From: a virus
Lineage: Duplodnaviria; Caudoviricetes
Virus record (IMG/VR): IMGVR_UViG_3300049924_000165
Span: 1-51,256 of that record
Direction: 5' to 3' (one strand)
DNA: 51,256 bases
A model generated the notes under the pieces. It saw only the letters and a program-made list of their open reading frames with translations, ran no database searches and had not been told where the DNA came from. Positions 1 through 51,256 of this stretch are shown here, piece by piece (positions within the stretch are counted from its first letter, which is position 1; the number at the start of each line of letters is the position of its first letter). The position numbers and the translations under genes were made by a program.

Positions 1-2
1 AT

Positions 3-1817
3 CCTGTAGGGAAAAAGGTTCAGGCTGCTGCGGATGCCGTTACCGCGCACCAGGGCACGGAGTGGGAATCTCTGCTCACCTGGCCCGATGCTCCGAAGCG
101 GAAGCTAAAGCTCGTCGAACGCGAGCCGTGGGACTTGTCGTGCGAGGATTGGGAGGCGCGGATACTGGCCGGGAAATCGCTAGTGCCGGCGCTGCCGTTG
201 TTCAAGGAACAGGCGACGCGGGCGGGTGGTATTTTCGACGGGTTGCGGTTATCGGATGTGCCTGGAACGCCCTACTTGGCGGAGGCGTGCGGGGAGTGGT
301 TTCGGGACATGGTGCGTGCGCTGTTAGGTTCGCTCGACCCGGCCACGCAGCAGCGGATGATTCGGGAGTTGTTCGCGCTGGTGTCGAAAAAGAACAGCAA
401 GACGACCTACGGTGCGCTGATGATGTTGACGGCGTTGCTACTGAACCGCCGGCCGAATGCTCCGTTCATCATGACCGCGCCGGTGCGGGATATCGCGGAC
501 CTGGCGTTCTCCGCGGCAGCTGGCGCGATTGCGCTTGATACGGTGCTGCAGAAAAAATTGCATGTTCGGGAGCACTTGAAAAAAATTGTGCATCGGGAGA
601 CGCACGCCGAGCTCGCCATCATGACCTTTGACCCGGCGACGCTGACCGGGCAGAAATGCGCCGGCGTGTTGATTGACGAGTTGCACGTTGTTGCGAAGAT
701 GAAGCATGCGCCGTCCGCGATTCGCCAACTACGCGGCGGTATGCTGCCGTTCCCCGAATCGTTCATGGCGTTCATTACCACGCAGTCCGAGGAAACGCCG
801 AGCGGGGTGTTCAAGGCGGAGTTGATCAAGGCGCGTGAGATCCGCGACGGTCGCCGCAAGGGCGCGATGCTGCCGGTTCTCTACGAGTTCCCGCGCAGCA
901 TGCAGGCGAAGCCGGATGTGTGGCGAAATCCGAAGAACTGGCCGATGGTCACGCCGAATGATGGGCGCTCGATCACGGTGGCGCGTCTGATCGAAGAATT
1001 CGACGTTGCGCAATCTACCTCGGAGGAAGAATTGCGCGCATGGGCGTCGCAGCATCTGAACGTCGAGATCGGGCTCGCGCTGCACTCCGACCGCTGGGCC
1101 GGAGCCGATTATTGGGAGCAGCAGGCGCGGCCGCGTTTCAAGCTGGATGAGTTGATCGCCCGTTGCGAAGTAATCGACGTAGGGATTGACGGCGGTGGGT
1201 TGGACGACCTGCTCGGTCTTGCCGTGGTCGGTAGGGATAAAACGACCGGCGAATGGGTGAATTGGGTGCATGCCTGGGCACATCCGAAGGTGCTCGAGTT
1301 GCGCAAATCCGAGGCGGGCAAGTTCAAGGACTTCGCCGCAGATGGTGACCTGACAATTGTCGAGTCGATCGGTGATGACGTCGAGGAATGCGCCTCGCTG
1401 GTGGCGCGGTGTGACGCATCGGGCAATCTCGACAAGATCGGCGTTGACCCGCACGGGCTGGGCGGGATACTGGATGCGCTGGCCGCCGCCGGGGTTGCGA
1501 TGAAAAGCATCGGCGCGGACGGCAAGGAATACGACAAGATCATCGGCATCTCGCAGGGCTGGAAAATGACCGGCGCGATCAAGACCGCGGAGCGAAAACT
1601 TGCCGACGGAACGCTCATTCACGGCGGGCAGCCGCTGATGGCGTGGTGCGTCGGAAACGCCAAGGTTGAGCCGCGCGGTAACGCGGTGATTATCACGAAA
1701 CAGGCGGCGGGAACGGCGAAGATCGACCCGCTGATTGCGACGCTAAATGCCGTCACGCTGATGGCGCTCAATCCGGCGGCGCCGGGGCGTGCCGAGCCGC
1801 AGTTGCTATTCGTTTAG
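3..1817 (+). CDS. terL: Terminase large subunit (frame open from the window edge; may include the small-subunit C-terminus)
   Basis: Walker A-like VSKKNSKT, Walker B VLIDELH, coupling motif FITTQS, nuclease motifs VGIDGGGLDDL and KIDPLIA. The ORF track starts it at TTG 135, but the frame has no stop back to base 3. Confidence 0.93.
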   Translation, partial: PVGKKVQAAADAVTAHQGTEWESLLTWPDAPKRKLKLVEREPWDLSCEDWEARILAGKSLVPALPLFKEQATRAGGIFDGLRLSDVPGTPYLAEACGEWFRDMVRALLGSLDPATQQRMIRELFALVSKKNSKTTYGALMMLTALLLNRRPNAPFIMTAPVRDIADLAFSAAAGAIALDTVLQKKLHVREHLKKIVHRETHAELAIMTFDPATLTGQKCAGVLIDELHVVAKMKHAPSAIRQLRGGMLPFPESFMAFITTQSEETPSGVFKAELIKAREIRDGRRKGAMLPVLYEFPRSMQAKPDVWRNPKNWPMVTPNDGRSITVARLIEEFDVAQSTSEEELRAWASQHLNVEIGLALHSDRWAGADYWEQQARPRFKLDELIARCEVIDVGIDGGGLDDLLGLAVVGRDKTTGEWVNWVHAWAHPKVLELRKSEAGKFKDFAADGDLTIVESIGDDVEECASLVARCDASGNLDKIGVDPHGLGGILDALAAAGVAMKSIGADGKEYDKIIGISQGWKMTGAIKTAERKLADGTLIHGGQPLMAWCVGNAKVEPRGNAVIITKQAAGTAKIDPLIATLNAVTLMALNPAAPGRAEPQLLFV

Positions 1818-1823
1818 CCGGTT

Positions 1824-1839
1824 GGTGTATGATTACGCC
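1824..1839 (+). promoter_or_regulatory. Putative late promoter motif GGTGTATGATTACGCC (copy 1)
   Basis: Identical 16-mer at 21775-21790. Contains -10-like TATGAT and lies upstream of the capsid gene. Confidence 0.6.
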
Positions 1840-1919
1840 GTAGCAGGGTAATCGCCAACGCCGTGAGGCGTAGGCAAGCCGGGGGCAGCGATGCTCCCGG
1901 TTCCTGAAAGGAGTTTTGA

Positions 1920-4064
1920 GTGCGAGCAGTTTTCCCGCGCGTCCGACTTGAGGCGAAGCCAGAAGGACTGGAATTTCGCCCGCCCGAGTCAGCGGTTTCC
2001 CGATTCGATAAGTCAATCCGCTCCGCTACCAAGGCCGGGTCCGAAGTTGAAATCATCGGGGAGATCGGGAAGTTCGGTATCACCGCGAAACAAATCCGAG
2101 AATCTCTCAAGGCGATTGGTAAAAATTCGACTGTCACTGTCACCATCAATTCGATAGGTGGTGATGTTTTCGAGGGCATCGCAATCTACAATCTTCTTCG
2201 AGAACACGAAGGAAAGATTGTCGTAAACGTGATTGGAATAGCCGCCTCTGCAGCGTCGCTCGTTGCTATGGCTGGAGATTCTATTCACATGAGCGAAGCC
2301 GCGCAGATGATGATTCATAGCTCATCCGGAATCGCCATCGGAAATGAGCAGGACATGCGAGAGTTTGCCGCCCTGCTCGATCGCATGGACACGGCAGTTG
2401 CGACCGTTTATGCGGCCCGCAGCGGAAAGCCGGAATCCGAAATAGTTGCGATGATGAAAAAGGAAACCTGGATGAACGGCGAGCAGGCCGTTGAGTCCGG
2501 TTTCGCGGACTCCTACGACAAAAAGAAAAAGCCGAAGTCCGCCGCAACGCAACCCGTTTTCGCTTCAGTCTCGCCCGCCATGCTCGCCGCGCTAGGCGAT
2601 CAGGCACGGCCGGTCGTTCGACTGAGCGCCACCCCGCCCGGCGCTTCGGGCCAGCAACCCAACCCGAAAGGAAAAAACATGAGAACCATTGCCGAACAAA
2701 TCGGCGCGCTCGAAGCCAAGCGAGCCGCCGATGCAGCGCGGCGCGAAGCCATCCAGAACAAAGCGATGGAAGAGGGTCGCACGAAGGAAGAAGCCGAAAA
2801 ACAGGAATTCGACACGTTGACCGGCGAAATCACCACCATCGACGCCGAACTGGTGGACCTGCGCTTGATGCAAACGCAGGTGCTGGCGAAGGCGACACCG
2901 GTCAACCAGGATCCACCGCAACGCCATGCGATCAATATCCCAGGCAGCGGCATCGTCGGCCTCGGCCCGAAGCTCGAGCCCGGTCAGAAGTTCGCCCGCT
3001 ACGCGATTTCGATGCTGCAGGCGAACGGCAACCCCGGCGTCGCGCTCAAGGTTTTCCAGCAGAATCGCCGCTGGATGGACACCAGCCCCGAAGTCGAAAA
3101 GGTGCTGATGGCGGCGGTGTCCACCGGTGACACCACGACCGCCGGCTGGGCCTCGGAACTGGTCTATGCGCAGAACCTCGCGAACGAGTTCGTGGAGTTC
3201 TTGCGGCCGCTCACGATCATCGGACGGCTGCCGAAACTGCGCCGCGTGCCGTTCAATGTGCGCATGGGCTCGCAAACCGCAGGCTCGACGGGGAATTGGG
3301 TCGGGCAGGCGAAGCCGATCCCGGTGTCCAAGCTCACCACCGGCAGCCTCTCGCTCGGCATCACCAAGGCGGCGGGCATCGTGACGGTGGACGACGAGTT
3401 GCTACGCAGTTCCAGCCCGTCCGCAGAAATTCTGGTGCGGGACGATCTGGCTCGTGCGGTGACGCAACTGGTGGACCTGTCGTTCATCGACCCGAACCAG
3501 GGCGGTGTGGCCAACGTGCAGCCGAGTTCCATGCTTCACGGCATCACGCCGATCACGCCGTCTGGCACCAACGCAGCCGCGTTCAACACCGACATGGCGA
3601 CGCTCTTTGCCACGGCGATTGCGGCGAACCTCGACCCGATGACCGGCATTTTCGTGATGTCGCCGACAACGGCCCTGAAGTTGTCTCTGATGCTGACGGC
3701 GAACGGCGTGAAGCAATTCTCCGACATCAGCATCAATGGCGGTTCGATCAATGGCATTCCGGTGGTGGTTTCCAACGCCGCCAAGATCGCCGGCTCGCCG
3801 CAGTTCGGCGAGATGATCGTGCTGCTGCTACAGGAGGAAATCCTGCTGGCCGATGACGGGCAAGTGACCATCGAGATCAGCAAGGAAGCGGCACTGGAAT
3901 TGCTGGATAACCCGACCAACACGGGCGCCGGCGGCACCACCGCAACCAGCATGATTTCCATGTTCCAGACCCACAGCGCAGCGATCAAGGCCGTGCGCTA
4001 TATCAACTGGACCAAGCGCCGCACGCAGGCCGCGGCGTTCATCCAGGCGGCGAACTACGGCTAA
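1920..4064 (+). CDS. ClpP-type head maturation protease fused to HK97-fold major capsid protein
   Basis: N-terminal ClpP motifs INSIGGDV, AASAAS, MMIH, ETWM...GFAD. Coiled-coil scaffold then HK97 capsid motifs (WVGQAKPIP, INGIPVVVS). RBS AAAGGAG at 1907-1913; second RBS and in-frame ATG at 2679. Confidence 0.92.
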   Translation: MRAVFPRVRLEAKPEGLEFRPPESAVSRFDKSIRSATKAGSEVEIIGEIGKFGITAKQIRESLKAIGKNSTVTVTINSIGGDVFEGIAIYNLLREHEGKIVVNVIGIAASAASLVAMAGDSIHMSEAAQMMIHSSSGIAIGNEQDMREFAALLDRMDTAVATVYAARSGKPESEIVAMMKKETWMNGEQAVESGFADSYDKKKKPKSAATQPVFASVSPAMLAALGDQARPVVRLSATPPGASGQQPNPKGKNMRTIAEQIGALEAKRAADAARREAIQNKAMEEGRTKEEAEKQEFDTLTGEITTIDAELVDLRLMQTQVLAKATPVNQDPPQRHAINIPGSGIVGLGPKLEPGQKFARYAISMLQANGNPGVALKVFQQNRRWMDTSPEVEKVLMAAVSTGDTTTAGWASELVYAQNLANEFVEFLRPLTIIGRLPKLRRVPFNVRMGSQTAGSTGNWVGQAKPIPVSKLTTGSLSLGITKAAGIVTVDDELLRSSSPSAEILVRDDLARAVTQLVDLSFIDPNQGGVANVQPSSMLHGITPITPSGTNAAAFNTDMATLFATAIAANLDPMTGIFVMSPTTALKLSLMLTANGVKQFSDISINGGSINGIPVVVSNAAKIAGSPQFGEMIVLLLQEEILLADDGQVTIEISKEAALELLDNPTNTGAGGTTATSMISMFQTHSAAIKAVRYINWTKRRTQAAAFIQAANYG

Positions 4065-4082
4065 GACAGCGTAGGCTGAACC

Positions 4083-4122
4083 ACGGGCGCGCCGGTCCAC
4101 AACGGACAGCGCGCCCGTTTTT
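4083..4122 (+). terminator. Rho-independent terminator after the capsid gene
   Basis: ACGGGCGCGC...GCGCGCCCGT stem followed by a T run. Confidence 0.75.
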
Positions 4123-4132
4123 CTAGCAAGGA

Positions 4133-5509
4133 ATGGATTTGCGGATACTCGGTTTCGAGTTCAAGCGCGTCAAGCAGCAGCTCCAGGCCGTTCCCTCATC
4201 CGGCGGGGGCTGGATGCAGATTATCCGTGAAGGCTTTGCCGGGGCATTCCAGCAGAACGTCGTCATTGATGCGCCGAGAGATATCCTCGCGTTCTCAGGT
4301 GTGTTCGCGCCGGTCACGCTGATTGCTGGCGATATCGGCAAGCTGCGCGTCAAACTGGTTGCCGAGGATGAGGACGGAATCTGTAGCGAAGTCGAATATG
4401 GTTCGCCATTTTGGCAGCCACTCAGAAAGCCGAATCATTACCAGAACAGAATCCAGTTCTGGATGCAGTGGATACTTTCCAAGTTGCTATGGGGAAACAC
4501 CTATGTTTTGAAGGTGCGCGAGACTTCCCGCGGCATGGTGAAGCAACTCTACATTCTCGACCCGGCTCGGGTTAAGCCGCTGGTCGCAACGAGCGGTGAC
4601 GTATTCTACGAGTTGTCCGTCGATCACTTGTCCGGGTTGATTGACACCGTGACGGTGCCAGCGTCGGAGATAATCCACGACCGGTGGAATTGCCTGTGGC
4701 ATCCGCTGGTCGGAATCAGCCCGCTCTATGCGTGCGCGCTGTCGGCTACTCAAGGACGGAAGATCCAGAACAACAGCACGACGTTCTTCAATAACGCTAG
4801 CCGCCCGTCCGGCATCCTGGTGGCGCCGGGAGCAATCAGCGATGAGAACGCGGCCATCATGAAAGCGCGCTGGGAGGAAAACTACAGCGCCGGGAATTCC
4901 GGCCGCACGGCGGTTCTCGGCAATGGATTGAAATATGAATCCATGTCCGTGCCGGCGCAAGAGGCGCAATTGATCGAGCAGTTGAAGTGGACGGTCGAGG
5001 ACGTGGCGCGATGCTTCCACATGCCGCTATTCAAGGTCGGCGGTGACGTTCCGGCCGGCAGCACGATTGAGGCGCTGAACCTCATGTATTACTCAGACTG
5101 CCTGCAAGCGTTGATCGAGGCGGCTGAGATTTGCATGGATGAAGGTCTGGAATTCAAGGATAGCCAGCGCTATTACACCGAATTCGATCTGGACGGCCTG
5201 CTACGGATGGATCAGGTGGCGCAAGTGAAGATGCTGGCCGAGAGCGTGAAGGGCGGAATCCGTTCACCGGACGAAGCGCGCGAGAAGTTGAACCTGCCGC
5301 CGGTTGCTGGCGGCGATTCCGTCTATCTGCAGCAGCAGAATTACAGCACCGCCGCGCTTGCGAAGCGCGACGCGAAGGATGATCCGTTCGAGACGGCGCC
5401 CAAAGCTGCATCGCCGGCACGCACCGCCGCGAACGATGACGAGATGCAGGCGGCGGCGCTCGCCAATGCGTTCATCAAGGGGCTGGAGACCGATCGTGTT
5501 ACCGCGTGA
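4133..5509 (+). CDS. Portal protein, HK97 family
   Basis: KPNHYQNRIQFW, LLWGNTY, GISPL, RPSGIL, VARCFHMP, SPDEAREKLNLPPVAGGD. Confidence 0.95.
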   Translation: MDLRILGFEFKRVKQQLQAVPSSGGGWMQIIREGFAGAFQQNVVIDAPRDILAFSGVFAPVTLIAGDIGKLRVKLVAEDEDGICSEVEYGSPFWQPLRKPNHYQNRIQFWMQWILSKLLWGNTYVLKVRETSRGMVKQLYILDPARVKPLVATSGDVFYELSVDHLSGLIDTVTVPASEIIHDRWNCLWHPLVGISPLYACALSATQGRKIQNNSTTFFNNASRPSGILVAPGAISDENAAIMKARWEENYSAGNSGRTAVLGNGLKYESMSVPAQEAQLIEQLKWTVEDVARCFHMPLFKVGGDVPAGSTIEALNLMYYSDCLQALIEAAEICMDEGLEFKDSQRYYTEFDLDGLLRMDQVAQVKMLAESVKGGIRSPDEAREKLNLPPVAGGDSVYLQQQNYSTAALAKRDAKDDPFETAPKAASPARTAANDDEMQAAALANAFIKGLETDRVTA

Positions 5510-5870
5510 CTTGCTGCGCAACGTGTCGGCGCTGGCGCCACGTAAGCGCGTGACGGTGCGCGTTTCCGGGATCATTTACGGGCTTCCGGCCGAGCCGCCG
5601 CCGCAGCCGGAAGTTGTGCCGGATGCCATCGAGGCTGCGTCCGCGAAACTGCTGGAAAGCGACGCCCAGACGCGAGCGCTGATTGAGTCATTCGGCCCGA
5701 AGTTGAGCGAGGCGCTGGAGAGCATTGGCGAAGTCGTGGCGACGGTCGCGGAAGGTCAGGCGGAGATCGTGCAGAGCGTCAGGGAGAACACTCGCACGCT
5801 CCATCTTCCCGTAAAACCGGTGCTCGACAAGACCGGGAAGCTCATAGAGGCGCGACGGGTGCAAGAGTGA
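5496..5870 (+). CDS. Hypothetical head-module protein
   Basis: GTG at 5496 with GGAGA RBS, overlapping the portal end; C-terminal part of track ORF 5304..5870. Confidence 0.6.
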   Translation: MLPRDLLRNVSALAPRKRVTVRVSGIIYGLPAEPPPQPEVVPDAIEAASAKLLESDAQTRALIESFGPKLSEALESIGEVVATVAEGQAEIVQSVRENTRTLHLPVKPVLDKTGKLIEARRVQE

Positions 5871-6067
5871 ATATAAACTTCACTCCATTGCGCGAGTTTT
5901 TCTCCCAGGAGTTCAAGAGTTATTACTTGCCGGGGCTTATCTACACTGCACGTCCAGAGGATAAGAAATTGCTCTCGCTTCTTCCGGCGTGGCTTTCCGA
6001 TGGCAAGGTGATTCTGGGAACTCCGGCTGCACCGTTACCTGGGATAGTTACAACATTCGCACATTGA
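5867..6067 (+). CDS. Small hypothetical protein
   Basis: GTGA overlap with the previous stop codon; 66 aa. Confidence 0.6.
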   Translation: MNINFTPLREFFSQEFKSYYLPGLIYTARPEDKKLLSLLPAWLSDGKVILGTPAAPLPGIVTTFAH

Positions 6068-6083
6068 TGATACTGGCAACCTG

Positions 6084-6947
6084 ATGGAAAACAAGATCGA
6101 AGCGATTGCGGCGGGCATGGTTGAGGCCGTGAAGTCTGCGATTGCGCGCTCGGAGTCCGGAATATCCAAACGGCTGGAGGAATTGGACGCGAGAATAAAG
6201 GCTGTGCCTGCCGGCCCGAAGGGTGACAAGGGTGATCCTGGTGAATCGCTGAAGGGAGAGAAGGGCGACAAGGGCGATTCGGTGAAGGGAGATAAAGGCG
6301 ACCCTGGCGCAAAGGGTGACAGTGGGGAAGCGGCCAAGATTGATTACCAACGCATCGCGTCCGAGATCGCGGCGCGCGTGAAACTCGCCGTAGACGAGAT
6401 TCCGAGGCCGAAGGATGGGGTTCCGGGGAAGGACGGCGTTGGCACGAAGGGCGACGCTGGCGATTCGGGGCGAGACGCTGCGGAGCTTGATATTCTGCCA
6501 AGCATTGACGAGGGGAAGTCCTATCGTCGCGGCACCTGGGCAAGCCACAACGGCGGGCTAATCCGTTCGGCGCGGCAGACGGATGCGGTGAAGGACGGAG
6601 ACATAGTGGCTGCCGGCTGGGTCGTGATGGTGGAGGGCATTGCCGCTGTTGTAGTGACGCAGGGCGATGATCCGCGCGTGATTGATATTGCCGCGATGCT
6701 GACGAGCGGCGCTAAAGCGATGTCCACGTTCTCGGTTCCGATGGTCATAGACAGGGGCGTATGGCGCGAAGGTCAGCACGAAAAAGGCGATCACGTTACC
6801 TGGGACGGCAGCGGGTGGATTGCGCAGAAGGCGACGACGGACAAGCCCGGCACTTCTGATGCGTGGAGGCTCAGCACGAAGCGGGGGCGGGATGGGAAAA
6901 ATTTTGACTCCCCGCCCGCAGCGCTTGTGCCGGTGCGTCTGAAGTGA
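6084..6947 (+). CDS. Collagen-like repeat virion protein with a C-terminal carbohydrate-binding-like module
   Basis: Gly-X-Y repeats (GPKGDKGDPGE..., GKDG). C-terminal GVWREG..KGDHVTWDGSGW...WRLSTKRGRDG. Confidence 0.75.
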   Translation: MENKIEAIAAGMVEAVKSAIARSESGISKRLEELDARIKAVPAGPKGDKGDPGESLKGEKGDKGDSVKGDKGDPGAKGDSGEAAKIDYQRIASEIAARVKLAVDEIPRPKDGVPGKDGVGTKGDAGDSGRDAAELDILPSIDEGKSYRRGTWASHNGGLIRSARQTDAVKDGDIVAAGWVVMVEGIAAVVVTQGDDPRVIDIAAMLTSGAKAMSTFSVPMVIDRGVWREGQHEKGDHVTWDGSGWIAQKATTDKPGTSDAWRLSTKRGRDGKNFDSPPAALVPVRLK

Positions 6948-7141
6948 ATCTTGAACTGACACATCGGGATCGGCAGACGATGGACTTGTTGATCGACGAG
7001 GACAAGCGCGATAAGGACGTTGCCGTGTTGCTGGGAGTCAAGCGCCGCACGATAACGCATCGCATCTGGGTCGTGTGCAACAAGTTCGGAGTAGACACGC
7101 GGGTAAGGGCTGCGGTGCTCTATGACCGCATGAGGCGCTGA
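6944..7141 (+). CDS. LuxR/GerE-type helix-turn-helix protein
   Basis: LTHRDRQTMDLL...DKDVAVLLGVKRRTITHRIWVVCNKFGVDTRVRAAV follows the LuxR C-terminal pattern LT.RE...IA..L..S..TV..H......KLGV..R. Confidence 0.75.
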   Translation: MNLELTHRDRQTMDLLIDEDKRDKDVAVLLGVKRRTITHRIWVVCNKFGVDTRVRAAVLYDRMRR

Positions 7142-8289
7142 TGGCTCTTCGCACACTCTTTACCAGACAGCGCCTCGCTATCGCCGCGACAGCGGGGCGC
7201 GTCGTGCTGCCGCCGCTGGTGATCCTGCCGCAGACCTCGATTATCGAAGTTCGCATCCCCCGGCCTACGACACTTACTCCGAGAGCCTTCGGCGGAGCCG
7301 CCCGGATAAAAGTCGCCATCATCGTTACGATCAACGGTGAGGAATTCCGATGCGACGGCGGCACGACCGGAGGCATCAGAAACAGTTTTGCGGGCGGCGA
7401 GATTCCGGAATACGTCCTACGCTACGGGTTGCCGTATGGATTCTTCGATGTTAAATCCGGGTTCCCCGTGCGTCTCGGGGAGCGGGCGGTAACGTCGTAT
7501 GAAGCCAGAGTAGAGATTACTTCCCGCGACGGGTCGATTGATTCCGAGATTCAGGTTTTTGGGTTTGATGCGCCTGCTCCGCTGGATGCCTTTCACAGTT
7601 CAGTCGCTTTTGACGCCGCGACTCAGGCTGAAGAATTGAGCGGTGACGGCGTTCTGTCGTGGTCGCACACGGCGACGGGAGCGAACCTCGGCGTATTCGT
7701 CGGGGTAGGAAATAACGGCGCAACGCCTCGTGCGCAGACCAGCACGACCTACGGCAGCACGGGAATGAATCTGCTGTGGGATACGGTGCCATTCGGAACC
7801 TTTAACGGCAATGCCGGCTATAACTTCCCCGGCGGTTCGACCGTCCCCACCGGCTCGCAGACGATTACGAACACGTTGAACGGAACCGGCGACGAGCACC
7901 GGGCCGGTGCCATATCAATGACCGGAGTGGACCAAACCACTCCAGCAGGAACGCCCAACACCGCCACCGGAAACAGCACGACCGCGACGGTCACGGTTGC
8001 CAGCGTCGGGGCAAACGATATGGTCGTCGCCAGTTGTTCGGGCGGGTGGCTCGGCGCAACTCCCGGAGCGAACGAAACGGAGCGCTACGACGAAACTTCC
8101 CCTGCCGGCACCTTTACCGCTGGCACAACGCAGCTAGGCTCTGACGGCGGTGTGATGACGATGACCCGGACTGCCGCAGGCTTCGATACGAATTGGGGCA
8201 TTGGTGGCGTGGCGTTCAAGCCAGCGGCGGCTGGGGGCGCCAGTATCGTCCCCGTGCTGATGGCGCAATATAGGCGGAGATGGGCATGA
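7141..8289 (+). CDS. Putative virion protein, Thr/Gly-rich and probably beta-rich
   Basis: 382 aa, translationally coupled, T/G/A/S-rich C-terminal domain, located in the head module. Confidence 0.6.
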   Translation: MALRTLFTRQRLAIAATAGRVVLPPLVILPQTSIIEVRIPRPTTLTPRAFGGAARIKVAIIVTINGEEFRCDGGTTGGIRNSFAGGEIPEYVLRYGLPYGFFDVKSGFPVRLGERAVTSYEARVEITSRDGSIDSEIQVFGFDAPAPLDAFHSSVAFDAATQAEELSGDGVLSWSHTATGANLGVFVGVGNNGATPRAQTSTTYGSTGMNLLWDTVPFGTFNGNAGYNFPGGSTVPTGSQTITNTLNGTGDEHRAGAISMTGVDQTTPAGTPNTATGNSTTATVTVASVGANDMVVASCSGGWLGATPGANETERYDETSPAGTFTAGTTQLGSDGGVMTMTRTAAGFDTNWGIGGVAFKPAAAGGASIVPVLMAQYRRRWA

Positions 8290-9353
8290 ATTTCCTACGC
8301 CAGAATACGGCGGTAGTGGTGACGGTCGGGCCGTTCTATGACAAGACGGACGGCGTGACAATCGAAACGGCGCTCACGATAACGAATGAGCGCATCACGC
8401 TGATTGCCGATACGGATGACAATCTGCATCCGGTGGTGATTCTGGATAACCTGACGGGTGCAGCGTCTGGAACGTCGAACGATTTGAACTACGTCCAGGT
8501 TCCCGGCTCGCCGAGCTTGAACAACTCTGCCGGCCTGATGCGACTGGAACTGACGGCCGCGAACACCAACCGCGTTGGACGCATGCGTTTGTCGATCACC
8601 GATGCGGCGAATCACGTCCCGGTATTTGAAACATATTTCGTCCTGCCGCAAGCGATCTACGATTGGCTGACCGGCGTTATCGTTCCGCTGCCGGCGAACG
8701 TAACGACATGGAACGGTTCCGCAGTCGCGACGCCCAATGTTTCAGGCGTTCCAAAGGTTGACGTAACGCATCTGCTCGGCACGGCATGGTTGACGCCGGG
8801 CACGGCCGGCACGCCAGATGTCAATGTGAAGCTGTGGAATGGACTGACCACCGTTGCGCTGCCGCTGGTGCCCACGACGGCGGGGCGCACGCTTGATGTA
8901 TCGACGGGCGGCGAGGCGGGATTGGATTGGGCGAACATAGGTTCCCCGACCACCGCACAGAATTTGAGCGCCACGAACATCGACATCGATCAAGTCGTGG
9001 CGAGTGTGTCGGGTGCCGTTGGCTCGGTGACTGGCGCGGTTGGGAGCGTCACGGGGAACGTTACGGGCAGCATCGGCAGCCTCGCCGCGCAAGCAAAGGC
9101 GGACGTGAACGCGGAAGTGGTGGATGCCTTGGCTACAGACACCTACGCCGAGCCGGCGCAAGGCGCGCCTGGCGCTACGGTTTCGCTCGCCTCGAAGATC
9201 GGCTTCCTATACAAAAACTGGCGCAACAAAAAGACGCAGACCTCGACGACATTCAGTCTGTTCAACGACGATGCCGCGACCGTCGATCATAAGAGCACGG
9301 TATCGGACGATGCGACTACAGCGACACGCGGGGAAATAGCGACGGGACCATAA
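8286..9353 (+). CDS. Putative virion protein (paralog of 9551..10642)
   Basis: N-terminus FLRQNTA..VGPFYDKTD...ETALTI matches the paralog. GAVGSVT repeats. Start is 8280 or 8286. Confidence 0.65.
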   Translation: MNFLRQNTAVVVTVGPFYDKTDGVTIETALTITNERITLIADTDDNLHPVVILDNLTGAASGTSNDLNYVQVPGSPSLNNSAGLMRLELTAANTNRVGRMRLSITDAANHVPVFETYFVLPQAIYDWLTGVIVPLPANVTTWNGSAVATPNVSGVPKVDVTHLLGTAWLTPGTAGTPDVNVKLWNGLTTVALPLVPTTAGRTLDVSTGGEAGLDWANIGSPTTAQNLSATNIDIDQVVASVSGAVGSVTGAVGSVTGNVTGSIGSLAAQAKADVNAEVVDALATDTYAEPAQGAPGATVSLASKIGFLYKNWRNKKTQTSTTFSLFNDDAATVDHKSTVSDDATTATRGEIATGP

Positions 9354-9550
9354 TGGCCATAGATACTGCAGCGAAACGGCTGAGCATCATGGACATGGAT
9401 GAATCGACCATGCCGGGGATGCCCGCGCCCGATGGGGCCATAACGCAAGGCGACCGGCAGCATTTCCTGTGGCTCTATAGCGGAATCCTGGCAGCGGGTG
9501 GCGCGACGGCGTTCCCGTGGATCTATTACCAGATGCAAAGGAACCGATAG
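9353..9550 (+). CDS. Small putative virion protein
   Basis: Coupled ORF (TAATG overlap), 65 aa. Confidence 0.6.
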   Translation: MAIDTAAKRLSIMDMDESTMPGMPAPDGAITQGDRQHFLWLYSGILAAGGATAFPWIYYQMQRNR

Positions 9551-10642
9551 ATGCCCGGCTTCCTGAGACAATCCACTGCATCGCAGTCGCGCGCGCTGGG
9601 GCCGTTCGTGGATGACACGGATTTCAAGACGGCGGAAACCGCTTTGACGATCAACAACACCGATATCAAATTGATCGTGAATGGGGCTGCATCGGCGAAC
9701 AAGAACTCGGGCGGGGGCACGCATCGGGCGAACGGCGTTTACGGCGTGACGTTCGACGCGACGGATACCGCGACGGTTGGGGAGATGCAAGTTAGCGTGT
9801 TGGTCGCCGGCGCGCTGCTGGTGTTCGACAAGTTCACGATTCTGGAGGAAGCCGTTTACGATGCGCTGCTCGCTGCGGCTGCTCCGGGGTATGGCGTCGC
9901 GCAAACCGGCGACAGCTTTGCGCGCATCGGCGCGGCGGGCGCGGGGCTCACGGCGATAGACCTTCCCGACCAGACGATGAATATCACTGGAAACATTACC
10001 GGCAACCTCTCGGGGAGCGTGGGGAGTGTGACGGCTGACGTTGGCATCACGCAGGCGGGCGCTGACAAGGTATGGGCGAGCGCTGCGCGCACATTGACGA
10101 GCTTCGGCACGCTCGTTGCCGATGTGGCGACGGCGGTGTGGGGGGCGGCGACGCGGTTACTCACGGCGGGCACGAACATCGTGCTGGCGAAGGGTGTGGG
10201 CGTGACCGGATTCAACGATCCGACCGTAGGCGCGATTGCCGATCAGGTATGGGACGAGGCGTTGAGCGGGCACGCAATAGCGGGATCAACCGGTGCCGCG
10301 CTCTCCGCTGCAGGTTCGGCGGGCGATCCGTGGATAACCGCGCTGCCGGGCGCCTACGTGGCGGGCACCGCTGGCTACATCATCGGGCACATGACGGGCA
10401 GCATTGCGGGCGCCGGCGCGATTACCTGGACCTATACGCTGACCAATTCAAGCAGCGGCCTGCCGATTGCCGATGCAAACGTGTGGGTATCGAGCGATGC
10501 GGCGGGATTGAATATACTGGCATCCGGCGTGACTGATCAGAGCGGCGTCGTTACATTCTTCCTGGATGCCGGCACGGTCTATGTCTGGCGTCAAAAGAGT
10601 GGCTTCAATTTCCAGAATCCCGATAGCGAGGTGGTAGCGTGA
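9551..10642 (+). CDS. Putative virion protein (paralog of 8286..9353)
   Basis: FLRQSTA..LGPFVDDTD..AETALTI N-terminus, repeated A..VW motifs, C-terminal beta-sandwich-like domain (GVTDQSGVVTFFLDAGT). Confidence 0.65.
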   Translation: MPGFLRQSTASQSRALGPFVDDTDFKTAETALTINNTDIKLIVNGAASANKNSGGGTHRANGVYGVTFDATDTATVGEMQVSVLVAGALLVFDKFTILEEAVYDALLAAAAPGYGVAQTGDSFARIGAAGAGLTAIDLPDQTMNITGNITGNLSGSVGSVTADVGITQAGADKVWASAARTLTSFGTLVADVATAVWGAATRLLTAGTNIVLAKGVGVTGFNDPTVGAIADQVWDEALSGHAIAGSTGAALSAAGSAGDPWITALPGAYVAGTAGYIIGHMTGSIAGAGAITWTYTLTNSSSGLPIADANVWVSSDAAGLNILASGVTDQSGVVTFFLDAGTVYVWRQKSGFNFQNPDSEVVA

Positions 10643-11382
10643 GCGGCGGCACTGGCACTGGCACCCCGGCGGTTGCATCCACTTCGCAGACCGTTGCGAC
10701 GCTGACCGGCGCGCCGTTCCTGCTCGAGCGCATCAGCGAGCCGGTGGCGGAACCGGTGACGCTGGCAGAGGCGAAGATTCACTTGCGCACCTTTGCGAGC
10801 GATACATCAGAGGATAACCTGATATCGCAACTCATCACGTCCGCCCGTCAGTGGGCCGAAGAATACACGGGCCGCGCATTGGTCGATCAGCAGTGGCGCG
10901 TGACGGTCAACGGGCGCAGTCCTTCCGTGATCGAACCTGCGCCGGCGTGGGGCAACGTTCCGGCGTTCAGTGCCGCAGGGTGGGGCTGGTGGCAGCGGCA
11001 CCATGAAATTCTGCTGCGGAAGTCTCCGGTCATTGCTTTGACACTATTCGTCACGGCGGATTCAACGGGCGCGGAGACGACGGTTGACGCCGCGACTTAC
11101 GCACTGACGGAGCCGGACTCCCGGCAGCCGCGCATCCTGCCGCTCGATGGCTCCACGTGGAACAATGCGGCGCTAAAGGTGGAGTTTCGTGCGGGCTACG
11201 CCACCATTGCCGGCAGCCCCGTGCTGGCTTCAGACCTGGCCGCAATCCCGGCGCGCTTCAAGCAGGCCATCCTGCTGCATGCCGAAGCGCATTACGACCG
11301 CGATGAGCGGATGATGCAGACATTGCTGACCGCAGCGGAAAACCTGCTGAAGCCGGAACGCATCGAACTGTCGATGGCATAA
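10639..11382 (+). CDS. Head-tail connector (HK97 gp6 / phiE125 gp8-like)
   Basis: EPVTLAEAKIHLR...EDNLISQLITSARQWAEEYTGRALV; IPARFKQAILLHAEAHYDR. Confidence 0.9.
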   Translation: MSGGTGTGTPAVASTSQTVATLTGAPFLLERISEPVAEPVTLAEAKIHLRTFASDTSEDNLISQLITSARQWAEEYTGRALVDQQWRVTVNGRSPSVIEPAPAWGNVPAFSAAGWGWWQRHHEILLRKSPVIALTLFVTADSTGAETTVDAATYALTEPDSRQPRILPLDGSTWNNAALKVEFRAGYATIAGSPVLASDLAAIPARFKQAILLHAEAHYDRDERMMQTLLTAAENLLKPERIELSMA

Positions 11383-11391
11383 GGTGGCAAG

Positions 11392-11568
11392 ATGAAATTC
11401 CTGAGTGCGTTTCTGGATTGGTTATTCCCATCGCGCATGAAGGTCGAGCAGGACAGATGGGCGAAGCTGCCGCCGCCGTCTGCGATTCTTACGTGTGAAG
11501 GAAAACTCTTTCCAGAGCAGATCGAAAAGCTGAAAGCCGAGTGGTATAACCATTACGTCGGAAAGTGA
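11392..11568 (+). CDS. Small hypothetical protein (58 aa, not in the ORF track)
   Basis: ATG 11392 after AAGGTGG; MKFLSAFLDWLFPSR...; stop overlaps the next GTG. Confidence 0.5.
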   Translation: MKFLSAFLDWLFPSRMKVEQDRWAKLPPPSAILTCEGKLFPEQIEKLKAEWYNHYVGK

Positions 11569-12326
11569 TTCTCCGCAGGCTTCAGAATTCCCGCTTCAGT
11601 GTTGTGCAGCCCGAATGGAAGGGCTGCGCCGCGGTTGTCATTGGCGGCGGGCCATCGCTCACTCAGGAGCAAGTGGCAACGGTTTATACAGCGCATTGTC
11701 TGGATAACGTGCGCGTGATCGCGGTCAACGACGCCTACCTGTGGGCGCCGTGGGCGGATGTGAGTTTCTTCGCGGACGCCAGCTGGTGGACGCAGCACCA
11801 TGCAGGCGTTGCGAAGCCGATGCTCCGGCTATCCGCAGAACACATTCGCGCACGCTTTGCCGCGTTCTGCGGCCAGAAGTGCAGTATCGAATCGCAGGTT
11901 GGGAACATCACTGACGACGCGGTGCATATCCTTCGCAATGCGCGCACGGATCCAAAAGGAATAGGCATACATGCAATGGGGTTGTCGCTCGACCCTGGCG
12001 CGCTGATTACCGGCAGGAATAGCGGCTGGCAGGCGACGAATCTGGCGGTTTTGGCGGGTGCAAACCCGATCATTTTACTCGGGATTGATGCGCAGATTGC
12101 CAAGGATGGCCGCACGCATTGGAGTGGCGGGCACCGCGAACCGACCGCGCAGGAATGCTACGAGTGGTATAAGCGGTCCTTTCACGCGGCGGAGACGGAA
12201 CTGAAAGCGGCGGGCGTGACGGTCATAAATTGCAGCCCGCATTCGGCCGTGGATGCGTTTCCGAAAATGGATATTGCGGAGGCGCTGGCGACTTGCGGTA
12301 TAGTAGCGGCACCCGCCGAGGCGTAA
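11565..12326 (+). CDS. Maf/DUF115 (MptE-like) putative glycosyltransferase
   Basis: VVIGGGPSL, IAVNDAY, NSGWQATNLAVLAGANPIILLGID, VINCSPHS...FPK. Confidence 0.7.
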   Translation: MILRRLQNSRFSVVQPEWKGCAAVVIGGGPSLTQEQVATVYTAHCLDNVRVIAVNDAYLWAPWADVSFFADASWWTQHHAGVAKPMLRLSAEHIRARFAAFCGQKCSIESQVGNITDDAVHILRNARTDPKGIGIHAMGLSLDPGALITGRNSGWQATNLAVLAGANPIILLGIDAQIAKDGRTHWSGGHREPTAQECYEWYKRSFHAAETELKAAGVTVINCSPHSAVDAFPKMDIAEALATCGIVAAPAEA

Positions 12327-12374
12327 ACCCCGGCGGGCACCTGATCACCACCGCAGCAGGGGAGACTGGCGGCA

Positions 12375-13181
12375 ATGACTGGCGGCATTCTAACAAGGCG
12401 GTCGTGGAATTTGACGCGCGCCGAAGTTCACTACAGACATCAGTCGTTCAGCGCCGGCCTGCGCGCCGCCGGTTTCGAGGTTTGCGGCGGCGCACCAATC
12501 GGGGCGCCCGGTAACGTCCTATTGATCTGGAATCGGTATAGCGACAGGCACGATCTGGCCTGCCGCTTTGAGGCTGGCGGCGGGACGGTGCTGGTAGCCG
12601 AAAACGGCTACATCGGGCCGGGAGGGGTATCCCCCCACCACATGACGCCACGCTGTATCTATGCCCTGACCCGCAGTTACCACAACGACCACGGGGTAGT
12701 GTGGCAGGGCGCAGACGACCGCTGGACGCCGCTTAACGTCACCACGCAGCCCTGGCGGGCATCCGGGCGGCATATCCTGGTTTGCCCCAATCGGCCATTT
12801 GGCACCCCCGGCAGGGCCATGCCCCATAATTGGGCGCAGGACGTGGCAGGTAGGCTCGGCAAGTTGACGGGGCGGGAGATTCGGATTCGGCCACATCCCG
12901 GCAACGTGCCACCGATAAAGCCGCTGGCTCATGATCTATTCGGCGCATGGGCGTGCGTTATCTGGTCGAGCTCCGCCGGGGTGCATGCTCTGGTAGCCGG
13001 TATCCCGGTGATCTGCGAGGCGCCTTTCTGGATAGGCCGGACGGCCACAAGCCATTCCATTCAGGAAATCGACAAACCCTACATGCTCGAACGAACCACG
13101 ACGTTACAACGTATCGCTCACGCTCAATTCCACGTTGACGAGATCGCCGCCGGCGAACCATTCAGGCGGTTGCTGACGTGA
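12375..13181 (+). CDS. Capsule-synthesis (KpsS/KpsC-like) GT-B glycosyltransferase
   Basis: LVAENGY, IRIRPHP, CVIWSSSAGVHALVAGIPVI. Confidence 0.65.
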   Translation: MTGGILTRRSWNLTRAEVHYRHQSFSAGLRAAGFEVCGGAPIGAPGNVLLIWNRYSDRHDLACRFEAGGGTVLVAENGYIGPGGVSPHHMTPRCIYALTRSYHNDHGVVWQGADDRWTPLNVTTQPWRASGRHILVCPNRPFGTPGRAMPHNWAQDVAGRLGKLTGREIRIRPHPGNVPPIKPLAHDLFGAWACVIWSSSAGVHALVAGIPVICEAPFWIGRTATSHSIQEIDKPYMLERTTTLQRIAHAQFHVDEIAAGEPFRRLLT

Positions 13182-13750
13182 GACGCGGATGGTTCGATAA
13201 GCCCGGCGTGTGGGTGGGCGATCGCACGCTCGCCGAGCAGATGCTTGGCCTTGAGCATGCAGCAGCCGAGGCGGTCGGCAAGACGGTGCTTGATCTTGGT
13301 TGCGCGGAGGGGCTGATAGCTCGCGAGTTTCTGAACGTAGGGGCGGTGCATGTCGTCGGGCTGGATAATAACTTTGACATGATTCAATGCGCCGAAGGGC
13401 TTGGGTTGAATCCGCTTAGTGCGAAGTTCCGGTTTCACAACATCAACGAAATCGGTCCAGATGAAGAACGGGAATGCCACGCCGATATCGTTCTGGCGCT
13501 CGCCGTATTCCACAAGTTACGCGACCCGGCGGTATCGGTGCGGGAGTGGTCACGCTTCGCCGGCACACTGCTGGTTATCCGGCTACCGAAAGGTTCAACA
13601 GGCGAGATTCGCAGCAAGCACTGGAAGCACAACACGGCGAATGTTCCGGTGGTGCTGGATAAGAGCGGTTTCGATCTTGAGCGCGCGTCGCCGGGTCCGC
13701 GCGGCGAACTGGTTCACTATTACCGGAGGCGGCTTGGGAATCGGGGATAG
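13178..13750 (+). CDS. Class I SAM-dependent methyltransferase
   Basis: GKTVLDLGCAEG motif I, VVGLD motif II, DIVLALAVFH. Confidence 0.88.
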   Translation: MRRGWFDKPGVWVGDRTLAEQMLGLEHAAAEAVGKTVLDLGCAEGLIAREFLNVGAVHVVGLDNNFDMIQCAEGLGLNPLSAKFRFHNINEIGPDEERECHADIVLALAVFHKLRDPAVSVREWSRFAGTLLVIRLPKGSTGEIRSKHWKHNTANVPVVLDKSGFDLERASPGPRGELVHYYRRRLGNRG

Positions 13751-14498
13751 CATCATGGAGTCGGGCCATGCGCGCGTCGCGCAGCGCACCGATCCGCGCA
13801 AGGTCCGCATCATGTATCAGGGGCGGCACGCCTGGGATGAAATCTGGCGCAACAATCCGCGCATCGCAACACTGGACGAGGAGGGCGATTTTCAACTGCT
13901 CTACGCGAAGCACCCGCGCACCAACATGCGCGCCTATCACACCGCCAAGGCGCCTACCCGCTGGACGTATAACCTGGATTTCCGTCCCGAAGTGGGCGAG
14001 ATATATCTCACCGAAGCGGAGCGGGCCTTCGGTGCGCAGCATGCCGGGCGGGTTATCATAGAGCCGCATATCAAGGCGGGAGCGAGTCCGAACAAGCAAT
14101 GGGGCTGGGCGCGGTGGAACAAGCTCGCTTGGCTACTATCCGGCGCGGGAATTCGCGTCACGCAATTGGGACCGAACACAACGGAGTTGCTCGATGGGGC
14201 TGACTTCATTGCTACGCCGACGTTCAGGATGGCGGCTGCGGTATTGGCAACAGCGCATGCAGCTTGCCTACCGGAAGGCGCAACTCACCATGCGGCTGCC
14301 GCGCTGGGCATCCCGGCCGTCGTCATCTTCGGCGGTTACATTGCTGTCGAGACAACGGGCTATTCGATACACAGGAATTTGGGCGTGAGCGTGGGCGAAG
14401 CGTGTGGGATGCGGCTGCCGTGCAAGCACTGCGCGGTCGAGATGGCGAAGATTACGCCGGAGCGAGTGTTTACGGAGATGATGGAAATCATCGGATGA
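13734..14498 (+). CDS. GT9 (heptosyltransferase-like) glycosyltransferase
   Basis: TTG start after GGAGG gives MGIGDSIM; NKQW...W, EGATHHAAAALGIPAVVIFG, M..ITPERV. Confidence 0.8.
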   Translation: MGIGDSIMESGHARVAQRTDPRKVRIMYQGRHAWDEIWRNNPRIATLDEEGDFQLLYAKHPRTNMRAYHTAKAPTRWTYNLDFRPEVGEIYLTEAERAFGAQHAGRVIIEPHIKAGASPNKQWGWARWNKLAWLLSGAGIRVTQLGPNTTELLDGADFIATPTFRMAAAVLATAHAACLPEGATHHAAAALGIPAVVIFGGYIAVETTGYSIHRNLGVSVGEACGMRLPCKHCAVEMAKITPERVFTEMMEIIG

Positions 14499-15172
14499 AA
14501 ATCTCCATCCTGTGCCCTTCACGCGGGCGCCCCGACCGGTTCAATGCGATGCGGGCGAGCGCGTGGGCTCGTGCGGACAATCCAGATGAGGTAAGTATCA
14601 AGCTGGCGCTCGATGCGGACGATCCGACTTTCAATAGCTACCCGCCACCGGAGCACACCCAGCACTTTCGCACCCCGCCCGCGTGCCTGTTGAACGCGTT
14701 GGCGCACAAGGCAGACGGCGATATTCTGATGGCGGCATCGGACGATATCCTGTTCCGCACACAGGGATGGGACACGAAGGTTCGGGCGGTAGCGGCGCGG
14801 TTTCCTGATGGGCTTTTCATCGCATCTCCCATGAACGGTGACAGCAGGCGGCGCGTAAACCACTGGTTCACCGGACGGCAGTGGCTGAAGGTATTCGGCT
14901 GGATGGCGCCCGCGCACTTCGAGCACTTCTGCGAGGATGAATGGGTGCAGGCAGTTGCCGAGGCCGCCGGGCGCCTCGTTTACATGGACGACGTTCTAAT
15001 CGAGCACATGCACGCTAAATATGGCAAGGGTGCGAACGACGAGGGCTACAAATCGAAGCGGCAGAGGGGCGCTGATGGTAGTAGCATGAGCGCACGGGAT
15101 ATCGCCAAATTCAACCAGTTAGCGCCGGCGTTGGCTCGGGATAAGGATATGCTGCGGAAGGCGATTGGATGA
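14495..15172 (+). CDS. GT2/GT-A fold glycosyltransferase
   Basis: MKISILCPSRGRP, LDADD, GDILMAASDD, IEHMH. ATGA overlap with the previous gene. Confidence 0.8.
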   Translation: MKISILCPSRGRPDRFNAMRASAWARADNPDEVSIKLALDADDPTFNSYPPPEHTQHFRTPPACLLNALAHKADGDILMAASDDILFRTQGWDTKVRAVAARFPDGLFIASPMNGDSRRRVNHWFTGRQWLKVFGWMAPAHFEHFCEDEWVQAVAEAAGRLVYMDDVLIEHMHAKYGKGANDEGYKSKRQRGADGSSMSARDIAKFNQLAPALARDKDMLRKAIG

Positions 15173-15393
15173 TGTGGACTGATCTGCTCCAGATCGGGGC
15201 CGCTCCCGATCGTAAAGCCTATTTTCAACACTACCGCAGAAAGAACAAGAAACACATTCGCGGCGTTCGCCGCAGATACTACCTGATGAATCGTTCGCGC
15301 ATACTGAAGAAGCACGCAGAGTGGCAACGGGCTGACCCGGCGCGCCATGCCGCGAGGATGCGCAGATGGCGCGCCAAAAGAAAGGCAGCATGA
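15169..15393 (+). CDS. Small highly basic protein
   Basis: Arg/Lys/Tyr-rich, 74 aa, coupled on both sides; resembles the charged helices of phage endonucleases. Confidence 0.5.
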   Translation: MMWTDLLQIGAAPDRKAYFQHYRRKNKKHIRGVRRRYYLMNRSRILKKHAEWQRADPARHAARMRRWRAKRKAA

Positions 15394-17348
15394 AGCGCGT
15401 CTATCTGAACGAATACAACATCCGGATGGAGAAGTCGGCCTACCTGCCGATTGCCACAGGGCTGCTGCGCGCGTTCGCGGAGACTGCGGCAGATGTGCGC
15501 GACAATTACACGTTCGCGCCGTTCAACTATCACATGGATTCGCTCGTCAATATCATGAGCGGATACGATGCGCCGGACGTGGCCGCGTTCTCCGTCTCGA
15601 TGTGGAACGAGCAGTTGAATCTGGCGGTGGCCGCAGAAGTAAAGCGCCGCTGGCCATACTGCTTGATCGTGATGGGTGGACCGCAAGTGCCGCAGCACCC
15701 GCAGGAATATTTCAAGCGTTACCCGTTCCTCGACGTCGCGGTGCGCGCCGAGGGGGAGGAAGCGTTCACGAAGATCCTGCTGCGCAATCTTGAGTCCAGA
15801 AACTTCGACGGTCTGACCGGGGTTTCCTATCGCAAGGATGGCGAGTGCATCCGCAATACGGTGGAGTCGCACCAGCCGAAAGACCTGGATATGTATCCGT
15901 CTCCCTACCTCGAAGGGCTATTCGATGGCGTGATGCAGGATGCCGAACGGCGCGGGATGGGAATGCAGGCCATCATCGAAACCAACAGGGGTTGTCCCTT
16001 CCCTTGTTCTTTCTGCTATTGGGGCCAAGGTGGCCTCTCGCGCAAGTATCGCTTTCACGGCGTCGAGCGCGTGAAGCAAGAGATTGAATGGGCGGCGCGC
16101 AATAAAATCCGCTACCTGTTCAACGCGGATTCCAACTTCGGCATGCACAAGCGCGACGAAGAGATCGCGCAGATACTGGTGGACGTGAAGCGCGAGTATG
16201 GATTCCCTGAGAAGTTCCGGACCTGTTTCGGCAAGAACGCAGACGAGCGTATCTACGAGATTGCGAAGAAGCTGCACGGCGCCGATCTGGAAAAAGGCAT
16301 CACGCTCGCGCTGCAATCGAACAATAAAGAGGTTCTCAAGAATATCCAGCGCCAGAACATCAAGTTGGAAACCTACAAGAATCTGCAAGTGAAGTTCAAC
16401 GATGCGCATGTGCCGGTGTATTCGGAACTCATCCTTGGCATGCCCGGCGAGACGCTCGAAACCTGGAAAGAGGGCATCGAGGCGATGCTGTCCGCCGGTC
16501 TCAAGAATCAGCTATTCATCTACCTCTGCCAGATTTTCCCGAACACCGAGATGGCCGACCCGGAGTATCAGAAGCGGTTCGGCATCGTTACGCAGCGCAT
16601 CGAATTGAACGAGATTCACGGCGCCATCAGGACGCCTGATCTCACGACGGAATACGAGGATGTGATCGTCACGACCAACGCGATGCCGCTTGTGATGTGG
16701 CGCGACATGGTGTTGTTCTCGTGGCTGACGATGGTGATGCACTCGTTGAAGGTAATGTTTTTCGTGACACTCTATCTGGCGCATCGGCACAAGAAACCGT
16801 TTACCGACTTCATCGCCTTCATGATGAAATACGGTGACCGATTCCCGCACATCGCGTCCGAGTTGCGCGAGTTCAATTCACAGATCGACAGGCTGCTGGC
16901 GGGGCAGGGGCGCGGACGCAAGGTGGAGGGTTATGCGCCCATCTATTGGGACGAGGAAGAGGCGAGTTTCCTACGCATCGCGGAGCAGGTCGATCCGTTC
17001 TACGAGGAAATGCTCGACCTGACTCGCTCATATCTGGAGTGCAACGACATCGCGCACGACGAAGCGGAACTGCGGGAGGTGATTACCTACCAGCGTCTGC
17101 GCATCCCGACCGCCCAGGACGAAGCGTTGCGCGTGCATGTATTCAACCAGAATGTCCCGGAGTATTTCGACCGGTTGCTAACGTCCATACCGGTGGAGTT
17201 GCGCGAGAGCATGCAGACCATGACGATTCACTCCCGCCAGTTTCCAGACAAGGGGCGCTTCGCGGTTGAGACGCTGATGTGGGGCCGCAAGAGCGGAACA
17301 ATAATGACGAAGGTGGAATGGAAAGAACTCGAAAGGATAGCTGCGTGA
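15390..17348 (+). CDS. Cobalamin-binding radical SAM enzyme
   Basis: N-terminal B12 domain (PDVAAFSVSMWN...IVMGGP, VRAEGEE), ETNRGCPFPCSFC (CxxxCxxC), ADSNFG, ELILGMPGET. Confidence 0.92.
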   Translation: MKRVYLNEYNIRMEKSAYLPIATGLLRAFAETAADVRDNYTFAPFNYHMDSLVNIMSGYDAPDVAAFSVSMWNEQLNLAVAAEVKRRWPYCLIVMGGPQVPQHPQEYFKRYPFLDVAVRAEGEEAFTKILLRNLESRNFDGLTGVSYRKDGECIRNTVESHQPKDLDMYPSPYLEGLFDGVMQDAERRGMGMQAIIETNRGCPFPCSFCYWGQGGLSRKYRFHGVERVKQEIEWAARNKIRYLFNADSNFGMHKRDEEIAQILVDVKREYGFPEKFRTCFGKNADERIYEIAKKLHGADLEKGITLALQSNNKEVLKNIQRQNIKLETYKNLQVKFNDAHVPVYSELILGMPGETLETWKEGIEAMLSAGLKNQLFIYLCQIFPNTEMADPEYQKRFGIVTQRIELNEIHGAIRTPDLTTEYEDVIVTTNAMPLVMWRDMVLFSWLTMVMHSLKVMFFVTLYLAHRHKKPFTDFIAFMMKYGDRFPHIASELREFNSQIDRLLAGQGRGRKVEGYAPIYWDEEEASFLRIAEQVDPFYEEMLDLTRSYLECNDIAHDEAELREVITYQRLRIPTAQDEALRVHVFNQNVPEYFDRLLTSIPVELRESMQTMTIHSRQFPDKGRFAVETLMWGRKSGTIMTKVEWKELERIAA

Positions 17349-18283
17349 AAGCCTTATTCATCACAACAACAACGAACGAAACCTGCAAGCACTACGAATC
17401 CTTTCTGAGTCTCCCCGGTTCCGAGGTCGAGCTCTACGTCTACCGAAACGGCAAGCCAAAGGGTAGTCGCGAACCATTCATCACCGGAGACGCGCTCGAT
17501 AGCGAGATATACGCTGCCGCAAAAGCCTACGCTCCGCACATCATTGTTTATATCGGCGCGTGCGGCGGCAACGTGCCAAGCATCGCGTTGTTCAAGAGGT
17601 TGGCAACGCAGATTGCGCCGATTGTCCACTTCTGCTCTGACGCCTCGGATGATCCGTGGTGGCCGTGGCTGCTTGAATACGAAAAGGCGCGCTGCTTCAA
17701 TGTTCAGGTTGCGCTGGACGGCAGCAAGAACTGGCCTCTAAATGGTTCGGGGTTGTCCGCGTTGACAGTCGTAGACCCTGGCTTTTTCAAGAACGGCGGG
17801 CGGCGCCATACCGAACGCACCATGCCGTTTGGCTTTGCCGGCAATGTGACGGGCGGGCGCAATTCACTGATCAAGCAACTGATGGCGACGGGGCTAAACG
17901 TGAGGGTGCGCGACACCGGCCCAACGAGCTATCCGGGCTTCGCTGAATATCTGTGCCAGTGCAAGGTGACGGTCAACTTTCCGTGGACCGGATCGGGCCG
18001 GCACATGCACGTCAAGGGGCGCGTGCTGGAATCCGCCTTCGCTGGTGTGTTGTTGCTCGAGCAGCGCGCTGCCCCGACGAAGGAATGGTTTACCCCTGGA
18101 GTCGATTACATTGAATACGATGATGCCGCGAGCGCGAAGAAACTGGCGGACCATTACGCCGCGCATCCGGAGGAATCGCAGCCCATCGCGGACAGCCTTG
18201 CGCGGAGGGTGCGCGCCGAGCATGGGCCGGTGCAGTTCTGGGGCAGAGTGTTCAAGCGCATTGGTCTTGAGGCGCCTGCATGA
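17345..18283 (+). CDS. CgeB-like (Glyco_trans_1_2) GT-B glycosyltransferase
   Basis: FGFAG, KVTVNF, KGRVLESAFAGVLLL, WFTPGVDYIEY. GTG start overlaps the previous stop. Confidence 0.8.
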   Translation: MKALFITTTTNETCKHYESFLSLPGSEVELYVYRNGKPKGSREPFITGDALDSEIYAAAKAYAPHIIVYIGACGGNVPSIALFKRLATQIAPIVHFCSDASDDPWWPWLLEYEKARCFNVQVALDGSKNWPLNGSGLSALTVVDPGFFKNGGRRHTERTMPFGFAGNVTGGRNSLIKQLMATGLNVRVRDTGPTSYPGFAEYLCQCKVTVNFPWTGSGRHMHVKGRVLESAFAGVLLLEQRAAPTKEWFTPGVDYIEYDDAASAKKLADHYAAHPEESQPIADSLARRVRAEHGPVQFWGRVFKRIGLEAPA

Positions 18284-19161
18284 GAGCGTTGATCACCGGC
18301 ATCCATGGCGCGGCGGCGCACTACCTGCGCGAGTATCTGATCGAGCACGGTGATGAGGTTCATGGCATCGGGCGTCCGCAAGTCGAATTGACCGATTACG
18401 CGCAGGTCGTAACCGAGTTACGGGCGATTGCGCCAGAGGTGATCTACCATTTGGCTGCCGATGCTGATGTGCTGGCTTCATTCGAGGATGGCGGGCGAAC
18501 ACTCAGGAACAATATCGACGGGGCGTTTAATGTCCTGGAGGCTGCGCGGAATCTTTCCAAGCAGCCCGTTGTGCAAATCTGTTCGACATCCGAAGTTTAC
18601 GGTGATCCGGAGTTATCGCCAGCCGGGGAAACATGGCCGCTTGTGCCATCCAATCCCTATGCCGTCAGCAAGACGGCGCAGGATCTGCTCGGGCAGATGT
18701 ATGCCAAATGCTATGGCATGCGCGTTGTCATTACCCGCGCGTTTGGCTATGTCAACCCGCGCCGGCGCGACCTGTGCCTGTCGAGTTTTGCGAGTCAGAT
18801 TGTCGCCATAGAGCGCGGCTTGCAGGACGTATTGAAACACGGGAACCTTGATTCCGTCCGCACGTTTTGCGATACACGCGATATTGCGCGCGCCTATGCT
18901 TTCGCTGCCGATCTGCAGGGCGTTTACAACATCGGATCTGAGGCTGAGATATCCATCTGGCAATGTCTGGAAATACTCAAGGGCATGGCGCATCGCCCGA
19001 TCAGGACCGAGCCCGATCCGAAACTGATGCGACCGCTCGACATCAAGCGCTGCGTGCCGGACTGCACGAAGTTTCGCATGGCGACGGGCTGGGAGCCGGT
19101 GATCCCGCTGGAGGATTCCCTGCGCTGGCTGCTCAATTACTACCGGATGACGCCGACATGA
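18280..19161 (+). CDS. GDP-mannose 4,6-dehydratase/Rmd-like extended SDR
   Basis: ALITGIHG, IYHLAA, STSEVYG, NPYAVSK (YxxxK), GNLDSVRTF, DPKLMRP. Confidence 0.85.
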   Translation: MRALITGIHGAAAHYLREYLIEHGDEVHGIGRPQVELTDYAQVVTELRAIAPEVIYHLAADADVLASFEDGGRTLRNNIDGAFNVLEAARNLSKQPVVQICSTSEVYGDPELSPAGETWPLVPSNPYAVSKTAQDLLGQMYAKCYGMRVVITRAFGYVNPRRRDLCLSSFASQIVAIERGLQDVLKHGNLDSVRTFCDTRDIARAYAFAADLQGVYNIGSEAEISIWQCLEILKGMAHRPIRTEPDPKLMRPLDIKRCVPDCTKFRMATGWEPVIPLEDSLRWLLNYYRMTPT

Positions 19162-19721
19162 TTACGGTCGCATGCGTCAACGTCGGAAACTACCTCGGGC
19201 ATGGCGAGGAATATGTGGATAAGCTGTGCAAGATGGTCGCGTGCAATCTCTCGTTCTCGCATCAATTCGTCTGCATCAGAGAATCCGATAAGCCCGGCTG
19301 GTTTGCGAAGTGCGACCTGTTCAGGCCGGGACGCTTCAGCGGGCGCGTGCTCTATCTCGATCTGGATACGTTGGTGGTCGGTTCCCTTGACCGCCTTGTG
19401 CTGAACAAGGGAATCCTGCATCTGCGCTATTGGGGCTGGAAGCGCAACGACTACGGCAGCGGCGTGATGGTGTGGGATGCTGGCGAGCATGAGGAAATCT
19501 TCGCACTCTACGATGAAACCGTGCCGCAGCGGTTTAAGGGTGACCAGGACTGGATACAGCACGTCAGCGAGTGGCCGGCATTGCCCACTGGCCTGAATGT
19601 CTCCTACCGTTACCATTGCAAGCGCGGGCCGGACGCAGGCGCGGCTACGGTATCATTTCACGGATCACCGAAACCCCATGAATTCCCGCCAGACCATTGG
19701 GTGACTAAAGCATGGAACTAG
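19158..19721 (+). CDS. GT8-like glycosyltransferase
   Basis: VLYLDLD (DxD), SGVMVW, GDQDWI, FHGSPKPH. Confidence 0.78.
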   Translation: MITVACVNVGNYLGHGEEYVDKLCKMVACNLSFSHQFVCIRESDKPGWFAKCDLFRPGRFSGRVLYLDLDTLVVGSLDRLVLNKGILHLRYWGWKRNDYGSGVMVWDAGEHEEIFALYDETVPQRFKGDQDWIQHVSEWPALPTGLNVSYRYHCKRGPDAGAATVSFHGSPKPHEFPPDHWVTKAWN

Positions 19722-20476
19722 AGCCGGTCCACTACTTCATCCCCGTCAAGAACCGGCACCACGGCGAGGCGATAGCTACCGGATTCCGCGCCCGCAAGGT
19801 GGATGCGTGGCAGAAGAAACTGGAACCGAACGCGCTCCATCTGATTGGCGGTCTGCAGTTCGGTTCGCTCGAATTAATGCAGCAGGTTCGCAATACTTCA
19901 GAGCCGTATATCTTTTTCGACCGCGCCTATTTCAGTGGCGGACCTGGGACTAACCGGCTGCGCGCTACCCGCAACGCTTACCAGCAAAACTGGATACGTC
20001 CAAGTTCTCCAGATCGTTTCAGGAAAACGGGGATTGAACTAAAACCGTGGCGCAAGGATGGGCGGCACATCATGCTCGTGCCGCCGGGCGAAGCGATAGC
20101 AGCGTTGTTCGACTTCGGCCCGCTATTCGCACAGATGCGTGAACGTCTGATGCAGTTCGGCCGCCCGGTCATGGTCAGCGTTAAAGGTGATGCGCGCCCA
20201 CTGTCGCAGCGCCTGCGAGATTGTTGGTGCGTGGTAACATGGACGAGCAACGTGGCGGTCGAAGCTATTTGCGCTGGCGTGCCGGCTTTTGTTTCCAACT
20301 ACAGCGCGGCGGCGCCGGTGGCGGGAATGCTCGAATCAATGGAATGGCAGATGGAATCACCGAAGATGCCGGAGCGTGAGGCGTGGGCGAATAGCCTAGC
20401 ATACGGAGAGTTCAGCGTGTCCGAGATAGAAAGCGGCTACGCTCGGTCCGTTATCATGCAGGACGCTCGGCCATGA
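19712..20476 (+). CDS. Second capsule-synthesis (KpsS/KpsC-like) glycosyltransferase
   Basis: FFDRAYF, LKPWRKDGRHIML, WCVVTWTSNVAVEAICAGVP, LAYGEFSVSEI; paralog of 12375..13181. Confidence 0.65.
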   Translation: MELEPVHYFIPVKNRHHGEAIATGFRARKVDAWQKKLEPNALHLIGGLQFGSLELMQQVRNTSEPYIFFDRAYFSGGPGTNRLRATRNAYQQNWIRPSSPDRFRKTGIELKPWRKDGRHIMLVPPGEAIAALFDFGPLFAQMRERLMQFGRPVMVSVKGDARPLSQRLRDCWCVVTWTSNVAVEAICAGVPAFVSNYSAAAPVAGMLESMEWQMESPKMPEREAWANSLAYGEFSVSEIESGYARSVIMQDARP

Positions 20477-20847
20477 CCAGCGCGGGGCGGATGAACCGCC
20501 AGATAACTATTGAGCGGAAGTCCGTCACGCAAGACGCGGTATTCGGGACCGAGGTTGTAACGTGGATTCCGCTGTCCACAGATCCCTCTAACCCTGCCGT
20601 TGGCGAGCGCTATTGGGCGGAAGTGCAGGACGCGCTGCCGAGCCGGTCGGAAGCGGTGACGCAAGGGCTGGCGGTAGCGCGCAACCAGACGCGTATCCGC
20701 TTCCGCTGGCGTGACGACGTGGATAACAGTATGCGCGTGACGGTGCATGGCGATACTGACGTGATATACCAGATTGTCGGCGGACCCGCTGAGATCGCGG
20801 GGCGCAAGGAAATGCTCGAAATCGTTTGCGAGAAGTTCTCAAGTTGA
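20473..20847 (+). CDS. Head-closure (head-tail adaptor) protein
   Basis: AGRMNRQITIE, WAEV, RIRFRWRDDVDNSMRV (SPP1 gp16-like). Confidence 0.88.
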   Translation: MTSAGRMNRQITIERKSVTQDAVFGTEVVTWIPLSTDPSNPAVGERYWAEVQDALPSRSEAVTQGLAVARNQTRIRFRWRDDVDNSMRVTVHGDTDVIYQIVGGPAEIAGRKEMLEIVCEKFSS

Positions 20848-21344
20848 TGGCTATCGATACTCACGTCAAAGGGCTGGCGGAACTGAACAAGTTCCTGCAA
20901 GAACTGCCGGTCAAGGTCGAGCGGAACATCCTGCGCGGTGCGTTGCGGGCGGGCATGAATCAGGTCAAGCCTGTAGCCGAACGAAACGCTGCCAAGTCAA
21001 CGGGGTTGCTCGCTGCGGGGCTGAAGGTCGGCACCCGCGCACGCGGGCGCATCGTGATGGCGACCGTCAAGGCCACGGGGCCGCACGCCTATCTTGCGAA
21101 GTGGATAGAGTTCGGCACCAAGGCACACAACATCGCAGCCAAGAAGGGCGGATTCCTTTCGTTCATGAACGTGTTTGTGAAGTCAGTAGCGCATCCTGGA
21201 ACGAAGCCGCACCCGTTCATGCGGCCGGCTTTGGACCAGCAAGCCAACGCTGCGGTATTTGCGGCGGCTGACTATATGCGCAACCGGCTAGCAACCAAGC
21301 ACGGCATCGATACGGCTGGAATTGTGTTGGAGGGTGACGAGTGA
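20847..21344 (+). CDS. HK97 gp10 family tail component
   Basis: VKGLAEL, LRGALRAG, WIEFGT, HPGTKPHPFMRPALD. Confidence 0.9.
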   Translation: MAIDTHVKGLAELNKFLQELPVKVERNILRGALRAGMNQVKPVAERNAAKSTGLLAAGLKVGTRARGRIVMATVKATGPHAYLAKWIEFGTKAHNIAAKKGGFLSFMNVFVKSVAHPGTKPHPFMRPALDQQANAAVFAAADYMRNRLATKHGIDTAGIVLEGDE

Positions 21345-21775
21345 GCGGGGTGGCCGTCATCCGTTACCTGCTGGCAAACAACGCCCCGGTCCTAGCCGTG
21401 GTGCCCGCAACCCGCATCACCGCCGGTGACCTGCCGATCAATACCACCATGCCCGCAATCGCCGTGACGCAGATCAGCGGCATGCCGCGCCTGACCATCG
21501 CCATGACGGAACCGAACCGGATCAATACTGACCGCGTGCAGGTATCCGCGCTGTTCAAGGGGCCGGCGGGAACGCCATCGGGGGCAGGGTATCCCGGCGT
21601 GGCCGCGCTCATGGTTCTTGTGCTGGCAGCCTGCCCAAACCAGAACGGCACGATCAACGGCGTGGCGGTAGATAGCATATTGCCGGACATCGAGGGCCCC
21701 GACCTTCAGGACGACGCTACCAACCTGTTCAGCAGGTCCAGAGACTTCATCGTGAAATGGCGTTCGGCGGCATAG
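21341..21775 (+). CDS. Tail terminator/completion protein
   Basis: Sits between gp10 and the major tail gene; LP....PAI...ISG, RVQV motifs. Confidence 0.75.
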   Translation: MSGVAVIRYLLANNAPVLAVVPATRITAGDLPINTTMPAIAVTQISGMPRLTIAMTEPNRINTDRVQVSALFKGPAGTPSGAGYPGVAALMVLVLAACPNQNGTINGVAVDSILPDIEGPDLQDDATNLFSRSRDFIVKWRSAA

Positions 21776-21790
21776 GTGTATGATTACGCC
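21775..21790 (+). promoter_or_regulatory. Putative late promoter motif (copy 2)
   Basis: Identical to 1824-1839; 30 nt upstream of the major tail gene. Confidence 0.6.
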
Positions 21791-21820
21791 AACAGCATCC
21801 CTTTTTGACAGGAGCGCACC

Positions 21821-22288
21821 ATGAGCCGTGTAGAAACCGTAGCGGGAACCAGGCTATACGTCACGCCGCAGACGCCGACCACCTTCGACGCCGCAGGCTA
21901 CGAGGGCACCGGAATGAATTGGGTGGAAATCGGGGAAATCACGGACGGCGGAGAGCATGGGCGGGAATACGCGCTCGTCACGCACCAGCCCATCGCATCA
22001 CGCGGCACGCAGAAGTTCAAGGGGTCATTCAACGAGGGCAGCAAGACGCTGCAGCTCGCGCTGGACAACGACGATGCCGGGCAGGTCATCCTGCAAGCGG
22101 CGATGCTGTCCGACAACGACTACAGTTTCAAAGTGCTCTATCAAGGTCTGGACAAGGAATACTTCCAGGCCAAGGTGATGACGTTCAAGAAGGCCGCGAC
22201 GAGCGTGGACTCCATTCGCAGCGCGAGCATGACGATCGAACTCACCACCAACAGCGCCGGCGTCGGCATCGTTTCCGTAACGGTGTAA
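21821..22288 (+). CDS. Major tail tube protein
   Basis: W.EIGEITDGGEHGREY..VTH, KFKGSFNEG, DDAGQ..L; AGGAG RBS. Confidence 0.88.
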   Translation: MSRVETVAGTRLYVTPQTPTTFDAAGYEGTGMNWVEIGEITDGGEHGREYALVTHQPIASRGTQKFKGSFNEGSKTLQLALDNDDAGQVILQAAMLSDNDYSFKVLYQGLDKEYFQAKVMTFKKAATSVDSIRSASMTIELTTNSAGVGIVSVTV

Positions 22289-22290
22289 TC

Positions 22291-22713
22291 ATGGACATTC
22301 GCAAGTTCGCAGTCGAGGAAACGAGCGTGCTGGCCTTGCACGATGCCTCCGATGCTCCGATGGTGGACGAAACTGGAGCACCGGTTACGGTGACGCTCTA
22401 TGGGCCGGGGTCGAAGCCCTATGCTCGAGCGCAGGCCGCGCAGCAGAACCGGATGCTGGACAAGCTGAAGCGCAAGGGCAAGTCCGACCTTACCGCAGAC
22501 GACAAGGCGCGCGAGCAGGCGGAATTCCTGGCCGGTTGCACCAAGGAGTTTTCCCCGAACCTCGAATACACCAACGGCGGCACGGAGAAGTTGAGCGGAG
22601 AGGCGTTGCATCGTGCGGTGTATGCCGACAACAGCATCGGCTTCATTGCCGAGCAGGTCGGGAAGTTTCTCGGAGAATGGGGTAATTTCACGAAGGGCTC
22701 GCCGAAGCCCTGA
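22291..22713 (+). CDS. Tail assembly chaperone (gpG-like)
   Basis: MDIRKF..., VTLYGPGSK, IAEQV...WGNF; lies between the major tail and tape measure genes. Confidence 0.8.
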   Translation: MDIRKFAVEETSVLALHDASDAPMVDETGAPVTVTLYGPGSKPYARAQAAQQNRMLDKLKRKGKSDLTADDKAREQAEFLAGCTKEFSPNLEYTNGGTEKLSGEALHRAVYADNSIGFIAEQVGKFLGEWGNFTKGSPKP

Positions 22714-23141
22714 GCCCGTATGTGCGGGCATTGGCGTGGTGGCACGCGATACCGCAGCCGCCGCCTAGCAACCTGAAGGGCGCACCGAGGCAGCTGCCCG
22801 AAACCAGATCGAGGATTAAGAGGCTGAAAGATGGCGTCACTCCCGATCTGCCAGATATCCCTGCCGAGTATTCATTCCTCATTTCCTACCTGTTTGACGC
22901 TGGCCCGATCAGCCATGCCGCGCAGCGCGGGGTGCCGCTGACGTGGGCGGATCTCGAAGCGTGGCAGCGTGGCGCCGGGGTATCATTGCCGCCGTGGCAA
23001 CTGCGGCTCATTCGTCATTTGTCGAGCGAGTATCTTTCCGAGTCCATGATTGCGGACGCGCACGATGCGCCGCCGCCGTGGGACCGGGAACCGGACCGAG
23101 ACAAGATAGAGAAGCACATCAAGAAGCTATTCAGGAAATGA
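22686..23141 (+). CDS. Tail chaperone extension (gpT-like), possibly reached by -1 frameshift
   Basis: Open in the -1 frame from 22686; PLTWADLEAW...LPPWQLRLIRHLS. Confidence 0.65.
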   Translation, partial: FHEGLAEALSPYVRALAWWHAIPQPPPSNLKGAPRQLPETRSRIKRLKDGVTPDLPDIPAEYSFLISYLFDAGPISHAAQRGVPLTWADLEAWQRGAGVSLPPWQLRLIRHLSSEYLSESMIADAHDAPPPWDREPDRDKIEKHIKKLFRK

Positions 23142-23142
23142 C

Positions 23143-24918
23143 GTGGCGCTAGCGGGCACACTCGAAATCCAGATGTTCGCGGAGATATCGCGTCTCCGTG
23201 CGGACATGGAGAAGGCGACCGGCGTTGTCTCGAAGGCTACCAAGAACATAGAAAGTTCCGTTGAGACTGCCAAGAAGGCGCTCGGTCTGTTGGGCGTCGG
23301 CATCGGTGTCGGATTCTTCGCCACGCTCATCAAGGGCAGCATAGACGCGCAGGACAGACTTCTGGACCTGAGTAAGACGACCGGAATACTGGTCGAGGAT
23401 TTGGCGGGGCTGAAGCTCGCTGCCAAGCAATCGGGCGGGGATCTGAACAGCATCGCGGAGAGCATCAATAAGCTATCCGTGAACATGGGGAAGGACTCGG
23501 AGAAGTTCCGCCAGTTGGGCGTCACCGCGAAAGACCCGCTCGAAGCGTTCAAGCAACTCGCTGACATTTACACGAAACTCCAAGACCCGCAGCAGCGCGC
23601 CGCCGTGATGGCGCAGGCGTTGGGGAAGGCGTGGGCAGGTGCCGCGCCGCTGCTCTCAGAAGGCAGCGCGAAGATTCAGGAGTTGGTGGACAAGGGAAAG
23701 GCGTTGTCCGGCGTCACCAAGGAATCCGCAGAGCAGGCTGACAAGTTCAACGACCAGATGACGGAGTTGAATGCCACGCTGGAAGGCACGCGGATGAAGG
23801 CCATCGGACCGCTGTTGCCGCAGATGAACGAAGTCGCCAAGGCGATGGGCGAGGCAGCGAGGGAGGGCGGTCTGCTGCTCGCGGTATGGGTGGCATTGGG
23901 CGGGTTGTTCGCCACCATATTCAATCTGAATCTTCCGAAGGCGATGCAGATTCAGAAGGAATTGATTGACCTGACCGGTGAGGCGGAAAAGCTCTCACGG
24001 TCTATCCAGTTCATGAACAGCAGCGTGAGTCCCGGTGCGCGAGAGCGGCAGCAGGACCAGCTTGCGATGATCAACGCTCGCATCGAGTTGCTGAAGAACG
24101 AGCAGCGGTTGCTGCAAGAGCCGCCGAAGCCAGCGGTGGGTGGAGACAAGGCGACCGAGGAAGCGGCTGCAAAGTTCCTCGGTGGTGACAAGGAAAAGGG
24201 CGACTCATTCCTTGCCAAGCAATTGCAGGAGGGCATGGACGAGGAAGCGAAGATCATGGCGGAAGCGTCGCAATTGTCGGACGACTTCCGGGCGAGAGAG
24301 CGGGATGAAGAAGAAAAGCAAACGCAGTTCCTGATTGATTTGAAGAACGCGGAGGCAGAAGAAGAAAGGCGGTTGCAACTAGAGAACGCGCAGATCATGG
24401 ACGACTTCCGAGCCAAGGAGCGCGCCAGAGATGCTGCGCAGAAGGAGGAAATGTTCGGTCAGGCTCATACCTTCTTCGGTTCTCTTTCCAAGTTGATGGA
24501 TACCGAATCGAAGAAGCAATTCAAAATCGGCAAGGCTGCGGCTCAGGCGGAAACGGCCATCAATACCTACAAAGCTGCGATGGCAGCTTATGGTGCGCTG
24601 GCGGGAATCCCCTACGTCGGTCCAGCGCTCGGAGCTGCTGCTGCAGCAGCCGTCATAATTGCCGGCGCGGCTCAGATCAGCAATATCGGTAGCACGCAGA
24701 TAGGAGGCGGTCAGGGTGTCGGAACCTTCCCCATCAACCCGACCACTCAGCAGCCCATCGGAACACCGGGCGGTGACGTCGGGAATCGCGGTGGTCAGAC
24801 CACGATCATCAACATGCCGCCCGGCCAGTTCTTCGACCGCAAAACGGTGCGCGGTCTGCTCGAAGGATTGAACGAGGAGTCGAACGATGGCTCCCGCATC
24901 ATAGTGAACGAACGATGA
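23143..24918 (+). CDS. Tail tape measure protein
   Basis: GTLEIQMFA N-terminus, Ala/Lys/Glu-rich helical sequence, hydrophobic segments, expected position. Confidence 0.88.
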   Translation: MALAGTLEIQMFAEISRLRADMEKATGVVSKATKNIESSVETAKKALGLLGVGIGVGFFATLIKGSIDAQDRLLDLSKTTGILVEDLAGLKLAAKQSGGDLNSIAESINKLSVNMGKDSEKFRQLGVTAKDPLEAFKQLADIYTKLQDPQQRAAVMAQALGKAWAGAAPLLSEGSAKIQELVDKGKALSGVTKESAEQADKFNDQMTELNATLEGTRMKAIGPLLPQMNEVAKAMGEAAREGGLLLAVWVALGGLFATIFNLNLPKAMQIQKELIDLTGEAEKLSRSIQFMNSSVSPGARERQQDQLAMINARIELLKNEQRLLQEPPKPAVGGDKATEEAAAKFLGGDKEKGDSFLAKQLQEGMDEEAKIMAEASQLSDDFRARERDEEEKQTQFLIDLKNAEAEEERRLQLENAQIMDDFRAKERARDAAQKEEMFGQAHTFFGSLSKLMDTESKKQFKIGKAAAQAETAINTYKAAMAAYGALAGIPYVGPALGAAAAAAVIIAGAAQISNIGSTQIGGGQGVGTFPINPTTQQPIGTPGGDVGNRGGQTTIINMPPGQFFDRKTVRGLLEGLNEESNDGSRIIVNER

Positions 24919-25688
24919 ACTATCAAGCACATTACGATCGGTTGATAGAGCGGGCGTGTAGCCGGACGCTCGCAGGATACGTCGAGCGTCACCATGTCGT
25001 TCCAAAGTGTCTCGGCGGTAGTAATGCGAAAGAGAACATTGTCGAGTTGACGGCTGAGGAACACTACGTTGCGCATCAGCTTCTAGTAAAGATGCATAAA
25101 GCACATGCAGGACTAGCTTACTCGGCGGTTCGCATGGGTAACAGAAAGTCAGGCAGGCGTTTGTATGGTTGGCTTCGAGAAAGATATGCGGCATCTAGGA
25201 GGGGTAAGAAGCGCTCTCCATTCTCGGCTGAACATATTGCCAATCTTACAGACGCGCTTCGCGGAAGAAAGATGCCGCCGCGCACCGCTGAACATCAATT
25301 GAAAATTGATTCTGCTCGGCGCGGCAAGAAACGCTCGCCAGAGTTAAACGCAAGAATGTCTGCCGTTCTGAGGGTTGCAATGGCAAGACCAGAGGTTAGG
25401 GCTAAGTTGTCAGCGGCCAAGATCGGAACCAAAGGTTCTAGATTGGGGGCGAAGAACTCTGTTGAACACCGAGCCAAAATATCACTAGCAATGAAAGGAA
25501 AGTCATCTCCACACAAAGGTAAGAAAGCAACCGCAGACAGTATAGCCAAGAATTCTTCTGCGCATCTTGGGCAGGTTGCATGGAACAAAGGAAAGAAGGC
25601 TACGCAGGAGATGATTGCAAAAAACTCCGCATCGCACATGGGGCAAGTGGCTTGGAATAAGGGTAGACGTTCGGAGAACGTAAGTTGA
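24915..25688 (+). CDS. HNH homing endonuclease with NUMOD3 repeats
   Basis: ERHHVVPKCLGGSN...NIVELTAEEHYVAHQLL; repeated basic motifs and AWNKG. Confidence 0.88.
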   Translation: MNYQAHYDRLIERACSRTLAGYVERHHVVPKCLGGSNAKENIVELTAEEHYVAHQLLVKMHKAHAGLAYSAVRMGNRKSGRRLYGWLRERYAASRRGKKRSPFSAEHIANLTDALRGRKMPPRTAEHQLKIDSARRGKKRSPELNARMSAVLRVAMARPEVRAKLSAAKIGTKGSRLGAKNSVEHRAKISLAMKGKSSPHKGKKATADSIAKNSSAHLGQVAWNKGKKATQEMIAKNSASHMGQVAWNKGRRSENVS

Positions 25689-26518
25689 TAATTTATCCTG
25701 CATCCTTCGTCCTAAGTTCTGCAGCCGCTGGCGAGCCGTTGACGCATACGCGCATCGGTTGGCAGACGTTCACCCGTGACGATGGCGTGATCGTTACCGC
25801 CAGCTCCGAGACGACGGCAGGCCCGGCTGATATGCCGCTGCAACCGTCCACTAATGGCTATTGGCAGGCGTCCGCGATGCCGGCCACATGGATGATCGAC
25901 TTCGGCGCGACGCGCTCCATTGATTATGTCGGCATATCTGAGCACACCATCGGCAGCGAGGGCGCTGCGGTGACGGTGGAAACAAGCATGGGAGATTTCG
26001 TCGGCTCCCCGTCCATTCAATCATGGAGTGCTCTTGGAGGAAGTGTTTCCCCGGCGGACGATGCGCCGCTCATGTTTCTGGACGACGCACGCAACGCACG
26101 TTACATGCGGATTACTCTTACTGGCGTGACGCCACCGAAACTCTCTGCCATCTACGCGGGGCTGGCGCTTGCGATGCAGCGCGGTCCAGAGATGGGTTTC
26201 GGGCCGCCAACACTTTCACGGCGCACGGAACTGCATAACACGATGTCCCGCGGCGGACAATTCCTCGGGCAAGGCATCAAGACGATGGGCGTGGAATCGA
26301 GCATCTCATTTGCCCGTCTGCAGCAGGACTGGTATCGCTCGGACTTCGACCCGTTCGTTCGATCGGCTCGGCAATTCCCCTATTTCCTGGCGTGGAATCC
26401 AGAACAATATCCGCTCGAAGTCGCCTACGGCTGGACGCGAGAGGATATCCGTCCGTCCTACGCCGAATGGGATTTCTTCAGCGTTAGCTGGAACATCGAA
26501 GGCATCGGCAACGAGTAG
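25685..26518 (+). CDS. Distal tail / tail protein
   Basis: Follows the tape measure gene; W.IDFG...IDYVGI.EH, RYMRITL, PYFLAWNP. Confidence 0.7.
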   Translation: MIIYPASFVLSSAAAGEPLTHTRIGWQTFTRDDGVIVTASSETTAGPADMPLQPSTNGYWQASAMPATWMIDFGATRSIDYVGISEHTIGSEGAAVTVETSMGDFVGSPSIQSWSALGGSVSPADDAPLMFLDDARNARYMRITLTGVTPPKLSAIYAGLALAMQRGPEMGFGPPTLSRRTELHNTMSRGGQFLGQGIKTMGVESSISFARLQQDWYRSDFDPFVRSARQFPYFLAWNPEQYPLEVAYGWTREDIRPSYAEWDFFSVSWNIEGIGNE

Positions 26519-26521
26519 ACC

Positions 26522-28939
26522 GTGACTGATTACGGACGAGAAACTATTACGGTTATCGAGCTGGATGTTCCGCAATGCCAGCTTGAATACGGCACCACCA
26601 ATGCCTTCGGAACCTGCCAAGCATCTCTGACACCGGTCGGTTCCCCGCCGATCGCTACGGGCGATCACAAGTGCTTCAATACCAGAGTCACCTGTCAGGA
26701 CGCGGATAACTACAATCCCGCAACGCAGATCATCCGCTTCGCGCACCCGCAACGCGGGCTGTCGCAAAACTACGACAACGTATTCCCATCGCTCTCCGGT
26801 CCCGTGCAAACAACACCTGGGGCGATCAACCTCGGCGGCATGGACCGCAGCTTGTCAGCGCTCGGCGCCCGCGAAACGGTTCAGATGACGTTAGAGGATC
26901 ACCAATGGAACGATCATCTGTTCGACAAGTATCGGCTTGAACGCATCAGCGGCGCGGCGCAGGCGCCCGCAGGTTCCCCGCCTGTATCTGAAACCTACAA
27001 CCCGCTGGAGCGCGGGTCGTTTTGGGGAAAGTTCATTGCGCGCAATCCTTACCATTCCAATTACCGGGCCAGGGTTAAGCAGGGCTTCATGGGGCAGGCG
27101 CTGGACGACATGATGACCCGTAGCTATATCGTTGACCGCATCACGGGGCCGACGAATGGCAAAGTGCAGATGGTGCTGAAGGATTTATTCTCGCTGATCG
27201 AAGTCCGTAAGTCGGTAGCTCCCTTCGCTTCTCAGGGAGAATTGAGCGCGAACATAACCGGCACGCCAGCGAGCTTTACGCTGCTGCCGGTTGGCATCGG
27301 TAGCTTGACAGAAGAAGAGGGCGGTTACGCTTCGATTACCGCCGTTGCGTCCGGCTTCGTGGCAATCGGTGACGAGGTAATCGAGGTTACCCGTTCGGCC
27401 GATGTGTTCACCGTAGTGACCCGCGCCGCTTTGAACACTGAGCAGTCGGATCATGACTCCGAGGATCTGGTGCAGTTCGTGCTGACTTTCGACAGCGAAT
27501 TAGCGCACGACATTATCTACACGCTTCTGACCGGATACGCGGAGATATTGCCAGCAGAGATTCCTAAAGCAACCTGGGACATCCTGGCTGCAACGATGGA
27601 CGAACTCTATACAGCCCGCATCACGCAGCCCACGGCTGTGCGCGATCTGATCGGTGAATTGTGCGAGCAGGCGGGTTGCACGGTTTGGCCCGATCCTGAA
27701 ACCGGATTGATCGAATTCCGTCCGCTTCGGCCAACCGCTTCTAGCACGGTTGTGAATGACCGTGATTGGATAGTGGATGGTTCTCTGGAAATGAAGCGAC
27801 AGGACGCGAAGCGCGTATCTCGTTGCCTTGTCTACTACGGTCAGAAAAATCCAACAGTTGATCTTGAAGATGTTCGGAACTTCCGTTCGCGGGTGATAAC
27901 GCCGGACCTGGACGCAGAGAGTTCCACTCAGTATGGCGTGCCAGCCATCAAGGTGGTGACGAGCCGCTGGATACCGCAGTTTTCAAGGCAAGTTGCCGCT
28001 GGCGTTGGTTCGCGCATAGTTGCGTTGTTCCGCGATCCTCCGCTTGAAGCGAGTTTCCGTATCCACATGAGCCGCGACGGGGAACTTGCGTTGGCGCAGC
28101 CGTTCCTGTTGCAAACTTTCGAGGCGCAGGACGACACGGGGGCGGAAGATCAGATATTGATGGAGCCGGTGGAGATTTCCCGCGACGAGAACGAAATATA
28201 CCTGAAAGCGCAGGGCGTCACGTTCTTTACCGAGACGGATGATTCGGGCATCCGCACGATATTCCTAGACACTCCGGATATGTTCAACCTTAACCTGCGC
28301 ACGATTCACGATCAAATCTACCAGCCGCCGGTCGGTGGTGAAGTGGTGAACGTGATTCTAGTTTCTGGATTTACGGTTGGGTCGGAGACTACAGCGCTAC
28401 CTGCCATGCGCACCGGAAGCTGGCCTGCTGGCGTCACGCTTTCTCTCGTCACACTGGGCGGAAGGATACAAGGACGTGGCGGTGACCCCGGCTTATACAC
28501 TGGAACAGGACCGCTATATCAGGATGCCGGTGCGGGTGGTGATGCAATTTTGGCAGAGGTGCCAATCTCCATAGATAACACTGGCGGGGAGATATTCTCT
28601 GGCGGTGGCGGTGGTGGTGTTAGCATAACCACTGGACCAACTTTCATATTTGCTGGAGGGGGAGGCGCCGGAACCGATCCCGGCTCTGCAGGGCAATCAT
28701 ACGACGGAATTATCGTTACGAACGGTGCTCCTGGAACTGCTGATGCAGGAGGGCTTGGAGGCGTGAGCGTCTTTGATTCAGCGCAGCATGGGGGTGACGG
28801 CGGCGGCCCTGGAATAGCAGGAGGAACTGGAACTGTTGCTGGGGAAAATCGCGCTGGTGGTGCTACGGGCAACTACATCACCGGCAACAGTTTCGTGACG
28901 TGGGTTGGAACCGGCGACCGGCGCGGTGGTGTAGCATAG
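26522..28939 (+). CDS. Tail tip / baseplate hub protein with a glycine-rich C-terminus
   Basis: 805 aa; N-terminal C..YG...C...KCFNT..TC; Gly-rich C-terminal domain. Confidence 0.75.
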   Translation: MTDYGRETITVIELDVPQCQLEYGTTNAFGTCQASLTPVGSPPIATGDHKCFNTRVTCQDADNYNPATQIIRFAHPQRGLSQNYDNVFPSLSGPVQTTPGAINLGGMDRSLSALGARETVQMTLEDHQWNDHLFDKYRLERISGAAQAPAGSPPVSETYNPLERGSFWGKFIARNPYHSNYRARVKQGFMGQALDDMMTRSYIVDRITGPTNGKVQMVLKDLFSLIEVRKSVAPFASQGELSANITGTPASFTLLPVGIGSLTEEEGGYASITAVASGFVAIGDEVIEVTRSADVFTVVTRAALNTEQSDHDSEDLVQFVLTFDSELAHDIIYTLLTGYAEILPAEIPKATWDILAATMDELYTARITQPTAVRDLIGELCEQAGCTVWPDPETGLIEFRPLRPTASSTVVNDRDWIVDGSLEMKRQDAKRVSRCLVYYGQKNPTVDLEDVRNFRSRVITPDLDAESSTQYGVPAIKVVTSRWIPQFSRQVAAGVGSRIVALFRDPPLEASFRIHMSRDGELALAQPFLLQTFEAQDDTGAEDQILMEPVEISRDENEIYLKAQGVTFFTETDDSGIRTIFLDTPDMFNLNLRTIHDQIYQPPVGGEVVNVILVSGFTVGSETTALPAMRTGSWPAGVTLSLVTLGGRIQGRGGDPGLYTGTGPLYQDAGAGGDAILAEVPISIDNTGGEIFSGGGGGGVSITTGPTFIFAGGGGAGTDPGSAGQSYDGIIVTNGAPGTADAGGLGGVSVFDSAQHGGDGGGPGIAGGTGTVAGENRAGGATGNYITGNSFVTWVGTGDRRGGVA

Positions 28940-28947
28940 GGGTCAAC

Positions 28948-29826
28948 GTGAACTATTCGGCACATTATGATCGGCTGATTGCCCGCGCTCGTATCCGAGT
29001 TCTTACCGGATACCGAGAACTTCACCACGTTGTTCCTCGCTGCATGGGTGGCGGTGACGACAAAGCAAATCTCGTAGGACTTACGCCAGAGGAACACTAC
29101 GTCGCGCATCAGTTGTTGGTGAAGATGCACAAGAGCAATATCGGGCTTGTGTGGGCCTCCGTTAACATGTCCTATCGCGCTGGACGGAACAAGGCTTACG
29201 GATGGTTGCGCCGCCGCCTTGCAAATGAAGTCTCAGAAATGAATAGAGGAAATAAGTATAGCGTTGGGCGAAAACATACGCCGGAACAGAGAGCCAGGAA
29301 CTCTGCCGCGCGGATTGGTAAACCACTTCCGAGGGAACAGGTTGCCAAGATGGTTTTAGCGAATACTGGCCGCAAGATGTCAGCAGACCATAGAGCAAAG
29401 ATGGAGCCTATCTGGGCGGCGCAACGCGGTCAAAAACGTAATATTCACTTTACCGCAGAAGCGCGCGCGAAGATATCTGCTACGCATAAAGGCAATACTC
29501 GTGCGCGAGGAAAGAAATTGCCGCCTCGTTCTGCTGAGTTTAGGTTGAAGATGCGAAATGCCAATCTCGGTAAGCGTCATTCAGCAGAGACTCGTGCCAA
29601 GATAAGCGCCATACAGGTAGGTAAGAAATTAACGGCAGAGCATCGCGCTAAGATTTCAGCCGGTATGCGTGGGAACCGAAATTGCATAGGAATTAAACAG
29701 TCACTAGAAACTCGTGCAAAAAGATCGGATACATTGCACCTACCGGATGTATATGCAAAACTGGTGGCCGCAAATACCGGCCGCGTTCCTTGGAATAAAG
29801 GTAAGACTTTCAAGAAGGAACAATAA
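28948..29826 (+). CDS. Second HNH/NUMOD3 homing endonuclease
   Basis: ELHHVVPRCMGG...NLVGLTPEEHYVAHQLL, several H.AE.RAKIS repeats, PWNKG. Confidence 0.88.
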   Translation: MNYSAHYDRLIARARIRVLTGYRELHHVVPRCMGGGDDKANLVGLTPEEHYVAHQLLVKMHKSNIGLVWASVNMSYRAGRNKAYGWLRRRLANEVSEMNRGNKYSVGRKHTPEQRARNSAARIGKPLPREQVAKMVLANTGRKMSADHRAKMEPIWAAQRGQKRNIHFTAEARAKISATHKGNTRARGKKLPPRSAEFRLKMRNANLGKRHSAETRAKISAIQVGKKLTAEHRAKISAGMRGNRNCIGIKQSLETRAKRSDTLHLPDVYAKLVAANTGRVPWNKGKTFKKEQ

Positions 29827-31025
29827 TGTCGTTAGCCGTATTCAACTCGGCAGCGTTCTTGACGGCAGGACAACTCGCCGTCGCCGCAAATGCCGTTATT
29901 GAAATTCGCAGGGAAGACACCAGCGCGCTTGCATCAATTTTTTCTAACGAAGCGGGAACGGCAGCCATCACCAACCCGTCCGCATTCGCGGACTCGAGCG
30001 GTCGGTTCACATTCTACGCAGCTGGCATACAACGCGGTTACAGCGTTCTCGTCACCAGTGGTGCTGAATCCTTCACGCTGCACAACGTGGCGATTGGGAC
30101 TACCGGGCAGATAGATTGCAACGGCCTTACCAATCTCCCCGCTATTGCCGCAAAGGGAGATGCATGGCGCGGGACTGGCGCCAGCACCGTGGCAACGGAA
30201 TCAGTTGGAGCAGCCGGAACCATACCGCAATCGCGCACCGCTGCAACGACCGGTGTCGCGTGGATATCACCGCTCACGAAACTTATACACGGCTTCGCCT
30301 ATCGTCCATCGGTCGGCTCGCCCACGAACCTGAACGAGCTCGACATTGACGCTGGCGGGGCGATGGATGCAACCGGTGCCTATTGGATAGCAGTCTCCAG
30401 CGGATATGTAAAACAAATCGATGCAGCGTGGGCTGTTGGGACGAACCGCGGGAGCTTGGATACCGGTGCGGTAGGCAATTCTGATTACTACGTTTGGGCG
30501 ATTGCTCGCTCGGATACTGGAGTAACAGACTTCCTGACTTCCCTATCGTCCACCGCCCCGACCATGCCTGCGAATTATGATTTCAAGAGACTGATCGGAT
30601 GGTTTAAGCGCGCGGGCGGCACCATCGTCGCCTTCACCACGAAGGAGATCGAGGGCGGCGGGCTGCTACTGCTCTGGACGACGCCGACGCTGGACGTGAA
30701 CCTCATTAACACTCTTACCACCGCCCGCAGAACGGATGCAGCGAAAGTGCCGCTCGGGTTTTCCGTCGACGCTATTCTGCGCATCGCTGTGGATGATGCC
30801 GCGTCTAACTTCTTCGCTTGGGTGGGCTGCCCCGACCACGCCGATGTCGCCCTAACGGGCGGGTTGGTGAACTCCAACTTTACCGTTGTTGCTGGGGTCA
30901 GCCAATACGTCGAGCGCACCATACCGACGAGCGCCGCCGGGCTGATCGCCGCAGAAGCTACCATCGCCACGGTCGACTCTTACGCATTTTCCACCGTGGG
31001 CTTTACCATGAGCAGGAGGAACTGA
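29826..31025 (+). CDS. Tail fiber / receptor-binding-like protein
   Basis: N-terminal NP..ADSSGRFTFY module; KQIDAAWAVG..GSLDTG, PTMPANYDFKRLIG. Confidence 0.7.
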   Translation: MSLAVFNSAAFLTAGQLAVAANAVIEIRREDTSALASIFSNEAGTAAITNPSAFADSSGRFTFYAAGIQRGYSVLVTSGAESFTLHNVAIGTTGQIDCNGLTNLPAIAAKGDAWRGTGASTVATESVGAAGTIPQSRTAATTGVAWISPLTKLIHGFAYRPSVGSPTNLNELDIDAGGAMDATGAYWIAVSSGYVKQIDAAWAVGTNRGSLDTGAVGNSDYYVWAIARSDTGVTDFLTSLSSTAPTMPANYDFKRLIGWFKRAGGTIVAFTTKEIEGGGLLLLWTTPTLDVNLINTLTTARRTDAAKVPLGFSVDAILRIAVDDAASNFFAWVGCPDHADVALTGGLVNSNFTVVAGVSQYVERTIPTSAAGLIAAEATIATVDSYAFSTVGFTMSRRN

Positions 31026-31366
31026 TGTTTATCGGGCGCAGGCTCGACGGAACCATCTACGGCTGCTGGACTGTTAAGCAACCAGACGACGAGAATCACC
31101 AGCGGCAGGAAGAATTGCCGGATGATCACCCGGACGTTATTGCTTTCCTGGCGCCGCGGACGCCAGATCCGAGAATAGTGGCGGATGACAACGAGCGGGA
31201 CGCCTGCAAAGCAGACGGTGCGCTGCTCACGCTCATCAACCAGACTCGCTCCGAGTGGGCTACATGGGCCGCAGCAAACTTCCCCACGCTTACCGCAGCG
31301 GAACGCACGCGCATCGGCATCATTTGCTGGATGCTCGCAGTGTCCATACGCAGATTGATACGCTGA
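31025..31366 (+). CDS. Hypothetical protein (fiber-associated)
   Basis: AGGAGG RBS, TGATG coupling, EELPDDHPDVIAFL. Confidence 0.6.
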   Translation: MFIGRRLDGTIYGCWTVKQPDDENHQRQEELPDDHPDVIAFLAPRTPDPRIVADDNERDACKADGALLTLINQTRSEWATWAAANFPTLTAAERTRIGIICWMLAVSIRRLIR

Positions 31367-31384
31367 TGGTCATGGACTGGCTAG

Positions 31385-31555
31385 ATGCCTGGCCCCTTCC
31401 CAGAAAAGATACGCTGCCCGTAGGTGGTTGCCGTGAGGGCGGACGGGACGCGCATCCTGTGCAACCGCGCGATGAAGTGGCTGCCAGCGGAGCAACGCTG
31501 GATTTGCGAGAAGTGCAAAGTAGGAGGAAAGCATGGACCTGATCTACGCAGCTGA
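31385..31555 (+). pseudogene. Zinc-ribbon-like ORF with an internal TAG
   Basis: MPGPFPEKIRCP*VVAVRADGTRILCNRAMKWLPAEQRWICEKC...; TAG at 31421-31423. Confidence 0.35.
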
Positions 31556-31892
31556 TGTGGCGCCAGCCGTATCTGCCGTTGTTACCTCGTCGCAAACCGC
31601 AGGCGTAAGTGACTTGGTTTGGCAGGCTCTGATTGCCGGTGTTGTGACCGTCATTCTTGCGATCTTCAATGCAATGACTCAGATCAAGCTGTCGCAAATT
31701 CAAAAGACCGGGGTCGATACTCACATACTGGTAAACAAGAACTACGGCATACAGTTGAACCTCACGAAAATAGCGCTGCGGCGCGTGGCGGACATTACCA
31801 AGGACGCGATAGACGTTGCGGCGGCGGATGAGGCGGACAGGCTCTATATCGAGCACATGGCACGGCAGGCTATCGTAGACTCGAACCGGTAA
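31533..31892 (+). CDS. Membrane protein (lysis region)
   Basis: AGGAGG RBS; one transmembrane segment LVWQALIAGVVTVILAIF. Confidence 0.65.
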   Translation: MDLIYAADVAPAVSAVVTSSQTAGVSDLVWQALIAGVVTVILAIFNAMTQIKLSQIQKTGVDTHILVNKNYGIQLNLTKIALRRVADITKDAIDVAAADEADRLYIEHMARQAIVDSNR

Positions 31893-31944
31893 TACTTTTG
31901 TCCTATACCGAACAGACGATTTATAACAACCATCGCATCATGCT

Positions 31945-32241
31945 ATGAATGAAAAAGAACACTACGACTGCGGCATTGATGGCGACGAGGCCCAGCCATT
32001 GACACTAGGGAGGTTTAATCGCTTCATGCGCCGGATACGCGCAACGCATGAAGAGAGGATGGACGCGATGGGAAAGAATTTTGAAGTTATCCAGAAGGAA
32101 CTGCATGACCACATCATTGAGGACAAACTGATGAAGGCGCGAATCATGGGCGGTCTGTTTGCGATCAAGTGGATGGTGGTCGGCGTTCCCGCTCTACTCA
32201 TCTTCATCCTCTATCTCATGCACAAGGCTGGGATGATATGA
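31945..32241 (+). CDS. Coiled-coil protein with a C-terminal membrane anchor
   Basis: Transmembrane segment WMVVGVPALLIFILYLM. Confidence 0.6.
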   Translation: MNEKEHYDCGIDGDEAQPLTLGRFNRFMRRIRATHEERMDAMGKNFEVIQKELHDHIIEDKLMKARIMGGLFAIKWMVVGVPALLIFILYLMHKAGMI

Positions 32242-32546
32242 GCCAACCGGAGCAGAGGAAGGGCGAGCGAAGGGCGCCGTTCATGGTGGACGAAGCAAAG
32301 TTCTCCACGCAGCGCCTCGTGACTTACGTCATCCTGCTTATCTTCACGGCCGTTACCGCCAACGTGCTGATCGGTCAAGACCAGGCCGAACGCTCGACGA
32401 TCATTCAGACCGTCATCAACTTCGCCATGCTCGCGATCGGCTTCTGGCTTGGCGCAAGTAAGCAGGCGCAGGACAATGCGCAATCGGCATCGAGAATCGC
32501 GGAGGCCATCAATCCACCGCCGCAACCGCCGAAGGCAGAAGCATGA
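32238..32546 (+). CDS. Putative holin
   Basis: Two transmembrane segments, IGFWLGAS, directly upstream of the endolysin. Confidence 0.65.
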   Translation: MSQPEQRKGERRAPFMVDEAKFSTQRLVTYVILLIFTAVTANVLIGQDQAERSTIIQTVINFAMLAIGFWLGASKQAQDNAQSASRIAEAINPPPQPPKAEA

Positions 32547-33016
32547 GCTTTACCGCCTTCGGACCGGTCTACAAGGCAACCATCGCCCTGCTACCTCCGA
32601 GCTTGGAGAATCCCGCGGCGAAGGCCATGTTGATTGCTATCGCCATGCAGGAGTCGCGTTGGGACGAGCGGCGGCAGATCGGCGGCCCGGCTCGGGGATT
32701 CTTTCAGTTCGAGATCGCCGGCATTAGGAGCGTTCTGAATCACCGGGCAAGCCAGCCCATCATCCATGCTGTGCTGGACAGGCTGGATTACGACCATGCG
32801 CCGCTGACGAGTTTCACCGCCATCGAGCACAACGACGTGCTGGCGTTCGCCTACGCACGTTGCCTGCTGTGGACGCTACCGGCACCGCTGCCGTTACGTG
32901 GAGAAGCGGACGAGGGCTGGGAGCAATACATTGCAGCATGGCGTCCTGGCAAGCCGCATCGTGCGAGCTGGGGCAAGTTTTTCTCCGATGCGTGGAACAT
33001 CGTTTCTCAACCGTGA
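32543..33016 (+). CDS. Endolysin (lysozyme-like fold)
   Basis: AIAMQESR, RRQIGGPARGFFQFE, Y...WRPGKPH. Confidence 0.78.
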   Translation: MSFTAFGPVYKATIALLPPSLENPAAKAMLIAIAMQESRWDERRQIGGPARGFFQFEIAGIRSVLNHRASQPIIHAVLDRLDYDHAPLTSFTAIEHNDVLAFAYARCLLWTLPAPLPLRGEADEGWEQYIAAWRPGKPHRASWGKFFSDAWNIVSQP

Positions 33017-33026
33017 AGGAATTACT

Positions 33027-33368
33027 ATGACCAAATCACTGCGCATCACGTTCCTGTCGCTACTGCTGTTCCTGCCAGGCTGTCAGTCGCTCGGCCTGCC
33101 GTCTGCCGACACGTTCAACGAGAGGGCGGCCGTCGTTCTTGGAACGATCACGACGGTAAGGCAGACGGCTACAACGCTGCTCGAACAGAAGAAGATTACA
33201 GCGGAGGACGGGCAGCATGTCCTTTCCGCCACCGACAGCGCGAGGGCTGGTCTTGACATTGCCCGCACGCTCAATAAGTCCAACCCGCAGGCCGGCAGCG
33301 CTAAGCTCGATTCCATCCGCACGGCGCTGGTTGCCATCCAATCCTACCTCGCCACGAGGAGTAAATAA
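33027..33368 (+). CDS. Lipoprotein (spanin-like position)
   Basis: Signal peptide with lipobox LPGC; AAGGA RBS. Confidence 0.7.
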   Translation: MTKSLRITFLSLLLFLPGCQSLGLPSADTFNERAAVVLGTITTVRQTATTLLEQKKITAEDGQHVLSATDSARAGLDIARTLNKSNPQAGSAKLDSIRTALVAIQSYLATRSK

Positions 33369-33556
33369 TGAACGCTGATACTGCAATAACACTGGCCCTA
33401 TCACTGCTCGACCGCGCCGCGGCTTACGGGTCACTCGTCACCGCCGCTCGAGCCGAAGGACGAGACGTATCCGATGTGGAATTGGATGCGCTCGCCGCCG
33501 AGGATGACGCCGCCCGGAAGGAACTGGAGAATGCAATCAAGAAGCGGCGCGGCTAG
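33368..33556 (+). CDS. Small hypothetical protein
   Basis: TAATG coupling, 62 aa, helical. Confidence 0.6.
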   Translation: MNADTAITLALSLLDRAAAYGSLVTAARAEGRDVSDVELDALAAEDDAARKELENAIKKRRG

Positions 33557-33558
33557 AC

Positions 33559-33978
33559 ATGCGAGAAGTGAATTGGTTCCCGTTCTCCGGTTGGCTGCCG
33601 CTCATCGCCATCCTGTCCATGCCGGTATTCGCACAGACACTCAACGAACTGGAGGATCTGAACAAACGAGCCGGCATGATACGGGTGAGGATTGTCAACC
33701 TCACTTGCATGAAGTTCGCGACTAAGGTTGTCAATAGCGAAATGCTGCCGGGACCGTGCCTGGAGTCTGGCAAGGTTTTCAACCATGACAGCGCCGCGCC
33801 CTATCACGCCAGAGTGCAGGCGGCTAGGGACGCCATCAAGGCCGCCATGACGCTGGGAACTGGTGGGATGGTGGTCTGTCTCGGGAAGCTGCAGCCTCGA
33901 CACGATTGCCTGTTCGCAAGTATCGCCCTGATGAACGAACTGGATGGAGCCCTAGACAGAGCTCAGGGTGGATTCTGA
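33559..33978 (+). CDS. Putative secreted protein
   Basis: Signal peptide ending VFA; four Cys; last gene before the terminator. Confidence 0.55.
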   Translation: MREVNWFPFSGWLPLIAILSMPVFAQTLNELEDLNKRAGMIRVRIVNLTCMKFATKVVNSEMLPGPCLESGKVFNHDSAAPYHARVQAARDAIKAAMTLGTGGMVVCLGKLQPRHDCLFASIALMNELDGALDRAQGGF

Positions 33979-34034
33979 ATTAGGCGCGAAATAGTGCAGG
34001 CCGGGAAATCCTGCACGGTGGTCGCGCCTACCTT

Positions 34035-34060
34035 GGAGCCTCTACGGAGGCTCCTTTTTT
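34035..34060 (+). terminator. Rho-independent terminator of the late operon
   Basis: GGAGCCTC-TACG-GAGGCTCC-TTTTTT. Confidence 0.9.
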
Positions 34061-34270
34061 ACAATGATGGCGCCATCGGTCTAACCCGCTCTGCGCTTCT
34101 TCTTGGCGGCGAGGGTCATAGGCTTGTTACCTTCGGCCATGAATTCCATACTTCCGTAGTTACAACTATTGGCAGCCTTGGAAGTTGGTAATTCTGAATC
34201 ATCACGTATCCGCCACCACTAGCCAGTCGATACCACAAATAGCCGTGTATGTCAGACCGCAGATCGAGCT

Positions 34271-34429
34271 TCACTTCTTCCCCTTCTTGGCGGCGAGGCG
34301 GGCGCCAGTTCGTCTAAGGATTCTGTCCGCCAGTTTGACTTGCTTCTCGTTCACATGTGGCTGACTCAGGATGATAGAGACGCATAGAATCCTTGCGTCA
34401 GTGATAACCGCTTTCTCAGTCTTGGTCAC
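34271..34429 (-). CDS. Small basic hypothetical protein
   Basis: GTG after GGAGAGG; MTKTEKAVITDARILC...LAAKKGKK. Confidence 0.45.
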   Translation of the reverse strand: MTKTEKAVITDARILCVSIILSQPHVNEKQVKLADRILRRTGARLAAKKGKK

Positions 34430-34604
34430 GTTCCTCTCCCACGTTCGTAATTCTGATGCGATGCGGGCCGTGTACTACGCGCATTTCACCGGCGGGAAGT
34501 GTTGGGTCTACGACAACTCTAATGAATCTGGTGGAAAGCTCGGACTCAATCTTGTTGAGTTCCTCGCCTAGCTCCCAAATCGTCATGCTTTTGTAGTCGC
34601 TCAC
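34416..34604 (-). CDS. Hypothetical protein
   Basis: GTGA coupling with the upstream gene; GAGAGG RBS. Confidence 0.5.
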   Translation of the reverse strand: MSDYKSMTIWELGEELNKIESELSTRFIRVVVDPTLPAGEMRVVHGPHRIRITNVGEERDQD

Positions 34605-35545
34605 GTTCCTCTCCCTGGTTGCTCGGGCGCGGCCAGAACAGACTTTGCAATCTCCCACGCCTGCTCGTAATTAGGCATATGGCCTGCTGGAATTTGCGGC
34701 AATGTAATCCACAGTTGCATCAGTAGTGAAGCAACAATTCTCTTCTTCTCATCCTCCGTCGGCTCCAGCGGCACCCACCTACCCGGTGCCCCGCTCACAG
34801 GGCCAGCTTCTACTAACTGTGAAGTGCCGACGTTTCCCTTCGGCGTCTTAGCTGGCTCCACAGTAGGAGGCCCGTCGGCTCCCTGTGGCGCGGCATTCTG
34901 TTCGGGTGCCCCGCCGTCATGCTCTCCTTGCCCTACACTTTCATGAGCTTTAGTCCAGCCTTGGCATCCATTCTTCGGCATTTGCTCCGTGGCAGTCGAG
35001 GCATGGGGCGAGGCGTTCGTTGGTGGCTCACACATCGGGCAGACAGTTTTGAAGTGTCCGCCATACTCGGCGGCTATGGTCCACGGCAGACCTTTGTGCT
35101 TATCGCACGGCATGTAAACGACGGGCGAGGCGTTCGATAGGGGTGCAGCCACCGCAGGAGGAACGGCAGTATCACCTTTCGGGCCTCCGTCGGTCTGGTT
35201 TACAACCTGCGGCGCTGCGTTCGTTATGTCCTCTCTGAATTTCTCGAACTTTGCCCTGCGTAGCGATTCCATCTCTGGGGCGTTCTGGTATTCGTATTCG
35301 CGCTGCGCCCGTTCGATTACTAAGCGTTCACTGACACCAGCATGGAAGATACCGTTGCCGATCTGAGCAGGTTTGGCTAGCTTCGCATCGTTCGGGGCGA
35401 GGCTCTGGAGGGCCATGTCAAAGCATTTACGATGCTTCTCCACGTCGCCTAGAAAGTTCAGCGGCTTGACGCCATACATCTTCTCTACTTCAGCGAGATA
35501 CCGTTCCCATAGAGTGCTCAGTGCCTTGGTGGTGGTCATGTCCAT
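34601..35545 (-). CDS. Mosaic hypothetical early protein
   Basis: 314 aa; repeated NAAPQ/NASP segments and a C..H...C..C motif. Confidence 0.55.
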   Translation of the reverse strand: MDMTTTKALSTLWERYLAEVEKMYGVKPLNFLGDVEKHRKCFDMALQSLAPNDAKLAKPAQIGNGIFHAGVSERLVIERAQREYEYQNAPEMESLRRAKFEKFREDITNAAPQVVNQTDGGPKGDTAVPPAVAAPLSNASPVVYMPCDKHKGLPWTIAAEYGGHFKTVCPMCEPPTNASPHASTATEQMPKNGCQGWTKAHESVGQGEHDGGAPEQNAAPQGADGPPTVEPAKTPKGNVGTSQLVEAGPVSGAPGRWVPLEPTEDEKKRIVASLLMQLWITLPQIPAGHMPNYEQAWEIAKSVLAAPEQPGRGT

Positions 35546-35763
35546 ATTCCTCGGAGAAGATGCTTCGTTGTTACACCTAGTGCGCGAGCGATTTCCTCAA
35601 CTTGATGCAATGGCAGCCGCTGGCGACCAGTTTCTATATTGACGATGGAGACTCTGGTGTAACCCGTCCGCTTCGCAAGCTCCTCTTGCGTAATTCCCAG
35701 CGTTTCGCGCACATGGCGAATCTTCAAGGCGATCAATCCATAAATAGGCTCAAGCGGTTTCAT
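35536..35763 (-). CDS. XRE-family HTH regulator
   Basis: IRHVRETLGITQEELAKRTGYTRVSIVNIETGRQ. Confidence 0.88.
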   Translation of the reverse strand: MKPLEPIYGLIALKIRHVRETLGITQEELAKRTGYTRVSIVNIETGRQRLPLHQVEEIARALGVTTKHLLRGIWT

Positions 35764-36077
35764 CGTTCAACTCCCGGCAGCGAGCGGATTGCCTCATGAT
35801 CCTGTGCGAAGCAAATCTCATGCATTCGTTCGTGCATTCGTTTCACTGTAATGTGATCGCTTGTGTATTCCGCCCACAATAATTGAACCTGTCCGAACAT
35901 CTCCCTTGCCTCCCGCAGCTTGCGCTCGGCGGCGGTGAGGGCGCGTTCGGTAGAGAAACACAGATCCCGCCATTCGGCAATTCTCTGCCCGATGCTAACT
36001 AGCGTGTGATCGCGCCCTAGTTGGGCGTCGCTCAACGGCGTCTCGCTCTGCTCCGGGCGGGGGGTGTCGTTAGTCAT
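35760..36077 (-). CDS. Hypothetical protein
   Basis: AAGGAG RBS before ATG 36077; coupled stop. Confidence 0.55.
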   Translation of the reverse strand: MTNDTPRPEQSETPLSDAQLGRDHTLVSIGQRIAEWRDLCFSTERALTAAERKLREAREMFGQVQLLWAEYTSDHITVKRMHERMHEICFAQDHEAIRSLPGVER

Positions 36078-36648
36078 GTTTGTTCTCCTTGTAGAGAATC
36101 GGGCGCGACGGCCACATATCTCCGTCATCATGTATCCACCAACTACCATTCGGCCACTCTCCGTGGTAGGAAGCGGTATCGATTCCGGTGCTTCCAGCTT
36201 CAATCACTCTGAACGTACTACCATCCTTCGGGCAGTAAATCGCATCACGCCAGCCAAAGTCCTTGAGCCTGTAATGCGCGTTGAACAAGGCACGAATAGC
36301 TGATTGCTCATCAGGCATCGCCGTCCTGCGCGCTTCTTCCGCTTTGTCAACGGCGGCGATAATGGCGTCCGCCTCGCGCTTTCTCAGTGGAGTGTGCGAA
36401 CCATTTTTAAGCGTCTTGTGGCCAACAATCGGATCCTCATCGCCCACCAGTTCCGCGTGCGGGGAGGGGGAGACGCGGCGGTTCCATGCTTCGACCATTT
36501 TCTCTCGGGTGTCGTAGGTGTCTCCGTGGAATGTATTGCACGCTCCGATGCACTTAGCAGTCCATTCGCCTAGACCGCAGCCATACACAACAGCCTCGCA
36601 CCCACAAAACGGGCACGGCTTCAGTTCCGCGCTGCTATCGTTTGTCAT
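36070..36648 (-). CDS. Lar-family (restriction alleviation) Zn-finger fused to a second domain
   Basis: ELKPCPFCG...C...C...EAWNRR; C-terminal GWRDAIYCPKDGS. Confidence 0.75.
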   Translation of the reverse strand: MTNDSSAELKPCPFCGCEAVVYGCGLGEWTAKCIGACNTFHGDTYDTREKMVEAWNRRVSPSPHAELVGDEDPIVGHKTLKNGSHTPLRKREADAIIAAVDKAEEARRTAMPDEQSAIRALFNAHYRLKDFGWRDAIYCPKDGSTFRVIEAGSTGIDTASYHGEWPNGSWWIHDDGDMWPSRPILYKENKHD

Positions 36649-36869
36649 GGCAGAGAATCCAAGAATTTGTCCAAGTCATCACATGCCTTACGAACGTCAT
36701 CTATTTCCCTTCGGGTGAGCACCTTGTTAGGCGTGTTCAACGAATCGGCAGGATGCCAGTTGTCCCACCCGAAGCGTTGGGCTTTACATAGTATGTGAAT
36801 GAGTTCAGCGCATTCCTCTATGCAACGAACAGCAGGGTGTCCAGTATTGGCATAACGTGGGTCGCTCAT
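36645..36869 (-). CDS. MazG-like NTP pyrophosphohydrolase-fold protein
   Basis: IEECAELIHILCK..RFG...REIDDV (EExxE...ExxD). Confidence 0.6.
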   Translation of the reverse strand: MSDPRYANTGHPAVRCIEECAELIHILCKAQRFGWDNWHPADSLNTPNKVLTRREIDDVRKACDDLDKFLDSLP

Positions 36870-36974
36870 GCTCACTCCCCCTTCGACTTGTGTTGATAAA
36901 TCCACGGTGCAATGCTGTCCGAGTTAAATTTCGTATCACAGCGTCTACAATGGTGTTCACCTTCGTGGAGTTTG

Positions 36975-37199
36975 TCATGGCCTGGCCTCTGGGCTTGTAT
37001 GATCTTTCCATGTCGGGGGCAACGCAGCCCACACGACAATGCGCATGAAACCGTGTGCATCTGGCATCGCCTTACCCTCAAGGAACCTGGACAGTGTAGA
37101 TTCAGTGATACCGATTTCTTCTGCGGCCTTCTTTTGGGTCATCCTGTAGGCAGCCAGATAAATTCTTATCATTTCAGCGAGTCTCGAAGTCGTTCTCAT
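36975..37199 (-). CDS. XRE-family HTH protein
   Basis: MTQKKAAEEIGITESTLSRFLEGKAMP. Confidence 0.8.
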   Translation of the reverse strand: MRTTSRLAEMIRIYLAAYRMTQKKAAEEIGITESTLSRFLEGKAMPDAHGFMRIVVWAALPPTWKDHTSPEARP

Positions 37200-37672
37200 T
37201 TCTCCCCCTTCCCGGCGAGTGCGTCGTCAATACGATCACGAACCGGACTTGAGCCGCGATTGTCCTGCGGAGTCGAAAACTGCCATCGGTAGTATTGCCC
37301 GTCGTCGCTCATGTCTATGTAGTGGTAATTACGATCAAGCCAATCCAACCTCTCCGCATCCTTCCTCATCGCCGCCGCCTCGGCCTCGGCATCCGCTTTG
37401 CCATTTTTGTAACCGTCGATCTGTCGAATGCCGCACTCTGCTCGTAAACTCTCGTTCTCTCTTTGAGTCACTTCGAGCGCGGCGCGGAGCCTTAGAATTT
37501 CCAATGCCATCTGCCTGACTAGCAGGGTCGGATGGGCAGCAGCCAGAGATTCAACAATCTGAGGCTTGGCAAAATATTCAGGTATGGCTTCGCACGGCAT
37601 CTTCTGCGTGGTCGGCATCATTGCTCCTTCCTCACAATCGTAGCGCCGCGAAGGCAGAAAAGGTTCGTTCAC
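37196..37672 (-). CDS. Hypothetical early protein (Ead/Ea22-like coiled coil)
   Basis: EILRLRAALE, KDAERLDWL, RDRIDDAL. Confidence 0.55.
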   Translation of the reverse strand: MNEPFLPSRRYDCEEGAMMPTTQKMPCEAIPEYFAKPQIVESLAAAHPTLLVRQMALEILRLRAALEVTQRENESLRAECGIRQIDGYKNGKADAEAEAAAMRKDAERLDWLDRNYHYIDMSDDGQYYRWQFSTPQDNRGSSPVRDRIDDALAGKGEK

Positions 37673-38028
37673 TTGGCCTTATTCGTTTTGCGAACCAGGA
37701 TGGCGAGCGGGTCACGCTCCGCGGGAAGCGGCTTCTTCTTCAGGTATTGCTTTTCCAGCGATTCCATTCCTGCAAGCACGGCCCGAACTTCTTTAGCCGT
37801 TACTTTCTTGCGGTTGTAAGAGCGACCCCATGGCGGGGATGCGTGGACGATTAGCAGGATAAGCGCCCCCTCATTCAGTGGTCCCGCTCGCAGCTTCCTG
37901 ACACCATCCGAAATCGCCTTGATGCTTTCGGCCAACACTTCCAACGGAACCGGCTTTTGCTCGTCCTGTTTAACAACGATGTTTTCCACGTTCTCTCCTT
38001 GGTAAATGTCAATTAGCACCACGCTCAA
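37669..38028 (-). CDS. Hypothetical protein
   Basis: Coupled ORF in the leftward early operon; the start may be the GTG after AAGGAG. Confidence 0.55.
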   Translation of the reverse strand: MSVVLIDIYQGENVENIVVKQDEQKPVPLEVLAESIKAISDGVRKLRAGPLNEGALILLIVHASPPWGRSYNRKKVTAKEVRAVLAGMESLEKQYLKKKPLPAERDPLAILVRKTNKAK

Positions 38029-38032
38029 ATAA

Positions 38033-38251
38033 TCAATAACTCGCCGTTCTCTGGCAGTGAATCAGCCACGACTTACCATCCTTCCAATCGTCACACTCCA
38101 TCGCGTAGTAGTAAGTCGTTTCACTGCGGCACTGGAGGAGTTCGGCGCGCTGGAGGGCGATGAGCTTGTCAGTAGCCCTGACGTATTCGTTGAACAGCAC
38201 CAGGGCCACCACCATGAGCAAACCGGCCAGAAGGGGAACGTAGCGCATCAC
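38033..38251 (-). CDS. Small membrane-anchored protein
   Basis: N-terminal transmembrane segment VPLLAGLLMVVALVLF. Confidence 0.55.
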   Translation of the reverse strand: MMRYVPLLAGLLMVVALVLFNEYVRATDKLIALQRAELLQCRSETTYYYAMECDDWKDGKSWLIHCQRTASY

Positions 38252-38565
38252 GGCTTCATCCGGGCGAGGAGGGCGTCAACGGACTTGTTGTATTTGTCGG
38301 CCCCGCAGTTGCACTCATCATTCGGATATTGTTCGTCAGCACATCCATCTTCCGAAAGCGGGCACGAATACCATGAATCCTCGCAGTAGTAATGGTCGCG
38401 CTTTGACTTAAGCAACGCCTCCCTAAGCTCGTCCTGCTGCCGCTCAAGGTCGCGGGCGTGATCTAGCAATGGAAGGTAGTAGGACCTATCAAACAGGCGC
38501 GTTTCACGAATGAACGATTCGGATGGAACTAGCGCGTCTGTAATGGGCGTGGGTCGTTCGCTCAT
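38248..38565 (-). CDS. Cys-rich hypothetical protein
   Basis: HYYCEDSWYSCP...CNCGA. Confidence 0.6.
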   Translation of the reverse strand: MSERPTPITDALVPSESFIRETRLFDRSYYLPLLDHARDLERQQDELREALLKSKRDHYYCEDSWYSCPLSEDGCADEQYPNDECNCGADKYNKSVDALLARMKP

Positions 38566-38762
38566 GGCTTCACTTGGATTTCGAGAGCAATCGCTTCCAT
38601 AAATAATTGGCCTGCTGATTTCGTGAGCGTTCCTTCTTCTAAGAGTGTCCGTAACGCCGCGATTCCACGATTAACAGCGGCCCTACGCGCATACAAATCT
38701 TGAAGAACGCACGGATAGCAGTCCTGCGGCACGGAATGGCGTTCGTATTCGCTCATCTTCAT
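38562..38762 (-). CDS. Hypothetical protein
   Basis: Coupled 66-aa ORF. Confidence 0.5.
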   Translation of the reverse strand: MKMSEYERHSVPQDCYPCVLQDLYARRAAVNRGIAALRTLLEEGTLTKSAGQLFMEAIALEIQVKP

Positions 38763-38765
38763 CCC

Positions 38766-39458
38766 CTATTCAAGCGCATACTCACGATTCTTCAGCCAAT
38801 CCAGAACCTCATCGTTCTTCCGATAGAACATCTTGGAAGCGACGGGGGCGCAGAGAACTCCGGCGAGGTAAGGCTCCAGCTTTTTCACCTTTTCATCGGT
38901 TGAGCAGATTTGCAGCCACCCGGCAAGGCAGTGGGTCGTCCCGCAAAGAGCTTCCTCAATGCAGGTGTGTTTCTCCCACTCGGAACCATCCTCATGCCAG
39001 TGGCTCATTTCCAGCAGTTCCTGCTTGTCGAGGATGATCTCCCGAACCTTGTCCAGATTGGCTACAGCCTGTTCCGGTGTGGCGGGGGGAACGTCGCAAT
39101 TGGCACCGCCCAAGTCGGCACCGCGCAGGTCGGCATCGCGCAGGTCGGCATTGCTCAGGTTGGCACCGCCCAAGTCGGCACCGCGCAGGTCGGCATCGCG
39201 CAGGTAGGCATTGCTCAGGTAGGCACCGCCCAGGTTGGCACCGCTCAGGTTGGCACCGCCCAAGTCGGCACCGCGCAGGTCGGCACCGCGCAGGTAGGCA
39301 CCGCGCAGGTAGGCATTGCTCAGGTAGGCACCGCCCAGGTTGGCACCGCTCAGGTCGGCACGAACACTGACCGCCGCCTCTACGCACAGTTTCAGGGAGC
39401 CGTATTCACCTTCAAAGAGAACGCGCCCATCAAAGCGTGACTTGATCTGATATTTCAT
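38766..39458 (-). CDS. Pentapeptide-repeat protein
   Basis: About 17 A(D/N/Y)L(S/R/G)x repeats; 15-bp tandem DNA repeats at about 39100-39360; C-terminal CGTTHCLAGW. Confidence 0.92.
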   Translation of the reverse strand: MKYQIKSRFDGRVLFEGEYGSLKLCVEAAVSVRADLSGANLGGAYLSNAYLRGAYLRGADLRGADLGGANLSGANLGGAYLSNAYLRDADLRGADLGGANLSNADLRDADLRGADLGGANCDVPPATPEQAVANLDKVREIILDKQELLEMSHWHEDGSEWEKHTCIEEALCGTTHCLAGWLQICSTDEKVKKLEPYLAGVLCAPVASKMFYRKNDEVLDWLKNREYALE

Positions 39459-39491
39459 TTCATATCTCCTATTCGTCCACGGGTGGAGGGG

Positions 39492-39788
39492 TTACTTGGC
39501 TGCTTGCATCTTCGCCACGCACTCGCAGATGGCGCGGTTGAGGTCGTTATGGCGCACTCCATCGCCTATGCCATCTAAAACTGACTCCACATACCAACCT
39601 ACCGTAGTATTTCTGATGACAAGCACAAACTTCTTCACCAGCGCCATCGTCTGCGCGTCATTTTTCAATGGGTAATATGCGCACTGCGTGGAGTCTGGGT
39701 CTGTCCCAAACCACACATCCGTATCGTCATAGTCAAAATCAAGCCCCATTGCCTTCGCGCAAAGAATTGTGATTTCAAGATCAGTCAC
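39492..39788 (-). CDS. NinX/DUF2591-like protein
   Basis: TDLEI...AKAMG, YYPLKNDAQTMALV, LNRAICECV; GGAGGAGG RBS. Confidence 0.6.
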   Translation of the reverse strand: MTDLEITILCAKAMGLDFDYDDTDVWFGTDPDSTQCAYYPLKNDAQTMALVKKFVLVIRNTTVGWYVESVLDGIGDGVRHNDLNRAICECVAKMQAAK

Positions 39789-40149
39789 GGTCCTCCTCCA
39801 TATTGTCAATCCGGTCACCCAGGTAGGACTGGCCTGACTCGGAGTCGAGCCAATAGTGGCAAAGCTTGAGGCAGGTTTTATTAAGGTTGCGGAGAATTTC
39901 GTAGGTATCATCCTCACTTCCGAAGTTCAGCCTTGCCAAATCACCGGGACTGATAACAGTCTCTATCCCCGCATCGGCAATCAGGTCTTGCAAAGCAACC
40001 TTTCTTGGGCCGACCGACCGACCGCTCATCAGGTCGTCAACAATATCCTCCCTCGCTCGCTTCTCCCAGCGGTCCCACTTCTCCTCGGCCTTCGCTTCAG
40101 AAGCGTCACGCTGGCGTTCGGCAGCGGAGTTACCGTCGGGCATGGTCAT
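39781..40149 (-). CDS. Hypothetical acidic protein
   Basis: GAGG RBS; 122 aa. Confidence 0.55.
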   Translation of the reverse strand: MTMPDGNSAAERQRDASEAKAEEKWDRWEKRAREDIVDDLMSGRSVGPRKVALQDLIADAGIETVISPGDLARLNFGSEDDTYEILRNLNKTCLKLCHYWLDSESGQSYLGDRIDNMEEDRD

Positions 40150-40181
40150 ATAGCCTCAGTTCACTTAAGAACTTCGGTTGC

Positions 40182-40682
40182 TCACGGCTTGTAACGCATC
40201 ACCCAACCGACAGTAGGTTGGGTATAGCCAGATGTAGAACAAGCAGCCCAACCCCCGATCCAATCACCGGGTTTTAACCAGACGCCCGGACCGGGAAGCG
40301 TTCTCTCGCAGGAACGAGCGCCGGGCGCAACGTGACAGAGGTTGTAATACCCGGCGGGATACCAGATATAACCGTTGAAACCACTGGGTGTGTTGTAGAC
40401 GCTATAGTGAACCGATGTAATCCATAGCGTCGTGGTCGGCGGAGCCTCCGCAGGCAGAATCTGATAGTGGCGGATTTTGAACTCCGGCACTGACTCCGCG
40501 CCGCAATTCCACTGTCCCAGGTTCCAGTAGGACTGACACACCCTCCATCCGGCGTTAACCGGATCGTCCTCGCACACCGTTGAATAGTTAAACGGTGACT
40601 GCGCTTTGGCAGACCCCAAAAACATCATGAAGAGTAAAGCAGTGAATCCCACGGATAAAATGAACACCATTCTTTTTACCAT
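40182..40682 (-). CDS. Secreted Cys/Trp-rich protein
   Basis: ATG 40682 after GGGAG; signal peptide ending AKA-Q; six Cys in the mature part. Confidence 0.6.
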   Translation of the reverse strand: MVKRMVFILSVGFTALLFMMFLGSAKAQSPFNYSTVCEDDPVNAGWRVCQSYWNLGQWNCGAESVPEFKIRHYQILPAEAPPTTTLWITSVHYSVYNTPSGFNGYIWYPAGYYNLCHVAPGARSCERTLPGPGVWLKPGDWIGGWAACSTSGYTQPTVGWVMRYKP

Positions 40683-40701
40683 GTTAGCTCCCTGTGAAAT
40701 T

Positions 40702-41649
40702 CTATTTGGACTTCGCCGCAATCGCCTTGTCAAGCCATGCTGCGGCACGCGGGTAGTCTGCTGCACGGATCTGCGCGAAGCGTTCAACCTTCGCGGCTAG
40801 CTTCAGGCGATCTGTGCTGACGCCATTCTCTTGGCATCGAACCTCGAGCGCTGCGGCTTGGTCGGGGGTTATGAAATCTCCCTGGCTATCAGCTTTTCCG
40901 TCTGCTGCCGCGCTCGGATTCCCGTCAACTTTTTTTCCGCCAGCAGCCCATACGGCAAGGCGCGCGCCCGTTTCCACGGTGATAGTTTCGCCGTCGATGA
41001 ACACCTGCCGCAGCATGTCTAACGTATATTTTGTGCCGTGGAATCGGTGCTGCTGGTCGATCCAGCCGTGGATGAACATTTCGTAGAGAATGTCCTCGGA
41101 CTGTTTGGGCTGGAGTTCCTTCGACCGCGCCCATTCCTTTTTGCCGTTGACGATGGTTTCCTCCATCGGATACTTCGCCCTCATGCAAACGATGACGAGC
41201 GGGATCGGAGTCTGCGTCAGGCGCAGCATGAACTCGCGCTGATGGTCGATCTTTGGGCGCTGCCAGACGAGCGGACCTTTCTTGCCGTCTGCCTGATTGC
41301 GTGCCGCCATGTCTAGCACGCCTCCCACACCTTCCCATTCATGACTTCCGCTGTCCACGATTAGGCACTGTAGTTGTGCTTTTTCGGCCACGCTGATGGC
41401 GGCGCCGTAGGTCTTGGGGCTGAACTCCTCGCGCAGAGGGAGCACGGCGTAGCCGCCGACCACGGCATCGTCGGCGTAGGCTTCACCGCGGCCGCTCTCC
41501 GTTTCGATCATTCCCACCTTGGCCATGTCGCCGCAGAATCCCTTTGCTATGAGCAATGCAGATTTCGTCTTGCCACAACCAGATTCGGAATAAAGCCCGA
41601 CAAGCGGCTTGGCCTCGCTGGTGATGGCCTTGCGAAAGGTGTGCATCAC
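40702..41649 (-). CDS. AAA ATPase, Sak4-like recombination protein
   Basis: SESGCGKT Walker A, IETE, LIVDSGSHEWEG.GG.L, VIVCMRAK. Confidence 0.85.
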   Translation of the reverse strand: MMHTFRKAITSEAKPLVGLYSESGCGKTKSALLIAKGFCGDMAKVGMIETESGRGEAYADDAVVGGYAVLPLREEFSPKTYGAAISVAEKAQLQCLIVDSGSHEWEGVGGVLDMAARNQADGKKGPLVWQRPKIDHQREFMLRLTQTPIPLVIVCMRAKYPMEETIVNGKKEWARSKELQPKQSEDILYEMFIHGWIDQQHRFHGTKYTLDMLRQVFIDGETITVETGARLAVWAAGGKKVDGNPSAAADGKADSQGDFITPDQAAALEVRCQENGVSTDRLKLAAKVERFAQIRAADYPRAAAWLDKAIAAKSK

Positions 41650-41894
41650 TCCGCCTGCTCCATCTTTACGCCAGCCTGCGTGAGCCTTATCACGTCGTCT
41701 GTGCTCGCGCGATCGATGCTGATGGTGTCCTTGACGACGTGGGCGATGGCGCGGGCTTCGTTCTTGGCGCGGACGAGCCGCTCGATGATTTGGGGCGGTG
41801 CAACTTGGATATTATCCGGCTCGGCTTGTCCAACCCTCTGCACTTTCACTGTTTCGGCGAGCTTGGTGGTTACTTTCACGGCATAGTCGGGCAT
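41646..41894 (-). CDS. Hypothetical protein
   Basis: RLVRAKNEARAIAHV; AAGGAG RBS. Confidence 0.6.
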   Translation of the reverse strand: MPDYAVKVTTKLAETVKVQRVGQAEPDNIQVAPPQIIERLVRAKNEARAIAHVVKDTISIDRASTDDVIRLTQAGVKMEQAE

Positions 41895-41916
41895 TTCAGT
41901 TCTCCTTGGTTGGTAG

Positions 41917-42138
41917 TTAACGTTTCAAATTCTCGATTGCCGCGTCCATGTCGGCGCGTAGCAATATAGCGGCCGCTTGTCGATTGTGGCGCACTAATTC
42001 TGCTTTCATTTCCGTGTGAGCGAAGGCGCGCCGACCATCCGTCAGCATCATTAAGTGAACGTGAATAATGTCGCCCTTACGCTCGAAAAGGATGCTTTCA
42101 TTGTCGTGTAGAGCGAACGGTGGCAGTAGAACGCTCAT
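41917..42138 (-). CDS. Hypothetical protein
   Basis: ATGA coupling with the upstream exonuclease. Confidence 0.5.
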   Translation of the reverse strand: MSVLLPPFALHDNESILFERKGDIIHVHLMMLTDGRRAFAHTEMKAELVRHNRQAAAILLRADMDAAIENLKR

Positions 42139-43082
42139 GGCTGCAATCCTTGCTTTTCTTGAACGGGATCGGGTCCGAATTCACGCACCAGCGCATCAAT
42201 CGTCGCCCGTTCATCCCACCGCGCCAGCGCCCACGGCGGCGGGGCTATCCAGTGGATGCGTGGCGAATACCCCGGCCAGCGCCCCGATTTGGTGCATTGG
42301 CGCCACAGGGCAATGGCAGCTTCGACCTTCTCATCGGCAATCGCCATGAAAGCGGGGTCCAGGGCTGTCCAGGCGCACGCATACGGGGCTGTATTCTCTT
42401 GGCAGAGGGTTATGCTCCGGCAGTCGTCCGGCGCGCCCGTAGCCCTGTTCCCGCGAAGATATAGGGCATCCTGCAGGTCATAGCCCATCTGGTCGATCAT
42501 CCGGTCGAAGCCTGACGGGTTGGCGCTTCCGCCCGTCGTCTTGTAGCTGATCTGGATGCGGCGATCGTGGCTCATCCAGTCGGGGCGCGCCTTGCACCAC
42601 ACGTCGCCTTCTTGCCACGTAATCGTCTGCTCGGGCGCGCCATCAATCAGCGTCAGGCCCGACAGGTCGGGGCAGTCCGCAATCGCTTGGCGAGCCACCT
42701 TGACCATCTGCTCTATTTCCGCCATGTCGGATGGCAGCACCGGCGTCCTGCCGTTGGCGCGGGCGGCATCGCGCGCTTCCCTGATGGCGTCGTTGGTCCA
42801 TCCCTTCGGGATATTGCCATCGGGATTGGCCTTGGTCGGCTTGCTCCGGTAAAGCGCTGGATCTATCACCGCGAGTCCCGCATCGCCTTCCAGCAGCATC
42901 GCGTGCGCGGCGGTCCCGAGGTCGAATTCCTTCTTTTCCTCGGCCACGTAATCAGGATTCAAGCGGCTGGCGGTCCAAGCGTGCAGCGGCGATTGCGCGA
43001 GGATGATACGTGCCAAACCTGCCGATAGGAATGGCAGCGCGTGATATTCGGCTGCGGTCATGGAATGTATTCCGGGTTGCAC
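42135..43082 (-). CDS. RecE/exonuclease VIII-like PD-(D/E)XK nuclease (DUF3799)
   Basis: PGIH....EYHA, LGTAAHAMLLE, CKARPDW, YKTT, YDLQDALY, WPGY. Confidence 0.88.
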   Translation of the reverse strand: MQPGIHSMTAAEYHALPFLSAGLARIILAQSPLHAWTASRLNPDYVAEEKKEFDLGTAAHAMLLEGDAGLAVIDPALYRSKPTKANPDGNIPKGWTNDAIREARDAARANGRTPVLPSDMAEIEQMVKVARQAIADCPDLSGLTLIDGAPEQTITWQEGDVWCKARPDWMSHDRRIQISYKTTGGSANPSGFDRMIDQMGYDLQDALYLRGNRATGAPDDCRSITLCQENTAPYACAWTALDPAFMAIADEKVEAAIALWRQCTKSGRWPGYSPRIHWIAPPPWALARWDERATIDALVREFGPDPVQEKQGLQP

Positions 43083-43237
43083 TTCTCATGCTCCTAAAAA
43101 TATCAACGCGCATGCGCCCATCACCATCACGGCGACGAATACCAATCGGTCCCACGTATCCGGCGGCACATAGAGCCAGCCCGGCTCGCGATGGTTGCTC
43201 ACGCGCGGGAAGCGGTAGTGGTTTGGGTTGAAGTCGC

Positions 43238-43537
43238 TCATGGGTGCGCCCTATGAGCTTTCGCCATCGCAGCGGATACTTGCTCAGGGCTTTTCGTTTT
43301 GAGTTTTTCCGTCGCCATGTCTATTGCCTCCTGTCTAGTTCTGCCGTGGCCGACACGGAATCCAGTCTCTACGTTACTGACCGCCCAATCTGCAAACCAG
43401 CGTTCTTCGCGCGGATACCGATGCACGGCAAAGGTTGCGACGCTTGCAGCATGCGGCGCAATTTCGATGATTTCCGCGTCAACAACTTTCCACTTGCCGC
43501 CGCCATTAGACCAATCAATCGGGAGCTTGATCTTCAC
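43238..43537 (-). CDS. Hypothetical protein
   Basis: GTG start after AAGG; FAVHR...WAVSNVETG. Confidence 0.55.
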   Translation of the reverse strand: MKIKLPIDWSNGGGKWKVVDAEIIEIAPHAASVATFAVHRYPREERWFADWAVSNVETGFRVGHGRTRQEAIDMATEKLKTKSPEQVSAAMAKAHRAHP

Positions 43538-43674
43538 GCAGGCACCTTCATCGGATAGCGCGGCTGCATCGTGAACCTGCAACGAATCGGCCCGCAATAC
43601 AGGCTGCGGCAATGCGGGCAGGGAGTGAGAACGGGTGGTTTTTGTGTGTTCATGGGAGGGGACAGGGATGAGAG

Positions 43675-43995
43675 TTAGATAATTTCAGTGCGCCCCGTTT
43701 TTTCGGTTGGTGTCCAATTGCCTCGCGGGGTGCGTTCATGCCATTTGCCTTTCTCGCGCAAATGCTCGTTAAGAACGTCGCTCATATGGTCATACTCAAA
43801 TCTTGCTTCTGGATTTGCATGGTCATAACAGACCGCCCAGGGCGCAATGCGCAAGTCAGCGGATTGAGTGCCGTCAGACCATTTCACCGTTCCGATGTAA
43901 AACCATTCGGCAACCTTTTTGTAAGTGTCATGCCCGACAGCCGAAATCTCGGTTATCCGTCCGCCGTGTTTGTGTTCCAGGTATTTTGTTAGCAT
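43675..43995 (-). CDS. Hypothetical protein, first gene of the leftward operon
   Basis: AGAGGAG RBS; 106 aa. Confidence 0.6.
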   Translation of the reverse strand: MLTKYLEHKHGGRITEISAVGHDTYKKVAEWFYIGTVKWSDGTQSADLRIAPWAVCYDHANPEARFEYDHMSDVLNEHLREKGKWHERTPRGNWTPTEKTGRTEII

Positions 43996-43999
43996 CGTT

Positions 44000-44149
44000 C
44001 TCTCCTCTGTGAATTAGCCTACGCGGTAATGCTGCGCCTTTAGCAAGCAGAACGCAAGCCCTTTTTGAACAATTGCCTAAGTGCTTGATTAGCAAGCAAG
44101 CAATGAAAGGCTTGCAAGCATATGCGCTTTCGTGCCTATAATGCGCTTC
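44000..44149. promoter_or_regulatory. Divergent early control region with GCAAGC repeats and TATAAT
   Basis: Strand switch point. GCAAGC at 44043, 44054, 44092, 44096 and 44114; TTGCAA 44112-44117; TATAAT 44137-44142. Confidence 0.65.
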
Positions 44150-44296
44150 ATGGCCAACTACAAGATAGCGCGGAAAACCCAAAGCAAAGGCGGCGATGCA
44201 AGGGCGCTCGCGCTCAGTCCATCACGCAGAAAACAGATAGCGAGAGCGGCGGCGAAAGCGCGTTGGGCCAACGGCAAGGCGAGGAAAGCGGCATGA
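44150..44296 (+). CDS. Small basic protein (48 aa), probably leaderless
   Basis: MANYKIARKTQSKGGDARALALSPSRRKQIARAAAKARW...; ATG 7 nt after TATAAT; ATGA coupling to the next gene. Confidence 0.6.
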   Translation: MANYKIARKTQSKGGDARALALSPSRRKQIARAAAKARWANGKARKAA

Positions 44297-44475
44297 GCTG
44301 GGCGACGCCGCAACAGCAGGCGCAAAACACATCTAAGGCAAAATTGACACAGCCATTGGCCGACGAAATCAGGCAGTTAGAAGGAACGGCAAGCGCCACA
44401 GCAATTGCGAGACGCTACAACGTGACGCACTCAAGGGTATCGGCAATATGGAAAGGTGAGGCGTGGCGCAGATAG
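44293..44475 (+). CDS. Small HTH protein (resembles the C-terminal DNA-binding module of HNH nucleases)
   Basis: AKLTQPLADEIR...TAIARRYNVTHSRVSAIWKGEAW. Confidence 0.6.
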   Translation: MSWATPQQQAQNTSKAKLTQPLADEIRQLEGTASATAIARRYNVTHSRVSAIWKGEAWRR

Positions 44476-44762
44476 GCAAATTGTCGATTTCATTCGGCGA
44501 CCGCCTCTTGGCGAGAACTGGAGATCCATCCACCTCAGTCCGCTCTGCCGCCCGCTCGTCCGAGTTCCGCGCACGCCACGCCGCCATCATCCTGCAAGCG
44601 CTGCGCGATCACGGCCCGATGACCGCTCACGAAATCGCCGCCGTCACGCGGCTGGATAACGTCCAAATCTCGCGCCGGGGAAAGCAGATGGTCGAGGATA
44701 AGCTCGTCACCATCGGACCCGATGTGCGCGACGGTTGCCGCATCTGGTGCGCCATCCCATGA
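44463..44762 (+). CDS. Winged-helix DNA-binding protein
   Basis: ARTGDPSTS..A, ILQALRDHGPMTAHEIA, ISRR. Confidence 0.65.
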   Translation: MAQIGKLSISFGDRLLARTGDPSTSVRSAARSSEFRARHAAIILQALRDHGPMTAHEIAAVTRLDNVQISRRGKQMVEDKLVTIGPDVRDGCRIWCAIP

Positions 44763-44976
44763 ACACCGCAGCCTCATCGCCGTCTGAAAAGCCGTCAAAC
44801 GATAACCCGCCTGCAAAGCGCGGCGCATCGGCCGCTGCGGTGATCCACATCCAGGGCCAGACCCTCGAAGTCATCGGGGAAGCGTTGATTCACACGACCG
44901 GCAACGACCGCGAAGGGAATCCGATAACTTTCGGATACACAAGTTGTGTTGTTCGTGAAATTGGGAAAGTAGGCGC

Positions 44977-45064
44977 ATGAAGCTAAGCCATGGCCTTTCC
45001 AGAATCCCCACTTACGACACATGGATGAAGATGCATCTCAGGTGTCGCAACGAATTTGATAAAT
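44977..45064 (+). pseudogene. 5' remnant of an HNH endonuclease cut by the IS
   Basis: HGLSRIPTYDTWMKMHLRCRN (HG.S....Y..W..M..RC.N motif) runs directly into the IS inverted repeat. Confidence 0.7.
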
Positions 45065-45225
45065 CCGACAGTATGTACTTAGCGAAAGGGACGCTTTGTG
45101 ATGCCCAACCGATGCCCAACAAGTCACAGCACTCAGTCCAAGAAATCTGTTATTCTTTTCTTATCGTAGGTGCAAAGGAGTGAAAGCCTATGATTATTAA
45201 TATGATTTCAGTTCAATACGACGCT

Positions 45226-45780
45226 CTACCCTTGGAATACAAGCTGGATGAGTGGCGCGCCAGCGGGAAGGTTCACGTCCTCAATAGAGTGGATAATCCC
45301 GCTATCGAGCGCGTATGTCGCATCCTTGGTCTCGGCCTGTCGGAACAGCCGATTGACCTTGGTGCCTTTCAGCGCCGTTTCCTGACTGATTACACTTCCA
45401 ATTCGCTTGTGATCGGCGTCGATCGTCCCTAAGCACTCGCGGAGCGTTTTCTCCTCAAGACGAGTAGGGTTGGTCAGATCGAATCCTACGCCGTGAAACA
45501 TGAAGGTCGAGTGCGGCGAGGCTTTGCGCCTTTTCCCCGCTAAGAAAATCGCGTTGCCAATCGAATCCACGTTCCCCACATTATGCATGGTCGTCTTAAC
45601 CGGCAAACCCTTAATGATGTTGTAGAGCGTCATTCCTTGGGCAACCTCACCACCAGGTGAGGCAAATAAGTAGTAGATATGAGTTGCCCCTTTTTGGAGT
45701 TGATCGAAAGTCGCGGCGAGTAAATTCTGAGTCGTGAACAGGTTTATCTTCGCATTAAAAGAAATATAAACAGTAGCCAT
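45226..45780 (-). CDS. ClpP-like protease (IS cargo)
   Basis: FASPGGEV..G..LYN, VDSIGNAIFLAG (Ser), STFMFH (His), ALDSGII. Confidence 0.82.
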   Translation of the reverse strand: MATVYISFNAKINLFTTQNLLAATFDQLQKGATHIYYLFASPGGEVAQGMTLYNIIKGLPVKTTMHNVGNVDSIGNAIFLAGKRRKASPHSTFMFHGVGFDLTNPTRLEEKTLRECLGTIDADHKRIGSVISQETALKGTKVNRLFRQAETKDATYALDSGIIHSIEDVNLPAGAPLIQLVFQG

Positions 45781-45781
45781 C

Positions 45782-45919
45782 TTATCCCCCCATCTTATTG
45801 GGCCACTTCCTTTTAGGGCGCTGCTTAGTCAGCGCCTTTCTTACGAGCTTCTCCCAGTCGCCCTTTAGTTTAAGGCGCTCTGGTGCTGGCCCTGGTGGTT
45901 TCTTCGGCTTTTCTGCCAT
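45782..45919 (-). CDS. Small basic protein downstream of the transposase
   Basis: MAEKPKKPPGPAPERLKLKGDWEKLVRKAL...; GGAGAG RBS. Confidence 0.55.
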   Translation of the reverse strand: MAEKPKKPPGPAPERLKLKGDWEKLVRKALTKQRPKRKWPNKMGG

Positions 45920-45921
45920 AG

Positions 45922-46881
45922 CTACTCTCCGTCTACCAGTTGACGGTAGGTGAGCCGCTTGTGATTCGCGGCCTTGATCGCCTTCACCATACGCTGGCCG
46001 TCACTCATCGCCCCGTTATCATGCCTGAACTCGAATTCGGATAGGTAGCGGTGCAGATGTTTCTTGCTCACGCTATGGTAAATCCCGTTCAAGCCACGCT
46101 TGAGCATCCCGAAAAACCCTTCGATGGAATTGGTATGCACATCCCCTCGCACATATTCATACATGCTGTGGCAAACCGCTTCATGCTTCCAACCCGCATT
46201 AGGTAAACCGCGATAGCCAGACCATTCATCGGTCAGGATGCGGGAGGATTTGTCCACGTTCGCAGCAATAACAGCCTTAAGCGTTTTTCCAGTAACGTCC
46301 GCCACAACCCTAGGGCGAACACGGCCACCCCGTTCCTTCAATCCCACAACAATAGCCTTCTGCTTCTTGACCGTCTTGTGGCTGTTGTGGATATGGCGCG
46401 GCTTTCCGCCGATGAACACTTCATCCACTTCAACGTCACCCTTCAGCGGCTCAATGTCCTGGGCGTCCATTGCGTAACGGATGCGATGCAGCAGGAACAA
46501 CGCTGACTTGTAGCTGAGGCCGGTCTGCCGGTGAATCTCCAACGCGCTAACGCCCTTCTTGGACGTGGATGCACGATAGAACCCATAGCACCAGTGCTTA
46601 AGCGGGATGCGGCTATCCTCGAATACCGTTCCTACACGCACCGTATATTGCTGCTTGCAATCATGGCAGCGCCACCGGAAGTTCTTTTGACGTTCGCCAG
46701 TCGTAGCGTCCTTCATCTGATAGACACTCAAGCTGCCGCAGTGAGGGCAACAGGGATGATCGCCCCAGCGCTGCTTTTCCATGAATTCAACAGCGGTCTT
46801 TTCATCGGCGCAAGCAAGGGGCACCTCACCAATAGGCGAGTCCTCTTTCGTGGATTGGTTTTGAACAAGCGTCTTTTTCAT
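45922..46881 (-). CDS. IS1595-family transposase
   Basis: Zn ribbon CPHCG...RCHDC, HTH, VEVDE, ILTDE, HTNSIEGFF..LKRG, YLSEFEFR; GGAGG RBS before ATG 46881. Confidence 0.95.
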   Translation of the reverse strand: MKKTLVQNQSTKEDSPIGEVPLACADEKTAVEFMEKQRWGDHPCCPHCGSLSVYQMKDATTGERQKNFRWRCHDCKQQYTVRVGTVFEDSRIPLKHWCYGFYRASTSKKGVSALEIHRQTGLSYKSALFLLHRIRYAMDAQDIEPLKGDVEVDEVFIGGKPRHIHNSHKTVKKQKAIVVGLKERGGRVRPRVVADVTGKTLKAVIAANVDKSSRILTDEWSGYRGLPNAGWKHEAVCHSMYEYVRGDVHTNSIEGFFGMLKRGLNGIYHSVSKKHLHRYLSEFEFRHDNGAMSDGQRMVKAIKAANHKRLTYRQLVDGE

Positions 46882-46900
46882 TTGAACCTCCATGAGCATC

Positions 46901-46932
46901 ATAATACTTGAGTAAATGCATTACGTCAAGTA
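46901..46932 (-). promoter_or_regulatory. Sigma70 promoter of the transposase with an overlapping inverted repeat
   Basis: TTGACG-N17-TATTAT on the minus strand; TACTTGA-N14-TCAAGTA dyad. Confidence 0.75.
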
Positions 46933-47004
46933 AAAAGACGATATTTAAATCCTCATGGATTCAGTACGTTAGTACAAGTGCTTGAAGTACTTGACTTTTT
47001 AGAG

Positions 47005-47105
47005 TGCGGGCGGCAAGATTCGAACTTGCATGGCTGTTGCTCGACGCGTTAGTCGCAGCCGGCGGATTCCTGGTCCGCTGTGTATGCCGATTCCACCACG
47101 CCCGC
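47005..47105 (-). tRNA. Atypical tRNA (Leu-type body, anticodon AGG, extended variable arm)
   Basis: Acceptor stem GCGGGCG/CGCCCGC-A; D-arm GTGGAATCGGCATACAC; anticodon arm GCGGA-CCAGGAA-TCCGC; T-arm GCAAG-TTCGAAT-CTTGC; no encoded CCA. Confidence 0.75.
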
Positions 47106-47129
47106 GTTATCGCCTATATCCGCAGCGCT

Positions 47130-47591
47130 TTACGACTTCCCAAATCCCTCCGGTATTTCGTCTGACGCATGCGCTGAGCCGGTCGCGTCCAGGGTTATCA
47201 AAGCAAAGGTGTTAGGCGCTGTTTTCTTGAAGCCAATGCCCTCTCTTGCGTAACGTGAGAGCGTCCCGACTAGGGCAAGCTTAGCCTTCTTATCTCCAGA
47301 TTTTCCCATTCTTTCAAGTATTTGATCAGCATGCATCGGTGCGGCATGTTTTTCCAGTATTACGCGCACGATCTCCGGAGTGCTCCCCTTTCTGAACTCC
47401 ACGTTTCGTCCATCTGATCCACTACTGGAGGCCTCATCCCTCTGCACCCTTGGCAGGATGTCTTGAAGCCCAGCGATATATGCTCTTGCAGCCTCCTTCT
47501 TCATGTGAAGTGACTGAATTTCTTGTTCTATTTCAGTTACTTCCGATTCTTTAGCGCGAATTCGCTTTAGTATATCCTGTAGCAACCCCAT
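47130..47591 (-). CDS. Coiled-coil plus winged-helix protein (IS cargo)
   Basis: N-terminal coiled coil; ILEKHAAPMHADQILERMG...LVGTLSRY...FKKTAPNTFAL. Confidence 0.7.
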   Translation of the reverse strand: MGLLQDILKRIRAKESEVTEIEQEIQSLHMKKEAARAYIAGLQDILPRVQRDEASSSGSDGRNVEFRKGSTPEIVRVILEKHAAPMHADQILERMGKSGDKKAKLALVGTLSRYAREGIGFKKTAPNTFALITLDATGSAHASDEIPEGFGKS

Positions 47592-47715
47592 AGGACCCCC
47601 ATCAAAGTTCATGCCATTTTGTGCCGAATGGCAAAACATGTCAATAGATGACAGTATATTGGATTGCCATTTCTGCGGTAAACTGCAAATTCTCGACACT
47701 TGCTGAGCGACCACC

Positions 47716-48525
47716 ATGAGCACCGAACTTTCCACGCTAGTAAGCAATCTCAATTCCGTCAAGCGTACCGCAATAAACGGGGCAGAGTATTGGATGGCCC
47801 GCGACATTCTTCGGCCGCTGGGGTATCTGACATGGGAAAGCTTTGCCAAAGTTATCGAGCGAGCAAAGTTAGCTTGTGAAAGTGCTGGAACATCTCCTAG
47901 TAACCATTTTCGTGACACCACGAAAAAGGTTGAGATAGGAAGCGGGGCGCTTTCGGAGAGGGCGGATTGCTATCTCTCACGATATGCGTGCTATCTCGTC
48001 GCAATGAATGGCGATACTCGAAAGGCAGAAATAGGGATCGCACAAACCTATTTTGCCGTTCAGACTCGACGCCAAGAGCTTCAAGATCAATCTACATCGC
48101 TGGAAAAACGACTAGAACTTCGCCAGCGTGTAGCTGTTGCCAATATTGCTCTTGGAAGCGCCGCCAAAGCAGCCGGTGTACAGCGATATGGTCTATTTCA
48201 AGATGCTGGGTATCGTGGTCTCTACGGCATGGGGCTAGGGGACATAAAAAAACGCAAGAATATCGAGGGTGATTTGCTTGATCACGCTGGGAGAGTCGAA
48301 CTTGCAGCAAATGAGTTTCGTATCACACAAACGGAACAAAAAATAGTCAATGAACACGTCCAGGGCGAGCAGAACGCTGTTATCACTCATAAGACGGTTG
48401 CGGCAGAGGTCCGAGCAACTATCAAGAAATTAGGGGGGACGATGCCGGAGGACCTTTCACCAGAGCCGTCATTGAAAAAGCTGATTCAAGCCAAAAAAAC
48501 TAAACAATTGCCTAAAGCTAAGTAG
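47716..48525 (+). CDS. dinD: DNA damage-inducible protein D family (BRO-N domain)
   Basis: EYWMARD...LGY..W..F..VI.RA..AC, LSRYACYLVAMNGD.RK.EI..AQTYFAVQTRRQE, ELAANEFRITQTE, GGTMPEDL. Confidence 0.88.
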   Translation: MSTELSTLVSNLNSVKRTAINGAEYWMARDILRPLGYLTWESFAKVIERAKLACESAGTSPSNHFRDTTKKVEIGSGALSERADCYLSRYACYLVAMNGDTRKAEIGIAQTYFAVQTRRQELQDQSTSLEKRLELRQRVAVANIALGSAAKAAGVQRYGLFQDAGYRGLYGMGLGDIKKRKNIEGDLLDHAGRVELAANEFRITQTEQKIVNEHVQGEQNAVITHKTVAAEVRATIKKLGGTMPEDLSPEPSLKKLIQAKKTKQLPKAK

Positions 48526-48556
48526 CTTAGCCCCTTTCCGTAAGTACATACTGTCG

Positions 48557-49057
48557 GACCCGGTAACGGCAATGCAGCGCACCAAGGCGCTCGGTCTGCT
48601 TTACAAGCAGATCAAGAAGGACTCCGCCATGTCCCGCATGGGAATCCCGGATTACGTGGTGACGATGCGTAAACCAGGCGAGAACGCCCATCGCGTAACG
48701 CACACTCCTGATGATCTACCGGTGAGCGAATGGCAGAAAATTGCCAGCCCGATCTGGATGGACATAAATCCATCCGACACGCTGCAATTCAGATCCGCTC
48801 GCGAACACAAAGACGAGCGGCACATCTGCCCGCTACAGCTTGAAGTGATTCGGCGCTGTATGCGGCTCTGGTCTAATCCTGGCGATTTGGTTTTCAGTCC
48901 GTTTTCTGGAATCGGAAGCGAAGGATTCATTGCATTGCAAATGCAGCGAAAATTCTTGGGCGCGGAATTGAAGAGCAGTTATTGGGAGCAGGCTTGGCGT
49001 AATCTGGATCAGGCGAAGCAGGAGCAATGCGGACTGTTCGCGGAAGAATCGGCATGA
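48557..49057 (+). pseudogene. C-terminal fragment of an N4/N6 DNA methyltransferase
   Basis: DPVTAMQRTKALGLL, HICPLQL, WSNPGDLVFSPFSGIGSEG (FxGxG). No catalytic SPPF/DPPY motif; the frame begins at the IS end. Confidence 0.8.
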
Positions 49058-49067
49058 TTAAAAATGC

Positions 49068-49241
49068 ATGAACGACGTCGACCTCGAGCGCGATATCGAA
49101 CTGGCCAAGCGTGAATTTGACGCCGCGGTTGGCCGGCCGGAGGAAGTGAAAGCAGCGTGGGCGAAACTCTCTGCGCTGGTCAAGCGGCGCGGTGACCAGT
49201 TCGCAGAGCAACAAGCGAGCGAAACCCAGGATTCATGCTAG
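49068..49241 (+). CDS. Small hypothetical protein
   Basis: MNDVDLERDIELAKREF..., 57 aa. Confidence 0.45.
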   Translation: MNDVDLERDIELAKREFDAAVGRPEEVKAAWAKLSALVKRRGDQFAEQQASETQDSC

Positions 49242-49265
49242 GATTATGCATCCCGCTTTGCGGGT

Positions 49266-49341
49266 GCCGGGACAGGGGTAGCTCCCCGCTCCGCTCACAG
49301 TAGTCGGCCCTCCCCGGCGGACTGTGACCGAGCTTACCGGC
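49266..49341 (+). ncRNA. Structured RNA resembling c4 antisense RNA
   Basis: Closing stem GCCGG/CCGGC, hairpin GGGG-TAGCT-CCCC, stems GCTC/GAGC and CACAGT/ACTGTG; directly upstream of the replication gene. Confidence 0.5.
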
Positions 49342-49351
49342 GTAGTTATTC

Positions 49352-50074
49352 ATGGGAGGGTTGGTGCCAGACAGAATCATTCGCGACGAGTTGCTGGAAT
49401 CAGATCGCTGGCTCGATTTACCGACCGATGCATCGCGCTTGGCGTTCGTGGGGTTTCTGCTGGTGTGTGACGACTTCGGGAATTTTGAAGGTGGCCCGCG
49501 GCGCCTGTTCAGGCTGCTACACAAATTCACGCAGATAAAAACCGAGGAAGCTAGCGTTGCCGTGCTCGATGCGTTGATGGCGTGCGATCTGATCCGGCGC
49601 TATGAATCCGACAAGCGCGAGTTGTTCCACATACCCCGTTTCAAGTCCCATCGCCAATACCTGAGCCGCCTATACCCTCCCTCGCCGTGGTGTCCGAAAG
49701 ATACTACACTCGGAAAAGAGAAACGCATAATAAACAAGGGACTTGCAAAAAATGTAGTAACTACGTCGTTACAACGTAGTAACGATGTAGCGGAAGGGGT
49801 TGGGGTTGGGGTTGGGGTTGGGGTAGGGAAGATCAAAAACAACAACAAGGCGCAAGCGCCCTTTGTTCTCCCCGAGTGGGTGCCCCAAAACCAGTGGAAT
49901 GCATGGATCGAGGCTCGAACGAAGCGCCGCAACGCACCGACCGAATGGGCCAAGAAACTCGCTGTGCGCCGGCTTGAGGATCTGAAGGAACGCGGCCACT
50001 CGCCCGCGTTGGTGCTCGCCGAATCAGCGTTCAACGGATGGGCTGGACTGTTCGAGCCAAAAGGAAATAAATGA
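49352..50074 (+). CDS. Phage replication initiator protein
   Basis: N-terminal RIIRDE....D....L....RL.F..LL..CDDFG, (GV)n linker, C-terminal LPEWVP..W.AW...R...NGW.GLF. Confidence 0.75.
   Translation: MGGLVPDRIIRDELLESDRWLDLPTDASRLAFVGFLLVCDDFGNFEGGPRRLFRLLHKFTQIKTEEASVAVLDALMACDLIRRYESDKRELFHIPRFKSHRQYLSRLYPPSPWCPKDTTLGKEKRIINKGLAKNVVTTSLQRSNDVAEGVGVGVGVGVGKIKNNNKAQAPFVLPEWVPQNQWNAWIEARTKRRNAPTEWAKKLAVRRLEDLKERGHSPALVLAESAFNGWAGLFEPKGNK
49796..49828 (+). repeat. (GGGGTT)n tandem repeat
   Basis: Five GGGG tracts plus GGG; encodes GVGVGVGVGVG. Confidence 0.9.
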
Positions 50075-50439
50075 AACGCTGTCCACGTTGCGACGGTGAT
50101 ATCGGAGAACTCGCCATTGCTTGTCGCTGCGGATGGAAAGAGCGAGGCAATTATTCCAAGAAGGATGAGCCAGCGATATTCATGCAATGCGCGCACATGG
50201 GCTGCAACACCTCTGCAATCTGCCGCGTGAAAACGAAAACAGGTTTAGCAGACTTCTGCATTCTGCATTACGAGCAGTTCTACACCGACAAAGCGAGCGC
50301 AACCTGCGAACGACTCGGATTACGTACCACTAAACAAAAGCGCGAATTAGTGCGCAAAACCGTGAAGGAACTATCCCGCAACTTCACTCCCGACTATAAC
50401 CGCCAACCCGGCCAGGATTGGGACGAGCCGATAGCATGA
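50071..50439 (+). CDS. Zn-finger hypothetical protein
   Basis: CPRC...C.CGW and CAHMGC...FC..H. Confidence 0.6.
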   Translation: MKRCPRCDGDIGELAIACRCGWKERGNYSKKDEPAIFMQCAHMGCNTSAICRVKTKTGLADFCILHYEQFYTDKASATCERLGLRTTKQKRELVRKTVKELSRNFTPDYNRQPGQDWDEPIA

Positions 50440-50696
50440 GACGAGCAGCACGAAGGGATACCAACGAACCAGCAATTGTCGCAGCAGCACGCGCCATTGG
50501 CCTGAAAGTGTTCTACACCTCCGAGCTTGGTGACTTGCTCGTTCAGTTCGGAAATGTCACAGAACTTTGGGAAGTTAAAACGGAATCTGGCAAACTCACC
50601 GATACGCAATGCCGCATGCGACAAGCAGGACTTAAAGCGAGAACAGTCCGAGCCATCGAGGACGTGCTACAAGCAAAGCGGGAAATGATGAAATAA
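50436..50696 (+). CDS. VRR-NUC-like PD-(D/E)XK nuclease
   Basis: MRRAARRDTNE..IV, DLLV, EVKT..GKLT..Q. Confidence 0.75.
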   Translation: MRRAARRDTNEPAIVAAARAIGLKVFYTSELGDLLVQFGNVTELWEVKTESGKLTDTQCRMRQAGLKARTVRAIEDVLQAKREMMK

Positions 50697-50709
50697 CCGG
50701 AGTGATAAT

Positions 50710-50907
50710 ATGAAAATCACAATCAATACTGGACGTGCGATCAAACATTCTGCAAAAGCTGGAGCAAAAAAGATAATGCTATATCGTGACCTTATCATTC
50801 GCAGAGACATGACCGAGCGGCACCGATATAGTCAAGGTAAATACCTGCCGCATCAGAACGAAATGGAAATGAGCAGAAGGGTCAGGCAGCGCAGCGTATC
50901 GCGATAG
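50710..50907 (+). CDS. Small basic hypothetical protein
   Basis: GGAG RBS; KYLPHQNE.E..RR. Confidence 0.55.
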   Translation: MKITINTGRAIKHSAKAGAKKIMLYRDLIIRRDMTERHRYSQGKYLPHQNEMEMSRRVRQRSVSR

Positions 50908-50923
50908 GTTTACAATACCCCGC

Positions 50924-51256
50924 ATGGCCAAGCTCTCAACCCTCCGCACCCGCATCATCCTCTCCGACTTCACCAGCCGACTGCGCATCAGGCAACTAGG
51001 CGATACCACGCGCATTCGCGGCACCACGCTGCAGAACATTCGCAAGCAACACTTCGAGCAATGGCCACTGTGCGTAATCTGCCTGCAGCGAACACCACCA
51101 CGCACACGCGCAGCAGTTGAACTCGATCACATCGTGCCACTCCACCTGGGAGGAACCGAGAGCGAGCACAACAGGCAAGGACTATGCATCGATTGCCATA
51201 ACGAGAAAACAATCACGGAACGAGGCGACACACCACGCAAAAGAAAAGGTGGGGGG
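50924..51256 (+). CDS. Packaging-associated HNH endonuclease (HK97 gp74-like), truncated by the window end
   Basis: PLCVIC...ELDHIVPLHLGG....NRQGLCIDCHNEKT; no stop before the edge, so absent from the ORF track. Confidence 0.85.
   Translation, partial: MAKLSTLRTRIILSDFTSRLRIRQLGDTTRIRGTTLQNIRKQHFEQWPLCVICLQRTPPRTRAAVELDHIVPLHLGGTESEHNRQGLCIDCHNEKTITERGDTPRKRKGGG

Follow-up and report, generated by a model that had tools for sequence, protein, structure and literature searches.

A tRNA gene inside a transposable element of a phage genome raises two questions: why a tRNA with the body of a leucine tRNA has an anticodon that reads proline codons, and which protein such a tRNA would act on. To our knowledge natural mistranslating tRNAs are known, with their purpose and target proteins open. 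At this locus the likely target can be read from the sequence, as it consists of those codons of the linked transposase gene that change with the anticodon. If true, this would be a new mode of transposition regulation and an example of a selfish element that gives codons a meaning of its own; the transposase sequences translated in databases, like the “tRNA-Pro” annotations of such genes, would be wrong.

The DNA analysed, termed the window, is one virus record of 51,256 bp with terminase, capsid, portal and tail genes. Its tail region also contains two genes for homing endonucleases and several that resemble glycosyltransferase or epimerase genes (11565–20476, 24915–25688, 28900–29826).

The tRNA gene and the element that carries it

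The tRNA gene is part of an IS1595-family element (Table 1), which has terminal inverted repeats and a transposase with a DDE_Tnp_IS1595 domain and an N-terminal zinc finger, i.e. the features of this family. The element contains the transposase, a 45-aa open reading frame, the tRNA and three larger passengers; no synthetase was found among its open reading frames.

Table 1. Positions in the window of the element, its genes and the codons discussed in the text.
Feature	Position	Strand	Basis
IS1595-family element with passenger genes, 3,491 bp	45066..48556	.	inverted repeats, comparison with relatives
Left terminal inverted repeat	45066..45090	+	repeat search; end placed from relatives with 8-bp duplications
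ClpP-like protease domain, passenger gene	45226..45780	-	PF00574, E 1.4e-12
45-aa basic, Pro-rich open reading frame, second core gene of the element family	45782..45919	-	motif search
IS1595 transposase, 326 aa as listed, zinc ribbon and DDE domain	45922..46902	-	PF12760, E 2e-11; PF12762, E 7e-40
CUG Leu codon, transposase residue 322; anticodon-matched Pro codon in many relatives, Leu in distant relatives	45937..45939	-	codon alignment
CCU codon, transposase residue 197, exact-match marked site of the window copy	46312..46314	-	codon alignment
CCC codon, transposase residue 28, marked site; CCU in L019	46819..46821	-	codon alignment
Candidate transposase promoter, sigma70-like, in the gap that separates the tRNA from the transposase gene	46901..46929	-	10/12 consensus letters
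tRNA gene, class II Leu-type, Pro-reading anticodon AGG	47005..47105	-	Rfam match and direct reading
Anticodon AGG of the tRNA	47069-47071	-	direct reading
Passenger open reading frame directly upstream of the tRNA, coiled coil and winged-helix-like	47130..47600	-	inspection; absent from L019
Passenger gene, Bro-N domain (phrog_8036)	47716..48525	+	domain search
Right terminal inverted repeat	48532..48556	-	repeat search, comparison with relatives

The Rfam tRNA model RF00005 matches the tRNA gene with 47.8 bits (E-value = 4.6e-8, model positions 1–71). Direct reading and this match bear out the tRNA as the preliminary description had reported it: the four stems have standard pairs throughout (acceptor 7/7, D 3/3, anticodon 5/5, T 5/5), the anticodon loop is CCAGGAA with C33 and A37, A73 and A15-U48 are present, and the variable region is 32 nt with a two-part stem. 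The first pair is G1-C72, and a CCA end at the 3′ end of the gene is absent from the DNA. ARAGORN, a check proposed in the same description, detected nothing in the window at default settings and so missed the tRNA that the Rfam model finds; relaxed settings across the loci gave noise too high for counting. The minimum-energy fold keeps the acceptor, variable and T arms and mispairs the D and anticodon arms. Support for the cloverleaf is therefore taken from the covariance model and from covariation (see below), not from the folding energy (z = -2.2; 5 of 200 shuffles are as good). On the family model, termed R1, the window tRNA scores 85.5 bits, being itself part of the model's input.

Leucine identity in E. 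coli is described in sections of PMC9976931 as A73, A15-U48, G18G19 and A20a, with the anticodon and variable arm ignored, and the window tRNA has this entire set. It is not a leucine isoacceptor by its anticodon, as AGG has no A35 and names no Leu codon. The same sections give bacterial proline identity as G72, A73, G15-C48 and G35-G37. The window tRNA has G35, G36 and A73, and at the remaining positions C72 (in place of C1-G72), A15-U48 and A37.

The tRNA lies, as had been stated, between the upstream open reading frame and the promoter-like site of the transposase. The winged-helix label comes from inspection, and Pfam and PHROG gave no match to this reading frame. The promoter candidate (TTGACG-17-TATTAT, read from 46929 to 46901) has identical hexamers in L019, the closest relative of the element, and promoter-like sites in the scan are as frequent in shuffles, with no excess in the real sequence. 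A short inverted repeat between the tRNA and the promoter candidate (46975–46993), with AAGTAC motifs like those of the inner terminal repeats, is a possible binding site.

Transposase residues are numbered here from position 46902, and the true start may be Met8. The structure model of the transposase (mean pLDDT 79.9) gave weak matches to DDE/integrase folds (best E-value = 4e-5); residues 28 and 322 are predicted to be in helices and 197–199 at the start of a strand. The transposase had no match among phage records at an E-value of 1e-40, two plasmid records were at 40% identity, and no relative came up when viral contigs were scanned with the single protein. No RNA data set was listed as carrying the element, and in one DNA sequencing run, which may be the source of the record, read depth is flat and variants are absent; neither result bears on expression. 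The 45-aa open reading frame (GP.PE.LK...W...AL.K.RP..GWP type) was found by motif in 85 of 144 representative elements, whether tRNA-bearing or tRNA-less; a family-name search returned none.

The inverted-repeat arms were detected as 27 nt each (45064–45090 and 48532–48558, 93% complementary). Target duplications of 8 bp are present in 57 of 63 complete relatives; there is none at the window copy, where 2 of 8 flank letters agree. The left end interrupts an HNH-like open reading frame after 30 codons (44977–45065). At the right end the final 166 codons of a helicase/methylase-type gene (48557–49057) follow in frame; relatives of this gene in the 13 phage loci examined are open for at least 570 further codons, and the missing part is found nowhere else in the contig. 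The absence of a target duplication and of this part of the right-flank gene thus looks like a deletion adjacent to the element, after insertion.

Conservation of the tRNA and its match with transposase codons

Three scans with the transposase alignment gave 177 loci (17 viral, the best 80 from metagenomes and the best 80 from genomes), and the same tRNA type was found by an iterated profile in 131 of them. Representatives were taken at <95% identity and a length of at least 280 aa, with two loci removed for short reading frames. The anticodons in the resulting 144 are UGG (95), AGG (7), GGG (2), CGG (1) and GUC (1). None was found in 38, three of which were later shown to have UGG tRNAs of other shapes; many of the representatives without a tRNA are truncated contigs, and 18 elements are confidently tRNA-less.

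Within complete elements the tRNA is inside the element ends in 52 of 52, at variable position and on either strand. L019 and the window copy have the tRNA, promoter region, transposase and small open reading frame in common and all passengers different. The location inside the ends, the variable placement and the sharing with L019 indicate that the tRNA is a core part of the element and not a cis signal on the transposase mRNA. A tree of the representatives (FastTree only) and the complete elements show that the tRNA has been lost several times without loss of intact ends.

Stem pairing in 51 hand-picked members holds in 99.6% of 1,160 cells, compared with 40%–52% in slid controls, and 21 of 23 pairs display compensatory changes. 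This covariation confirms the selection on structure that had been proposed from the window alone. In the comparison of homologs that had been named as a check there is no random decay of the stems, and the anticodon is nearly always NGG. Among 102 parsed members (5 were skipped) A73, U48 and G35-G36 are each present in 101 and A14-A15 in all 102; G72 (as C1-G72) is found in 4, and G37 is missing in 64. The variable region ranges from 13 to 51 nt. When three host genomes were searched with the family model, the top five matches were in every case the five genes for tRNA-Leu (15/15). Leucylation by the host LeuRS is thus likely, as judged from the published E. coli identity rules. The identity elements and the anticodon name different amino acids and both are conserved, which is the mark of a natural missense tRNA.

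Six transposase sites (28, 147, 152, 197, 199 and 322, termed marked sites) were picked on the UGG set, and the other anticodons therefore serve as the test. UGG elements use CCA for 273 of the 297 Pro codons at the marked sites, and for 56 of 510 at ten Pro sites outside this set. AGG elements have CCU at 20/23 vs. 2/33 and GGG elements have CCU at 6/6 vs. 0/11 (marked vs. other Pro sites); the CGG element has CCG at 3/3 marked sites. The AGG and GGG elements are in about six separate places in the tree, and with one element taken from each, 17 of 20 sites are matched vs. 2 of 31. In the 18 tRNA-less elements the bias is much weaker, with CCA at 14/46 marked sites vs. 14/85 elsewhere (p = 0.08; the counts treat related sequences as independent, and p-values are thus overstated). 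At least one matched site is present in all 108 Pro-anticodon representatives, and four further, more distant transposases, reached through the tRNA-only pattern scan described below, match at residue 322 (L280, CCU with AGG; L287, L289 and L290, CCA with UGG). Seven of 97 UGG elements have CCU at position 28. These data establish a site-specific match of the anticodon with the transposase codons, as a relation between sequences.

Codons next to the marked sites are not conserved; an mRNA structure is disfavoured by this, and a programmed frameshift context at the marked sites was rejected on the same ground. No matched codons were found in the passenger clusters. In the small second gene CCA is moderately over-represented at two sites when the anticodon is UGG, and AGG elements show no clear match.

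L054 has a UGG tRNA nested among AGG elements; CCU is still at three of its marked sites and CCA at 322. It looks like a recent anticodon swap caught midway.

A tRNA-only pattern scan of viral contigs gave 17 matches. Nine have an IS1595 transposase sequence within 3 kb (2 of these were previously in the set and 2 are an internally deleted remnant) and eight do not; thus this tRNA type also occurs apart from the transposase. The eight (L278, L279, L281, L286, L288, L291, L292 and L293) are Leu-type NGG tRNAs in phage contigs, one beside an integrase and one in a tRNA cluster. The remnant (L282/L283, ~3120–3310, plus strand) has an N-terminal piece of the transposase joined to the C-terminus and an intact tRNA, is between phage portal and terminase genes, and is possibly a non-autonomous derivative.

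Other tRNAs were encountered in the family as well. L021 has two UGG Leu-type tRNAs in one element (921–1020, plus; 2154–2266, minus). Sister elements (L097/L132, 4595–4783, plus; L137, 4581–4759, plus) each carry two unusual tRNAs of another kind, some with a GUC anticodon on a body that is not of the Asp type, and show no Pro-codon match. Short tRNAs without a normal D arm and with G3-U70 (Ala identity) have UGG or GCA anticodons (L139, 6543–6608, minus; L154, 4681–4748, plus; L138, 2970–3037, plus); the L139 transposase has CCA at 28 and 147. UGG tRNAs with a short variable loop that keep A15-U48 and A73 are found in L147 (5324–5397, minus) and L136 (81–155, plus), the latter with C1-G72, and in both cases the transposase carries CCA codons that match.

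In 13 of 101 regions upstream of the tRNA vs. 0 of 106 downstream, two AGA/AGG Arg codons come after a start codon, often forming a four-codon minigene. This motif lies 100–200 nt 5′ of the tRNA in L031, L033, L043, L054, L058, L065, L107, L108, L109, L111, L119, L127 and L135. The 70 nt before the tRNA have a stable fold in 60 of 101 cases by a lax shuffle (window, z = -3.1). The minigene and the fold may serve to attenuate expression of the tRNA through translation. A search for a conserved -10 box ahead of the tRNA gave 5 of 104 cases vs. 8 in the control.

The amino acid probably inserted and the proposed direction of the effect

The option of a Pro-to-Leu mistranslating tRNA, one of those given in the preliminary description, gains support from the conserved Leu identity and NGG anticodon and from transposase codons that track the anticodon, with charging as predicted above. 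The element's own transposase, a target absent from that description, is the likely one. Recoding of the transposase from Pro to Leu, whatever its direction of effect, is rather probable. That the tRNA inserts Leu at the marked Pro codons and that this likely gives a more active enzyme has about an even chance of being correct. A wider reading, which is slightly favoured, is a private code throughout this widespread IS1595 clade: a Leu-charged tRNA with co-evolving anticodon and codons, transposition switched by competition with host Pro-tRNA, other pairs of identity and anticodon in other IS1595 elements, and mistranslated host proteins as a side effect.

The proposed process would be as follows. 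The tRNA, a core part of the clade that is predicted to be charged with leucine, would read proline codons in competition with the host Pro-tRNA, and only part of the transposase would receive Leu. The Leu form would be the more active, and the ratio of element tRNA to host Pro-tRNA would set a translational throttle on transposition. The marked codons are the rarer Pro codons in flanking genes (CCA 439 and CCU 316 of 2,993), and damage to other proteins should therefore be small.

The direction of the effect was approached with an outgroup of 109 distant relatives (<46% identity). Pro is rare there at four marked sites (28, 3/106; 147, 7/109; 197, 1/109; 322, 8/96), moderate at 152 (24/109) and 199 (22/108), and frequent at control sites (53, 90/109; 100, 87/109; 50, 55/109; 184, 54/109). 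Over 16 sites the outgroup Pro frequency falls as codon matching rises (Spearman -0.61, p = 0.013). This distribution would be expected if the Pro codons conceal a residue other than Pro, and it speaks for activation. Leu is common in the outgroup at two of the sites only, 322 (68/96) and 152 (20/109), and the share of matched codons shows no correlation with outgroup Leu (rho = 0.31, p = 0.25). Site 23 was considered as a further Leu site and rejected, as it was supported in one alignment and not in a better one.

The opposite sign is doubtful in our judgement: the all-Pro transposase would be active, the Leu form folded yet inactive or inhibitory, and the tRNA a brake that acts in trans on every copy and is released on entry to a new cell. 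It would agree with Pro28 in 108 of 109 tRNA-bearing representatives, with the repeated loss of the tRNA from elements with intact ends, and with the 18 tRNA-less elements, which have Pro at 28 in 18/18, at 147 in 10/18 and at 152 and 322 in 7/18, with mixed codons. As Pro is kept there and no in-trans copy was seen among the top matches in three of five genomes, which were all host tRNA-Leu, the Pro form must work in tRNA-less elements, a point against activation. The tRNA-less share of complete elements is 0/11 with Pro197 vs. 10/52, which is not significant (p = 0.19). However, the marked sites tolerate many non-Pro residues in intact elements, Leu is fixed at 152 and 322 in some intact elements (the window copy has Leu at 322), and Leu at 322 is family-wide. 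Moreover, the most conserved Pro sites, which would be the best targets for poisoning, are unmatched (168, CCA 0/90; 184, CCA 1/59).

An unlikely alternative to leucine insertion is that the tRNA delivers proline, e.g. by means of an anticodon-reliant ProRS, or is poorly charged, and that the matched codons set the speed or pausing of transposase synthesis. The near-invariant G35, G36 and A73 are ProRS elements, C1-G72 is present in the few members noted above and in L136, and elements that lack the tRNA still keep Pro; translation inactivity of some allo-tRNAs is reported in part of PMC5389517. Against this, almost no member has G72 or G15-C48 and more than half lack G37, and proline delivery would account neither for matching only where Pro is foreign nor for the switching of the same sites with each anticodon.

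A further reading, an improbable one, accepts the system for the family but takes the window copy to be decaying or losing its coupling, as might be read from C33, the loss of CCU at 28, CCG at 152, the gain of CCU at 53 and the absent target duplication. The Pro codons of the window transposase are CCU at 23, 53, 197 and 234, CCC at 28 and 50, and CCG at 100, 152 and 168. One of the three core Pro sites (28, 152 and 197) has an exact match, and the conserved zinc-ribbon Pro53 has CCU and Pro50 CCC. This is the lowest codon match of the AGG elements listed, and the flanks are rearranged. However, the stems are intact, and relative to L019 the tRNA displays a compensatory change at 31-39 and a different, yet paired, variable arm. 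C33 is not a sign of decay, because 11 of 104 members carry it and these keep the codon match at 32 of 35 sites. The transposases of the window and L019 differ by 94 synonymous and 9 non-synonymous codon changes, which is purifying selection at the sequence level; CCU at 23, 197 and 234 is common to both and 28 and 53 differ (CCC and CCU in the window). In E. coli an AGG tRNA reassigned CCU at 12.9%, CCC at 10.3% and CCG at ~1% (sections of PMC11066159). As the A34 anticodon AGG reads CCC, the CCC at residue 28 is probably still read by the window tRNA, and 50 and 53 would then be read too.

It is very improbable that the tRNA functions without decoding, whether by directing RNase P to the transposase mRNA or as an anticodon-nuclease decoy (both had been proposed from the window alone): the window tRNA precedes the transposase by ~100 bases and shares its strand, and similar tRNAs occur in phage contigs without a transposase, one of them in a tRNA cluster, but this arrangement is found for only 26 of 107 tRNAs, 51 being just downstream on the opposite strand, and codon tracking is predicted by neither role.

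Relation to known systems

No account of an element-encoded tRNA coupled to transposase codons was found in the open literature, to which the search was confined. Among known systems, the tRNA-ProX group (tRNA-ProA, -ProT and -ProN) of Streptomyces and Kitasatospora is likewise natural and bacterial, with identity and anticodon in disagreement, a canonical-type body and A34 anticodons (PMC10404621, in part). These have Pro identity (C1-G72) with non-Pro anticodons and usually a dedicated ProRS nearby, whereas the window tRNA has Leu identity with a Pro anticodon, no synthetase, a location in a transposon and matched codons in a linked gene. The terms “transpos”, “mobile” and “leucine” do not occur in PMC10404621.

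Allo-tRNAs share the long variable arm, an anticodon unrelated to identity, and an occurrence in soil metagenomes, Acidobacteria and Proteobacteria (portions of PMC5389517 and PMC7609411). That certain irregular tRNAs may be connected with transposable elements is suggested, without a mechanism, in part of PMC5389517; these portions of the two papers do not mention transposase codons coupled to such a tRNA. The acceptor branch of allo-tRNAs is 8/4 or 9/3, their D stem is long and closed by a tetraloop, position 73 is G or U, and their identity is Ser or Ala (PMC5389517, same portion). The window tRNA, in contrast, has a 7/5 branch, a Leu D arm (3-bp stem, large loop) and A73, and is not an allo-tRNA.

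Bacterial tRNA-Leu isoacceptors have the same scaffold and identity set and, as described above, are the best genomic matches of the family model. The family tRNA differs from them in the lack of A35, the NGG anticodon, the wide range of its variable region and C33 in a minority.

IS1595-family elements in general likewise have a zinc ribbon and DDE transposase, terminal inverted repeats and 8-bp duplications (sections of PMC8101967). The present elements differ from other passenger-bearing IS1595 elements in having a conserved tRNA and a conserved 45-aa open reading frame as core parts. ISNha5 and ISNwi1 are the names of subgroups within the family.

Transposases are throttled at translation by programmed frameshifts in IS1 and IS3 and by an antisense RNA in IS10, and bldA is a case of codon-specific tRNA dependence, i.e. 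rare-codon control. The element tRNA would share with all of these control at the level of translation; here, the amino acid itself would be changed at marked codons, and the regulator is encoded by the element.
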